A stretch of DNA of 63,520 nucleotides, the filler included, from Hausera hauseri (Eukaryota): assembly GCA_046269625.1 (NCBI GenBank). It is 12 parts of 12 records of this genome, joined end to end, with 100 filler letters (N's around TTAATTAATTAA, not from the genome) between each part and the next. Parts side by side here need not be neighbours in the genome. Positions count along the whole stretch, not along the records: positions 1 to 4,907 come from JBJURY010395034.1; positions 5,008 to 9,675 come from JBJURY010482909.1; 10 more parts are not named here. One strand, given 5' to 3'. Each line of letters begins with the position of its first letter. Position 1 is the stretch's first letter. Below are positions 1 to 63,520 of the stretch, piece by piece. The notes under the pieces were generated by a model. It worked only from the letters and a program-made list of their open reading frames with translations. It was not told the DNA's origin and did not search any database. The position numbers were made by a program, and so were the translations under genes.

Positions 1-3000
1 ACCGCCCAAGGATTAATTAAGGCGCTAAAAACGGATCCAAAACAGAAACGAACAAAACGGAACTTAGAGAAGTTAATGGTAGAAATAGAGAATGCAGTAA
101 TCTATCACCTCAAAAATAAACCTATAAACGAATTGGATGAAAACGATTTTTTAATACTAGTCATAGAACCAGTAGACATTCCTCTCATAATAGAAATGTG
201 CAAGATCGCGTTCAACGCGCCCAAAGAATATACGGAAATAGAAATTCGATTAGTCTCGCAAGATAAAAGGCGCTCCGAAATCTACAAATGTAGGAATAAA
301 ATAACGTATGTAGTAAACCAAGAAGTACAAAACATAACAAAAACATGCATTTTAGAACTGGACGAATACAAGAAGGAAGTTAACTACGTTAAAGAAGTAA
401 TGGACTATATTAAGGGTCCAGACGATATATTGAACAACGTCTACGAACGATTAGAAAACGTAATAAACGCCAAACCAATGATAGATAGCCAACTCAAAGA
501 ATGGATTAAACTGCTAGACAGATTAATGGGTCTAACGAAATATCGTCTGAGGAAGTATTCAGAATCTGAACCGATATTAAAACAACAGCTAAAGGAAATA
601 CTCCGTAACCTGGATGCTTAAAAAAGAGAGGCCAACCTTCGAGTTGAATTTGACGCATTATTGAGACTAAGATTTATGAGTAAAGATCAAGAAATAAAAC
701 TTGGAGAAGAATTATATACTATGATCGAAGAAATGGAATTATCGACAAAACAGGAAAAGATCTCTTGCTTATCGATGAGACTAAAAGGTGTCCGCCGAGA
801 AGGCGTACGACATTTGGCAACAAGCCCCATAGATGAAATATCCGTATCTGATCTATCGACGTTGGATATCTCCCCAAATCATCGGATTGCGTTAGAAGAA
901 GTACTAAAATATCTACATCGCCCTTTTTAATGGGCATCAGATACCGACCAGAATGGTCACGCCGAATTAATAGAAATAACCAAAGATTATAGCCTCACAC
1001 CAGACAAAGTTAGATTCATAAAGAGACTGATTGAAGCAATAGACCAAGATTCGAAGACTCTAAAAGAAATGCGAAAAATAATATCACTACTATCGACAAT
1101 GGCAGAAATAAATGACGATGAGACGGGACAATTGACAACTCAAATTAAAGATATAGAAGAATTGCGAATTCGCACAAAGCAAAGAGCTACGAAGCTAGAT
1201 AAATTAGGCAAAGAATTGGAGACTTATAAAATTAAATATAAGATTACACAGTTAGAGTTAACGAATATAAGAGAATTGGTACAAAGATGGTTAACGGATG
1301 TAACGACCGAGTTAACAGATTACGAAAGAAAAGGGTTGTTCCCTACATATGAACTAGGGCCGACATTAAAAACAATACAACTTGCGTGTGGAAATGGAGT
1401 AGAGTTTCGAACTAATTTAATGAAAGAAGTACAGTTGAGATTAAACGAGGTATGCTAATATGTACAAAAAGCGTTTACGATATTGTTAGATTATGGACTT
1501 CCAGATATCACATACGACTCAGGATGAGATGCTTATTTGGAAGATGTGTACAACCAAAACCCAAAAACACCCATCCAACTTTAACAAATGAATATTCTTC
1601 CAACAGACCGACGATTTGGTACGGAGATGCTCTTAGATCCCGCAAGGGCTGAGAGAAAATTAATTGAGCAGATTAACGTCGATATGATGGACAGCAAACT
1701 GAGACAACTGATCCTTACAGTAACTAAACTATCGAGCGAAAATACCGTTTATAGCTCAGTACCCAGACTATTGATAAAGAAATATGCCAATTTCTTAAAA
1801 GTTAAACCCGAAACGGCGATTAAGGTAAAAATATCAGCTGAATGGATGGAATAGAGAAATTGAATGTACAACGATAACATCGGTTAGAGAGGTAAAACAA
1901 TAGATAGTACAAAACAGTGGGAAAGACGAAGTAAATTACCGATTATATTTCCGAGGTAAGATACCGGACGAACCTGAGCTACTAATAGATGTTGCAATGA
2001 TTCCAGAGGAATCAAATCTAATAGTGGCTATAATTACCAACGAACAGACAAAAGACGAGGCTGTAAGGAAAGTGAGAGATGAAGATTGCGTAGGACGTAT
2101 TATAGGAATCCGAGACCCTGTCATGCATTTTTGACTACCTCCAAAGTGAGGAAGATAAGGACCAATACGATAAGAATCTAGTACCGATTAGTGAAGCAAT
2201 ACCAACTGCGCTGAAGTAGAAACCATCAGTTGGAAGGCCGAGGAAAATAAGTGATGATATTGACCAAAATGCAGCCCTAATACGAGAACTAAGATAACTA
2301 TCCATGCCCGCGATTAACTCCGCTAACGAAAAATCAAACGATTTGCTGAGTAACATTATAAAAATAGTAAACTATTCGGGACTAAGAAACGAGATGTTAG
2401 ATGAAAAAGAAAAGGCAATATACGAAGCAGCAAGGATAATGAGAATATTTCGGTTCAAAATGAACAAAAGCAACTTACCTGATGAAGTTTTAATAGAGAA
2501 AATTATTGTAAAAAATACTGAGGAAGAATTAAGGAAAGTAATATTGTACTTGGCAATCAAAACAAATCCTCTAAAGGAAAATGAATTCAGTAGAACCATA
2601 GGATTGATCAGAAACGCTGATAGGAAGATACCTAGAGAGATAAATAGGTCCAAGCTATTTGACGATGAAGATGGAATCAGGCCGATAACTAGAATTGAAG
2701 ATGTGGTAAGAAATTTAATACCAACTAACTCAGTGCGAGACAGTGAATCAAGTTGGATGATTAAACTAATAACACTTATGATGTTAATAATACAACTCTA
2801 TGCAATCACGGTATATGACTGTGATAAGTTTAAAATAGGTTAAAAATATTCCTTGATGAATATGGAGTTGTGTGAGGATGCCAGACCCCACAAACTAGTA
2901 ACCATTGAAAAAAAGTATTTCTTGTATCAGAAACGCGAACTAATCGCAATAGACGGAATAGAGTGCATGTTACGATGATCGCGAAGCATTTTCCACTGCG

Positions 3001-4907
3001 GAAATATGCACGGGTATTCGTCAATTGTAAAACCAACTATACCGCTAATACCTATGGATTTAGATCGACAACAATGCAAACAAGCCAAAGAAACCGGAAG
3101 ATTGAGATGGGATGGGATGGAATTAGAAGCCCAACCAGGAAAGATAATTCGAGTGTATAAAGTAACAATTGGGAAATTAGACATGCACACCGGATACTGT
3201 AAAAGAGGTGAATACGATACAGGAAAGGGAAGAGAAGCAGGAATAGTAGTGGTCGATTTCTATAAGACAGGAATGAGAAACCAAAAGGTGATGTTTTATA
3301 GTGTTACAAAAACATATACAGAAAATCAGAAGTGTCATATCCAAGATGGTGCCTTTACTTTCCGGAATTCGATAGTTATTTGGACTCTACCATCTATTGA
3401 TGATTGTAACTTTATTAAAACAAAAGAGATAAACTTTAATGAAACCACGGGAAAAAGATATGTTGACACAACCGACAATAATGCCATGTCAAGGAAGGAT
3501 GTTGCTAAACAATCTACACCCACGATATTGATCTCCGAAAATCACGGATTAAAGTTCATTAAGAAGCAAATGCTTTCCCGATGTAATGTAGTAATGTACG
3601 CCACCAATTACAAAGCATTCTTTGTAGAAAAAGCTGCAATAACTACCTTTGCCCTGGAAACACAAGATGTAAGAATAGAAGATTATTTAAAGAATAGAAA
3701 TGACTACTTCTATTATAAAGGGCAATTTGACTAGCAAAGTTATATCATAAGATGATCTAAAATGACTGTAAATTGGATATGGAAATCATGGGGACCGAAC
3801 TAGCTTTAATATACGAAAATCCAGAACTAGCATCGCCAGTAATTCCAATGAAAGAAGGAATTTTTGGAAGAGTTACCGGAAAAGTCCTGTTGACATACGA
3901 ATGCGAAAAACGAGGTGTACCCCTAAATGTAGAAGAGAAACGTTGTATTCAAGAATTGCCAGTCATATATCAAAACGTACCCCGATTGGCGATGCCACTT
4001 ATAACAGTTTTGCTGGAAAACTCGACACAGCCAACACTTTTGAAATAATGTAAAGCAAGTTTAGGCGAACCTATGTTTAAGAGAAGTGAGCCAGATTGGG
4101 TAAGTCTGCCAAATGGAGGAATAATAGCTACGCCTGGCAAATTAACTGGAACAAATTTACTAAAGGGCATAACAGACGATAAGTTCGCTGACACTGCAAG
4201 TAAAGGGATATACAGACCAAAGGAAATTGAAGCTTTCAGACAATTCCTAGCCTTCCTTCGACAGCGCACACATGAGCTAAATAGAGCCATGTCAACGGTG
4301 ATGGATGACATTCGCTCTCAAGCAAAATGGGAATCCCTACTTGGCGTCAATCATTACCAAAGAGTTACTACAGAAATACTATATAAAATTTGTAAAAGAC
4401 TTTTAATTTTCGGACAAGCTGCATCAAGATTTTTAGCCATTTATTTCATGCTACAAATCGTAAAGGCTATAATTCAATCTATCATAAATGGCTATGAAAT
4501 ATTTTCTCTAACCGGATTTTCATGCAAAATTTTGACCGCGATCATAACTCCGTTCGGAAAATTTTTGAAGGCTTACGAAGAAAACAAATGAAAAAGCGAC
4601 GTGGGGAGACACGTTGGTTATTATAATCGGAAACGAAAGAGAAAACCTATATTTTTTACAGGACAGAGAAATACAAAATTTCGAAGAAACGATTCGGTTG
4701 ATGAGCCTAAGGGAGGAGACGCGGTCTCCAAGATAAGCAATCGTAAGACGCTTAGGCCGCCTTTGCCAATGCTGGCCCCTTCGGCACCGCAATACGAAGA
4801 CAGTGAAAAGAGATCTATTAACTCCTATAGTTCGGAAATCTATTTAAGCCTTTCAGTTACGAAGATCCCTATGAAGGGACAAAACAATACGGCGTGTTAC
4901 GAAAAAT
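1..4907 (+). pseudogene. Decayed viral/retroelement polyprotein, copy 1: helical/SAM-like region, ubiquitin-like domain, AT-hook, signal peptide, chuvirus-like glycoprotein, tail
   Basis: ORFs 76-621, 661-930, 1069-1458 and 1588-1854 share one frame; frameshifts fall near 1850, 2135 and 3728. The region is colinear and homologous with 5008-9675 throughout. Confidence 0.85.
2754..4860 (+). pseudogene. Chuvirus-like (Jingchuvirales/Monjiviricetes-type) fusion glycoprotein, copy 1
   Basis: Hydrophobic WMIKLITLMMLIIQLYA precedes ITVYDC. Motifs FHCGNMHGYSSIV..CKQAKETG, GKVLLTYEC..RCIQELPV and SKGIYRPKEIEAFRQFL, plus the membrane-proximal FGQAASRFLAIYFMLQIVKAII..INGY, follow the order I recall for chuvirus G and its endogenous copies. 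Confidence 0.8.
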
Positions 4908-5007
4908 NNNNNNNNNNNNNNNNNNNNNNNNNNNNNNNNNNNNNNNNNNNNTTAATTAATTAANNNNNNNNNNNNNNNNNNNNNNNNNNNNNNNNNNNNN
5001 NNNNNNN
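4908..5007. other. Artificial contig-joining spacer (44N + TTAATTAATTAA + 44N); also at 9676-9775, 19710-19809, 24021-24120, 28733-28832, 33126-33225, 37480-37579, 42222-42321, 48447-48546, 54448-54547, 58714-58813
   Basis: The same 100-bp block occurs 11 times. TTAATTAATTAA puts stops in all six frames, and sequence content changes abruptly across most spacers. Confidence 0.98.
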
Positions 5008-8000
5008 AGAAAACCCAAAATTAAAGAGAACGGCTTATAGTCTAGAGCGTATGATGGATGAAATCAGCCATGCAATGATTCACCGGCTTAGAGAAAAACC
5101 GGTTAGCGATCGAATTAATGTCGATTTAGAAATATTGGGTATAGACCCAGTAGATATTCCTCCCTTGATGGAGATGATAAAAATCGCATTTACGGTATCT
5201 AGACACTATACAAACCTAGAAAATCGAATCAAAATAGACAATGAAACACGACCACAGAATTATAGCTTGAGAAATCGAATTATGTTCCCAAAGGCGACTC
5301 AATACGTAGTAAAGGCTTGTATTGTAGAATTGGACAAGTATAAGGATTAGTTTAATTATGTCGGCCGGATTATAAATTTTCTAAGAGGGCCGGACGATGA
5401 GTTAAAAGATGCATATAAGATGTTAGATAAGGCTATAATGGCAAAACCAATTATCGCAGATCAATTGTCGTAGTGGTCCGAATTAGTAACGCGACTAAGC
5501 AAATTGGCAGAAGACCGCAAAACAGAATTTCCGCAAAGCGAGCCAATGGTAAAGAAGCAACTGGAAGAAAGTGCACATGATTTAGAAATAAACATTCATA
5601 CTCAAATTGAAGCGTTGTGGCGGCTAAAATTGATGAAAAAGGAACAAGAAGCATCGATATTGTAGATTTAGAAACTGATCGAAGAGATGAACTTTGCGGA
5701 AATGCGGAATATGATTTACGATGTAAACTAAAGGTTAAGGGTTGTTCGATTAGAAGGAGTCCAACACTTAACGCATAAACATATCGACGAGATCTCTGTC
5801 CAAGATATTGAAACTTTAGACATCTGTCTGGGACATAGAGATACGTTAACGGATGAAATAAAATTTTTGCATAAACCACAATAATGGATGGTCGGATCAG
5901 ATCAGGATTTCCATACTAAGTTGACAAAAATAAGAGACGACCCACATTTTAGTTTTCAGGAATACAAGTTCGCGAAGAAATTGTAGGATGCAATGGACCC
6001 TGACTCAAAAGTTATAAATGAGATGTATGAGCTAGCCTATCTATTGGTAGAAATGGTGGAGATCAACGATGACAGAATGAGGCAATTGATGCCCAAGATA
6101 CAAAAAGTAGAAGAAACATGTATCAAAACGAAACAAAGAGCGACAATGTTAGACGAAATAACAAAAGAGCTCGAAGTCTATCGAAAAAAATATGCTTTTA
6201 CTGAGTCAGAGATTAAAAACAAACAAGAATTTGTAAAAAGATGGCAAAGAAATGTAATTATAGAATTAATGGATTACCACCAAAAAGGATTCGTCGATCC
6301 TAATGAATTAGGCGAGCTATTGAAATTGATCCAGTATGTCTATGGAAACGGCATAAGTTTCAGAACTACGCAGATGAAATGAATGCAACCAAGATTAAAG
6401 GAAATTAGAGAAAATGTACAGAGAGCAAAGACGGATTTGATAGACCCCGGATCCCCAGAGACCGTAAATGAACCAGAATGGGATGCATACTTTGACGCAA
6501 TACTTGCCGAAAAGCCGGTGACTCCAGTACAACTAAACGAGATAGAAACATATTCGCAGGACAGGAGATTCAATGTAGAGATGCTCCTGGATTCAGCGCT
6601 AACTGAAAAAGATTTAATCGAACTAATTAACGTCAATATTATCGAACATAATTTAAGACGACGTATTCCGACGTTAACTAAATTATCTAGCGAGAATACG
6701 ATTTGTAGCACTGTGCCGAAACTTTTGCTAAGGAAGTAAGCTAAAATCTTGAGGGCTAAACATGAAGTAACGAGAAAAGTAATGGTATCATCCTAATTGG
6801 TGGACGAAAAAGAATGCTAATTAACTACACATTCCTATGTGAGAGACGTGAGAGAATGGCTAGTAAACAACGGCGGAACAAACGCGTTAAACTACAGATT
6901 TTACTTTAGAGGTAGAATACTCAATGACATAGAACAACTAATAGATGTTGGAATTATTCCCGACGAAACGAATCGGATAGTGACAGTAATAGCTAATGAA
7001 AAGACAAAATAAAAAGCTACACGTAAAGCCAGAACGGAGCAATGCGTAGGACAAACTATGAGAGTTCGAAATGCTGCAATGTATTTTGAGTACTTACAAA
7101 CGGATGAAGACAAGGAACAATACGACATAAATTTAGAGACATTGAGTGAAACGACCACTAAGAGACAAAGGCCGAAACGTCCAGTTGGTAGGCCTAAAAA
7201 AACGCCAGAAAAAGTAAACTATAATGGAGAATTGATTAGAGAATTGAGGCAGATGTCGATTCCGACTCTCAGTACGGATAATGAAGAATTAAGCAAGTTA
7301 ATGAAGAATTTAGTACGAATCGTAAATTATTCCAGTCTTCGAGGTGACGTATTAGACGATAAAGAAAAGATAATATTCAATGCAGCTAAAATGATGCGAA
7401 GTTCACGTTTTAGGCTATCGAAAAGTAACTTGACCGATGAATTGATAATCAAAAAGATTATGGTAGAGAACGCCAATGAGGAATTGAGGAAAGTATTATT
7501 ATATTTAGCTATCACGATAAACTCTAACTGAGAGAATGAAATTAATAGGGCTATAAGCTTAGCACGAAAGGCAGCAAGGGGAATGCCTTGCGAAGTAAAT
7601 TGGTCAAGGCTGTTTGACAAGGAACACGATAAACGAGATAGTAATAAATTCGACGATATATTACGCAATTTAACGACGACGGATGTCAGCCATCGGTAAA
7701 ATGAGTCAAATTGGTTAATCAGCCTACTCACCTTAATGATGCTAATAAAACACATAAGCGCAGTTACCGTCTATTATTGCAATAAGTTTAAATTAGGACA
7801 GAGATATTCTCTAATGGATTTGGAAGTATGCGAAGATGGCAGATCTCTCAAGTTGGAAACAAGAGCGAAAAATTACTTCCTGTACCAACAACAAGAAGTG
7901 ATATCGTTAGATGGAATGGAGTGCATGTTAAGACGATCTCGAAGTATTTTTCACTGTGGGCTAGTACATGGACATTCCTCTATAATCAAGCCAACAACTC

Positions 8001-9675
8001 CGCTAATTCCCATGAACTTAGAACGCCAGAACTTCAAACAAGCCAAGGAAACTGAATGAGTACAATGGGACAGTATGCAATTAGAAATGCAACCAGGAAA
8101 GATAATTAGGGCATACAAGGTAGTGGCCGGAAGATTAAATATGCATAGCAGACATTGTTACGGTGCAGAATACGATACCGGAAAAGGATTACAATCGAAT
8201 GTGGTAGTCGTAGATTTTTACGAATCAGAGATGCGGTCACAAAAAGTAATGTTCCATAGTGTCACCAAGTTATACACCGACAATCAAAAATGCCGCTTAC
8301 AAGAAGGAACCTGCGCTTTTAGATGTTATGTTATAATATGGGAACCTCCGTCTGGAAGAAGCCGTAATTTTATTAAAATTAAAGAGTTAAAGTTTAATGA
8401 AACTACCGGAAAACGATATGTGGATAAATTTGAGACTAATTTAAGGACGCGCGAAGACGTATCGGAACATCCTATCCCCACCATATTGATTTCGGATCAG
8501 CATGGACTGAAATTTATAAAAAGGAAATGATGTCCCTTTGTGATGTAATAATATGTTCGCCACAAACTATGAAGCGTTTTTCGTAGCCGAAACGGAAATA
8601 AACGCAAAAACCTACAAATTAGAAACGCAGGATGTCCGAATTGAAGATTACCTGAAAAACAGAGACGACTACTTCTATTACAAAGAGCAAGTTGGAATAA
8701 TGGAACTATATCACAAAATTATAATGAATGACTGCAAATTAGATACTGAAAATATGAGGACTAAATTGGCTTTCATATATGCCAACCCAGAGTTAGCTTC
8801 TCCCATAATTCCTATGAGAGAGAGAATTTTCGGTTGAGTTACGGGCGACGTATTGTTAACTAACGAGTGTGAAAAAAGAGATGTACCCACCAATGTGGAA
8901 AAAAACGCTGCATTCGGGAACTTCCTGTTATTTATCAGAATACTCCGAGATTAGTTACACCGTTGACGAGAGTGTTGTTGGATAACGCGACACAACCAAT
9001 CATTCTCAAGTATTGTAAAGCAAGCTTAGGAGAACCCATGTTTAGACGAAGTGAGACAGACTGGGTTAGTTTGACTAATGGAGGTATTACTGCCGCTCCA
9101 AGTAAATTAACAGAGACAAATTTTGCGAAAGGAATTACAGACGATAAATTTCAAGACACCTCCTCGAAGGGCATATACAGGCCGAAGGAGATCGAAGCTT
9201 TCAGACAATTTCTCGCTTTTCCGCGACAGCGGACACATGAATTAAACTGAGTCGTGGCCTCTGTAGTAGAAGGTACCCAATTTCAAGCTAAATGGGGATC
9301 TTTACTCGGCGTAAACCACTATCAACGAGTAACAACCGAAATACTTTACAAAATGTGGGGAAGATTTTTGATATTCGGATAAACCGCATCCGGATTCTTA
9401 GAGACACATTTTCTGATACAGATGATAAAAGCAGTAATCCAAGCAGTAATAAATGGCTATGAGATATTTACATTAACTGTATTTTCATGTAGAATATGGA
9501 CTGCAATTATAACGCCCTTTGGAAAATTTTTAAAATCATACGAAGAAAATAAATGGAAATCGGACGTATAACGCCATGTTGGATATTATCATCGTAAATG
9601 AAAAAGAAAGCCTACATTCTTGTACAAGCGGAAACTCATGAAACGCAGTACGCGAAGAAATAATTGCAGTCCATA
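5008..9675 (+). pseudogene. Decayed viral/retroelement polyprotein, copy 2 (divergent paralog of 1-4907)
   Basis: ORFs at 5051, 5993, 6383, 7058, 7736 and 8075 lie in one frame, separated by in-frame stops. Translations align with copy 1 (e.g. LETQDVRIEDYLKNR, KGIYRPKEIEAFRQFLAF). Confidence 0.85.
7712..9675 (+). pseudogene. Chuvirus-like fusion glycoprotein, copy 2
   Basis: WLISLLTLMMLIKHISA-VTVYYC, IFHCGLVHGHSSII, ELPVIYQN, KGIYRPKEIEAFRQFLAFPRQR and MWGRFLIFG; multiple stops and frameshifts. Confidence 0.8.
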
Positions 9676-9775
9676 NNNNNNNNNNNNNNNNNNNNNNNNN
9701 NNNNNNNNNNNNNNNNNNNTTAATTAATTAANNNNNNNNNNNNNNNNNNNNNNNNNNNNNNNNNNNNNNNNNNNN

Positions 9776-12700
9776 CACGTACCGAATGAAATATGGTATA
9801 ACGTGAAAATCACTTCACATCACGTGACCAATCATAGGTTATAACGTGGCAAGTCACTTGACATCACGTGACCAATTATATGATATAACGTGCAAATCAC
9901 TTGACATCACGTGATCAATCATAAGACACAACGTGACAAATCACTTGACTTTACGTGACCAATCACATGATATAACGTGACAAATCACTTGACATCACGT
10001 GACTAATCATATGATATAACGCGAAAAATTACTTGACATAACGTCCCGAATCATATTTCATAACGTTACAAATCACTTGATATCACTTGAACAATCATAT
10101 GATATAACGTGACAAATCACTTGACGTCACGTGGCCAATCATATGACATAACGTGACAAATCATTTGACATCACGTGACCAATTATATTATATAACGTGA
10201 CAAATCACTTGACATCGCGTAACTAATCATATAATACAACGTGACAATTATTTGACATAACGGCCCCAATCATGTGGTATAACGAAACAAATAATTTGTC
10301 ATGACGTGAACACTCATATGACATAACGTGACAAATCACTTGACATCACGTGACCAATCATATGACATAACTTGACAAATGACTTGACATCACGTGAACA
10401 ATCATATGATCTAACGTGACAGATCACTTGACATTACGTGACCAATCATATGATATAACGTGACAAATCATTTGATATCACGGGACCAATCATATGGTAT
10501 AACGTGACAAATCACTTCATTTCACGTAACCAATCATATGGTATAACGTGACTAATTACTTGACATCACGTGACCAATCATATGATATAACGTTACAAAT
10601 CATTTGATATCACGTGACTGATCATATGATATAACTTGAAAAATTATTTGACATCACGTGCCCAATCATATGGTATAACGTGACAATTCACTTGACATCA
10701 CGTGACCAATTATATGACATAACGTGACAAATCACTTGATATCACGCGACGAAACATATGACATGACGTGACAAATTATTTGATATAACGTTACAATCAT
10801 ATGTTATAACGTGACAAATCACTTGACATCACGTGACCAATCATATGGTGTAACGTGACAAATCACTTGACATCACGTGACCAATCATATGACATAACGG
10901 GACAAATCAATTGACATCACGTGACTAATCATATGAAATAACGTGAGAAGTTACTGAACATCACGTACATAATCAAAAGACATAACGGGACAAATCACTT
11001 GATATCACTTCACCAATCATATGGTATAACTTGACACATCTCTAGACTTCACGTACCGAATGAAATATGGTATAACGTGAAAATCACTTCACATCACGTG
11101 ACCAATCATAGGTTATAACGTGGCAAATCACTTGACATCACGTGATCAATCATAAGACACAACGTGACAAATCACTTGACTTTTCGTGACCAATCACATG
11201 ATATAACGTGACAAATCACTTGACATCACGTGACTAATCATATGATATAACGTGAAAAATTACTTGTCGTCACGTCCCCAATCATATGTTATAACGAGAC
11301 AAATCACTTGATATCACGTTAACAATCATAAGACATAACGGGACAAATCACTTGACATCACGTGACTAATCATATGAAATAACGTGAAAAGTTACTGTAT
11401 GTCACGCCCCGAATCAAAAGACATAACGGGACAAATCACTTGATATCACGTCACCAATCATATGGTATAATGTGACACATCACTTGACTTCACGTACCGA
11501 ATCATATGGTATAAGGTGACAAATCATTTGACGTCACGTGACCAATCATAGGTTATAACGTGGCAAATCACTTGACATCACGTGATCAGTCATATGATAT
11601 AACGTGACAAATCACTTGATATCATATGACTAATCATATGACATAACGTGAAAAATTACTTGTCGTCACGTCCCCAATCATATGGTATAAGGTGACAAAT
11701 CACTTGACTTCACGTAACCAATAATATGGTATAACGTGACTAAACACTTGACATCACGTGACCAATCGTATGATATAATGTGGCAAATCACTTGACATCA
11801 CGTGACTAATCATATGACATAACGTAAAAAATTACTTGACATGCCGTCCCCAATCATATGGTATAACGTGAAAAATCACTTGACATCACGTCACCAATCA
11901 TATGACATAAGGTTACAATTCACTTGACATCACGTGAACGATAATAAGACATAACGGGACAAATCTCTTGATATCACGTCACCAATCATATGGTATAACG
12001 TGACAAAACACTTGACATCACGTGACCAATTATATGACATAACGTGACAAATCACTTGATATCACGCGACCAATCATATGACATGACGTGACAAATTACT
12101 TGGTATAACGTTACCAATCATATATTGTAACGTGAAAAATCACTTGACATCACGTGACCAATCATATAATGTAACGTGACAAATCATTTGACGTCACGTG
12201 ACCAATCATATGACACAACCGGACAAATAACTTGATATCACGCGACCAATCATATGATATGACGTGACAAATTACTTGATATAACGTCACCAATCATATG
12301 GCATAACGTGACAAATCACTTGACATCACGTGACAAATCATATTATATAACGGGACAAATCACTTGATATCACGTCACCAATCATACGTTATAAAGTGAC
12401 AAATCATTTGACATCACGTGACTAATTATATGATATAACGTGACAAATCACTTGACATCACGTCACCAATCTTACTTTATAATGTGACAAATCATTTGAC
12501 TTAACGTCCCCAAACATATGGTATAAAGCGAAAAGTCAATTGTTATGACGTGACCAATCATATGATATAATGTGACAAATCACTAGATTTCACATCACTA
12601 ATCATATGGTATAACGTGACAAATCACTTGACATCACGTGACCAATCATATGACATAACGTGACAAATCACTTCATATGACGTGACCAATCACAAGATAT

Positions 12701-15700
12701 AACGGGACAAATCTCTTGATATCACATCACCAATCATATGGTATAACGTGACAAATCACTTTACATCACGTGACCAATCATATGATATAACGTGACATAT
12801 CACTTGATATCACGTTACTAATCATATGAAATAACGTAAAAAATTATTTGACATCACGTCACCAATCATATGGTATAACGTGACAAATCACTTGACATCA
12901 GTTAACCAATCATATGATATAACGTCACAAATTACTTGACATCACGTGACTAATCATATGCTATAACGTGAAAAATTACTTGACATCACGTCGCAAATCA
13001 TATGGTATAACGTGACATATCACTACACATCACGTGACCAAACATGTGATATAACGTTACAAATCACTTGATATCACGTGATTTTTATATGATATGAAGT
13101 GAAAAATTAATAGACATCACCTTCCCAATCATATTGTATAACGTGACAAATCAGTTGATATCACGTCACCAATCGTATTGTATAACGTGACAAATCGCTT
13201 GACATCACGTGACCAATCATATGGAATAACGTGACAAATCACTTGGTATCACTTGAACAATGATAAGACATAACGGGACAAATCAATTGATATCTCGTGA
13301 TCAATCATAAGACATAACGGGCCAAATCGCTTGATATCACGTCACCAATCATACGCTATAATATGACAAATCATTTGACTTAACGTCCCCAATCATATGG
13401 AATAATGTGACGAGTCACTTGACATCACGTGACAAATCATGTGACATAAGATTACAAATCACTTGACATTACGTGACCAATCATATGATATAACGTGACA
13501 AATTAGTTGATATCACGTGACCAATCATAAGATATAAGGGGACAAATCAATTGGTATCATGTAACCAATCATGTGACATAAGATGGCAAATCACTTGACA
13601 TCACGTGACCAATCATGTGATATAACGTGACAAATAAGTTGATATCACGTGACCAATCATAAGATATAAGGGTACAAATCACTTGGTATCACGTCACCAA
13701 TTATACGGTATAACGTCACAAATCACTTGATATCTCTTGACCAATCATATGACATAAAGTGACAAATCACTTGATATCACGTGTCCATTCATATGATATA
13801 ACGTTACACATCACTTGACATCACGTGACTAATCATACGAAATAAAGTGAAAATTTATTTGTCATCACGTAATCAATCATATGTTATAACGTGACTAATC
13901 ACTTGACATCACGTGACTACTCATAAGATATAACGGGACAAATCACTTAATATCACGTCACCAATCATACGCTATAACGTGACAAATCACATGACGCAAC
14001 GTTCCCAATCATATGGAATAACGTCACAAGTCACTTGACATCACGTGACAAATCATATAATATAACGTGACAAATCACTTGACATCACGTGACTAATCAT
14101 ATGATATAACATGAAAAATGATTTCACATCACCTCCTCAATCATATGGTATATGGTGACAAATCACTTGACATCACGTGACTAATCATATGATGTAACAT
14201 GAAAAATGACTTCACATCACGTCCTCAATCATATGCTATAAGGTGACAAATCACTTGATATCACGTGACCAATCATATGATATAACGTGACAAATAAGTT
14301 GATATCACGTGACCAATCACAAGATATAACGGGACAAATCACTTAATATCACGTCATTAATTATATAATATAAAGTGACAAGTCACTTGACATCTCGTAA
14401 CCAATCATATGACATAAAGTGACAAATCACTTGATATCACGCGACGAATCATATGACTTGACGTGACAAATTACTTGATATAACGTCACCAATCATATAA
14501 TATAAAGTGGCAAATCACTTGACATCACGTGACCAATCAAATGATATAACGTGACAAATCACTTGACATCACGTCACCAATCATATGACATAACGTGACA
14601 AATAACTTCATATCACGTGACCAATGATAAGATATAACGGAACAAATCACTTGATATCATGTCACCAATCATATGTAATAACGTGACAAATCAATCGACA
14701 TCACGAGACCAATCATGAGATATAAGGGGACAAATCACTTCATATCACATGACCATTCAAAAGATATAACGGCACAAATCACTTGATATCACGTCACCAA
14801 TAATATGGTATAACGGTACAAATCACATGACATCACGTGACCAATCATATGGTATAAAGTGAAAAATCACTTGATATCACGTGACCAATCATATGATATA
14901 AAGTGACAAATCACTTGGCATTACGTGACCAATCATATGATATAACGTGACAAATCACTTGACATCACGTTACTAATCATATGAAATAACGTAAAAAATT
15001 ATTTGACATCACGTCATCAATCGTATGGTATAACGTGACAAATCACTTGGTAACACGGGCACAATGATAAGACATAAGGGGACAAATCAAGTGATATTAC
15101 GTGATCAACCGTAAGACATAACGGGACAAATCACTTGATATTACGTCACCAATCATACGTTATAACGTGACAAATCACTTGACTTAACGTGCCCAATTAT
15201 ATGGAATAACGTGACAAGTCACTTCACATCACGTGACGAATCATGTGACATAAGATGACAAATCAATTGACATCACGTGACGAATCATATGGCATAATGT
15301 GACAAATAAATTGATATCGCGTGACCATTCATAATATTTAACGGGACAAATCACTTGATATCACGTCACCAATTATATGTTATAACGTGACAAATCACTT
15401 GATATCATGTCACCAATTATATGTTTTAACGTGACAAATCACTTGATATCATGTCACCAATCATATGTTATAACGTGACAAATCACTTGATATCATGTCA
15501 CCAATCATATGTTATAACGTGACAAATCACTTGACATCAGGAGACCAATCATAAGATATAACTGGACAAATCACTTCATATCACGTGACCAATCAAAAGA
15601 TATAACCAGACAAATCACTTAATATCACGTCACCAATCATATGTTATAACGTGACAAATCACTTGGTATCATGTCATCAATCATATGTTATAACGTGACA

Positions 15701-18700
15701 AATCACTTGATATAATGTCACCAATCATATGTTATAACGTGACAAATCACTTGACATCACGAGACCAATCATAAGATATAACTGGACAAATCACTTCATA
15801 TCACGTGACCAATCAAAAATATAACGGAACAAATCACTTGATATCACGTGATTATTCATAGGAAATAACGTGAAAATTTAATTGACATCACGTAACCAAT
15901 CATATGGTATAAGGTGACTAATCACCTGACATCACGTAACTAATCATAAGACATAACGGGACAAATCACTTGATATCACGTCACCAATGGTATGATATAA
16001 AGTGACAAATCACTTGGCATCACGTGACTAATCATATGAAATAACGTGAAAAATTATTTGATATCACGTCACCAATCATATGGTATAACGTGACAAATCA
16101 CTTGACATCAGTTAACCAATCATATGGTATAACGGCACAAATTACTTGACATCACGTGACTAATCACATGAAATAACGTAAAAAATTATTTAACATCACG
16201 TCACCAATCATATGGTATAACGTGACAAATCACTTGACATCAGTTAACCAATCATATTATATAACGGCACAAATTACTTGACATCACGTGACTAATCATA
16301 TGATATAACGTGAAAAATTACTTGACATCACGTCTTAAATTATATAGTATAACGTGACATATCATTTGATATCAAGTGATCAATCATATGACTCAACGTG
16401 ACAAATCACTTGATATCACGTGACCAATCATAAGACATAACGGGTCAAATCACTTTATAGCACGTCACCAATCATACGGTATAACGTGACAAATCACTTG
16501 AATTCACGTCACCAATCATATGATATAACGTGACAAATCACTTGATATCACGTGACCAATCATATTACATAACGTGAAAAATAAGTTGATATCACGTGAC
16601 CAATCATAATATATAACGGGATAAATCACTTTCTATCACGTCACCAATCATATGGTATAGCGTGAGAAATCATTTGACTTCACGTCACGAATCATATGAT
16701 ATAATGTGACAAATCACTTGATATCACGCGACCAATCATATGATATGACGTGACAAATTACTTGATATCACGTGACCAATAATATGACATGACGTGACAA
16801 ATTACTTGATATCACGTCATTAATCATATGGTATAACTTGACAAATCACTAATCATCACGTGACCAATATATGACGTAACGTGACAAATCACTTGACATC
16901 ACCTGACCAATCATATGACATAACGTGAAAAATCACTTTACATCACGTGACCAATCATAAGCATAACGGGACAAATCACTTTATATCACGTCACCAATCA
17001 CGTGGTATAGCGTTACAAATCATTTGATTTCACGTCACCAATCATATGGTATAACGTGACAAATCACTTGACATCACGTGACCAATCATAAGCATAACGG
17101 GACAAATAACTTCATATCACGTCACCAATCATATGGTATAAAGTGACAAATCACTTATCATCACGTGACCAATATAGTACGTAACGTGACAAATCAATTG
17201 ACATCACCTGACCAATCATATGACATAAAGTGACGAATCACTTCATATCACGTGACCAATGATAAGATATAACGGGTCAAATCACTTTATATCATATCAC
17301 CGATCATATGTTATAACGTGACAAATCACTTGACATCACGTGACCAATCATATGTCATAACGTGATAAATCACTATATATCACGTGACCAATAATAAGAT
17401 ATAACGCGACATATCACTTGACATTACGTCACCAATCATATGGTATAACGTGACAAATCACTTGAATTCACGTCACCAATCATAGGGTATAACGTGACAA
17501 ATCATTTGGCATCACGTGATCAATCATATGATATAACGTGACAAATCACTTGACATCACGTGACTAATCATATGATATAAGTTGCAAAATTTCTTTACGT
17601 CACGTCCCCAATCATATGATATAACGTGACAAATCTCTTGACATCACGTTACCAGACATATGATATAAGGCGAAAAATTACTTGATCTCAGGTGACCAAC
17701 AATATGACATAACATGACAAATCACTTGATATCACGAGAGCAGTCATAAGATATAACGGAACAAATCACTTGATATCACGTCACAAATCATATGGTATAA
17801 CGTTAAAAATCACTTGATATCACGTGACACATCACATGACATAACGTGACAAATCACTTGACATCATTTGACCAATCATAAGACATAATGTGACAAATCA
17901 CTTGATATCACGCGAGCAACCATAAGATATAACGGAACAAATCACTTGATATCACGTCCCAAATCATACGGTATAACGTGAAAAATCACTTGATATCAGG
18001 TGACCAATCACAAGACATAACGTGACAAATCTCTTGATATCACGTGACTAATCATAAGACATAACGGGACAAATCACTTGATATCACGTGACCAATAATA
18101 TGACATGACGTTAAAAATTGCTTGATATCACGTCACCAATCATATGGTATAACTTGACAAATCACTAATCATCACGTGACCAATATATGACGTAACGTGA
18201 CAAATCAATTGACATCACCGGACCAATCATGTGACATAACGTGAAAAATCACTTTATATCACGTGAACAATGATAACACATAACGAAACAAATGACTTGA
18301 TATCACGTCACCAATCATATGTTATAACGTGACAAATCACTTGACATCACATTACCAATCATATGACATAACGTGACAAATCACTTGATATCACGTGACC
18401 AATCATATGATATGACGTGACAAATCACTTCATATCACGTGATCAATCATATGATATAACGTGAAAAATTACTTTGCATCACGTGACTAATCATATAATG
18501 TAAAGCGAAAAATTACTTGACATCACGTCACCAATCATATGGTATAACCTGACAAATTACTTGACATCACGTGACCAATCATATGATATAACGTGACAAA
18601 TCACTTGATATCACGTGACCAATCATAAGATATAACGGGACAAATCACTTGATATCACGTCACCAATCATATGGTATAACGCAACAAATCATTTGACTTC

Positions 18701-19709
18701 ACGTCACCAATCATATGGTATAACGTGACAAATCACTTGATATCACGTCACAAATCATATGGTATAACATGAAAAATCACTTGATATAAGGTGACCAATC
18801 ACAAGACATAAAGTGAAAAATCTTCTGATATCACGTGAACATTCATAAGACATAACAGGACAGATCACTTGCTATCACGTAACCAATAATATGGTATAAC
18901 TTGACAAATGACTAATCATCACGTGACAAATATATGACGTAACGTGACAAATCATTTGACATCACCGGACCAATCATGTGACATAACGTGACAAATCACT
19001 TAATATCACGTGAACAATGATAAGATATAACGGAACAAATGACTTGATATCACGTCACAAATCATATGTTATAACGTGAAAATCACTTGACATCACGTGA
19101 CCAATCATATGACATAAGGTGACAAATCACTTGATATCACGTGACCAATCATATGACGTAATGTGACAAAACACTTGACATCAGGAGACGAATCAAAGAA
19201 CATAACGGGAAAAATCACTTACTATCATACCACCAATTATATGGTTTATTGTGACAAATCACTTGACATCAAGTGGCCAATCATATGGTATAACGTGACA
19301 AATATCTTGACATCATGTTACCAGACATATAGTATAAGACGAAAAATTACTTGATCTCAGGTGACCAATAATATGATATAAAGTGACAAATCACTTGATA
19401 TCACGCGAGCAATCATAATATTCAACGGTAAAAATCAATTAATATCACGTCACAAATCATATGTTATAACGTGAAAAATCACTTGGCATCACTTGACAAA
19501 TCATATGAAATAACGTGAAAAATTATTTGATATCACGTCCCCAATCATATGGTATAACTTGACAAATCACTTGATATCACGCGACCAATCATATGATATA
19601 ACGTCACAAATTACTTGACATCACGTGACTAATCATATGATATAACGTGAAAAATTACTTGACATCACGTCCCAAATCATATGGCATAACGTGACATATC
19701 ACTACTCAT
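9776..19709. repeat. 44-bp tandem satellite (~225 units), a dimer of related 22-bp halves: TCACGTGACCAATCATATGATA + TAACGTGACAAATCACTTGACA
   Basis: Uninterrupted tandem repeat filling the whole contig, read directly from the sequence. Confidence 0.98.
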
Positions 19710-19809
19710 NNNNNNNNNNNNNNNNNNNNNNNNNNNNNNNNNNNNNNNNNNNNTTAATTAATTAANNNNNNNNNNNNNNNNNNNNNNNNNNNNNNNNNNN
19801 NNNNNNNNN

Positions 19810-22800
19810 CGCGATACTGGAGCTCGTACATTCGCAACTTGCTCAGGTCCAATACCACTTGTCCGATGTAGCTTGGCCGGTCCAGTACGACTTCTTCTTT
19901 GTTTAGAAGCACGCAACCAATCCATCGGCAATGTACATTGACCGCCTGAACTGAGCCTTGCTAGTGTACGTAACCAGTCGTTTTTCGTTCTTGCACAGGC
20001 GCACACTGAGCCACTTCTTCAGATTTTCCACTGTTTTCCCGAACATTGAATTGTTTTTGAGCTTGAAAATAATCCTTTCCGAACTTTGTAAAAGCTGCGG
20101 CTGGTTTTTCGGAATTTCCATCAATGTGCGCCTTGAATATCGGCGCCTGATTGAAGCGGATTGCACGATGCAGCTGTGAGACGCGTACACCGAACTGCAT
20201 GTAAAACTGCAGTAAACGCCAATGAACCGCGTAATGTGATTTGGATTCATGTGTCATGAGCAGCTTCTTTACTTTTGTTGAGCCTTCGCGCGGACATTGG
20301 CTAATTGGTGCGACCGGCAGTTCATCCAGAAAGTCATGCAGCTCATCTGGTACCACGAAATCGACCTCCATCAGGTATCCGATTGAGCTGTTTTCTGCTT
20401 TTGTTGTGTCTGGCGCCCTCAACAGATTTTTCACTATAGTGTCCAGGTCCTGTTTGTCGACTATCCATTAGAATGAACAGTACGGCAAGGGTTGTGAAAG
20501 CGCCCAGCCATACAGGTCATTAATATCGATGTACAACATTGACGTTGTATCATCATCATCATCATCGTCGTCACTGGTCACGTGATGTTTGTTGACAAAT
20601 GTCATGCCGCCACGAATACCAACATCAAGTAGTCGGTACATTTCCGGGTCTTGCAACAGCTCAATTTCCCTGTCCAGCAACATTACTGCCAATGCTCAAC
20701 TAATCCCCGGTATGGAGTAAAAGTTTAGCGGCTCCAGCCTATTTTCCACCAAAGCCTTAGCACGAAATTTCTGAAACACAGGTTAATAAGTACACGTCCA
20801 GTTCCAAGTACTGGTGCATGTACTCTAACATGTTTCTGCAGCCGAGCTCTGTCCACGCTTCCTGTGCTGTGTGATACTCGTCCTATGTGATTCCGGCCCA
20901 CTGTGGCGGCACTTCATCTATTGTCTGAAGACGCTCGTACGACACAGCAAAGACATACGGGAATATGCCTTTGCTGCGTACAATATGCTTGGGGAACTGC
21001 GTCAGTGTTAGCAGCACATCCGGCAAGGAATTTACGAGATTTGCTAGAGATTCATTGAGGAATTGCAATGAGTTAAGAAATCGTACCTGAAACCGTTTTT
21101 TCTGCGTGCCGATAAGGACAGGTACTTCTCCATCGTTGTTGGGATTATGGATAGCTCCTATTGTGGAAATCCGTTGATGGCTCATTTCAGAATATGGTAA
21201 CAGTCGTAACCCCTGAAATTATGAAATATCACCGTCAGGTATGGCCGCAACCGTCTTGCCAAATTGCTTGAATTGCATGTTGCTCCAAAGTATCGACCAT
21301 TGAAATGATCGTTATCCGGTATGAGCCATTCCTGTGCATCGAACGGCAATATTTTGTGGCACAGGTAACATTCGTCAGTGGCAGAGAAAAGGAGTGTTTC
21401 ATATTCGTCTTCCCAGACCGAAGATTTAATGCTATTATTCCAATACTACGGCGCGATTTCCGTTTCCACTGTTGTATCCAACTGATGCAGGAAATCGCGG
21501 ACACAGTTCCTTCCATGAAAAACGTAGTATTGTGGTTGTCCGTCGGCTTTAATTGGCACAACCAGCATTCCGACGGCGATTAGGACATGTTTTTGGTCGT
21601 AGATGTTGTGTCGTGGTAAAATTGCTTCGATATCGGCATATACCACATATGCCGTACTGTCGATATTTGACCAGTCACTTAATCTCAGTTCCTTTTGGAC
21701 TGGCATGACATACATTGTTGTTGTTCCTGTTGCATTTTTCCTGCACAGCGCTACATGCTTTCCCCATGTCGCTTCTGACCTAAAGCCATGTAGACATATG
21801 GGACACAATTTGCAACTTATACCTTTTTGGACAAACTGATCATGGTCCATGTTTAGTAGTCTATCCAAATTTGTTACCGCCATATAGTGAAAGTTTTTTG
21901 CATTCTCCAACAGCAGCAAGTTTACTGCGCGTCCATTGGGTTCCGACTGTGGTAGATTATGTCTGCATGGGGAATTTTGTATATTTCTTCATCTGTCGGT
22001 ATCCTATGATTGTGTTGTACGGAACACGTTGATTGCCAATGTCAGATTACGCCGTTCAAAAGCCGGAATGGTTTTGAGTTTCATCGGTATCCAACATTCA
22101 TCATAGTGCAAATTCTGAGAAATACTTACTGTACTGCTTTGGACAATTTGCATGATGTCTAAACACTTGATCTTATTTCAATATGGCCAGAATGCTGTAA
22201 ATAAAGCAGCCACCTCCAGAGACTGCTTCATGGATGCAGGTGTCGGTATAAATAAACGTCCGGACATGTAAATAATGCCACTCGTCTTGGTTAGAATAAA
22301 GCCGAGAGTGACAATCTTTGCAATTCGCCAACCACTGCCCTTTTCGGTGTAGTTGGCGATTTTTTCGTCAAGATTTTCGCCTACATCGGCAATAAAATCC
22401 TCAGAGTATGGTACGGCTAGATGTGACAGGTACCATTGTTTCCTGTCGCCCTGCAAATTTTCAAATTCTGCAAGTACATAATATTGCGCTTTGCAGTGGT
22501 GTTGTTGGAATTTGGCCACCTCTGATTCCAACAGGTTACGCATATTAGCGGGTACATCCTTCAATTGCGTTGCTGTTTTCGCCGACATGTCCATCTTTAT
22601 GTCCACGTACGATCTGTTCAGGTCGCACTTGACAGTAATGGGCGATTCACGTTCCTGCTGCTGCTGCTGCTGTTTCTGACTTTTGTTGTTTTGAAAGTAT
22701 TCATCAAGGCTTGCTGATGTTTGACGTTTCCTGCTGCTATTGTGTCATGCTGCGTCCATTAATATTTCCTTTTCGGACTTTTGAAACTGGTTCAAGTGGT

Positions 22801-23089
22801 CCTTGTGACTGTTGTAGATTTGTTCCTAGTTGGTTTTATCAACTATGGAACATCCGGGACAAACGTAGGCCCGTTTGCCTTGCACCATTGCGGTGCCATT
22901 GTACTGCTCCATTACACTATGGAAACTATCACCGTCATGAACTGTACTACTACTACAGTATCGCGGGTATGTGGGGCAATGCACAACCATCATCTTCTTA
23001 GACCGAGTAAACAATCCGATGTGATGCTTTTGCATCTCATAAAAATCGGGGTACGGACAGTGAGTTGGAACACTACACGTTGGACACAC
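19810..23089 (-). mobile_element. Decayed Polinton/Maverick/adintovirus-type protein-primed family B DNA polymerase with an endonuclease VII-like insert
   Basis: Minus-strand motifs in order: CPICLHGF..H..C, ExoI YVVYADIE, CYLC..DNDHFNGRYFGATCNSSNL, ExoII VIFHNFRGYD, KGIFPY, YLELDV, IRGGMTFVNK, motif A YIDINDLYGWALSQPLP, motif B FKLKNNSMFGKT. Many frameshifts; cut by the contig end. Confidence 0.9.
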
Positions 23090-23313
23090 ATGCCAATTTT
23101 GTCATATTTGGATATCTCTTGATGGCACTGATCCGCCTCATGTATGCGAAAGACGCAGTACACCGGATATTGTGAACATTTCTAAATTTAAACAAATTAA
23201 AGTTAATGTTAACTTTAAATTGAAAACATTAAATACAATTATATAATAAATTGATATAAACTAACTTATTTCTTTTATGCAGGTATAAACATATCAGCCA
23301 TATTACAACTTAT

Positions 23314-23583
23314 ATGGAAGAGTACATTGAGAGTGAAATTCGGAAATTGACGTATGAAATAATGACTGGACACGTGTTTGACATTCAGTATCTATGTAAG
23401 CTGACAGAAACCAGGATAATGAGCAGACGAGAGTATATTGAATTAATAGTCCGATCACTCTTCATGAAACGAATCGTAGATGAGTGGAAACGAAAGCGGC
23501 AACGACGTATTAATTTTCTCCTTGGAATTGTATTTTCTGATTCGCTTTGTATTGTAATAAAAAAGTTTACTGACCGTATTTAA
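23314..23583 (+). CDS. Small hypothetical protein (89 aa) divergent from pPolB, probably part of the same element
   Basis: Intact ATG-to-TAA ORF after an AT-rich spacer; no family recognised. Confidence 0.35.
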   Translation: MEEYIESEIRKLTYEIMTGHVFDIQYLCKLTETRIMSRREYIELIVRSLFMKRIVDEWKRKRQRRINFLLGIVFSDSLCIVIKKFTDRI

Positions 23584-24120
23584 TCACGTGTATTATTTTG
23601 CTGTTTGTTTTTGTGAATCAATATAATTTATTTGTTACATATCAATATAAATACTTGTGCTTCTTTACGGTATGACAATAAGACATGTACCATTTAACAG
23701 AATTCATTCGTTTATATCACTGGTTCGACGGTCTTTAGAGTCACCTTTACAATCTTGATCGACCTTTACATGATGCACAATACTGTTTGCCCGAAGAGAT
23801 ACTCCGGTGTTCTGAGGAAAAATGGAGGGCACGAGAACCTTATCTACGACACATGAAGCAGGCTGTTGGTGACATGGACACGATATTCGGCCAGATTTTT
23901 CGCACTTAACAGAAATTGGCGTTGGATGACGATCCACGCCACGTACGGTTTGTGGAAGATTTTGTCAAAGGTGATTCCAACATTCCAACGTGGCAGTCAG
24001 CAGATCGGATTTGTTTCAAGNNNNNNNNNNNNNNNNNNNNNNNNNNNNNNNNNNNNNNNNNNNNTTAATTAATTAANNNNNNNNNNNNNNNNNNNNNNNN
24101 NNNNNNNNNNNNNNNNNNNN

Positions 24121-25005
24121 AAAACATCACACTTTCTCGTCACATCATGTGACCGACCGATTCGACAACCCCGGAGGAAGCTGGACCCTGTCAAGAGAGC
24201 AGCCGCGGAAGCCGAATTCCGACACTTCGAAGAAACAGGCATTATACGCCGCTCCACATCGCCATGGGCATCACCACTGCACATGGTTCCAAAAAAGGAC
24301 GGATCATACCGGCCTTGTGGTGACAATAGAATGTGGAATAACGTCACCATCCACGATTCATACCCAACAGCGTTGGTAACGGACATATTGCATCGCCTAC
24401 ATGGTGCAGCAATATTCAACACAGTCGATCTGGAAATGGCATACCACCAGATCCCAGTGGCTACCGAAGACATTACAAAAACGGCTGTAATAACGCCTTT
24501 TGGTTTGTTCTAGTATCTACGCATGCCTTTCGGCTTACGGAATGCAAGTCAAGCATTCCAACGCCACAAAGACCAAGTCCTCATCGACACGCATTATGCA
24601 ATCTCACATATAGATGACATATTGATTGCATTACCCGATGAAACGACTCACAAAACACATCTCGAACATGTGTTTCATAGGTTGAATAAAAACAACCTAC
24701 AGTTGAACATAGACAAATGTTCATTTTTTAAAACAGGAGCCGTATTTCTCGGACTTCGATTAACACCACATGGTTACAGTCCACTTCCTGAGCGACTAGA
24801 AATTATCAAACAAATACCGAAGCCATACATAGTGACTGGACTTCGCCGCTTCCTTAGCACGATTAATTTATGCCATCGCTACATTCCGAATTGCTTGGAA
24901 ATCCTCTCACCTATATCTGCTGTAAGCCAAGGACCCTAGAAATCCCTGGTAAACTGGACAGATGAGGCTGAACAGGCATTTTCCAATGCAAAAATGAGCA
25001 ATATT
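24121..25005 (+). mobile_element. Ty3/Gypsy reverse transcriptase fragment (decayed)
   Basis: SPWASPLHMVPKKDGSYRPCGD, AYHQIPV, MPFGLRNASQAFQR, SHIDDILI, LRRFL; internal stop at 24511-24513. Confidence 0.93.
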
Positions 25006-25599
25006 TAAACAAACTTTATATAGCCAAACATAATAACGAAATTTAATATATTTTGCAGTTCCTGAGGGCCGAAAGGAAAAATTTAAATTTACAAAACAGT
25101 AATATCACAAAAAATGTTGAAAAAAAATTAAACCTTTAAGTCAAACCAAATCAGTAAAAAATTTCCAATGCCAATAATAAAATTTCTCAATGCCAAATCT
25201 CGAACAAAAGTTCTCAAAATTTCAAATCACACATTTGGTCAAAATAAAATATATCAAAGACAAATTAAAAATCACGGATTCGCAAAACATCAAAAATTTC
25301 TCAAGATTCCTACACGAAACAACATAAAAAATGAATCAAGAAGCAAATAGGGGATTGCAAGTGCTGGGGCAATCAGCACTTGTAGCCAACAAAAAAAATC
25401 AATCACAAAAAATAAAATCTGTGGATTTAAATTCATTTGTTTAAATCCACAGTTTAAAAGCAGAGAGAATCATTTCAAAAAATATATACAGAGTAAGAAA
25501 ACAGAACAACGACTTAAAAAAGGGAAAACATGCCAGAAGCACTGAAAACACTTGGGAAGGGTCAGAAGTCGGCAATCAAGAAAGCAAGACACAAAGGCC

Positions 25600-26454
25600 A
25601 TCCTAGGCGATGCAGCCGTTTAACCAAACGCCACCCTTGGAGAAAAGAGTACCGTACCGATTCCGGGGTATTGCATTCCCAAGATACTCCGACCAGTACA
25701 CGCCGAAGCGGAAAACAACACCTTCAGCTGCGTCGCCTCACCGGAACAAGGTCGATCAGAAAAGCGGCAACACACAGCCCGGTGGAATACCGTCCCACGC
25801 TGCAGACGACATCGCAACACCAAAAGGCGAGCCCCGGACCGGTCTTACTCGGACTTTCTGACGGTACGGAATCTGCTATAACGAAGCGGCTTCGTACGAC
25901 ACTTGACCAGGTTGGGACGGAATAACCCCTATTCCTTACCCGGTGGAACGCTCCATCGGTTTTATGAGGACGGAGAAAATCGACGTCTTTTCGACTCATC
26001 GTTTTTTCTGCCGGTCTTCCCGAGACTGATGGCGGCCGCCGACCGCCTCTACGAATCGCTGGCTCCATTGGAGAGCCAGTTGATTCCTGACCGTCTAACC
26101 GCCAACAAACCGCAGGCTAGGACAGTGAGCTCCAGCCCAGACGAAGTTCCCGTACCGCGCCGTCGACGCAGGTTAGAGCCGACAAGACCTGAACAAACAT
26201 CAACCGATTCAAGCTCGGACGAAGCTCTGACCGGTGTACGCCGAGTTCTCCGAAATGGCCCGGCATTATCTTCCACGGACGATTCGTACGCCTCGATTAA
26301 CTCGACCAACAATGATTGTGATAACAATAAACGTTGTGCCCATTACCCCGTTTTTTCTCTTCATTGTCTCCTGTCATTTTTAGTTTATTGTTTTGTCGCT
26401 ATTGCGTGGTGGTCCAGAGGTAAGGCCTGCTTTAAGGCACCGACCTCTAAATAA
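25600..26454 (+). CDS. Unknown disrupted ORF convergent with the downstream Gypsy pol
   Basis: GC-richer frame containing the 183-aa ORF 25903-26454, with an A-rich leader upstream and AATAAA at ~26326. Confidence 0.3.
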
Positions 26455-28732
26455 AGTAAGTGGCGAACGAGAAGTGGACGATTAAGGAGGTAAAAAGATC
26501 TGACGGTGATGCGATAGTAATTGCTGCGACGGATCAAAATCATCGAGAAAATTAGATAATGGCTCGAGGGGAGAGAAGTTAGAGTTAAGATTCGAAACAA
26601 GCCTGTTATCCTGGTCATCGTCATTGAAGAATTCTGGCTTAAGATTAGAGATGTATACATTTTGAGGTTTGTCCTTGCGTAAAATAGTAGCGGTATGCGA
26701 AGAAAGGTTGAGTAGTTTGTAAGGGCCAACGTATTGAGGCCGAAAACCAGAAGGTGATGGATCCTTCAGCCATACAAACTTGGCTGCGTATAAGTCCTCT
26801 TAAATAAAATTTGTCTTTATTTATAAGGCGACAAAATGCGTTTGAGTTTACATCTACAAAGTGGGACTGTGCCGCACAAATAACTTCATCTGACGGAATT
26901 TCATCGAGATTGGAGAGCTCAAATAGGGCACGAATTGGTGTCCCAAAACGAGCCTCAGCTGGAACATAACCTGTGGTGGTGGATGGCCTGTTGCGCCAAC
27001 CGAGTAGGACAAGAGGAAGAATTAAGGTCCAGTTATGATTGGTGTTTGCAAAGATTTTCAAGGAAATCTTCATTGTGCCGTGAAATCTCTCAAGAAGACT
27101 ATTTGCTTGGGGATGGTACGGTGTTGTGTGGATATTGGCTATCCCCAAGTGCTTTACCACAGGTTTGAAAAGATCAGCTTCAGATTGCGGACCCTGGTCC
27201 GTTATGATGTGATGTAGTGAGCCAAAACGGCTGACCCATATCTTGATAAATGCATCTGCTACCGAGTCGGAATTGGTTGACCGAAGAGGAACGGCTACCG
27301 GCCAGCGAGAAACGCGATTTATCATGGATAAGATGTATTGATAGCCGTTATCGGATGGTAAAGGACCGACAAGATCCAAATAAACAGTGTTAAAACGAGA
27401 TGTTTAAGGGAAGTGGTAAAGTGATGGGTTGAGGTGTTTGTGGACCTTGTATTGCTGGCATGCTGCACATCCATTTACCCAGATTTGTTCATCTGTATGC
27501 ATAGTTGGTCATACAACGTGGCGTTGCAGTAGGCAGAATGTCGCTTTTGAACCTGGATGATGAAGAGAGTAAAAATAAGTGAAAGTTGTCTTTTGTAACG
27601 ATGTAGCAAAAATGATTTTCTTGTTGGTCAAGTTGGAAGTTTTGTAGGCGAGGCCATCAATGATTTCAACAGATTTAAATGCTTGGATAATATCAGACGA
27701 TGGCTGATTACTTCTCAGGATGTCAGATGAAAAAATTGGCTGAAATGTAATTGAGTTGACCGACCGCAAAAGAAAGTTTGCTACTAAATTCTCGGTGCCT
27801 GAAATATATTTCATAGAAAAACTAAATGTCGACAGGTATGATATCTGTCGTTCTTGTCTCGGCGATGGCTGTTTTAACACCATTATGTGAAGTAGAGGCT
27901 TATGGTCAATTTGAATGGTAAATTGACGTAATAGAAGCAAATACTTGAAATTCTTTACCGCTAGAACTACAGCCAAAAGTTCACAATCAAATGTTGAGTA
28001 TCGGCTTTCTGGTTGCCTGAGCTTTCGGGAACAGAATTCTAATGGTTCATCGACACCATTGTATATTTGGTGTAATATTGCACCAGTGGCTGTGGTGAAG
28101 ACATCGGTGGTTAGTATGAGTTTCGCGTTGGGTTTTGGAAAAGCCAAGATTTCAACGGTTTTCAAACCTTCACAAAGGCATCAAATTTATTTACTAGATG
28201 GGGAGTCCAGTGGATTAATAATCCTTTTTTCCCAGATGAGAGGTGTGCGAAAGGTGTCGTTAGTTTGGAGCAGTGTGGCACGTATTTGTGTACGAAATGC
28301 AATGACCCTAGAAAACTCCTTATATTGGTAGTAGTATTTGGTAACGTCACATTTTTCAACTTTTGTAAGCGATCAGGCTGGAGCGAATGACCTTCGGGAG
28401 TAATTATGTGGCCTAAGAAGTTGTGCGTTTCTGGAAGAAATTGCATTTGGCGAAATTAATTTCCAGATTGCTTTGATGAAATCTGTGCAAAATAATTCTA
28501 AGGTGCTCCTGATGTTGTTTGATGGAGCTGGAAGCGACTAATATGTCATCTATGTATGGATGAGCAAAGTTAAGACCTGAGAGAACGGTGTCAATGTGGC
28601 GCTGAAAGGTCTGAGATGCGCTACGAAGGCCGAAAGGAATGAAGATGTATTCATAAAGGCCAAATAATGTGATGACAGCAGTTTTTCGAACGTCATCAGT
28701 GGCAACAGGAATTTGATGGTAGGCCTTGTGCA
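26450..28732 (-). mobile_element. Ty3/Gypsy pol remnant (RT, RNase H, integrase)
   Basis: AYHQIPV..PFGLRSASQTFQRH..YIDD; RNase H LTTDVFTTATGAIL..YSTFDCELLA..IDHKPL; integrase HHPG..C..C, DLVGPLP, ITDQGPQ, TTPYHPQAN..ERFH. Confidence 0.94.
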
Positions 28733-28934
28733 NNNNNNNNNNNNNNNNNNNNNNNNNNNNNNNNNNNNNNNNNNNNTTAATTAATTAANNNNNNNNNNNN
28801 NNNNNNNNNNNNNNNNNNNNNNNNNNNNNNNNGGGATAGTGAACTATTTTCTGTGTGGCTGCTACCGGCGCGAGCGGCTTCGCAATTATGGGGCGACCCA
28901 TTTGCTATGAAGCCGAGATCGTAGCGACTAAACA

Positions 28935-29165
28935 CTAAACATCATCAAAACATTTCTGTTGGGTCTGGTCCGTGTAGGACTGTAATAGTTGCACATTAAT
29001 TAAGGCTTTGACGTATTGTCTGTTTTTCCTTCTGGTTTTATTGCTGCTTTCCTCGGATAATTTCAGACGCCCGCATTTGACTTTTTCCATACGGTCACTC
29101 ACATACAGAACCAACATCCTACAACAAACGTGCATACACAGCAGTAACCACTGTTCACTCCACAT
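28935..29165 (-). mobile_element. Possible hAT (ZMYM1-like) transposase fragment
   Basis: Only the peptide KTRRKNRQYVKALINV resembles the N-terminal helix of hAT/DUF4371 transposases. Confidence 0.2.
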
Positions 29166-30376
29166 GTCTTAAAAATTAAACAAATGTTTGCTCCTTTTAA
29201 AATGTCTCAAAATCAGTCAGACAGGAAACAGTCTGTAAAAATAAAGCAAGAGGTGTCAACTTTTTAATTTCAGGGAACATTTTAAGGCAATGTATGGGGT
29301 AATACAGTGTTGAGTTTGACAAACAAGAAGCATAAAGGAATAAATGTGTCCAATGAATCTCAGAACACACAACTACCTCCTGCTGTACTAAGAACCTTAA
29401 GACATAGTGGGAAAACAAATGTGACTCTTTAAGGAACTCCCTTTGTTCCCTTTGTTATCTCACAAAGCTCTGAAGATTTGCTTTACTCCCCTTGTTGCCT
29501 TTGGTCTGAAAACTAAAACTGAAGCCAGTTCGAATATTGCACAACAATTTACAACCGTAGATAAATAAGAGACTGAAAAATTGAGCTAATGCAAAAATAC
29601 AAAGTTATGACACGGCTAAATGAAAATGCTTTTAAATTACGCAATCATACTACAAATAACTATATAAAGTTGCAACACGAATCACATCATCAGGTCAATT
29701 AAATTACCAACAATTAAACCAAATTGAGAAATTGGATTAGGATCAAATTAAAAACGTTACTAAATCTGACTGAGAATGTATCAACCGTAAAAAATTTCAA
29801 CAAAATATGTCCATCTGTTTGGAATTAAGAAACTGGCTAGATTAGGTCAAATGCAAAATGTTTGCTGTTTCAAATGTGCTGAAATTGACATTCCGAATTA
29901 AAATGTCTGAAAAACATTTATACTGTTCGATTTGGTATCATTCAAAAATTGGAATCATGATAGTAAGAGAATTAGAAAATTCCATATCAATATATATTTG
30001 TTTATATAATTGACATTATTCAAACAAATTATCCCATATTTTCTAACTAATATATTTATTTAAAATACATTGTGACGGATAATATTCATTTTATACTTCA
30101 AGTGTAATAAAATCTGTTAAGAAAACCAGTTTAATTTTCGATAATTTTTTTTAATTCATACGTAGATTTAAATGATCTTGAAATATGTGTTTAGTCATTC
30201 AGTATTATAATTGAAATTGATTTTTTATAAATGTAAGAAATTCATTGGTCATTCCACGGAATCAACTGCTTCTAGCTTCATAATTTTACAATTCGTCCGA
30301 AATTATATTTTATTAATGAATAATATGTTTTTATTAATTTGTTCCAAAATAACTTTTATATATTAATTTTATAATC

Positions 30377-31525
30377 ATGTCAAATGTTGCTGATGAATGC
30401 GGAATATGTTTTGATTCATACAAAAATACCGATTATGTAATCGTTATTCCATGTGAACATTCATTTTGTACCAGCTGTTTCGTTTTGATTTCTAAGACGG
30501 CTGATGTTTGCCCATATGACAGATTGAAATTTAATTCTATCCAAGATTCAAACAAGAAGTACGCCAGTATTGAAGAATTCAAAATAGCACATATTGATAA
30601 ATACTGTGAAGGATACAAAAGACTGATTGAAGAGCGGTTGCAGAAATTTGAAGAATTAATTGAAATTAGTACAAATATATCAAACAACAAAATCCCATTG
30701 AATGTGACAAACAATGAAATGATAAGGAACAAAGTTGAATATTTCAATCAATCATTATTTGTTAGAGAATATTTGACAGTACATGGAGATTTGTACAGAC
30801 TCTTACAAATGATAAGCGAATCCAAATTGTTAGACAAACAGAATGGTTTAGTGCATAACCTCTTATGCATCATAAATATGCTGTATGTATTAATAGATAA
30901 TTTCAAAGTCATATTGACTGTAATTAGTAATCCTCATTTACTACCAACGTTATCTAATGCATTGTTATGTGAAATTAATGTCAACAGTAAAGGATATTCT
31001 TTGATGAAAATTCTTTTATCAACTGCAACATCAAGGGATTTCAAAATAGAATGTTTAAAGTTCATTTCAAAAACGTCCTGGTCCGACAAGGAATGTGAAT
31101 TAATTCGAACTTCAGAAATACTTTTTGCAGTTCATACCGGTGATGATTCAATTTCCAATAAACATACTTCAGAAATCACAAATCTTATTGACTTTTTAAA
31201 TTCAAAAATAGATTCATTACGCCATACTAACTTTTTCGTTATTGTCAGCTCACTCATTTGCGAATATTTCAATTTACGCATTGAGACTCATCTGTGGGAC
31301 TACATTTCTTGGCTGAGTAAGTCATATTCAAGTGTCGACAGATGCAAATCGTTGGACCATTTTTCTAAACGTAATTCATGGTTTTATTTGAGTATGGAAT
31401 TTAGAGAAGCGTTGGGAAAGTATTATTGGATGAAATATGAGGCGTTTCAACTTCTTGAAGATGAATTTGGTTCAGAAGATATTCGAAATGACTTCCGACG
31501 AAGATTGGAACAAATTGTTCTTTGA
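30377..31525 (+). CDS. Intronless N-terminal RING-HC (C3HC3D-type) finger protein, 382 aa; putative E3 ligase
   Basis: CGIC..PCEHSFCTSC..CPYD in the first 50 aa; intact ORF in AT-rich flanks; AATAAA at ~31717. Confidence 0.85.
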   Translation: MSNVADECGICFDSYKNTDYVIVIPCEHSFCTSCFVLISKTADVCPYDRLKFNSIQDSNKKYASIEEFKIAHIDKYCEGYKRLIEERLQKFEELIEISTNISNNKIPLNVTNNEMIRNKVEYFNQSLFVREYLTVHGDLYRLLQMISESKLLDKQNGLVHNLLCIINMLYVLIDNFKVILTVISNPHLLPTLSNALLCEINVNSKGYSLMKILLSTATSRDFKIECLKFISKTSWSDKECELIRTSEILFAVHTGDDSISNKHTSEITNLIDFLNSKIDSLRHTNFFVIVSSLICEYFNLRIETHLWDYISWLSKSYSSVDRCKSLDHFSKRNSWFYLSMEFREALGKYYWMKYEAFQLLEDEFGSEDIRNDFRRRLEQIVL

Positions 31526-32314
31526 ATTGAACACTATTTTCATTTGTAAAATATATTTTATTTCGTTATGAAACTTATAATACTTTCATATTTTACTTCT
31601 GTTCAAATGTCTAATTGTGATGATGTGCGTCTGGATATGACTGACTGAATTTTGTTGGTTTGTGGATGTTTCTGACTATCGGATGAATTTTATTTGCCAT
31701 TTGTTTTATTAATCAGAATAAAAATTCAAAATTTTCATAATTTTTAGTTTCCCATTAAATTTACCATTTTTATCTTACAAGTAATATTTTCTCTACAAAT
31801 TTTCTATAAATTGAAATCTATCAATCAGATCCACAGAAGTCAATGCATTTCCGAGATATAATCGAAGTCAAATCGAGTATGATACGATTACATATATAAT
31901 GGTATTAATTAATGGGATTTTGCATGAGAATTGAGTCGGATTCCAGTCAAAGTAAGTAACATAAAGCATTAATTATTACTATCCAGACAATAATTTCTGG
32001 GACTTGCACAAATTTCAATGAATCATTTTCTGACAACAAATGAAATCTTTTCATGTTATTTATCAACATTATATTTGGTACGTTTCTCTATTTGTTATAA
32101 AATCCCAAAATGACTTTTCAGAATTTTGCATTTTGATTTTTAACACTAACTATACGAATTTTAATTTAATATTTTTAATAAATGTACTACGGTAAACGTT
32201 ATTGGTACTAGAAATGTAAGTTTTGATATTTTTCTTGTAGCAGTATTTTAAGTATCAAATATAATATTGAGAAATTAAAGTGAGTACGTAGAAGTGTCCT
32301 CTCTACCGCTCTTC

Positions 32315-32584
32315 TCTGATTGGTCCGAAAACCACTTTTCCCCACGTGATTGGCTATAACGATCATTTCACTAAAATTTTCTCACTACCCTCACCTGGCC
32401 GAAAAGGAGGTCGAGCAATGGACTTTGGACCAAGTGCTATCGATAGTGCCTGAAGAGGTGAGCAAAAGTTAGTATAGGTTATTATAGGCGATGGAAGAGG
32501 AAGAAGCAAAACAGTAAATGCGCCATGCATAATGCGAAAAATGTTGCTAGACTCAGAAATTTCCAATTCGACACTCAAGTAAGA
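32315..32584 (+). promoter_or_regulatory. Probable Pol II promoter and first exon of an unidentified gene
   Basis: Two ATTGG (reverse CCAAT) boxes at ~32319 and ~32349, E-box CACGTG at 32343, Inr-like TCATTT at ~32363, GTAAG donor at 32579. Confidence 0.35.
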
Positions 32585-33225
32585 ATATAATTTTGCATCC
32601 GCGCTAGTGTATCATATATCCAAAAGAGATTAGCATTCAAATACTTGCCATTGGTTCTGAATATAGATAGAGTTATTAGAAAAATCCTTCATTAAAATCC
32701 TATCCAAATATATGGGTGATAGGGAAAGAATTTCGGATGGTCCTGTAGTTGTTGTTTTTTTCGGAAATAATATAATTGAATTAACATGTTCGCATGCGAT
32801 CGAACAATGGAGCAATCGCGGTGCAATTATGGGTAAAAAGTCAACATGAAAAAATCAACATACTTCTGAGGAAAGGCAATTTTATTGCGAGGACAATTAT
32901 TGTATGAATGATTTTTTATTGGGGTGGGGGGTGGGGGGAGCGATACAACAGTGGATTTGATCTCTGTTCGACGTGTTCTCCAATGTGGTTAAGGTGGATT
33001 TGAGCACTGTTCGACGTTGTGTTCGCCAATGTGGTTAAGCTGAGGAAGGTAAATCCCTAGTGACTGACAGAGAACAACTTTTCGCCAACTCAACAAAATA
33101 TGCCTTTCTGAAACTCATCCACTAANNNNNNNNNNNNNNNNNNNNNNNNNNNNNNNNNNNNNNNNNNNNTTAATTAATTAANNNNNNNNNNNNNNNNNNN
33201 NNNNNNNNNNNNNNNNNNNNNNNNN

Positions 33226-35228
33226 TGTTTTAGTCTCATGGATTATGCCCTGGAGTTTAGAATCGCGGACATTCCAACCAAAATTATGATAGAAATGACA
33301 TGAAGAACCGAACTAATGAAGCCGTTACCTCCGCTAGTATACATTCAGAAACCTTCAGAAGATGAGATTGAACAAAACGGGGAATCGTATAGATTAATCC
33401 CAGACGGCCGGAATACCCGGATTTTAGCGGTAAATTATGTGGAAAAGGATGATAGGTGGTACTTTCCAATCGAGATCTCCATTAGAAATACAAACGGAGA
33501 AGAAGTCTTAAACAAAGTAATTGCACCTTGAGTTAGAATCAAGGATACCTTTCCCGACGTTACTGGGATTACCAAACCTCAACTTGAAAAAGGAAAAGAC
33601 TTTTTGGAGATACAAGAAGACATAAGTCACTGTTTATATGGATACGTTGTTACTGGAATCCGAGTCCACGAAGCACTAGAACGATTAGGAATCAGACATG
33701 AATATATAGCCGGCATCCGAGAAATAAGCCGAAACCCAGCTCTCGTGAGTCAAGTAGAAAATACCCTAATGCGGAAAAGAGGATGTCTACTCCCCACCTC
33801 AGTGTCGCCTGAATCACAGTTCAAAATGATGTTAGAAGCCATGAATGGCGAAGGATTTAAATTCCCGAAATTAATGACGGCGAGCCAGCCGACAAAATTT
33901 ATCAAGAACGTTTATGACCATTTACGATGGGATAATGAATGGAAACCTAGAGAACCCATACAGAATGCAATATCTGATAATAATCCTAAATCGTTGATAC
34001 AAAAATTCCGAAAAGGGTTTAGTGAATACCCAGGTTATCGACAAATCGAGCCCCAAGGATCGAACCGAATGCGGATAACCATCCATAACCAGCAGAAGTC
34101 ATCAACTAGTAAAGCTCAGGAAGAACCGACGATGAATTCTGATGCTTCAGAAAACCAAAAAGGACAAAAGATGAAAACATCCTTCCTGGATTATATCCAT
34201 AAAAAGAGAAGCAAGACCAGCAAAGGTCAAATAGACGAAAAAGGATCAACGATAGATAACCCAATTCCGTAGGAACCCATGAACAATCAAAAAGGAATAT
34301 CAAGTCGAGAGAAAAAGAAAGAGGACAGTGAAAAACCGTTGGAAATTATGAAATCCAAATCTCTTAAGTGAGAAGTTAACGTTCTCAGGAAGAACTGGGA
34401 GGAAGATACCCCAATCATTGTTACAGAATTCGGCGAAGTGAAAGAGTACAAGAAAGTCCTCGTTATGGCCGAATATTACAGCAGAGGAAAAATCAAAGAG
34501 GCTGTATTTTACGTGTCCACCGTTTCAAAAAGAATAGTGAGTGGAAACGGGTATGCCAGAGAAGATCACGCCATAGGCATATACCTAGCCCCAATATTTC
34601 AATCAAAAAGTGGAACTAACAGATTAACAATTCCAGTGGACACCCAAGTCCGAATTCAGTTAAAAAGACAATATAAGAGAACTGGGATACCGGATTTGGA
34701 CAAACAAGAAATAGTAGAATGGACCCTAGTAGCAGTATCCGATGACCCGAGGAAAAGTTCGATAGACCCTAAGCAGAAGAGGTTGTACGGATATCTGTAC
34801 CAAGACAGGAAAGGACTCGTGTTCGAGAGAATTAAAGTGGATGAAAATCTGGTGGATATCGATGCGGCTGAGAAAGAAGTCCCGTTTGCGATGCAGATCT
34901 ATACCAAGGATTCGTAGTCCTAGATAATAAAGATTGCAATCACAAGTACTGCAGATACTGCTTAGAAACGTGCACCCTAAAAAATGAGAAGACGACCTGC
35001 CCGGTATGCAGAGCCAAAGCTACAAGGCTGAGATATTATTCGAACGGAGAAAATAAGAAAATAATATAGATAGTACCCGAATAGGCCAGTACATCCCACC
35101 ATATTGAATCGCGATCCCCATCGAACGAAATAGATTCGGAAGCGGACTTACGCGGAAGAATGGAGCGATTACTCCAAATTCCCGGCACATCTACTGACGC
35201 AATGGGCTCATTCGAGAGTGCCGTTTAG
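33226..35228 (+). pseudogene. 3' accessory ORF of an LTR retroelement: pseudo-DEDDh exonuclease domain (33418-33845), low-complexity linker, unknown domain, C3HC4 RING (34879-35009)
   Basis: ORFs 33316, 33604 and 34438 share a frame. RING PVC..CNHKYCRYC..CPVCR lies one base out of frame. The ORF ends at the PPT. Confidence 0.75.
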
Positions 35229-35789
35229 GGAGGAGAAATGTTACAAAGTACAGTCATGATGACTTCCAATCAAATGTACGTAACCAGTTAGGAATAAACG
35301 GAAGTTGAATGATAATAGAATTTGTAAATAATTAGGACGTTGAATACCAATTTTGTAAATAATTTATGTAAATAATGATGATTTTGTTCTAATTGTTATG
35401 AGAAAATCGGCCACGTTAATTAGAATAAATAAATAGAAATGAATATTTATTTAACGGAAAATGAAAGGCCAGCTGTAAATACAGAATCAGTTGCTATATA
35501 AGCAAGTGCCTAGAACCATCGGTGTAGTTGAAGTTAGTTTGAAATTTAGTACGAATTGCGAAAACCGTCACAAGTGAGAATTCCGAAGATTGGGAAATTC
35601 GAAATTGATCAGCATTAGAAACTGTATTATCCGATTAATTAGTGAACTGAAATTCTTGTCTTGTTAGACGATTCTGATCATTGAACTGTGTTTAAACGGC
35701 GTGGTATATTTTGTTTTGTATTAAATATATCTTGTATTTTAAAATTCTTATAGTTTTTCCGTCGCTCTTTAAGAGGGACTAGTACTACA
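35227..35789 (+). mobile_element. Polypurine tract (AGGGAGGAGAAA) and 3' LTR (~35239-35789)
   Basis: The purine run is followed immediately by TGTTAC. TATATAA at ~35496, ATTAAA at ~35720, and the block ends ..ACTACA. The second LTR is not in the contig, so the right boundary is approximate. Confidence 0.65.
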
Positions 35790-35799
35790 CTAGGTTATA

Positions 35800-37479
35800 A
35801 AATCATTCTCTAAAATCTATAGTTAAGACTAGAGTTTTGTAATTTACGCATTCACCACACACAGTACCTGCAAGATAAAATAGTGCAAACATTCTAACGA
35901 GAACGTTACAACTTATCTGCTTAATTAAAACTATCTTAAATTTAAGTTCAATAATTGTTATAGTTAAGTATTGGATAGGGCCCACCTTCAACTACTAGCA
36001 AAAGCAATCTTTCAGCATGTCACAAAAATTCCCAATCAATTAAAGTATGGCCCAACGGTTAACAGGCATGCAAAAATGATAGCTATTACCAAAACTCACC
36101 AACGTGAAATAAACGAATTCATTACGGAATGCCCGTCTATTGATGGTATAGTCCTACATTTAGCTCGTGGTACAATCGTTCTCAAAACGATTAAGAATTA
36201 ACAGTATGCATTATCCAATATTACTACCATATTCAAAGAAGAAAGTCTCGCTATTAATACACCTATGAGCACACGTATATTACAATTTCGATTAAACCGT
36301 GATCTTATTATTTTAATGTTAGAATGGTTTTGCCTGAAAAACATTTAAGAATACCAAAACCAATGGTAATGGCCCAAACACCATCAGAAATAATAAAAGA
36401 AACCAGACTCAATTTTTTACACACCGCATAGGCAGGTACGATAAGAATATTAAGTGTTTCGTTAGGTTTTATTGAAGACAAGACCTCCTTTCGTGTAGAA
36501 GTTCTCGTATCGGACAATAAAAACAAAATATTGTTTCAAACTCTCGTAGTCAACAGAGTCAAAATACACAACCTCAACACCGGACGCCATGGCATAAATT
36601 TCCAGACTTTACAAACTCATAGAACAGATATATACGAAGTGATCAAAGAACTAATCCAATGGTTATTTGGTATAATAGTCGTCGGTATTGATAAACACCG
36701 AATGCTGAAAATATTTGATGTATCCCCAAGTTATCTGGCAGGAATAATAAACGTGCTCAAACATCCTGAAGTTAATGGAATCACATTCAATCATGTAGAT
36801 ATAACTAATGCGGCCAGAGAACTTAAACTCCAAAAATTTAGAATGGGTCAGCAGTAAAATCAAGATAGCTATGGGAAATTGGAATTAACCAGAGATATAC
36901 TGCAAGTAATACACGATATAAAGCAAGTGAATTGGACCCCTGACAATCCCGTGGAAAATATTGTAGACGTTGCAGACTTGTTCTACCAAAGGGATAAATA
37001 CTTCGAAAACTTTTCCTGGACTCATAAAATCAGTGTTAGCTTCTTAAACGAGAGCCAAATTGTAAATCAGACGGACTTTATAGAGGAAGATATGGATTTG
37101 AACACTCCTGAGAATGTTACCATCCAAGATCCAGAGAGTGAAGATTCAGAAGATATCATTGATAACCTCGATATTCAGCAAATACTGGACACGAAAACCT
37201 TGGAGAATGAGGAAGAAGATATTGGAAATTGGATTCACCCAAAAGGATTAGTAAATATATCTACGCAAACTTGCCTTTGGGATACAGATAAATTGGCAAA
37301 TCAAATAGAAAGAAACTTAATGACTAATGATGAAGTGATTTTTCATTTTGGAATTATAACAAAAAGAGGATATTTAAGCCTGCCGATACCAATACATCAT
37401 ATAGACAGGCCTTATTACATTAGACGGACCATTTCTGCAAAAAATTGGGTATTTGGAATACCGATAAAAACATACTCTT
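35800..37479 (+). pseudogene. Older paralog of the retroelement accessory ORF containing a second pseudo-DEDDh domain (36444-36905)
   Basis: RILSVSLGFIEDKTSFRVEVLVSDNKNKILFQTLVVNRVKIHNLNTGRHGI..LFGIIVVG..YLAGI aligns with the domains at 33418 and 45154. QHVTKIPNQLK resembles PQVQQIPNNLK of ORF 44677. Confidence 0.65.
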
Positions 37480-38027
37480 NNNNNNNNNNNNNNNNNNNNN
37501 NNNNNNNNNNNNNNNNNNNNNNNTTAATTAATTAANNNNNNNNNNNNNNNNNNNNNNNNNNNNNNNNNNNNNNNNNNNNTTTGTTAGATATTTTCGTTTT
37601 TATTGCAATTTTTTATAAAAGCATATTTATTTAGTTTTATATTATATTTTTAACATTTATTTACTTAAATTTCTTTTTAGATTGCCAATGCCAGCATCAA
37701 TGTATGCTATTTATTTGGAACGGGTGTATATTTATTTCCATACTTTACTTTCAATTGATTAATTTCTTATTACCCATTTCCAATTTCTGCAAATTAATTA
37801 TTACAAAAATTAAATTAAATATAATAAAGAATAAATAAAAATCCATAAAGATCATCATCACCATAATAAAAATAATATCAAAGTCCAAAAAGTACATAAT
37901 GCAACGTAGAAGCCATAATAATAATACTAGTGAATATAAAACAACACACAACCCTATTCAAAGTGAGCAGCGCAATAATACAGCACAGCACGCACACACA
38001 CACAGAGAACAGCACCATCACCAAATA

Positions 38028-38826
38028 TTAATCACATTTCTTATAAACGGCACCATTCCCATAAAATGACACTGAACCATTTGCTATACCATTCGTCATC
38101 TCATGTTTCCTGTGCAGCCGATTCCAAAATTTCCCCTTGAAATATGCCAAATAAAAAAATCGACCAAACAATACAAAGTATGACAAAATACATCGCCAAT
38201 CCCAATGCCAACAATCGATCTGTTATTTGACAAATGGCACCATTCAATCGTAATGACAGAACATACATCAACACAACAGTACCAACAACCATCTGTGATA
38301 ATTGTATCGTCGTCACTGTCACCGGCACAAACCTCGGCATGTGAAATAACCTCATCGATCGTAAAGCATAATAAGAGTACATGATAGCATGTACACCGTA
38401 ATTGATGACATAGAAATAATGTCCAGGTGCCGAATGTTCATGGAAACTTAACAGAACATACAACATGACTGTTACATGGTGGTACCAATGGAGAAATATC
38501 AATGGCTGTTTGCGCAATACGATAAAGGCGGTATCACCCAATTCGATTGGTTTACTGATGATGAACAAAAATCCCCAGAATGCGTTACTGTTGTAATAGA
38601 AATGCGGATGGCATACACTATACATCCACCCATAATCATTGAAAGTCATTATCAATACTCATGCTGATCTCCATGTACCGATGATACTCACAATTGCTAA
38701 TACCGAACTCCATATCGTCATCGGTGTTCGTAAATCAAATGCCGGTCTACGTCTCATGAAACTCTGTCCAATATAAATCAATGCCACATAGACTATACTG
38801 AGGTAAATACTGTAGTGCCAATAATC
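38028..38826 (-). pseudogene. Very-long-chain fatty acid elongase (ELO family, ELOVL6-like), main exon, disrupted; decayed upstream exon probably ~39070-39210
   Basis: SKPIELGDTAFIVLRKQPLIFLHWYHH, NYGVHAIMYSYY and TTIQLSQM; acceptor AG at 38828-38827; in-frame TGA at 38661-38659. Removing one T near 38187 restores MYLSYFVLFGRFFYLAY and a C-terminal KKCD*. Confidence 0.88.
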
Positions 38827-39295
38827 CTACACGAATATCATCATCATCAATAACAATAAAGAGTTTAACAAACCAACAACAATCCATGCCAATAATCACT
38901 ATTCGATATGCCGTACAATTCGATTGGGTGTAAACTATTCACGTTGTAATTCAATAATCCTAATTTTGATACCGTTTTTGCATCGAGTTCGCTATGGTAT
39001 TTCATAACCATTTCTGCTGTTCAACGTGCCTTTTTGATCGTAATTTGTGCCGCTAACAGACCAACCGAGCATTTATATGGCAATTGGTTCAGTTAAACCA
39101 TTTTTTTACTCAAAGGACTTTACTATAACATTACGTAAATACGATGAATTCGTGAATTCAGTTGAATAATCAGTTATATGAATCAATATAACAATATTAT
39201 ACATTCCCATATTTCAATAGAAATTTCAATCTATTTTTTATTTTATTTATCTTTTGTTTTATTTTAATTGACCATTTTAATTGACTTCAAGTACA

Positions 39296-40017
39296 ATGAG
39301 TTCAGATAATTCAAGCTTGTTTTTTGATATTGAAAATGATTACACAAAAAGCGATGACAAAGAGGAATTACCGTCATTTTTAATCACCCCAACTAAGAAA
39401 CAATTTGTGAAGAGAATTTTTGAACAGTCACTCCATTTTAAATGCAATTTTATATCGAAATTTACTCATTGCGACAATACTAGGGATTCATGAAACTATT
39501 ATGGCAATTTTCGTAAATTTATTTACTTGCTACGCCGTTCAGTTTCATTACTGTAACATTCAAATTTAAAATGCATAAAACTTCATAATGCAAATTCCTG
39601 CCAACCTATGTCAATTAAAATTGAATTATTGAAACAATATAGATAATTCAATTCATCAACTTTCGTCTATTTAGTACATCAATAACACACAAGACAATTA
39701 TGACTATCAGCAGATTTGGTATTGATTTAGTGTTATCAATTGTATTAACGATACAATAGCAAATGGAAACAACCAATGAAATAATGCTCATTATTACCAA
39801 CAGTAACACATTTCTATGGATCTCATGTGCGTTCTTCTATATTATACGAAAATACGGAGTTTTTTGTGTTATCATAATATCAGTGTTGTTTACTTATGGA
39901 TATTGTAATTTAGGATTCAAGGATATATCATCGGTGGATTGTCACTAATTGCATTGTTGTTTTACGTTTTCATCGGTTGGCTCAGTGGAAAACTGTGTGA
40001 AGAACGACGAAAGAAAG
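39296..40017 (+). pseudogene. Possible decayed multi-pass membrane protein gene
   Basis: Hydrophobic stretches in shifting frames (FLWISCAFFYII, VFCVIIISVLF, GYIIGGLSLIALLFYVFIGWL) ending at a GTAA donor; family not recognised. Confidence 0.25.
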
Positions 40018-41230
40018 GTAACCGAATTTCTTTATGGTAAATATTAACAACATATTTTTACCAGCTCATCAATTTCCATTACCATCGATTTACAATTTTA
40101 AATTGCAAGACGATAATGCTGGTTAGTATCATAATATACCTTTATAGATTTAACAAATTAAATTTTTATGACCACTGAAGATTCAATTTAGACGTTGGGA
40201 ATATTATCACATAAAATGTAGATCTAAACCGAGTAATTTACAATACAGATCAAAACAAACGTTAAGAAACATTTTATATTTCAGTAACAAATGGCGATGA
40301 AACGGCCATTTAGGTGCCGTGGTGAAGGGTATGTTCTTGAATACATTTTGAGCACGTCCCAATTTTGGATTCCAAAATAATGAGAATGCTGTGATTTGTC
40401 TTATACATATCAAAGACATAATAAAAGCATAATTATTTGATGCACAACATCCACACATTCAGCATATACAATATTTGGTATATAGGATGAAATTTTCATT
40501 TCTAATTTTGTTGCATGTGTTACTTATAGTATACTCGGCAGAGAAGCAAAATTAAGATATTTACTATATAAAGTTCACTTTTTATACACAATCAATTTTT
40601 GTCCGAAAATTTTTGTCCAATATTGTAGTATCGATCTAACAACTAGGTTTAATTTTATTACGAACCTCATGGTTTGAAAAATGTGTTTAAATTGCAGAAT
40701 GGACAATCAGTTTAATGTGAAATGATTCTGTTGTACATAAACCTATGAAATAAAATTTGTAAGAATAAACATTTATGAAAAATTACATTTCCTTTCTTGA
40801 CCCAGTTTGAAAATATTCTGGACGCCTCTTTTGATGTTTCTTCAGGATATTAAAATATCAAAACACTTACGACTTTGTTTCAAAATTAATAATTTCTTTT
40901 GTCGAAAAATACCAACCTGCCAAATTCTGCTAATTCTACATCATGAATATTTAAAATATTATTGTGTATTATATACATTTTGCAGTTAAAATAAAACTTA
41001 CTTTGCAGAATGAATGTACGATTTTGTGTTTTATGACACATCTATAAATGTAAAATTGTAAGAACCCTCACGAATTAACCAAAGTTTTTACGTATTTTGC
41101 TAACTCTAATATATTTAATTTTTGTTTTTATAATCTCTTGGCAGATTATTACAAAAATTTGAAAATTTTATTCGATTAACACTGACTTATTGAAAAAGTA
41201 CGTGTTGACTTTTTATTACATTTTATTAAT

Positions 41231-41295
41231 TCAAATGATGATTCGGAAGTGCCGTCTGAACGGAATCATGTAGCTACTCTTCTAAATCTGATATA
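41231..41295 (+). ncRNA. Box C/D snoRNA, SNORD49-like
   Basis: Box C ATGATGA at 41235, guide GGAAGTGCCG before D' CTGA at 41256, box D CTGA at 41288. The guide matches the U49 element as I recall it (LSU rRNA CGGCUCUUCC, one mismatch). Confidence 0.75.
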
Positions 41296-41457
41296 TGTTA
41301 TTCCACAGAATCTTTTCTTGAATTTTAATCGAAGTTCTTAATAAAATTTCATTTTTACAGAATGAGATGATACGCAAATAGAGATGAAATTGAAGATCTG
41401 AATAAATGCTATTCCAAAAAGTAAGTTTTCACATTTTATTTAAAACATTTTGCATGT

Positions 41458-41518
41458 TCATTGTGATGATTTACAACCGCCCCAGTCTGAGTTCTGTTGA
41501 GAGGTTAATCTGATGTAA
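41458..41518 (+). ncRNA. Box C/D snoRNA, SNORD31/snR67-like, copy 1
   Basis: Box C GTGATGA at 41463; guide ACCGCCCCAGT complementary to conserved LSU rRNA ACUGGGGCGGU; D' CTGA at 41487; D CTGA at 41510. Confidence 0.9.
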
Positions 41519-41682
41519 AATGACAAACAAAATGTTTTTGTTTATTTGTACGAATTTAGTTTGTTTGTAGTTTTAGAAATGAAAATTGCTTTTGTCCACC
41601 AAAGTGGTGACAATGAATATTGATTGTTTGTTATCGTGAAATGTGAGTTTTTGTCATGCTTCTTTTAAACTATTTGTCAAAT

Positions 41683-41743
41683 TCATGGTGATGATTTACA
41701 ACCGCCCCAGTCTGAGTTCTGTTGAGAGGTTAATCTGATGTTA
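41683..41743 (+). ncRNA. Box C/D snoRNA, SNORD31/snR67-like, copy 2
   Basis: Core 41688-41738 is identical to copy 1; flanking ATTTGTCA..TGACAAAT external stem. Confidence 0.9.
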
Positions 41744-41892
41744 ATGACAAATATTTTCCTATAAAAAAATTTCTGATTTAATTTTACATTAAATTTAGAA
41801 AAGAAATCTCGACGAAAATTCGATGGGCACAAAAATTGTGCAGGAAAAATGGTGAGTTTGAATAAGAAAATTAATTTTGAATGATGTTCGTT

Positions 41893-41955
41893 TTGAATGA
41901 TGATTCGTAGGAATCTCTATGAAAACTGATTTCATTTTTATTATTTGCTGAGTGT
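41893..41955 (+). ncRNA. Box C/D snoRNA, SNORD79-like
   Basis: Box C ATGATGA at 41897; guide GTAGGAATCTC complementary to LSU rRNA GAGAUUCC(C/U)AC; D' ATGA at 41919; D CTGA at 41948. Confidence 0.7.
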
Positions 41956-42321
41956 TATGTTGTATTTTAATAATGCATTAGTTTATTTTTTTGTAATTTT
42001 ATGTGGAATTTTATTTAGACTTTGCAGAATAGCGAATGGACGAATTGAAATAATGAAATCCCAGAATTTGAAATTTACTAGAAGGTTCTTTGGTATTTAA
42101 ATCGCAAGATGTGTTGTAAACGGCATGTACTAATATAATACAAATAAACACGCTCTGCAGCTTTCTCTTTTGATTTTGCGCTTGTTTTTTAATCGGTTAA
42201 TATTTTGTCCGCATTATCTAANNNNNNNNNNNNNNNNNNNNNNNNNNNNNNNNNNNNNNNNNNNNTTAATTAATTAANNNNNNNNNNNNNNNNNNNNNNN
42301 NNNNNNNNNNNNNNNNNNNNN

Positions 42322-43066
42322 TGTGTTTAACTACGGAGCACCACGAATACTATTTACCGATCAAGCATCTAATCTAACCGGGAACGTAATGCAAGCAATA
42401 TACGATATCATGAGAATATTAAAATTACTATCTACACAGGACATTCAGAGAATAACGGAATGGTTGAGAGATATATTGGAGATTTAAAAGGGAAACTGCA
42501 AACAGTAGTAAACACTAGACAAGATGATTGGGATGAATACATCAATGCATGTGATTTTGTGAATCGAACGTCAGTACACAAGGCTACTAAAGAAACCCCC
42601 TTCTATCTGATGTACTTACGAGACGCAAAGCTACCCATCGATTTAGACTTTAATGTAAAACCCACATCGCATCTGATGGAAGTAGAAGAGTACAAGCAAC
42701 TAGCAAGAACGTCTTCAGCTGGCATATAAAGTAATAGAAAGTAACCAGAAGGATTATAAGGCGAAGTATAAAAAGTATTACGACGAGAAGACCAAACAAT
42801 CAAAAATCAAAGTAAAAGATAAAATGATGCTATACACTCCACTAAGTAAGAAAGGTAAAACATCAAAGTTGGATAGACCTTATAAGGGACCATACGAAGT
42901 GGAAAAGGTGGATTTACCTAATATCTGTCTAGAGAAAAATAATACCTCTCTTAAGGTCCATGTCAATAGATGCAAACCGGCAGCTAAAGAAAGTAAACTT
43001 AGAAGAGATGAACAAGATATAGTAAGAAGTATTAATGAGAAAGTAGTAGAAACAAAACAAACATGA
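42322..43066 (+). mobile_element. Ty3/Gypsy integrase core and C-terminus (decayed)
   Basis: YGAPRILFTDQASN..GMVER..DWDEYI..RTSVHKATKETPFYLMY..KLDRPYKGPYEV..VHVNRCKP (GPY/F module). Confidence 0.92.
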
Positions 43067-44441
43067 GACTTTTACGGAGTAAAGAAATATTTTGTCATAA
43101 TTATCCTTATGCTTATTCCCCAAGCTCTAAGTCAGATGACAAAGTAAGAAATAGAGCGAGCAAAACTTCGACCTGCAATAGCTACAAACGAAGACTTACT
43201 ATTAAAGGGTTTACGATATCGAGTAACATATTCCAGTAAAGGCAAAAAATGTATTACATGGCATACACTAAAACGTATGACTTCTGACTATATGATAGGA
43301 ATCCAGTTAATACCTTCTGACGACTATCGGAGGAATCCTAATGAACGACAGTATACCTGTATACTCCCTCCGTAGATGAACAAAACGCAACGTGTTGTGG
43401 AAGATTCAGGAATCCATTATGCATATTTCACACTTATAAAGAAGAAAAGAAAGTACTATCGAAGTCAAATCACTAAATTTGCAAGAATTGTAAAAGTTCC
43501 CACTAGACACGAAATGAATGAAACATTTTTAGATGAAATAATAATAACCCACTTATCGGCTAGGTCAATCGGATTTAAAAGCGGAAGAAGTCGAATCGAA
43601 GTAAAGAGCATGATAAAATTGGAATATATGCGATGGATAACCATATTCATAAAAGAGACGAATGCTAAAAAGAATATAGTAAAAAGATATAGAATAACCA
43701 ATGAACAGCCAAAAGTTTGTTATAACGTTACAAGAGGTAGAATATATGAATTGAACTATAAGATTTCTCAAAAAGAATATGGTAAGTTTCTAGGTAGTAT
43801 AAAGAGGAAAGGTCCAATAATGTACGTACGATATCAAAATCGAATCGAACACGAGGAAAAAGAATGATCAAAAAGAGATGACTATCTTAATTAGACCATA
43901 CGTATCATATTACCGACAAAAGCGCTCAATATGGGAAAACACAACGATCACAGCGGCGCCGACCGCACTAATAATATCGCTAAAACCAGATCTTGATTTT
44001 TCAAAAGTAAAATTTACATGTAGGATACGAAATATAGTAATGGCAAAAGGAACCATAACACCAGATGATTTAATAGTGCCGTGCGCGGCATTTACCCCAA
44101 ATACTAGATTTACGATTATCTTACAGTTATTTGATGACGCTAATAAGATAGTTTCTACAAAGATCTTAATAGCTCAAACGAAAAGTGAAGTAGAGATAAA
44201 ACTTCCATTTAAGAAAGCAACCTTTGGCCAATTGATAACCATAATACCTCCATGTACAGGATATACACACTCACGGTTAGAGATAATAATATTATGCACA
44301 ACAATCCCAGTAGCACTAATAATCATGACGGCATTAGTAGTAAAACTGACTTGTTACCTACGAAAACGTCGCAGGACGAACTGGATAAGAATAGATCTGC
44401 GACGTATACCACATGCTTTGGATGTAGATAGTCCAAGCTGA
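43067..44441 (+). pseudogene. Env-like type I membrane protein: signal-like segment, basic ectodomain, RQKR furin site, FN3-like domain, TM, basic tail
   Basis: KKYFVIIILMLIPQALS is in frame with integrase after one TGA. RQKR at 43914-43925; AAFTPNTRFTIILQ resembles the FN3 LxPxTxYxIxV strand; TM IIILCTTIPVALIIMTALVV is followed by RKRRR. Confidence 0.7.
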
Positions 44442-44614
44442 CAATTACTGATAAGGATTACGACTATCGTAACCAAAGTAAGAGAGATAACGACTAACCC
44501 CGTTACCTTGTTAAATTATATACTAAAAGACAAACGATTGCATACATAAATTTGACAACCGTTATCTTATTTATTAGTTTTGTATTGACTATCATTCACA
44601 CTCTGTCTTTACAG

Positions 44615-45501
44615 TACCCAACCAGATTCAATCAATCAAACGATCAAAACATTGGTTCGGCAATGCTCTGAAACATTTGATGAACGCAAACCAAGCTAAC
44701 CAGTACTATACAATACTAAACGACAACACTTTCTCGCTGAATTATCCGCAAGTGCAGCAAATTCCGAACAACTTAAAGGGTTATAATATGGTTCACCTCA
44801 CAAAAGCCACTTCCTTCTTTCTAAAGGACTTGATAATTATGCCAGACAATTACCAGAGTGTTCAAATTTACACTATAGCTGAAAAATTTCAGATAAAAAC
44901 GAAGATAACTGGCGATCTCATAAATCTAGATCAGTGTTACGGAATATCCATCGATTTTCTTTTTGCAATTAAAAATGCCGTAAAAATCAAGTCCCTCTCC
45001 AGCCGAATTATGCTTGGCGTTGAAGTCATCAAAACCAAAAAACCATGGCCAACAAATCCCGCATGTAATTGTTTCAATCTCCCCGAAGTTAACTATCTCA
45101 ACATGAAAGAAAAATCCTATTGTCGAATCGCTAAAGTTGACCCCGACAACTGTATAATAGTGGTCGTTAACTTGGCATACGACTAATATAACCAAATGCA
45201 GCCAATTGAATGCTCAGTCGTGAAACCCAATGGAGATCCAGTTTTCTATACATTAATAATACCTCGACAAAGGATAAATAATTACGACACCCATGTAACC
45301 GGATTAACAGAATTATAAATAGCCAACCAGATGAACGTCCAACAGTTTTACGCCAAAATTTGGGAAATCCTTTCAGACAAGATGGTCATCGGGGCGGATG
45401 TAATCAACACAATTTCTACTTATTTGAAATGTCCACTACGGAGAATCGTAGGAATTCGTGATATTTTATCAATGAGAAGACGGCTCCCGAAAAGGTGTTA
45501 A
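44615..45501 (+). pseudogene. Accessory ORF with a third pseudo-DEDDh exonuclease domain (45154-45465)
   Basis: Read through two TAA stops: IIVVVNLAYD*YNQMQPIECSVVKPNGDPVFYTLIIPRQRINNYDTHVTGLTEL*IAN..IWEILSDKMVIG..IVGIRDI. Confidence 0.75.
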
Positions 45502-45952
45502 AAGCATCGCCTACAACATTTAACAAAAAGAGAAGGTTAAACATGGATGAGGAAGTTTTAATAGATGGCGAGATTTATACAATGGACGCCACTCGTTATA
45601 AGGTTCCATCTGGAAAGACAGTCTTCCTCCCGTCACAGTCGTAAAAATGAGGACAATTTCTTCAATCTCCCATCAGTTTATTGAGTGGACTATGTACAAA
45701 ATTTACATTAGTAATGTCATGGACCGATTAGTTATATTATTTATGATTTATCGAGTGAACTATGTACATTAATGATGTTATGAACCGACTATTTGCATTA
45801 TTTATGCATGATTAATATTATTCTTGTCTTTGGGTTATTTCGACTAATGAAGAAATTCTTAATTGAGATTTACATGTATCATATGATCGTTCTTTGATTG
45901 TACAGCGAATTTTTATTTACATTTGAGGCATTATTGACAGTTGTTGAACTCC

Positions 45953-46429
45953 AAAAGGGGAATATAAATACTGTGTCAATTTTTGAACAAGGAGTGAAGA
46001 AAGATAAAATGATTGTATTTAAACCTGCAATTGCCATTCTTTATTTAATGTCGAATTGTAAGTTCTTTATTGTAATTACATATCCTATATTGATAAACCT
46101 GTGTTGTTTTTATTTATAAGCTGAAATCGAGTTATTTACATTAGTAAGCGCCTTCAATAACTGGCACTGATCCCGACACACGGTCGGTACGACGCACCCG
46201 CAAAGTAATTAAGTAAGGGGTACTTTGAGTAAACCTTAAGAATCATTGTTAAAGCCCCACAGGCCTCTGCCCCCGACATATTACCTATAGGTTAGGCATA
46301 GGTAAGGTTGATCATCTCGATCCGACACGTAACAATTACACACGAACACGCAACCACCTTGTTCATTGCCTTCACTGGTTCTCACGTAAATAAAAGTCTC
46401 TCCCAATCTGAATTAATGCGGACTGAACA
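45953..46429 (+). mobile_element. Putative PPT (AAAAGGGGAA) and LTR region ending ..GAACA
   Basis: Purine run at 45953-45962, AATAAA at ~46389, CA at 46428-46429 just before the PBS. It could instead be two abutting LTRs, the second starting TGTT at 46247. Confidence 0.55.
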
Positions 46430-46431
46430 AT

Positions 46432-46447
46432 TGGTGCCGTGACTCGG
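46432..46447 (+). promoter_or_regulatory. Primer-binding site complementary to the tRNA-His 3' end
   Basis: TGGTGCCGTGACTCGG is the reverse complement of CCGAGUCACGGCACCA; it lies 2 nt after the LTR-terminal CA and upstream of gag. Confidence 0.85.
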
Positions 46448-46597
46448 GAATTTATAGATAGACCTTTAGATAAGAAGAAACAGCTAAGCTTCCAAAATTA
46501 CGACTAGAAAGAGTAGGAGTATCAAGAAAACAATATTTCAGAAGAAGATAACTAACCATACGGCCTGGAATATTTGCAAAACCTAAGCAAAGAAGAA

Positions 46598-48446
46598 ATG
46601 GCTAATTATAATGTAAAACAGGTGATCCAATCGAATGTGGATTATACTCTCCCTATGAAGAAATTTTCAGGAAAGGAGGATGTATAGGACTTCGTTATGG
46701 AGTACGAGATATATTTGAAAAGCTTCGGCTGGAATGACCAGCAAAGGATCTATAGGTTACCCTTACATTTGAAAGGGACGGCACTAACGATCTATTTCCA
46801 AATGCCAGAAGAAGATAAAAAGGATTGGAAAACTCTTAAAGAAAAATTGCCTCAGAAGTTTTTAGTAGATCCCTCTGGAAAGGGGAGAATCGAAAAATTT
46901 ATAAGAAGGAGGCAACGTAAAGATGAGACGGTCCAAGACTTTGTCTGTGCATTGGAAAAGTTAGCAGCAAGGGCCTACTCTGATGCAGTAACGAGGAATA
47001 ACGCATTATTGGCCAAATTTCAATATGGATTGGAGGGAAAATTAAGAGCGATAATATCGCAGGCTGATCTAGCTACATTTCAAGAGGCCATAAGAAAGGC
47101 ATGTAAAGCAGAACGGGACGAAGAATTGTACATGTGAAATAAACCCAAAAGATATAACGGATACGACGACAAACGAAAAAACGGTAATACACAAAAATGC
47201 GAAAGACACAATAGGAATAGAAGTCTTTCACAAACATCAGCTACAGAAGCCGAGTCGGATGTTGAAAAGAAAGTATGATTCAAGTTGAAGAATGATGGAG
47301 AAAAATCAAATTACAAGAAGAAACAATCCACAAAAGATCGACGATCTTTACCAAATAAAAATTCTGCAGGTAAATTAAAATGTTTTAATTGTAACAAGTA
47401 TGGTCACATATCCAAGTCATGTAGATCACGAAAAAGGGGGTCATCACCAGAAGATAAAAAGAAAAATAAAAAATTATATACCAGCTACATCAGATGAATC
47501 ATCAGATAAGGAATATGAAACCGAAGATAGTATCAGTGAACATGAGAATAATAAGAGATAGAAAGAAAGAAAATGTTAACTATGTCAATGACATACTATC
47601 TCAACGTATGAAAACGCAGTTGGCAATGGAATTGAAGGATTATAAAACGCAACAAAATAGATTAAAGGAAAATGGTACCTATATGGTAGAAGAAAAAGGA
47701 AAAGAGTCCTCTCCAAGGAAGAAAGAAAGACAATAAAATGATAATTGAAGGCGAACCAAGAGAGGCATCAGTTGAAAAGAATGATGTAGAAAAGGAAAAG
47801 AAAAAGGGACGAAAGAAAAGCAATCCTGGTACGTCTTCGTCAGAAGAAGATGAAACAAAACCTCCGCCAAAAAAGATATTCGATGAAGCAATATTATAGT
47901 CAGTGATGAAAGACGGAAAAGTAGACTTAGACGCAGAGGACGACATCATCCAAGCTGTTGTTGCCATCGATCCAGAAAACATAATCGACGTGAATACGGC
48001 AACTACTACAACATTTAAATTAGTCAGTAATAAGTTATCCACGGAGAAGATAAATTAGATTTTGTTCCAATTATTGTTACTTGCTCATGATGCAAGCCCC
48101 ATGAGGGAAATTGCCCAAACAGTATTAGCTAAAGCAGCCGAAGATGAAAAAGGAAAACTTGAAACCATAAGGATAACGATAAAAGATGGAAATCAAGACA
48201 CGAGAGTAATTAGAATGAACGAAATGGAAGACATACAAGCCTTAATGGAAAAGATAGAAGAATTAGAACCATCTTATAAAGATAAACTATATGGACTGCT
48301 GCTTCGGTATTGATACAGCTGAAAGAAGAAGAAATTCACAGTGCATTGAATGAAGCACAAAACTTGTTCGTTACAAATGACGATCTTGAGTATGTTGCAC
48401 CAGAGATATTGTTGGAAGTGATACGAAACAGATTGATTAATATCAG
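46598..48446 (+). mobile_element. Ty3/Gypsy gag (capsid plus CCHC knuckle) with a long charged/helical extension, decayed
   Basis: KKFSGKED..LPLHLKGTA..RRQRKDETVQDF..KFQYGL; CFNCNKYGHISKSC at ~47381-47422; no protease motif before the contig end. Confidence 0.88.
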
Positions 48447-48585
48447 NNNNNNNNNNNNNNNNNNNNNNNNNNNNNNNNNNNNNNNNNNNNTTAATTAATT
48501 AANNNNNNNNNNNNNNNNNNNNNNNNNNNNNNNNNNNNNNNNNNNNAAGAAAATGGCGATTTTGGCAAGTGCGAAGAAAAAAAAT

Positions 48586-48658
48586 TGGATCACCTGGGTA
48601 TCGATCCCAGTACCTCCTGCATGCTAAGCAGGCGCTCTACCATCTGAGCTAGTGACCC
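48586..48658 (-). tRNA. tRNA-Ala(AGC)
   Basis: GGGTCACTAGCTCAGATGGTAGAGCGCCTGCTTAGCATGCAGGAGGTACTGGGATCGATACCCAGGTGATCCA: 73-nt full cloverleaf, G3:U70 pair, AGC anticodon, eukaryotic Ala-type T-loop, and a T8 terminator downstream. Confidence 0.96.
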
Positions 48659-48699
48659 TCGAAAATTTACTCATTTTTTCACACATATTATGTATTGCT

Positions 48700-51600
48700 C
48701 GGTAAAATCCTTGGACCTACTTCCCGATACCTACGTATTTGTGCTCAGCGAGGTGAATTGGGTCAGAATAATTTATGGACTTACCTAGTTCCGGATACCT
48801 GCATATTTGCACTCACCGCAGTGAATTGTGCCGTAAATAAATTGCACTAATCTAGTTCCGGACACCTGCATATTTCGGAGCCCTGCAATGAGTTGAGCCG
48901 ATGACAATTTGGACTGATCTACTTCCGGACTCCTGCATATTTGCACTCACCGCAATGAGTTGCGTCGAAAATACTTTCGACTGACCTAGATCTGGACACC
49001 TGCATACTTGAACTCACCGCATTTATTTGAGCGGAAGAAAATTTTGAACTTTTCTAATTCCTGACACCTGCATATTTGGACTCACCGCAATTATTTAAGC
49101 CGAAAGAAATTTTGGACTGCTCTAGTGCGGACACCAGCATATTTTTCTCAACGAAGCGAGTTGGGTCGGAAAATTTTTTGGACTTACCTAGATCGGGCCG
49201 CCTATCATATATGGACTTACCGCAATGAATTGAGCCGAAAAAGATTTTCGAATGATCTCATTCCGGACACCTGCATATTTGCACTCAGCGAAACGAATCG
49301 AGCCGTAAAAATTTGGACTGAGCTTGTTCCGGATACCTAAATAATTTGACTCAGCGAGGTGAGTTGTGTCGGAAAAATTTTTGGACTGAGCTAGTTCCGG
49401 ACACCTGCATATTTGCACTCAGCGAGGTAAGTTGCGTCGAAAATTTTTTGGACTGAGCTAGTTCTGGACACCTGCATATTTGTACTCAGCGAGGTGAGTT
49501 GGTTCAGAAAATTTTTTGGACTTACATAGTTCCGGTCACCTGCATATATGGACACACCGCAAAGACTTGAGCCGAAAAAAATTTTCGACTGATCTTATTC
49601 CGGACGCCAGAATATTTGGACTCAGCGCCATGAGTTGCGTCGAAAAGAATTAGGACTGACATAGTTTCGGACACCTGCATATTTTGACTCACCGCAATGA
49701 ATTGAGCCGAAGAAAATAAGGACTGAAGTAGTTTTTGGCACGTGCATATTTGCCCTAACCGAAATGAATTGAGCCGTAAAAATTTGGACTTAGCTAGTTC
49801 CGGACACCTGCATACTTGGACTCACCGCAATTATTTGAGCCAAAGAAAATTTTGAACTTATCTATTTCCGGACACCTGCATATTTGTAGTCACCGAGATG
49901 CATTGGGTGGGTACAAATTTTATACTCACCTATTTCCGGACACCAGCACATTTGGACTCAGAGCCATGAGTTGAGGCAAAAAGAATTAGGACTGGCCTAG
50001 TTCCGGACACCTGCATATTTTGACTCACCGCAATGAATTGAGCCGATAAAAAATAAGAACTGATATAGTTTCGGACATCTGCATATTTGCACTCACCGAA
50101 ATGAATTGAGCCGTAAAAATTGGGAGTGAGCTAGGTCCGGACACCTGCATACTTGGACTCACCGCAATTATTTAAGCCGAAGAAAATTTTGAAATTATCT
50201 AGTTCCGGACGCCTGCATATTTGTACTCAACGAGGTGCATTGGGTCGGAAAAATTTTTGTACTCAAATATTTCCGGACACATGCATATTTGAGCTCATGG
50301 AAATATATTTAGCCGAAAAAAATTATGGATTGATCTATTTACGGACACCTGCATATTTGTACTCAGCGAAGGGATTTGGGTCGGAAAAATTTTTGTGTGT
50401 CCTAGTTCCAAACACCTGCATACTTGGACTCTCCGCAATTATTTGAGCTGAAGAAAATTTTTACTTATCTATTTCCGGACACCTGCATACTTGGACTCAC
50501 CGCAATTATTTGAGCCGAAGAAAATTTTGACTTATCTATTTCCGGACACCTGCATATTTGTACTCACCGAGGTGCATTGGGTCGGTAAAATTTTTATACA
50601 CACTATTTCCGGACACCTTAATATTTGGACTCAGCGCCATGAGTTGAGTCGAAAAAAATTTGGACTGACCCAGTTTCGGACACCTGCATATTTGCACTCA
50701 CCGAAGTGAATTGAGCCTGAAAAATTTGGACTGATCTAGTTTCGGACACCTGCATATTTGTACTCACCGCAATGATTTGAGCCGAAAAAAATTTTGAACT
50801 TACCTAGTTCCGGACACCTGCATATTTTTACTCACCGAGGTGCATTGGGTCGGAAAAATTTTTATATTCACATATTTCCGGACACCTGCACATTTGGACT
50901 CAGCGCCATGAGTTGAGGCAAAAAGAATTAGGACTGGCCTAGTTCCGGACATTAGCATATTTGGACTCTGCGCCATGAGTTGAGTCGAAAAAATTTGGAC
51001 TGACCTAGTTCCGGACACCTGCATAATTGTACTCAGCGAGAAGAGTTGTGTAGGAAAAATTTTTGGACTGACCTAGTTCCGGACACCTGCATATTTGTAC
51101 TCTCCGAGATGCATTGAGTCGGTAAAATTTTTATAATCACCTATTTCCGGACACCTGCATATATGGACTCACCGCAATGAGTTGAGCCGAAAACAATTTT
51201 CGACTGATCTAGTTCCGGACAACAGCATATTTGGAATCAGCGAGGTGAGTTGAGTCGAATAAAATTTGGACTGACCTAGTTCCGGACACCTGCATATATG
51301 GACTCACCGCAATGAGTTGAGCCAAAGAAAATTTTAAACTTATCTAGTTTCGGACACCTGCATACCTGGACTCACCGCAATTATTTGAGCGGAAGAAAAT
51401 TCGGAATATACCTTGTTCCGGACAGCTGCATATTTGGAATCAGCAACGTGAGTTTGGTGGGCAATATTTGAACTTGCATAGTTCCGGACACCTGCATACT
51501 TGGACTCACCGTATTTATTTGAGCGGTAGAAAATTTTGAACTTATCTAATTCCTGACACCTGCATATTTGTATTCACCGAGGTGCATTGGGTCGGTAAAA

Positions 51601-54447
51601 TTATGTACTCACCTGGTTTCGGACACCTGCATAATTGGACTCAGCGCCATGATTTGAGTCGAAAACAATTTTGACTGACCTTGTTTCAGACACCTGCATA
51701 TATGCATTCACCGCAATGAGTTAAGCTGAAAAACATTTTCGACTGATCTCCTTCCGGACACCAGCATATTTGAACTCAGCGAGGTGAGTTGGGTCGGAAA
51801 AATTCTTTGACTTATCTATTTCAGGACACCTGCATATTTGGACTCACAGCAATTATTTGAGACGAAGAAAATTTTGAACATATCTAGTTCCGGACACCTG
51901 CATATTGTACTCACCGCGATGAGTTGAGTAGAAAAAACTTAGGACTGATCTAGTTCCGAACACCACCATATTTGAAATCAGCGAAGTGACTTGGCTTGGA
52001 AAACTTTTTGGACTTACCTAGTTTCGGACACCTGCATACTTGGACTCACCGAATTTATTTGAGCCTAAGAAAATTTTGAACTTACCTAATTCCGAACACC
52101 TGCATATTTGTAGTCACCGAGGTGCATTTGGTAGGTAAAATTTTTGTACTCACCTTGTTCCGGACACCTGCATATTTGTACTCAACGCCATGAGTTGACT
52201 CGAAAAAAATTTGGACTGACGTAATTACGGACACCTGCATATGTGTACTCAGCGAGGTGAGTTGGGTTAGAAAATTTTTTGGACTTGCCTAGTTCCGGAC
52301 ACCTGCATACTTGGACTCACCGCAATTATTTGAGCCGAAGAAAATTTTGAATTTATCTAATTCCGGACACCTTCATATTTGTACTCACCGAGGTACATTG
52401 AGTCGGTAAAATTTTTTACTCACCTATTTCCGGACACCTGCATATTTGGACTCACTTCCATGATTTGAGTCGAAAAAAATTTGGAGTGACCTAGTTCCGG
52501 ACACCAGCATATTTGGACTCAGCGAAGTGAGTTGGGTCGGAAAATATTTCGACTTACCTAGTTCCGGACACCTGCATATTTGAACGCACGGCAATGTGTA
52601 TAGCCCAAAAAAATATTGGACTGATCTACTTCCGGACACTTGCATGTTTGTACTCAGCGAGGTAAGTTGGATCAGAAAATTTTTTGGACTTGCCTAGTTC
52701 CGGACACCTGCATACTTAAACTCACCGCAATTATTTGAGTCGAAGAAAATTTTGAACTTATCTAATTCCAAACGCCTGCATATTCGTACTCACCGAGGTG
52801 CATTAGGTCGGTAAAATTTTTGTACTCCCCTGGTTCCGGACACGTGCATATTTGGACTCAGCGCCATGAGTTGAGTCGAGAAAAGTTTGGACTGACCTAG
52901 TTCCGGACACCTGCAAATATGGACTCCCCGCAATGAGTTGATCCAAAAAATTTTTTCGACAGATCTCTTTCTGGACAAGAGCATATTTGTACTTATCGGG
53001 GTGAGTTGGATCGAAAAATATTTGGACTGACCTAGTTTTGGACACCTGCACATTTGTACTCAGTAAGGTGAGTTGGGTCAGAAAATTTTTTGGACTTACC
53101 TAGTTCCGGACACATGCATACTTGGACTCACCGCAATTATTTGAGCGGAAGAAAATTTTGAACTTATCTAGTTCCGGACACCTGTATGTTTGTACTCACC
53201 GAGGTGCATTGGGTCGGTAAAATTTTTATACTCACCTATTTCCGGACACCTGCATATTTGTACTCAGCGCTTGATTTGAGTCGAAAAAAATTTGGACTGG
53301 CCTAGTTCCGGACATTAGCATATTTGGACTCAGCGCCATGAGTTGTGTCGAATAAAATTAGGTCTGACCTAGTTCCGGACACATGCATATTTGGACTCAC
53401 CGCAATTCTAGGAACCGAAGAAAATTTTGAACTTATCTAGTTCCGGACACCTTCATATTTGTACTCACCGAGGTACATTGGGTCGGTAAAATTTTTATAC
53501 TCACCTATTTCCGGACACCTGCATATTTGGACTCACGGCAGTGTATTTAGACGAAAAATTTTTGGATTGATCTAGTTCCGGAAACCTGCATATTTGGACT
53601 CAGCGAGGTGAGTTGTGTCGGAAAAATTTTTGGACTTACCTAGTTCCGGACACCTGCATACTTGAACTCACCGCAATTATTTGAGCGGAAAAAAATTTTG
53701 GACTGATCTACTTCCGGACACCAGCATATTTGTACTCAGCGGTGTGAGTAGGGTCGGAAAAAATTTGGACTGACCTAGTTCCTGACCAAGTCCATTAACC
53801 TCGCTGATTCCAAATATGCAAGTGTCCGGAATTAGGTCAGTCAAAAAATTTTTCTACTCAACTCATTGCTGTGAGTGCAAATATTCAGGTGTCCGGAACT
53901 AGGTCAGTGCAAAATTTTTTTCGTCTCAACTCATTGCTGTGAGTCCAAATATGCAAGTGTCCGGAATTAGGTGAGTCCAAATATTTTTTAGTCTCAACTC
54001 ATTGCGGTGAGTCCAAATATGCAGGTGTCCGGAACTGGGTCAGTCCAAAATTTTTTTCGACACAACATACTGCTGTGAGTGCAAATATGCAGGTGTCCGG
54101 TATTCGGTCAGTCCAAAATTTTTTCCAAGCCCATTCACCTCGCTGATTCCAAATATGCAGGTGTCCGGAACTAGGTCAGTGCAAAAGTTTTTCCAAGTCC
54201 ATTCACCTCGCTCATTCCAAATATGCAGGTGTCCGGTAATAGATCAGCCCAAATTTTTATCTGTTTAATCCACTGCCGTGAGTCCAAATATGCAGGTGTC
54301 CGGAACTCGGTCAGTCCAAAAAATTTTCCGAACCAGCTAACTTCGCGGTGTCCAAATATTCAGGTGTCCAGAACTGGGTCAGTCCAAAATTTTTTTCGAC
54401 ACAACATACTGCTGTGAGTGCAAATATGCAGGTGTCCGGTATTCGGT
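48700..54447. repeat. ~66-68-bp tandem satellite (~85 units) with an orientation switch at ~53787
   Basis: Consensus about AGTTCCGGACACCTGCATATTTGGACTCACCGCAATGAGTTGAGCCGAAAAAATTTGGACTGACCT; units are reverse-complemented after ~53787. Confidence 0.97.
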
Positions 54448-54547
54448 NNNNNNNNNNNNNNNNNNNNNNNNNNNNNNNNNNNNNNNNNNNNTTAATTAAT
54501 TAANNNNNNNNNNNNNNNNNNNNNNNNNNNNNNNNNNNNNNNNNNNN

Positions 54548-57500
54548 TTCATCAGTTGGTGAGTTGTCCTGCTCAGTTAAGTCGAAAAGGGCACGTAGTG
54601 GTGTGCCAAATAGGGCCTCCGACTGAGAACAACCGGTTGATGTGGATGGGGTGTTTCGCCATCCGAGTAAGACAAAAAATGAAAGGTTTACCCATTAGGG
54701 GTTGTGTTCAGCTAGGATTCTGAGAGAGGTTTTCATTGTACGATGAAAACGCTGTAAAAGGCCGTTCGACTGGGGATGGTAGGGTGTTGTGTGGATGTGA
54801 AATATGCCCAGTTTGATTTACTAGTGATTTAAAGAGATTCGACTCGAATTGGGGCCTTGGTCAGTGATGATGTGTTTGGGTGAGCCGAATCGGCTGAGCC
54901 ATACACGTATAAAGCGTCAGCTATGGACTCAGTGTTTGTGGATCGAAGTGGAACTGCTTCTGGCCATCTATACGAACGGTCCATTATTGTGCGGATGAAT
55001 TGGTGACCGTTGTCTGGTGAAAGAGGGCCGACGATATCGAGATGGACAGTATCAAAGCGTGACGTACAAGAAAATGATAAAGTGGCGGCTTTAGGTGTTT
55101 AGTGATTTTGAATTTTTGGCATGCCGTTCACTCCTTAACCCATGCCTGTACGCCTGTTTTCATTGATGGCCATGTAACTTGGCGTTTTAATAGGTGGTAT
55201 GTGGTCTTAGATCCTGGATGGTGTAACGCATGAATATTTGTAAAGGCTATTTTTTGGATAGAAGGAACTAGTATGATTTTAGGCCATCCAGGGTTGGTGG
55301 TATTGAAGGCCACGCCATCAATGATTTTGCAGATTTACAAGAAGTGAGAGTTTCATCATCCGGTTGATTCCATCGAAGCGTCTCATTATCTAGAATTGGT
55401 TTAAAAGTTATCGAGTCAACTGAAGGTGACAAAAAATCAGCCACGACGTTGTCTATGCCATTTATATGTTTTATTTTAAAATTGAAAGTTGACAAATAGG
55501 ATATATATGTCTTTCCTGACGTAGAGAGGAAGATTTCATGGTGAAAATGTGTAGCAGTGGCTTATTGTCCGTTTGAATTGTGAAGGTGCGTGATATTAAG
55601 AGGTGTTTAAAACGCTTGACTGCGAGGACCATTGCTAAAAGTTCTCTATCGAAGATAGAGTACTTCTGTTCTGTTGTAGTAAATTTTCTAGAAAAGAACT
55701 CTAAAGGTTGATGCGTGTTATTTTTAAACTAGTGGAGGACTGCGCCTGCTGCGATAGTTGATGCATCCGTTGTAAGAAAATGTTTTGATGTAGAATCTGG
55801 GTAGGCTAATATTTCTAATGTTTTGAGATTTGTTTTTAGGTGTTCGAAAGCATTAACAAGGTCAGGTGTTCAAATAATAGGTTGTTTCTTTTGACCAGCG
55901 CTTAAGGTAGCGAATGGAGCGGTTAAAATTAAACAATGCGGCACGTTTTTGTGAATAAAATGCAAGGTACCGAGGAAAAAACGCATTTCTGAAGTTGTGC
56001 GTGGTAACTGAATGTTTTTCAGTTGATCGATGCAGTCTTGCTGTGAAGCGTGTCCGGTTGGAGTAATAATGTGTCCGAGGAAATTGATTTTTTGTTTAAA
56101 AAAGGAGCATTTTGCGAAGTTTATTTTGAGATTATTTTGGTGAAGTAGTTTGAAAACGATGCGTAGATGCTTATTATGCTGTTTAGATGATGAAGCAGCA
56201 ATTAAAATATCGTCGATGTAGAGATATGCGAAGTCTAGGTCTGCGAGGACTGTGTGTCTATATGCCTCTGAAAGGTTTGGGTTGCACTGCATAAGCCAAA
56301 TGGCATATATAGATATTCAAAAAGTCCGAAAGAAGTTGTTACTGCCGTTTTTGGAATGCCAGCTGGTGCTACAGGGATTTGATGGTATGCCTTATGGAGA
56401 CTGATGTTTGAGAAAATGTTGGAGCCGTGAAGTCTATGTACGATGTCACTGATTAAAGGCAAAGGGTAGGCATCCATGGTTGTGATCTGATTCACTTGTC
56501 TGTAGTCACCGCATGGGCGAAAAGATCCGTCCTTTTTTGGGACAGCATGTAATGGCGAAGCCCATGAAGATTTGGATCTTCTGATAATGTCTAAGCGTTG
56601 TAGTTCTGAAAATTAGGCTTCGACTGCCCGCCTGTGATGTGGGGATAAAGGTCGTACCTTTTGTCGTATTGGTCGTTGGCGTTCTGTAACAGTATAATGA
56701 AAAATGTGCATGGCTGGTTTAAAGGTTTTGTCTTTCTGTAACAAACGAGTGCAAGAAGAAATTACATAGGATTGCAACTCCAGTGGAAGTGATGATAAAA
56801 TGGTTGACGGTGTTTCTGATGTTGCGATTTGCTTAGCGTCGGTTAGGGAAAAAGTTGTACTATCAAGACTAGGTGGAATTTGATGCAATATTGTGGAATT
56901 GAAAATGGTGTTGCGAGAGGTTTCGTTAGCAAAAGGTGTCAAAGAGTTGGCATTATCATATTTGTCAACTGCATTATAATAGTCTCTAAATAAGGGATGA
57001 TTATAATAATACTTTAAATTAATATGTGATTTTTTAAGAGCAGGTTTACGACCAATGATTGTCCGCTCGGTCGTCGAAATGATATTCACTGAGTTAGGTT
57101 GTTCAAATTGGTTTGAGTTAATCAAGCAGCGGCGTTTGCAATCTACCAGTAGGTGGTAATGGGACAAAAAGTCTGATCTCAATATAGGTGTTTGGACATT
57201 GGCAACTGTAAATGTCCAATTGTATGTGCTTTCGTTGTGTGGTAATGTAAAGGTGATGTTAGTAGTGCCGAAGATGTGTAGTTCTGCCCCTGATGCAGTG
57301 AATAATTTTTTGGGTAAATGGGTTTTGTTATGTACCTCATGTTCACGAGGAAGCAGAGAGACAGCTGCTCCAGTGTCTATGAGGAAGTTAATGTTATGTT
57401 TTATTAGAGTAACGACAGTTGCCTCCAACATAAAAATTGCAAATGTTGTGTTTCGGCTGTTATTTTGTAAAGTGGTACCTTCGCTAGTGATGGCCGATGG

Positions 57501-58546
57501 CTCTAGCGGCGTTAATAGTGTTTTTGCTGTGTTTGATGTCGTTTGTTAGTTGAGGGTTGCCTAGATTCCTTTGTGTTGAAATTGCAGCCTGGTAAACATT
57601 TTATGGCCTTAGTGTTGAATTTAGAATGGTACATGCAAATTTATGTAGCTTGTCTTGAATTTAGGTTCAAAAAATTTGCACCCGATGCAACATTTGTGTG
57701 CATTGTTTTTAAAATTGATATGGTAATAACAAATCGCCGATCGTACGGGCGATGGCGATCGTCAAATGCGCAATNNNNNNNNNNCGGCACCAGGGAAATT
57801 TTGTCTTGAGAGAGTCAGTTGGTTTAACTTATTGTTTATGCTGTTGATAGTTTCTAGCAGCGCTTTATTGTCGGCTTTTAACTGGGTTATTTGTTCCTGC
57901 AATGTGTTTTGTTGTGTCATATGGTGTGATGGTAGTAGAGATAAGCGGGGAAGTGTGCATTTGCAATAATTCATATGCTTTGTCAGCTAACTCAGTTAGT
58001 TTATTAAGATCTAATGATTCTTCAACCACGGTTAACGGACCACTAATTTGTAAGGGTAAAGCGTGGGGAAAATAAAGTCTTAAGAGATCTACGTTGTGTT
58101 CCTGTGTTACTCCGAGTGCTCTCAAGTTATTTAGAGCTATTTGTAAGACTTCGGGGGCTTTTGATTGCCTAGGATGTTCTTATTGAAGTAGCGTTGAATA
58201 ATAGAATCCAAAGGAGGCTCTGTAAGCCTAAGAACAGCGTTGTATAGCGCCTTGTAAGGATCAGGATGTTCGAAGAGTTGTAAAAGGTTGGGTTTTCGAA
58301 TTTTAATTGAATATGGTATATAGTAGAAGAGACTATGGGCCTTTGAAGAGATTCGGTGATGTTTGCAGATTGCAGCCAGAGCTGATGGAATTGAAGCCAA
58401 GTTTGACTTGAGTTCTGACTGTCGATGAAGAATTCGGTACAGTGATGGCCGAAAGGGAGGCCCGGAGGTGTGACTCTACCGGCGCAGCGTAATATCGGAA
58501 TAGATTTTGGCTTTTCCGTACTGTCAATCGAAGATGGAGAATTCAT
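54548..58546 (-). mobile_element. Ty3/Gypsy element internal region, gag-PR-RT-RH-IN (decayed), related to the 26450-28732 element
   Basis: Gag CMYHSKFNTKAIKCLPGC, protease FLIDTGAAVSLLP, SSWASPLHAVPKKDG, LYIDD, TTDAS, LHHPG, HLDIVGPL, ITDQGPQF, TTPYHPQSNG. Confidence 0.95.
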
Positions 58547-59149
58547 GCCGCCAAGGATTTTGAAATTGATTTGAATAAAAAAGGAAGTCTGTCTGAGAAG
58601 GAGAAGATGATAAAAGTTGTGGATAATGAAACCGTTGTAAGATAAAAAATAGCTAAAGGAACTTAGAAGGTTGGTGAAGTGGTTGTAGATGTGTATTGTG
58701 TCTAGTGTGCCTTNNNNNNNNNNNNNNNNNNNNNNNNNNNNNNNNNNNNNNNNNNNNTTAATTAATTAANNNNNNNNNNNNNNNNNNNNNNNNNNNNNNN
58801 NNNNNNNNNNNNNTTTTCAGGAATAAAAAGAGACATTTAAGAAAAAAAAGTATGCGGCGTCTGCCTGCCACAACCCCCTTCCTGGCTCCTGCTATGATGA
58901 TTGGATCTGTCACTTTGAGATGTCATATGATTGGCAGAGGCTATCCACTACATACGCAGCGTAACAGACCAATTTGACCACTAGCTGACCGATAGGAAGA
59001 TATGGATAGCTATCCGTGCTAGCTAATATCGTATCACTACGATCATCACCTATTCTTCTATCATCTAATGATATCTGATGGGACCTTTGCGTCAGTCAAC
59101 TGTTTTTAGCTTCAGAGTTTATCATTGTTGTTATTTCTATTTACACTGT

Positions 59150-59334
59150 ACAGAAGCCAAAGTATGCTTATTGTCCTCTGTGTTCACTTGTTTCTCCAAA
59201 GTTTTTTATACTTAGTTCTTCTTTGTGTGATCCAATATTTCTTCCATTATACTTTTTACAATGCTTACGTGAACAGTTGCAGGTGTAATAATTCCAATTT
59301 CCTCCCAGGGATCATTAAAATATTCTGATTCTGA
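59150..59334 (+). mobile_element. 3' tail resembling a teleost Rex1/Babar-type LINE
   Basis: AATTTCCTCCCAGGGATCATTAAAATATTCTGATTCTGA: terminal hairpin, polyA-like signal and a (TTCTGA) repeat end. Recognised from memory. Confidence 0.5.
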
Positions 59335-59942
59335 AGTTTAATGATGATCATCAGAACTATAGGTCTTGGAAACGATCATTTCAGTCTGCCATCCACGGTT
59401 TACATCTGACATCCAGTTAGATGGACCTTCTGCTTAAGCAGCCAGCCAAGCATATGGAGAGAATTAGAGCGATCCAAACAAACTGCCCAGACGCAGGACT
59501 CACTATGACTTGGAACCGGCTTGACCAAACGTATGGCTCCGCAGAAATTAAAAGATGCCCTCTTCATACGTATTGAGACATTCCCAAAATAACAAACCAA
59601 AATTATTTTAAGTTAATCAAGTTGAATGTTCTACTAAGCAAAGTCTTGGCAGCTACGGGTGAAGTAGACTTACCTGGACTTACCTTTCTTGACATGGCCA
59701 GAGGCATTAATCCGATCCTGCGAAAGCTCCCCTTTAACCTACAGGAAAAATGGGCATTAGTAGGTTCAGCATACAAGCAAAGACATCATGTTTCATATCC
59801 ACCATTTGGTTACTTCGTAGAATTCATCAGTCAAGAAGCAAGCGTTCGGAACGACCCAAGTTTCAATCTCAACACTCAAGAGGAGATTGGTCCAAAGGCT
59901 GAGAAGACAACTTGGAAGTCAAACAAACACAAAGAGGTTTCT
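59335..59942 (+). mobile_element. BEL/Pao LTR retrotransposon gag fragment
   Basis: KFNDDHQNYRSWKRSF..MDLLLK..LPGLTFLDMARGINPILRKLPFNLQEKW..YPPFGYFVEFISQEASVRNDPSF. Confidence 0.75.
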
Positions 59943-59948
59943 AAATAT

Positions 59949-60238
59949 GGGGTGGCCGTGGTACAGTGGTAATGGCAGCCGACCCCCGATCGGAAGGTTG
60001 GAGGTTCAAATCCCGAGTTCCCACACCATGTGTCGTTGTGTCCCTGGGCAAGACACTTAACCCCGAGTTGCTCCCGGTGGGACTGGCTGGCGCCTTGCAT
60101 GGCAGACTACCGCCACCGGTGTATGAATGTGTGGATGAATGGGTGGATGGCTGGTGCTGTAAAGCGCCTTGGACCCCTCGGAGGGGGCTGGAAGGCGCTA
60201 TATAAGTAAGCGCACTGTAACAAAAACAGTTTACCATT
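59949..60238 (+). mobile_element. tRNA-derived CORE-SINE of teleost AFC-like type, inserted in the BEL gag
   Basis: A box TGGTACAGTGG, B box GGTTCAAATCC, CORE GTGTCCCTGGGCAAGACACTTAACCC, tail GTGTATGAATGTGTG..GTAAAGCGCCTTG..GCGCTATATAA..TTTACCATT. Confidence 0.8.
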
Positions 60239-60806
60239 GTCTTAATGACTATTGAAGGAATCACACCCACCCAATCTTGTGGAAGCCGAGCAAATCCACG
60301 ATCATCTTCCTTGCCACAGTCATCAAGAGAAAGCTATGAAATCAGTAGAAGACTTAACATTGCAGTTGTTACTAAATTATAATGACCATTATTAATGACT
60401 AAATAATCTTCTTACTTTACTGGGCTGCTGCTTAAATTAATGTGTTTGTTTCATCACATGTCAAGGTTCCTCTTAAGTATACAGTTTTAATCTTTCTTAA
60501 CTGCATATCCATTTTGTTTCTATATACATACATTTTGTTTTGTGCTGTTACATCTGCTGTCATAATGTCCATTCAATTTGCTTGTTACAACTGTGAGGCA
60601 TGCTGGCATATTTTACATTAGTTTGTGTTTGTAACTGTGTTTGCTATGAATGTCAACCAGAATTGAATCTTTACATCATATCTACTCACAAGTAGTGTGC
60701 TAATTCTATTCAAATCATTTTTCATATCATGTACTTAAATTCTATGCTTTTTAAATTGTATATATGGGCAACAACAACAAAATAAATGATAACTATGAAG
60801 ATGTTA

Positions 60807-61082
60807 GGAGCCACGGTGGCGTTGCGGTTAGTGCGCTCGTCTGCAGATTGTGTGGTAACGGGTTCAATACCAGCTGTGGGCATTGAATTTTTATTAAATC
60901 AAAACGGCTCCAGGGGCCCACCCAGCCTCAAAAATGGGTACCAGAGATATTCTCTGGGAAAGTAAAGGCGGCCTGGCGTTATGCTGACAACATAACCCAT
61001 TTATGTGCCGATGTCTAAGAAAATATGTGGACACTAACTCCACATTTGCCTATACGCCTTCTTAGGCTGTACTATGGACTTA
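60807..61082 (+). mobile_element. tRNA-derived SINE with a Deu/Nin-like central domain (Talua-like)
   Basis: A box TGGCGTTGCGG, B box GGTTCAATACC, body GGGGCCCACCCAGCCTC..ATGGGTACCAG..GTAAAGGCGGCC..GCTGACAAC..GTGCCGA. Confidence 0.7.
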
Positions 61083-63520
61083 GAATCAAAAAGATAGAAC
61101 GAAGAATCCCACCCATTCCCTATAATGATACAGCAAGTTATTCCCCTCATCAACGACAGCCCCACCCCAATAGATCAGCTCAGAAGAAAACCATGACTGA
61201 CCAAAAAGAAAATTATCAACGAAAACAGGGAGTTATGAATGATAAAAACAACATCCAGACCAGAATCGAAGAAGTACAAAACGAAAGTTATGAAATTAAT
61301 TACATGGAAGATCCCAGCTCATGCATAGTCCATTTCGGAAAAATCAAAGCTCGGTGTCTCATTGATAGAGGTGCGACGATCAGTATTATCAGCGAGAGAG
61401 AGAGTACAAAATGTTAAAGAAACCAGGAAAGTTGATATATCAAGATATAGGTTTGAGATCAGTATCGGGCAGTACTCTAACAGTCCTAGGAAAAACAATA
61501 TTGGAATTTATGATCAGTAACCAACTTATGAAACACGACTTCTTAGTAGCCAAAAACGTATCACGAAGTGCAATCATTGGCAGAGATTTCCTGAAAGCAA
61601 ATAATGCACGCATCTACTTTGATCTCAAGAAAATCAGAATCGACAATGAATATACAGACTTGGAAGACGACATTCATGTTACATCCATTGTGAGAACGAA
61701 ATATAAAGCAACGATGAACCCCAAATCAGTCAACTTAGTCGTAGGAATCATGAAATGAAATGAATATTGGAATGAAGGAGACAACGTCACAATAACACCA
61801 CTGGAAGATACAGACATTATAGAAGAGCCAGGATTACAAACTATCCAGGGCATTGTAGAACTAAACAAAAAGAAAGAGATGCCGATAATGAGTATCAACC
61901 ATACCGGGAAAACAACACTACAAAAAGGATGTATCATTGCTAAAACAGAAACAAAGACCAACCAAACATCTGAAGCAATAGTAGAAAACGAGTCAAATCA
62001 GCAAAACAATACCAGTAAAAGACAAAGTGAAACAGAACATGAAAGCTGCACACAGCAAAAAATACACAGAAACAAAGTATTGCAAGAAATAAGAGAAGGT
62101 ACATGGAAGAGCAAAAGACAAGATAATAGCAGAAATAACCCAAGATGAAGACAGAGTGTTGAAACTAATGGAAACATTGAAAGTGGATTCAGTGCATAAA
62201 GAGAGAATAGAGGAATTTATAAGAAAACACGCTGATGTATTTGCATTATCAAAAACAGCGTTACGTAGAACACAGACAGTCACAATGAAGATAGATACCG
62301 AAGAACAAAAACCTATAAGCATGAAGCCATACAAAACACCACTAGGGAATCGCGAGATAATTGAAAAAGAGGTAGAAGAAATGTTACAATCTGGCATCGT
62401 AGAAAGAACAAGATCGGAATGGTCATTTCTTGTAGTCACTGCATCGAAGAAAGACGGAAGTCACAGATTTTGCATAGATTACAGGTCACTCAACGAAATA
62501 ACGATTAATGTCAGTTACCCCATACCACTGATTGACGACATATTAGGTACACTCGATGGCGCTACATATTTTACAACGTTAGACGCTAGATCCGGATTCT
62601 GGTGCATACCCATGTCCCAAGAAGCCAAAGAGAAGAGCGCATTCTGCACGCATACTGGGCTTTATGCATGGAACGTTATGCCATTTGGTTTGAAAGGTTC
62701 CCCTGCAACATATATGTCACTAATGAACAGAGTACTGGAAGGCATGCAGAGCTTCGCACTAGCATACATTGATGACGTCTTGTTTTTACCAAAGGTGATA
62801 TTGAAGACCATCTAGAGAAAGTCGAAGAAGTGTTTCAGAGGATGAGGAAACATGAAATAAAACTCAAGTTGAGCAAATGTGAATTCTTAAAAACTGAAAT
62901 GAAATATCTAGGATTCATCATTACTCGCAATGACATACGACCAGATAATGAACAAGTATCTGCTATAAAATCCATGGCAAATCCGAAAAACACCAGAGAA
63001 GTAAAAGGATTTCTAGGCACCTGCGGCTACTATAGAAGATTTATACCAAATTTTTCAGCCATAGCCGAACCCCTAGTAACCTTAACGCAAAAATTACTAG
63101 ATTTAAATGGGATAAAAAGTGCCACACAGTGTTCGAATACCTAAAATAAAGAGCTTAACAGCTGTTCCGTTGTTGGCATACCCCAATACCAACAAAGAGT
63201 ACACTTTGTATACGGACGCGTCAGACTATGCCATCGGTGCAGTCCTGACACAAGAAGATGGAAAAGAAGTAATAAAAGGAAAGACAGTAGTGAAAGAGAA
63301 ACCCATATACTTCTTATCGCACCACCTCACAAAGTCTCAGTAGAAATGGGCAGTTGTAGAAAAATAAGCATACACTATTCATTATGCACTACAAAAACTA
63401 CACTTCTATCTATACAATAGCAAGTTTGTAATAAAGACAGACCACATGCCACTCAAAGCACTCATGAAAGCAGATGTCCAGAATAGAAGAATCCAACCCT
63501 GGATACTTAACCTCCAAGGT
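61083..63520 (+). mobile_element. Ty3/Gypsy gag end, protease, RT and RNase H (decayed; continues beyond the window)
   Basis: CLIDRGATISII, IIGRDFL, KKDGSHRFCIDYR, LDARSGFW, MPFGLK, YIDD, LYTDASDYAIGAVLTQ, TDHMPL. Confidence 0.95.

Follow-up and report, generated by a model that had tools for sequence, protein, structure and literature searches.

A Monjiviricetes-type fusion glycoprotein in frame with a long leader in two divergent copies of a multicopy element of Hausera hauseri

Two contigs of Hausera hauseri (assembly GCA_046269625.1) each carry a PF24664-type glycoprotein (G) that follows an internal signal-like segment and shares its frame with no fewer than about 880-900 upstream codons. 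Leader and G share a single frame that is open at contig ends, bears the mark of purifying selection and recurs in many divergent copies. With a probability of roughly 60%, we read the copies as the accessory-plus-Env middle of an envelope-bearing LTR retrotransposon, either Burro-like or a GAG-ENV-POL element of the Ty3/gypsy type, the Gag and Pol of which would lie beyond the contig ends. The material at hand consists of two dead fragments, from which we infer the element class.

Two divergent copies with a common leader-G frame

The window, i.e. the whole stretch of 63,520 nucleotides that was analysed, consists of 12 contigs joined by an N44-TTAATTAATTAA-N44 linker. Copy 1 corresponds to contig 1-4907 and copy 2 to contig 5008-9675, and no relative was found in the remaining 10 contigs. 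In agreement with the initial annotation, which described two divergent colinear copies, the two separate contigs align with 67.4% nucleotide identity over 3,068 nt. Their proteins are colinear from copy 1 34 / copy 2 5012 through copy 1 ~4654 / copy 2 ~9619, with amino acid identities between the copies of 43-50% in the leader and 62-85% in G. Both copies are dead, carrying stops and frameshifts.

Table 1. Coordinates of features in the window
Feature	Position	Strand	Remark
Leader, copy 1	1..2756	+	5'-open at contig end; pieces 1-1851, 1853-2131, 2130-2756, frameshifts between
Leader, copy 2	5009..7711	+	one frame, 5'-open at contig end; nonsense codons inside
Helical, coiled-coil-like leader segment	6041..6487	+	sole part with an outside homologue (P0005, 40% identity)
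Likely ubiquitin-like domain, copy 1	1853..2044	+	sub-threshold; PF00240 sole match, E 0.032
Likely ubiquitin-like domain, copy 2	6770..7000	+	sub-threshold; PF00240 best match, E 0.07; PDB
AT-hook-like GRP motif, copy 1	2223..2243	+	putative, pattern match
AT-hook-like GRP motif, copy 2	7178..7198	+	putative, pattern match
All-helical domain directly 5' of signal segment	copy 1 2253..2741; copy 2 7208-7696	+	predicted
Internal hydrophobic signal-like segment, copy 1	2751..2817	+	Kyte-Doolittle 19-residue mean up to 1.9
Internal hydrophobic signal-like segment, copy 2	7712..7768	+	PF24664 match begins here, profile position 6
Monjiviricetes-type fusion glycoprotein, copy 1	2757..4582	+	PF24664; broken by stops, frameshift near 3730
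Monjiviricetes-type fusion glycoprotein, copy 2	7718..9544	+	PF24664; stops, frameshifts near 8540 and 8900
Frame open past G anchor to contig end	4592..4906	+	basic, proline-rich tail, PSAP motif
Artificial linker between contigs	4908..5007	.	copy 1 and copy 2 not genomic neighbours

A profile search bore out the assignment of G to the chuvirus/Monjiviricetes type in both copies: all four G-containing piece queries exceeded the curated gathering cut-off of PF24664 (27 bits) with 28.7-64.2 bits, and the whole frames reached 97.3 and 128.7 bits. A PDB sequence search with G gave no match.

The copy 1 ORF initially placed at 2304-2843 is present, spans 2298-2843 from stop to stop and links leader, signal-like segment and G in one reading frame. 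In copy 2 the proposed stretch 5051-8530 is indeed one frame, but it contains 15 internal stops, and position 5051 has no support as a start. The fusion to G is in frame in both contigs, whereas copy 1 as a whole is not a single frame, since it shifts at ~1850, ~2130 and ~3730. The leader length of ~900 aa is only a minimum, as in both copies the open frame and the homology extend as far as the 5' end of the contig. The frame of copy 1 is also open at the 3' end; being open 5' and running on beyond the G anchor, the frame places the leader inside a longer protein.

A stop occurs at 30 aligned codon positions, and at 29 of these the other copy is open. One stop is common to both copies (928 / 5882), with a chance expectation of p 0.14-0.56; in the public runs a sense codon stands in its place in 8,618 of 8,927 summed depth (run X1) and in all depth (X2). 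As most family members lack the stop, we rejected the idea that it marks a genuine ORF boundary or serves for readthrough. In the public-run contigs on copy 2, the stop directly 5' of the signal segment is a sense codon in 911/924 depth, 5008-8530 is free of listed majority indels, and the leader-G junction is open across the divergent multicopy family.

The two public runs yielded 13,837 and 999 contigs on the element, mostly below 95% identity (in run X1, 11,676 of the 13,837 contigs on copy 2). Between the copies, leader pN is 0.28-0.34 and pS 0.56-0.78, and synonymous sites are near saturation; by this measure the leader codons are under purifying selection. The once-active lineage that had been proposed is supported by a leader pN below pS and by the divergent contigs that one public run yielded in their thousands. 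Saturated synonymous divergence together with thousands of 80-95% contigs points to several subfamilies with a long replicative history in the host.

Composition of the leader

The leader has hardly any relatives. Among 1.84 billion proteins, the leader profile matched one, an unnamed fragment of 150 aa, with annotated retroelement proteins left unmatched; a word-index homologue search matched nothing, and no related loci were found in the viral and metagenome contigs scanned. For the copy 2 ubiquitin-like region, 10 of 15 PDB matches are named ubiquitin-like, the best with an E of 0.1, which is below significance.

Fold models covered parts of the leader downstream of its N-terminal 580 residues. 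On a model with a pLDDT of 37, BAK1 ranked third (Z 6.7, rmsd 5.1, 101 aligned), a possible sign of a BCL2 fold before Env. This was not reproduced with a model of pLDDT 54, where BAK1 is missing from the best 50 structural matches. Foldseek searches of both leader models against PDB and BFVD gave 0 matches at E<=0.001, a result that is uninformative on novelty because the models are of low confidence. Four candidates were discarded: a SAM-like domain seen by eye in copy 2 (~5735-5881) without support from Pfam and PDB, a SCAF11-like_C match confined to copy 1 (E 0.001-0.003, below the cut-off) and missing from copy 2, eL22 matches (E>=0.1), and an isolated Rab GDI match out of context (E 0.005-0.02).

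A motif scan of both contigs for RT, protease, CCHC, integrase and RdRp found none in 12/12 frames, and these remained unmatched by Pfam in the six plus-strand frames, in line with the earlier observation of a leader free of RT, integrase and RdRp. The absence of Pol motifs says little, as the leader is 5'-open and the contigs are just 4.7-4.9 kb long. We also considered whether the leader is a known Gag or Pol; it is not identifiable as Gag, neither capsid nor zinc knuckle being matched in its contig-borne part, whose frame is open upstream. No terminal repeat was found within either contig.

Element class

Comparisons with PMC6431247, PMC13524379 and PMC7642597 refer to excerpts of these papers. 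In them, the polyprotein architecture that the initial annotation did not recognise has precedents, namely planarian Burro (PMC6431247) and GAG-ENV-POL elements (PMC13524379). Burro and GYPSM1 are giant Ty3/gypsy elements of planarians, and Burro ORF1 comprises Gag, Smc, MATH, Ubi2/SUMO-like, BCL2, in-frame Env, PR and RT (PMC6431247). As in Burro, Env of the family described here shares one long reading frame with upstream accessory regions, among them a coiled-coil-like segment (Smc in Burro) and, as a likely but sub-threshold counterpart of the Ubi/SUMO-like domain of Burro, a ubiquitin-like region. Both also occur in high copy number, and decayed fragments with stops and frameshifts are reported in a species related to the Burro host (PMC6431247). 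Unlike Burro, the contigs show no Gag, CCHC, MATH, BIR, ankyrin, PR or RT, and they carry an AT-hook-like motif that the excerpted paper does not report for Burro (PMC6431247). Burro Env matches mononegaviral fusion proteins and is annotated by HHpred as gypsy/F-like (PMC6431247), whereas Env here belongs to PF24664, a comparison by description rather than by sequence. The BCL2 domain that Burro predicts before Env is not confirmed here and the ubiquitin-like domain stays below significance; like the differing Env annotation, both count against the preferred reading.

GAG-ENV-POL elements with gB-type env occur in flatworms, bryozoans and nematodes (Platyhelminthes, Bryozoa, Nematoda); the env of these 'ancient errantiviruses' is exclusively of the gB type, to which chuvirus-like G also belongs (PMC13524379). 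The family shares with them a gB/chuvirus-type env directly after a non-Pol region and its multicopy state, and their ENV may also have an internal N-terminal membrane segment; their defining Gag, POL and LTRs (PMC13524379) are not seen on our contigs. The elements span ~14.5 kb including a 3 kb flank per side (PMC13524379), so that the remaining ~8.5 kb of coding sequence would have room for a Gag-side region of ~900 aa if Pol and Env are of usual size. For env in frame between gag and pol, the excerpted PMC6431247 was the only relevant literature report found, and no LTR element combining an extra ORF, an envelope, an AT-hook and a ubiquitin-like domain was found in the literature searched.

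In an envelope-bearing LTR retrotransposon of this kind, the long frame would give a single polyprotein. The upstream region (coiled coil, likely ubiquitin-like domain, AT-hook, helical domain) would stay cytosolic as Gag-side accessory domains, while the internal hydrophobic segment would thread G into the ER and be cut by signal peptidase. The C-terminal anchor would bring the chain back to the cytosol, followed by the tail and, in a Gag-Env-Pol layout, by protease-RT-integrase. G would serve particles as a class III fusogen, and the copy number would be a result of retrotransposition. In-frame Env within a retrotransposon polyprotein is documented for few lineages only; this layout would be extended by another family of high copy number whose accessory region is an orphan of ~900 aa (likely ubiquitin-like domain and AT-hook), and the leader-G family would then be a case of one polyprotein managing cytosolic and membrane parts. 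Several observations weigh against this LTR reading: the contigs show no capsid, zinc knuckle, protease, RT, RNase H, integrase or LTR, the 105 codons past the copy 1 anchor contain no protease motif, and the single match of the leader profile is not annotated as a retroelement.

A conventional LTR element, with Gag-Pol upstream (Ty3/gypsy errantivirus or Anakin-type BEL/Pao) and an env frame that stops soon past the G tail and either starts with a very long cytosolic N-terminal extension or is joined through one, is unlikely. Chuvirus-like G does occur in BEL/Pao (PMC7642597) and adjoins gypsy POL (PMC13524379), and in the excerpts some gB-type ENV ectodomains lie between two transmembrane segments without a signal peptide. 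The frame here is open upstream, and the post-anchor tail, basic, with PSAP and without a protease, resembles an ordinary Env tail. However, no integrase C-terminal domain or chromodomain is matched at the 5' end, and in the literature, seen in excerpts, an extension of at least 900 aa on such env ORFs was not found described. Anakin likewise presents a retroelement-multiplied chuvirus-like G among decayed copies, the retroelement class being a proposed one in our case; its G accompanies GAG-PR-RT-RH-INT within LTRs, none of which is seen here, and the excerpts mention no long in-frame leader (PMC7642597).

Jingchuvirales have a separate ORF for G, which begins with a signal peptide, alongside N and L. 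In our family, which shares the G sequence family (PF24664) with Jingchuvirales/Monjiviricetes and their endogenous copies (PMC10084718), the signal segment is instead internal and in frame with at least 880 selected codons. It is quite improbable that the copies stem from part of an unknown RNA virus that encoded a leader-G polyprotein and became endogenised, or that they are an independent leader-G unit devoid of Pol, with amplification in trans or by the host. Endogenous viral elements with chuvirus-like G are common, in many cases without an intact transposon nearby (PMC10084718), the leader is nearly without homologues, and the contig starts of both copies, differing by ~30 nt at most on the homologous scale, could mark a true boundary. 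Against this, no similarity to viral N or L was found on the two contigs, homology and open frames reach the contig ends, the depth of public-run contigs does not drop at the 5' end of copy 2, and the divergence described above needs long replication in the host. Also improbable, and slightly more so, is a high-copy family of enveloped mobile elements that lack a Gag-Pol of their own, or that replicate by a module belonging to neither the LTR nor the Polinton class, with a polyprotein made of an orphan DNA-binding/ubiquitin-like protein and a class III fusogen; flanks without Gag-Pol would make it a new kind of enveloped element.

Compared with the LTR retrotransposon reading, it is very improbable that the gene belongs to a large DNA element, of the Polinton/Maverick type or another, which acquired a class III fusogen and in which the AT-hook and ubiquitin-like region act in DNA or chromatin roles. 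Against it, neither pPolB, ATPase, capsid nor terminal inverted repeats were found on the two contigs, and MFUS-1, a protein of 866 aa with a signal peptide at its N-terminus, has an ORF to itself beside DNA transposon core genes not seen here (bioRxiv 10.1101/2022.07.12.499685). In its favour, nematode Mavericks carry this gB-like, class III-type fusogen on a transposable element (the same preprint; here the element class is a proposed one), the AT-hook-like motif is kept in both copies, and another window contig resembles, by eye and with no Pfam match, a decayed Polinton-type polymerase.

The leader-glycoprotein frame in two copies

Of the 12 contigs that artificial linkers join into the window, two carry the element: copy 1 (1-4907) and copy 2 (5008-9675). 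They are homologous over nearly all of their length, with colinear tblastx blocks from the first codons to almost the last; at the nucleotide level, 3,068 nt align with 67.4% identity. Copy 2 has a single frame (5051-8530) interrupted by 15 internal stops; copy 1 encodes the same protein, with frame shifts near 1850, 2130 and 3730. The C-terminal portion of this protein is a fusion glycoprotein of the Monjiviricetes type (G). Family PF24664 scored 45, 28.7, 64.2 and 36 bits in the four G-containing queries among seven, and 97.3 and 128.7 bits on the whole frames, above the cut-off of 27 bits in both copies. In copy 2 the match begins at profile position 6, residue 890, on a segment that is the one clearly hydrophobic stretch in the frame. 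Hence, the signal region of the G family is internal here. By eye, each copy has an alanine ahead of the first G residues that are conserved.

In the codon-level comparison of the copies over seven colinear segments, pN and pS were 0.28-0.34 and 0.56-0.78 for the leader, the protein region in frame upstream of G, and 0.09-0.21 and 0.76-0.88 for G. As pN is well below pS, purifying selection has acted on both parts, in these frames, while the copies diverged. Among 30 aligned codons with a stop in either copy, the other copy is open in 29; the remaining stop (928 / 5882) is common to both, for which the chance probability is 0.14-0.56, varying with the number of stop-prone codons. Two public sequencing runs, X1 and X2, contain contigs matching copy 2. 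They read a sense codon at this site in 8,618 of 8,927 summed depth (X1, 39 contigs) and in all depth (X2), which rejects the shared stop as the family state. With 40 of 1,419 substitution rows on copy 2 listed, 911 of the 924 depth of run contigs have a sense codon in place of the stop immediately before the signal segment, and none of the 12 indels listed is the majority state. It follows that the family, or at least its copy 2 subfamily, has leader and G in a single frame. The frameshifts of copy 1 are presumed private to it, the run contigs having been compared with copy 2 only.

Profile matches, codon comparison and run depth thus bear out the initial annotation of two homologous contigs with G in frame with an upstream protein and an internal signal region. 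Its leader of ~900 aa is indeed in frame and under selection, but is not a defined 900-aa protein: the methionine at 5051 is not the 5' limit, as both frames are open to the 5' contig ends and align farther upstream, and beyond the G anchor the frame of copy 1 continues through 105 more codons, without a stop, to the contig end. The sequence seen comes from inside a longer unit.

In terms of homology, the two contigs start no more than ~30 nt apart (1-34 and 5008-5012) and end close to one another (4654-4907 and 9619-9675). Either these are true boundaries or the assembly broke where the flanks are better conserved. A perfect 16-nt inverted repeat (9495-9510 / 9660-9675) finishes exactly at the copy 2 end, where copy 1 homology stops, and is possibly an assembly or chimera artefact.

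On copy 2, X1 gave 13,837 contigs (529 at >=99% identity, 1,632 at 95-99%, 4,983 at 90-95%, 6,693 at <90%) and X2 999; as the contigs are fragmented, these figures do not count copies, and X1 may be the run from which the window itself was assembled. Up to ~70 distinct contigs cover a single site, and transitions predominate among the changes. The copies belong to a dispersed, divergent repeat family, not to one viral insertion. One X2 contig is identical to copy 2 over 243 nt (7280-7522), which suggests that the organisms of both runs share this insertion.

Composition of the leader

In each copy the top leader match was PF00240 (E 0.032 and 0.07). Of 15 weak PDB matches (best E 0.1), 10 bear ubiquitin-like names; from these matches, the leader likely includes a ubiquitin-like domain. 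Both leaders carry an AT-hook-like GRP motif, and a crude heptad scan marks a helical, coiled-coil-like stretch. A predicted model places an all-helical domain of ~160 residues directly N-terminal of the signal segment. The low-confidence leader models (mean pLDDT 37 and 54) gave no significant fold match. A leader profile found one match among 1.84 billion proteins, an unnamed protein of 150 aa, encoded on a contig of 2.2 kb and sharing 40% identity with residues 331-479. Word-index searches returned no leader homologues, and scans of viral and metagenome contigs no related loci.

Relation to known enveloped elements

Sacco et al. (2022) reportedly described a continuous gag-env-pro-pol ORF. 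The giant planarian Ty3/gypsy element Burro (PMC6431247) has one ORF of ~4,900-5,100 aa with Gag, Smc, MATH, Ubi2/SUMO-like, BCL2, in-frame Env and PR-RT-RH-IN, its env region matching mononegaviral fusion proteins. PMC13524379 describes GAG-ENV-POL Ty3/gypsy elements, from flatworms, bryozoans and nematodes, whose env is of gB type only, assigns chuvirus-like G to this class and places some ENV ectodomains between two membrane segments. Related cases are the BEL/Pao element Anakin (PMC7642597), chuvirus-like endogenous glycoproteins (PMC10084718) and the Maverick fusogen, a stand-alone ORF (bioRxiv 10.1101/2022.07.12.499685). The interpretation as a once-active enveloped lineage of unrecognised polyprotein architecture holds in part: the lineage is divergent, selected and present in many copies, but Burro provides a precedent for Env in frame within a polyprotein. 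The env-in-polyprotein kind being known, the new part is the orphan leader.

From Burro, a BCL2 fold would be predicted before Env. BAK1 was the third match of the poorer leader model, level with designed helical repeats (Z 6.7, rmsd 5.1, 101 aligned), and did not appear among the top 50 matches of the better one (mean pLDDT 54).

A single frame, the G family, selection, multiplicity and open ends are established for the element. We consider it to work like an env-in-polyprotein retroelement with a probability of roughly 0.6, with no defining retroelement gene seen on the two contigs; for this reason we withhold assignment to Burro or to the errantiviruses, Ty3/gypsy elements with env. That it is an LTR element of some sort is quite probable. 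RT, protease, zinc-knuckle, integrase and RdRp patterns were found in none of the 12 frames of the two contigs, in line with the earlier description of a leader lacking RT, integrase and RdRp motifs. An enveloped element that has no Pol, or is unclassified in some other way, is unlikely.

A Gag-Env-Pol polyprotein requires its Gag-side and Pol parts to be cytosolic. By analogy with viral polyproteins, the internal hydrophobic segment would act as a signal sequence directing G into the ER lumen, signal peptidase would free it, in keeping with the alanine ahead of conserved G, and its C-terminal anchor would bring the chain back to the cytosol. Gag-side domains and any downstream Pol would then remain cytosolic, and the putative ubiquitin-like domain and AT-hook may be accessory functions acting on host ubiquitin pathways and DNA.

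Other contigs of the window

Features on the other contigs
Feature	Position	Details
LTR-retrotransposon pol fragment	24121-28732	64% alike to 54548-58713
LTR-retrotransposon pol fragment	54548-58713	
LTR-retrotransposon pol fragment	58814-63520	
Satellite array	9791-19703	44-nt unit, ~226 copies
Satellite array	48714-54447	68-nt unit, ~74 + 9 copies; second block inverted
Intronless RING-finger ORF	30353-31522	390 aa
ELO fatty-acid elongase fragment	38104-38658	

The three pol fragments, which between them carry integrase, RNase H and RT, show no link to the leader-G element. The GC-richer contig 19810-24020 (-) resembles, by eye, a decayed Polinton-type protein-primed polymerase and has no Pfam match at E 0.01. 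A decayed coding region at 33226-37479 (+) has ORFs of 246, 181 and 207 aa lacking a Pfam match, together with a weakly scoring RING finger (E 0.001); it may be the accessory part of some other large element. The decayed gypsy-like contig 42322-48446 has, in order, an integrase-like end (by eye), long ORFs (43376-45183) and a Gag-like region with a CCHC knuckle (PF00098). The long ORFs, without Pfam match, include a membrane-like segment and are possibly a different env or accessory ORF.

Follow-up and report, generated by a model that had tools for sequence, protein, structure and literature searches.

The question raised by this locus is what kind of protein was once encoded by a broken reading frame that carries a RING finger and runs up to a polypurine tract, and whether this RING and a nuclease-like fold belonged to the same chain. 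The window, i.e., the whole stretch of 63,520 nucleotides that was analysed from Hausera hauseri (GCA_046269625.1), consists of 12 contigs of 4–10 kb joined by N-TTAATTAATTAA-N spacers, and neighbours across a spacer are not genomic neighbours. The contig with the RING spans positions 33226–37479 (4254 nt, GC 0.37), while on the remaining contigs parts of Ty3/gypsy elements and satellites occur beside a fragment of a fatty-acid elongase and mononegavirus-like fusion proteins. This content points to a repeat-rich eukaryote, most likely an invertebrate animal, a flatworm being a guess based on the genes present. The satellites comprise an array of approximately 10 kb built from 22/44-bp units (9791–19703) and a 68-bp satellite (48714–54447, with an inverted block from 53786), the latter adjoined by a tRNA-Ala gene (48586–48658). 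A scan of the sequence for sigma-70 sites, a bacterial motif that has no meaning for a eukaryote, stayed at chance level (3 vs. 4.0). All features of the RING contig described below lie on the plus strand.

A long decayed reading frame of 551 codons occupies positions 33226–34878; its 5′ end is cut by the start of the contig and it is interrupted by four stops (33301, 33529, 34270, and 34369). This frame, to which the ORF with a GTG start at 34438 belongs, is shifted by one base relative to the RING frame, which can be followed from 34881 and encodes seven of the eight zinc ligands of a C3HC4 RING, the first ligand codon having been destroyed by a net −1 frameshift (34878–34880) and lost at 34878/34879. 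Behind the RING follows a C-terminal tail (35013–35228). The initial annotation had this frame end at the polypurine tract and TGTTAC; the tract (35227–35238) does abut TGTTAC at 35239, but the frame carries stops at 35067, 35082, and 35226, the first two being situated approximately 160 nt ahead of the tract. In all, seven in-frame stops and the frameshift were counted in the window copy.

The damage was compared with sister contigs from two public runs, X1 (share 0.35, possibly the window's own source) and X2 (share 0.06). In the variant rows listed, 40 out of 1110, at least five of the seven stops are sense codons in nearly all of the sister-contig depth of both runs, with the sense codon read by 25 contigs in X1 and 10 in X2 at 33303, and by 20 and 4 at 34270, 38 and 6 at 34370, 27 and 4 at 35067, and 12 and 3 at 35082, respectively; the stops at 33529 and 35226 are absent from those 40 rows. 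Furthermore, at 34879, the site of the frameshift, loose ends occur in 23 X1 contigs, and one X2 contig (record 12) that runs across it has 171 letters over 167 window bases, i.e., four gaps. As the sister contigs read sense codons and one of them carries four extra letters at the frameshift, the damage appears private to the window copy, which is a pseudogene; no sister contig piece covers the whole ORF. Of the 1-nt deletion originally proposed to hide the RING, the net −1 shift stands, but the lesion looks like a loss of 4 nt relative to the sister copies, the loss of a single nucleotide from a shorter variant being a possible alternative.

An intact relative was found when ORF 34375–34878 was compared with longer proteins, with one match among 478 candidates: an unnamed ENA protein of 870 aa (hereafter P0003), located on a 16-kb contig and bearing RING annotations. 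Residues 180–740 of P0003 align with the upstream frame (40% identity, E-value 4e−128), the RING frame is matched at 43% identity (E-value 3e−28), and the alignment is unbroken between both frames. The domain order of P0003, all in one uninterrupted frame, is an AlkB/cupin-like barrel, an ISG20-like DEDDh fold, a basic linker, a domain that we call X, and a C3HC4 RING. This frame continues through the purine tract and stops just inside the LTR-like block; its last five residues are those encoded across the purine tract and TG junction of the window, while the tail before the tract is 32% identical. The fusion of a pseudonuclease and a RING, which the initial annotation had proposed for one protein and which it expected intact copies to display, is real in this natural relative, where both domains share a single ORF and the ISG20-like fold retains none of the five catalytic residues. 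The proposed joining of the RING to ORF 34438 was also right in that both are in the same frame in P0003, but this ORF holds domain X only, and the nuclease-like part for which it had been taken lies further upstream at 33412–33942, in frame with it but with two additional stops in between.

Identity between the window copy and P0003 falls from the RING (73%) through domain X (55%), the barrel tail (51%), and the nuclease fold (41%) to the linker (28%), a gradient that fits selection on folded domains. The intact fusion is represented by this one database protein, available without genomic context, together with short contig pieces. A word-index search with residues 175–870 of P0003 returned only the protein itself and one plant RING, its branch was not found in JGI metagenomes, and the viral contigs searched held no relatives of P0003 or of P0010, a family member discussed below.

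The RING of the window copy (34881–35012, ligands 2–8, ending in a P-x-C-R motif) was recognized by Pfam zf-C3HC4 (PF00097) with an E-value of 2.8e−5 and 24.3 bits against a cut-off of 21, which bears out the C3HC4 assignment made at the outset in the shifted frame, and 32 of its 44 residues are identical to those of P0003. With a loose pattern of seven ligands, the window yields a single match, and 1000 shuffles of the contig yield none. In P0003 the RING (747–790, PF00097 30.8 bits, same cut-off of 21) has all eight ligands in C3HC4 order and spacing, as well as a Trp in the central helix and an Arg that follows the final Cys, in alignment with the same residues of RLIM and listerin. These two residues are E2-facing and E2-activating marks of active RING E3s; the window copy keeps the Arg and has a Cys at the position of the helix Trp. 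The RING is predicted, with good confidence, to be an active E3 in intact copies.

The other parts of the chain were examined with the help of an AlphaFold model of P0003 built on an 18-row alignment, which is confident at approximately 60–205 and 240–420 (mostly pLDDT 80–93 in the DEDDh fold) and falls below 50 beyond 423. The contig begins in the end strands of an AlkB/cupin-like double-stranded beta-helix with its connector (33226–33390, 51% identity to P0003 176–235), the remainder of this domain lying beyond the contig end. Against 2OG-oxygenase/AlkB folds, P0003 61–205 gave a best Z of 9.7 (rmsd 3.9, 136 aligned residues), only modestly over a background of 7–8, and the fold matches at Z 8.2–9.7 were Ofd2, prolyl hydroxylases, ALKBH1/6/7, and AlkB, with cupins retrieved by Foldseek. 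The HxD/E metal motif is absent from 13 of 15 family rows, P0003 included, while 12 of the 15 retain one His. Even at an overall identity below 20%, a Tyr, an IPNxLK motif, an Arg, a His, a Ser/Thr, and a Glu are preserved in 10–14 of the 15 rows, which suggests a conserved binding pocket, possibly a nucleotide-binding one. The Foldseek list for the barrel includes nucleoside phosphorylase ppnP cupins.

The ISG20-like DEDDh pseudonuclease follows at 33412–33942. Its counterpart in P0003 (243–417) superimposes on human ISG20 (1wlj) with Z 17.1 and rmsd 2.6 over 156 aligned residues, the next match being at 13.6, and on other DEDDh nucleases, and Foldseek related the fold to ISG20/REX4-type nucleases (PDB 1wlj and 7yw5) with an E-value of 3e−7. 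Atlas features placed it with RNase_T clusters (0.93) and an arenavirus nucleoprotein cluster (0.91), while searches of BFVD folds yielded nothing more specific than generic exonucleases, cupins, and replicases bearing AlkB, and PHROGs only a polymerase exonuclease family. The catalytic D-E-D-H-D residues are missing altogether (0 of 5) in the window copy as well as in P0003. A charged, weakly conserved low-complexity linker (33943–34452, 28% identity to P0003 430–598, pLDDT < 50) leads to domain X, approximately 140 aa at 34453–34863, which contains ORF 34438 and is 55% identical to P0003 600–740. This domain had no Pfam or Atlas match, no PDB sequence better than an E-value of 0.49, and no match among the proteins and loci analysed, with P0003 as its one relative.

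In order to place the chain in a wider family, a profile of the upstream frame was run against 1.84 billion representatives, resulting in 30 matches with E-values up to 0.001. Among these, the linker and domain X are represented in P0003 alone, P0005 being a close fragment of the N-terminal part, and a RING was detected by Pfam in none of the 29 matches other than P0003. Fifteen of the 29, picked by rank and length, were examined and 13 of them reach the barrel motifs ahead of the nuclease; the remaining 14 were set aside because they are probably ordinary exonucleases, although four of them served as outgroups, and P0015, P0016, and P0018 were not inspected. Across 19 family rows, 7 keep D-E-D-H-D, 1 is truncated with D-E-D, and 11 are without most catalytic residues. 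The window copy groups with P0003 and P0005 in one clade (support 100/99), whereas deeper branches are not separated and long branches meet there. Among the members compared, the RING is, by sequence, fused in this branch only. The ten clusters that were looked up have 1–3 members each and no informative name, and a word-index search with the family alignment gave 3 matches among 8000 scored candidates. A separate observation concerns P0007, whose C-terminus consists of duplicated biotin carboxylase pieces and which is probably an assembly chimera; a possible barrel remnant at 1735–1818, suggested by tblastx, was not recovered by the family profile and was dropped. In the accessible portions of the literature, with most subscription papers and the repeat databases outside its scope, no barrel and DEDDh accessory family and no pseudonuclease–RING retroelement fusion was found; the family seems undescribed, and the supplements of Grohme 2018 and Lee 2026 may describe the ORF.

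The genomic setting of the family was read from the loci of its members. P0010, which has intact catalytic residues and no RING, is present at four loci and in all four is the last ORF before a conserved TGTT-starting junction. On L001 it is followed by an LTR-like region (3033–4614), a primer site at 4621, which we take to be Lys-type, and a gag with a CCHC knuckle. Upstream of P0010, locus L004 (1–6727) encodes two RING-H2 proteins, an IAP-type C3HC4 RING, a TRAF (RING, zf-TRAF, and MATH), and two ORFs without family. The four loci (L001–L004) are Ty3/gypsy-type; ahead of the LTR their accessory ORFs stand in tandem, a whole ubiquitin-signalling kit on one element. When six RINGs were compared, the fused RING scored best against the two RING-H2 ORFs of L004 (99 and 90, the others 23–48), which in this small set is in line with its capture from the elements' own pool of accessory genes. 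An intact single-exon ORF of 382 aa also occurs in the window (30377–31525), with an N-terminal RING (PF13639, E-value 1e−9) and a helical unassigned body in AT-rich DNA; it was rejected as source or partner of the fused RING, being on a different contig and scoring low (47).

The window itself holds a third family member (44578–45552, 53% identity to P0006) between an integrase-like tail, read by eye and without a Pfam match, and a Ty3 gag. The contig concerned (42322–48446) has the appearance of a permuted Ty3/gypsy element, with the integrase-like tail, an ORF at 43050–44450, the barrel and dead DEDDh, an LTR-like region, a primer site at 46433, presumably His-type, and a CCHC gag; the ORF at 43050–44450 has a hydrophobic start, a late transmembrane stretch, and no Pfam family. 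The Ty3/gypsy order of pol was not seen in the loci examined, and gag is linked only for relatives, namely on L001 and on this contig. Two further contigs of the window (1–4907 and 5008–9675) carry decayed frames that are 67% identical to each other and encode a coiled-coil and then a Monjiviricetes-type fusion glycoprotein in the same polyprotein.

Taken as a whole, the locus is best explained, in our view with somewhat better than even confidence, as the decayed copy of an accessory gene that lay 3′-most in an LTR retroelement of the Ty3/gypsy type, in an invertebrate animal genome, and encoded an anti-host single-chain E3. The intact product would be one protein of about 815–870 aa, from barrel to RING, in which a RING carried by the element had been joined to a dead representative of an older accessory family of barrel and exonuclease. 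The RING would recruit host E2-ubiquitin, and domain X would most likely pick the substrate, as it adjoins the RING and is better conserved than the nuclease fold, while the dead enzyme folds could serve as modules for RNA or small-ligand binding and localization. Besides the pseudonuclease, there are two equally good substrate-binding candidates that the initial annotation missed, the AlkB/cupin-like barrel and domain X. The purpose would most likely be to weaken the ubiquitin-based innate-immune or cell-death responses that the host mounts against the element: by analogy, the TRAF, IAP-type RING, and RING-H2 neighbours point more to immune and cell-death signalling than to small-RNA silencing, a suggestion that draws on the genes beside a distant relative (about 17–20% identity) and not on those beside the branch itself.

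The first rival keeps the fusion and changes the target. Here the pseudonuclease would bind RNA 3′ ends or RNPs and bring the RING to RNA-bound silencing factors (PIWI, Argonaute, or RNA sensors) for degradation, as the dead ISG20-like fold and the RING in one chain could imply. The dead DEDD folds of Maelstrom and EXD1 retain RNA binding in the piRNA pathway, according to PMC5408684, and the same replacements at the first two catalytic positions in P0001, P0003, P0005, and P0006 suggest that the catalytic site is constrained. However, no result supports such a substrate, and dead nucleases are also present in 8 family rows outside the branch, where no RING was seen, which argues against a tie between catalytic loss and the RING. 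The ISG20-like fold is, moreover, not basic (24 K + R, 24 D + E), is less conserved than domain X, and is separated from the RING by a linker of 170 aa, and we consider a silencing-factor target unlikely. A related scenario, in which a new accessory family with active and dead members gave rise to a dead branch that took up the RING from the accessory genes of the elements themselves and became a nucleic-acid-guided E3 removing PIWI/Argonaute or RNA sensors from element RNA, appears to us improbable; if true, it would make the gene the transposon counterpart of anti-restriction ligases of viruses.

The second rival concerns the block downstream of the RING, where the initial annotation had placed the 3′ end of an LTR element. 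The block (35239–35910) starts with TGTTAC directly behind the purine tract, a junction conserved in P0003, and contains a TATA-like box (35495) and AATAAA/ATTAAA signals (35293, 35424, and 35720), with candidate 3′ ends at 35789 and 35910. It is directly followed by a paralogue of the ORF (paralogue B, 35953–37479, 24% identical), at the place where a primer site and gag would be expected; the paralogue is a decayed barrel and dead DEDDh ORF, recognized by the profile at 35953–36402 (E-value 7e−7) and 36270–37244 (E-value 2.5e−15) and cut by the contig end. The sequence from 35239 onward could be a promoter/terminator spacer between tandem paralogues of a larger element, or the product of a nested insertion or an assembly chimera. 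This reading is favoured by the paralogous ORF standing in for a primer site and gag, by the tandem accessory-ORF arrays of related elements, by a drop of approximately 50-fold in X1 depth after 36065 (from about 10,000 to about 200), and by the lack of a second copy of the block in the window, where the 4.25-kb contig holds one, and of any real similarity to other LTRs (best E-value 0.009 over 18 nt against those of L001, L004, and the window's other LTR-like region). The contig shows no gag, pol, target-site duplication, or second LTR, and none of the three TGG sites in 35701–36070 was recognized as a tRNA complement, the end of the LTR being uncertain.

Against the spacer stand the junction of purine tract and TG, which P0003 preserves despite its divergence, the position of relatives as the last ORF before the LTR, and the sister-contig depth over the block, which is high towards either end and falls off in between (35356–35639). 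Depth is not copy number here, but high ends with a low middle would fit a variable U3. X2 contigs have loose ends behind 35242 and 35789. The first 110 nt of paralogue B fall in a stretch of very high depth (peak at 35966), and its remainder is of low depth. The placement of paralogue B would be sufficiently explained by any one of an accessory-only non-autonomous element, a nested insertion, or a chimeric contig. As regards the 3′ end of an LTR element, the tract abutting TG and the position of relatives uphold it, while the single copy and the lack of a recognized primer site do not; we regard the block from 35239 as probably an LTR, and the spacer, insertion, or chimera as an unlikely explanation of the locus.

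The weakest rival, which gives the RING a structural or self-regulating role (self-ubiquitination, oligomerization, or RNP assembly) in a protein that serves the replication of the element instead of host antagonism, could appeal to two dead enzyme folds, to the absence of a recognized host-targeting motif, and to the many relatives without a RING, but it is very improbable given that the RING is the best-conserved part, that its E2-facing residues are kept in P0003, and that related elements carry several stand-alone E3-type genes.

Few counter-defence proteins are known from the retrotransposons of animals. The concrete, soluble domains of this gene would allow asking whether LTR elements destroy host defence proteins via ubiquitination, and the wider family that it exposes, having active and dead members, would offer a natural series for the change from nuclease to adaptor.

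Several known systems resemble parts of the gene. Fold-wise, the nuclease is like ISG20/REX4-type enzymes and the arenavirus nucleoprotein ExoN, which are DEDDh, yet the present branch has 0 of 5 catalytic residues, with all five kept in 7 of the 19 family rows. The RING of P0003 shares ligand spacing, the helix Trp, and the Arg with RLIM, listerin, RNF4, and viral single-chain RING E3s, but is element-borne. Among retroelements, the Juno/Vesta LTR retrotransposons and Terminons of bdelloid rotifers carry a DEDDy exonuclease as ORF3 (Rodriguez, Kenefick, and Arkhipova 2017, PMC5408684). The Juno/Vesta case is alike in having a DnaQ-like exonuclease as an extra 3′ ORF, for which a silencing role is discussed there, and unlike in that the rotifer enzyme is RNase D-like DEDDy with intact catalysis, whereas the fold described here is of the ISG20/DEDDh type, dead, and accompanied by the barrel, domain X, and the RING; the word RING has no occurrence in the main text of that paper. 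The giant Ty3/gypsy element Burro of planarians, with its gag-env-pol polyprotein, carries ubiquitin and apoptosis modules (MATH/TRAF, BIR, RING, and BCL2-like) and a mononegavirus-like fusion protein, as described in PMC6431247, and a second-hand account in PMC13465017 has the BIR and RING of Burro1 protect stem cells from apoptosis (Lee 2026); the portions seen of PMC8532177 and PMC11410931 added nothing on domains. The likeness to Burro lies in the TRAF and IAP-type RING ORFs of L001–L004 and in the Monjiviricetes fusion protein on two other contigs of the window (1–4907 and 5008–9675), where the placement of the glycoprotein recalls the env position of Burro. By description, the resemblance is one of gene content in L002 and L004 only, and the gene itself has neither BIR nor BCL2, gag, or pol linked to it; the accessible part of PMC6431247 names no exonuclease, barrel, or pseudonuclease–RING fusion for Burro. 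RING modules have a precedent in Burro, and what has been described separately, the exonuclease ORFs of rotifers and the RING/IAP/TRAF modules of Burro, is joined by the present gene in one chain.
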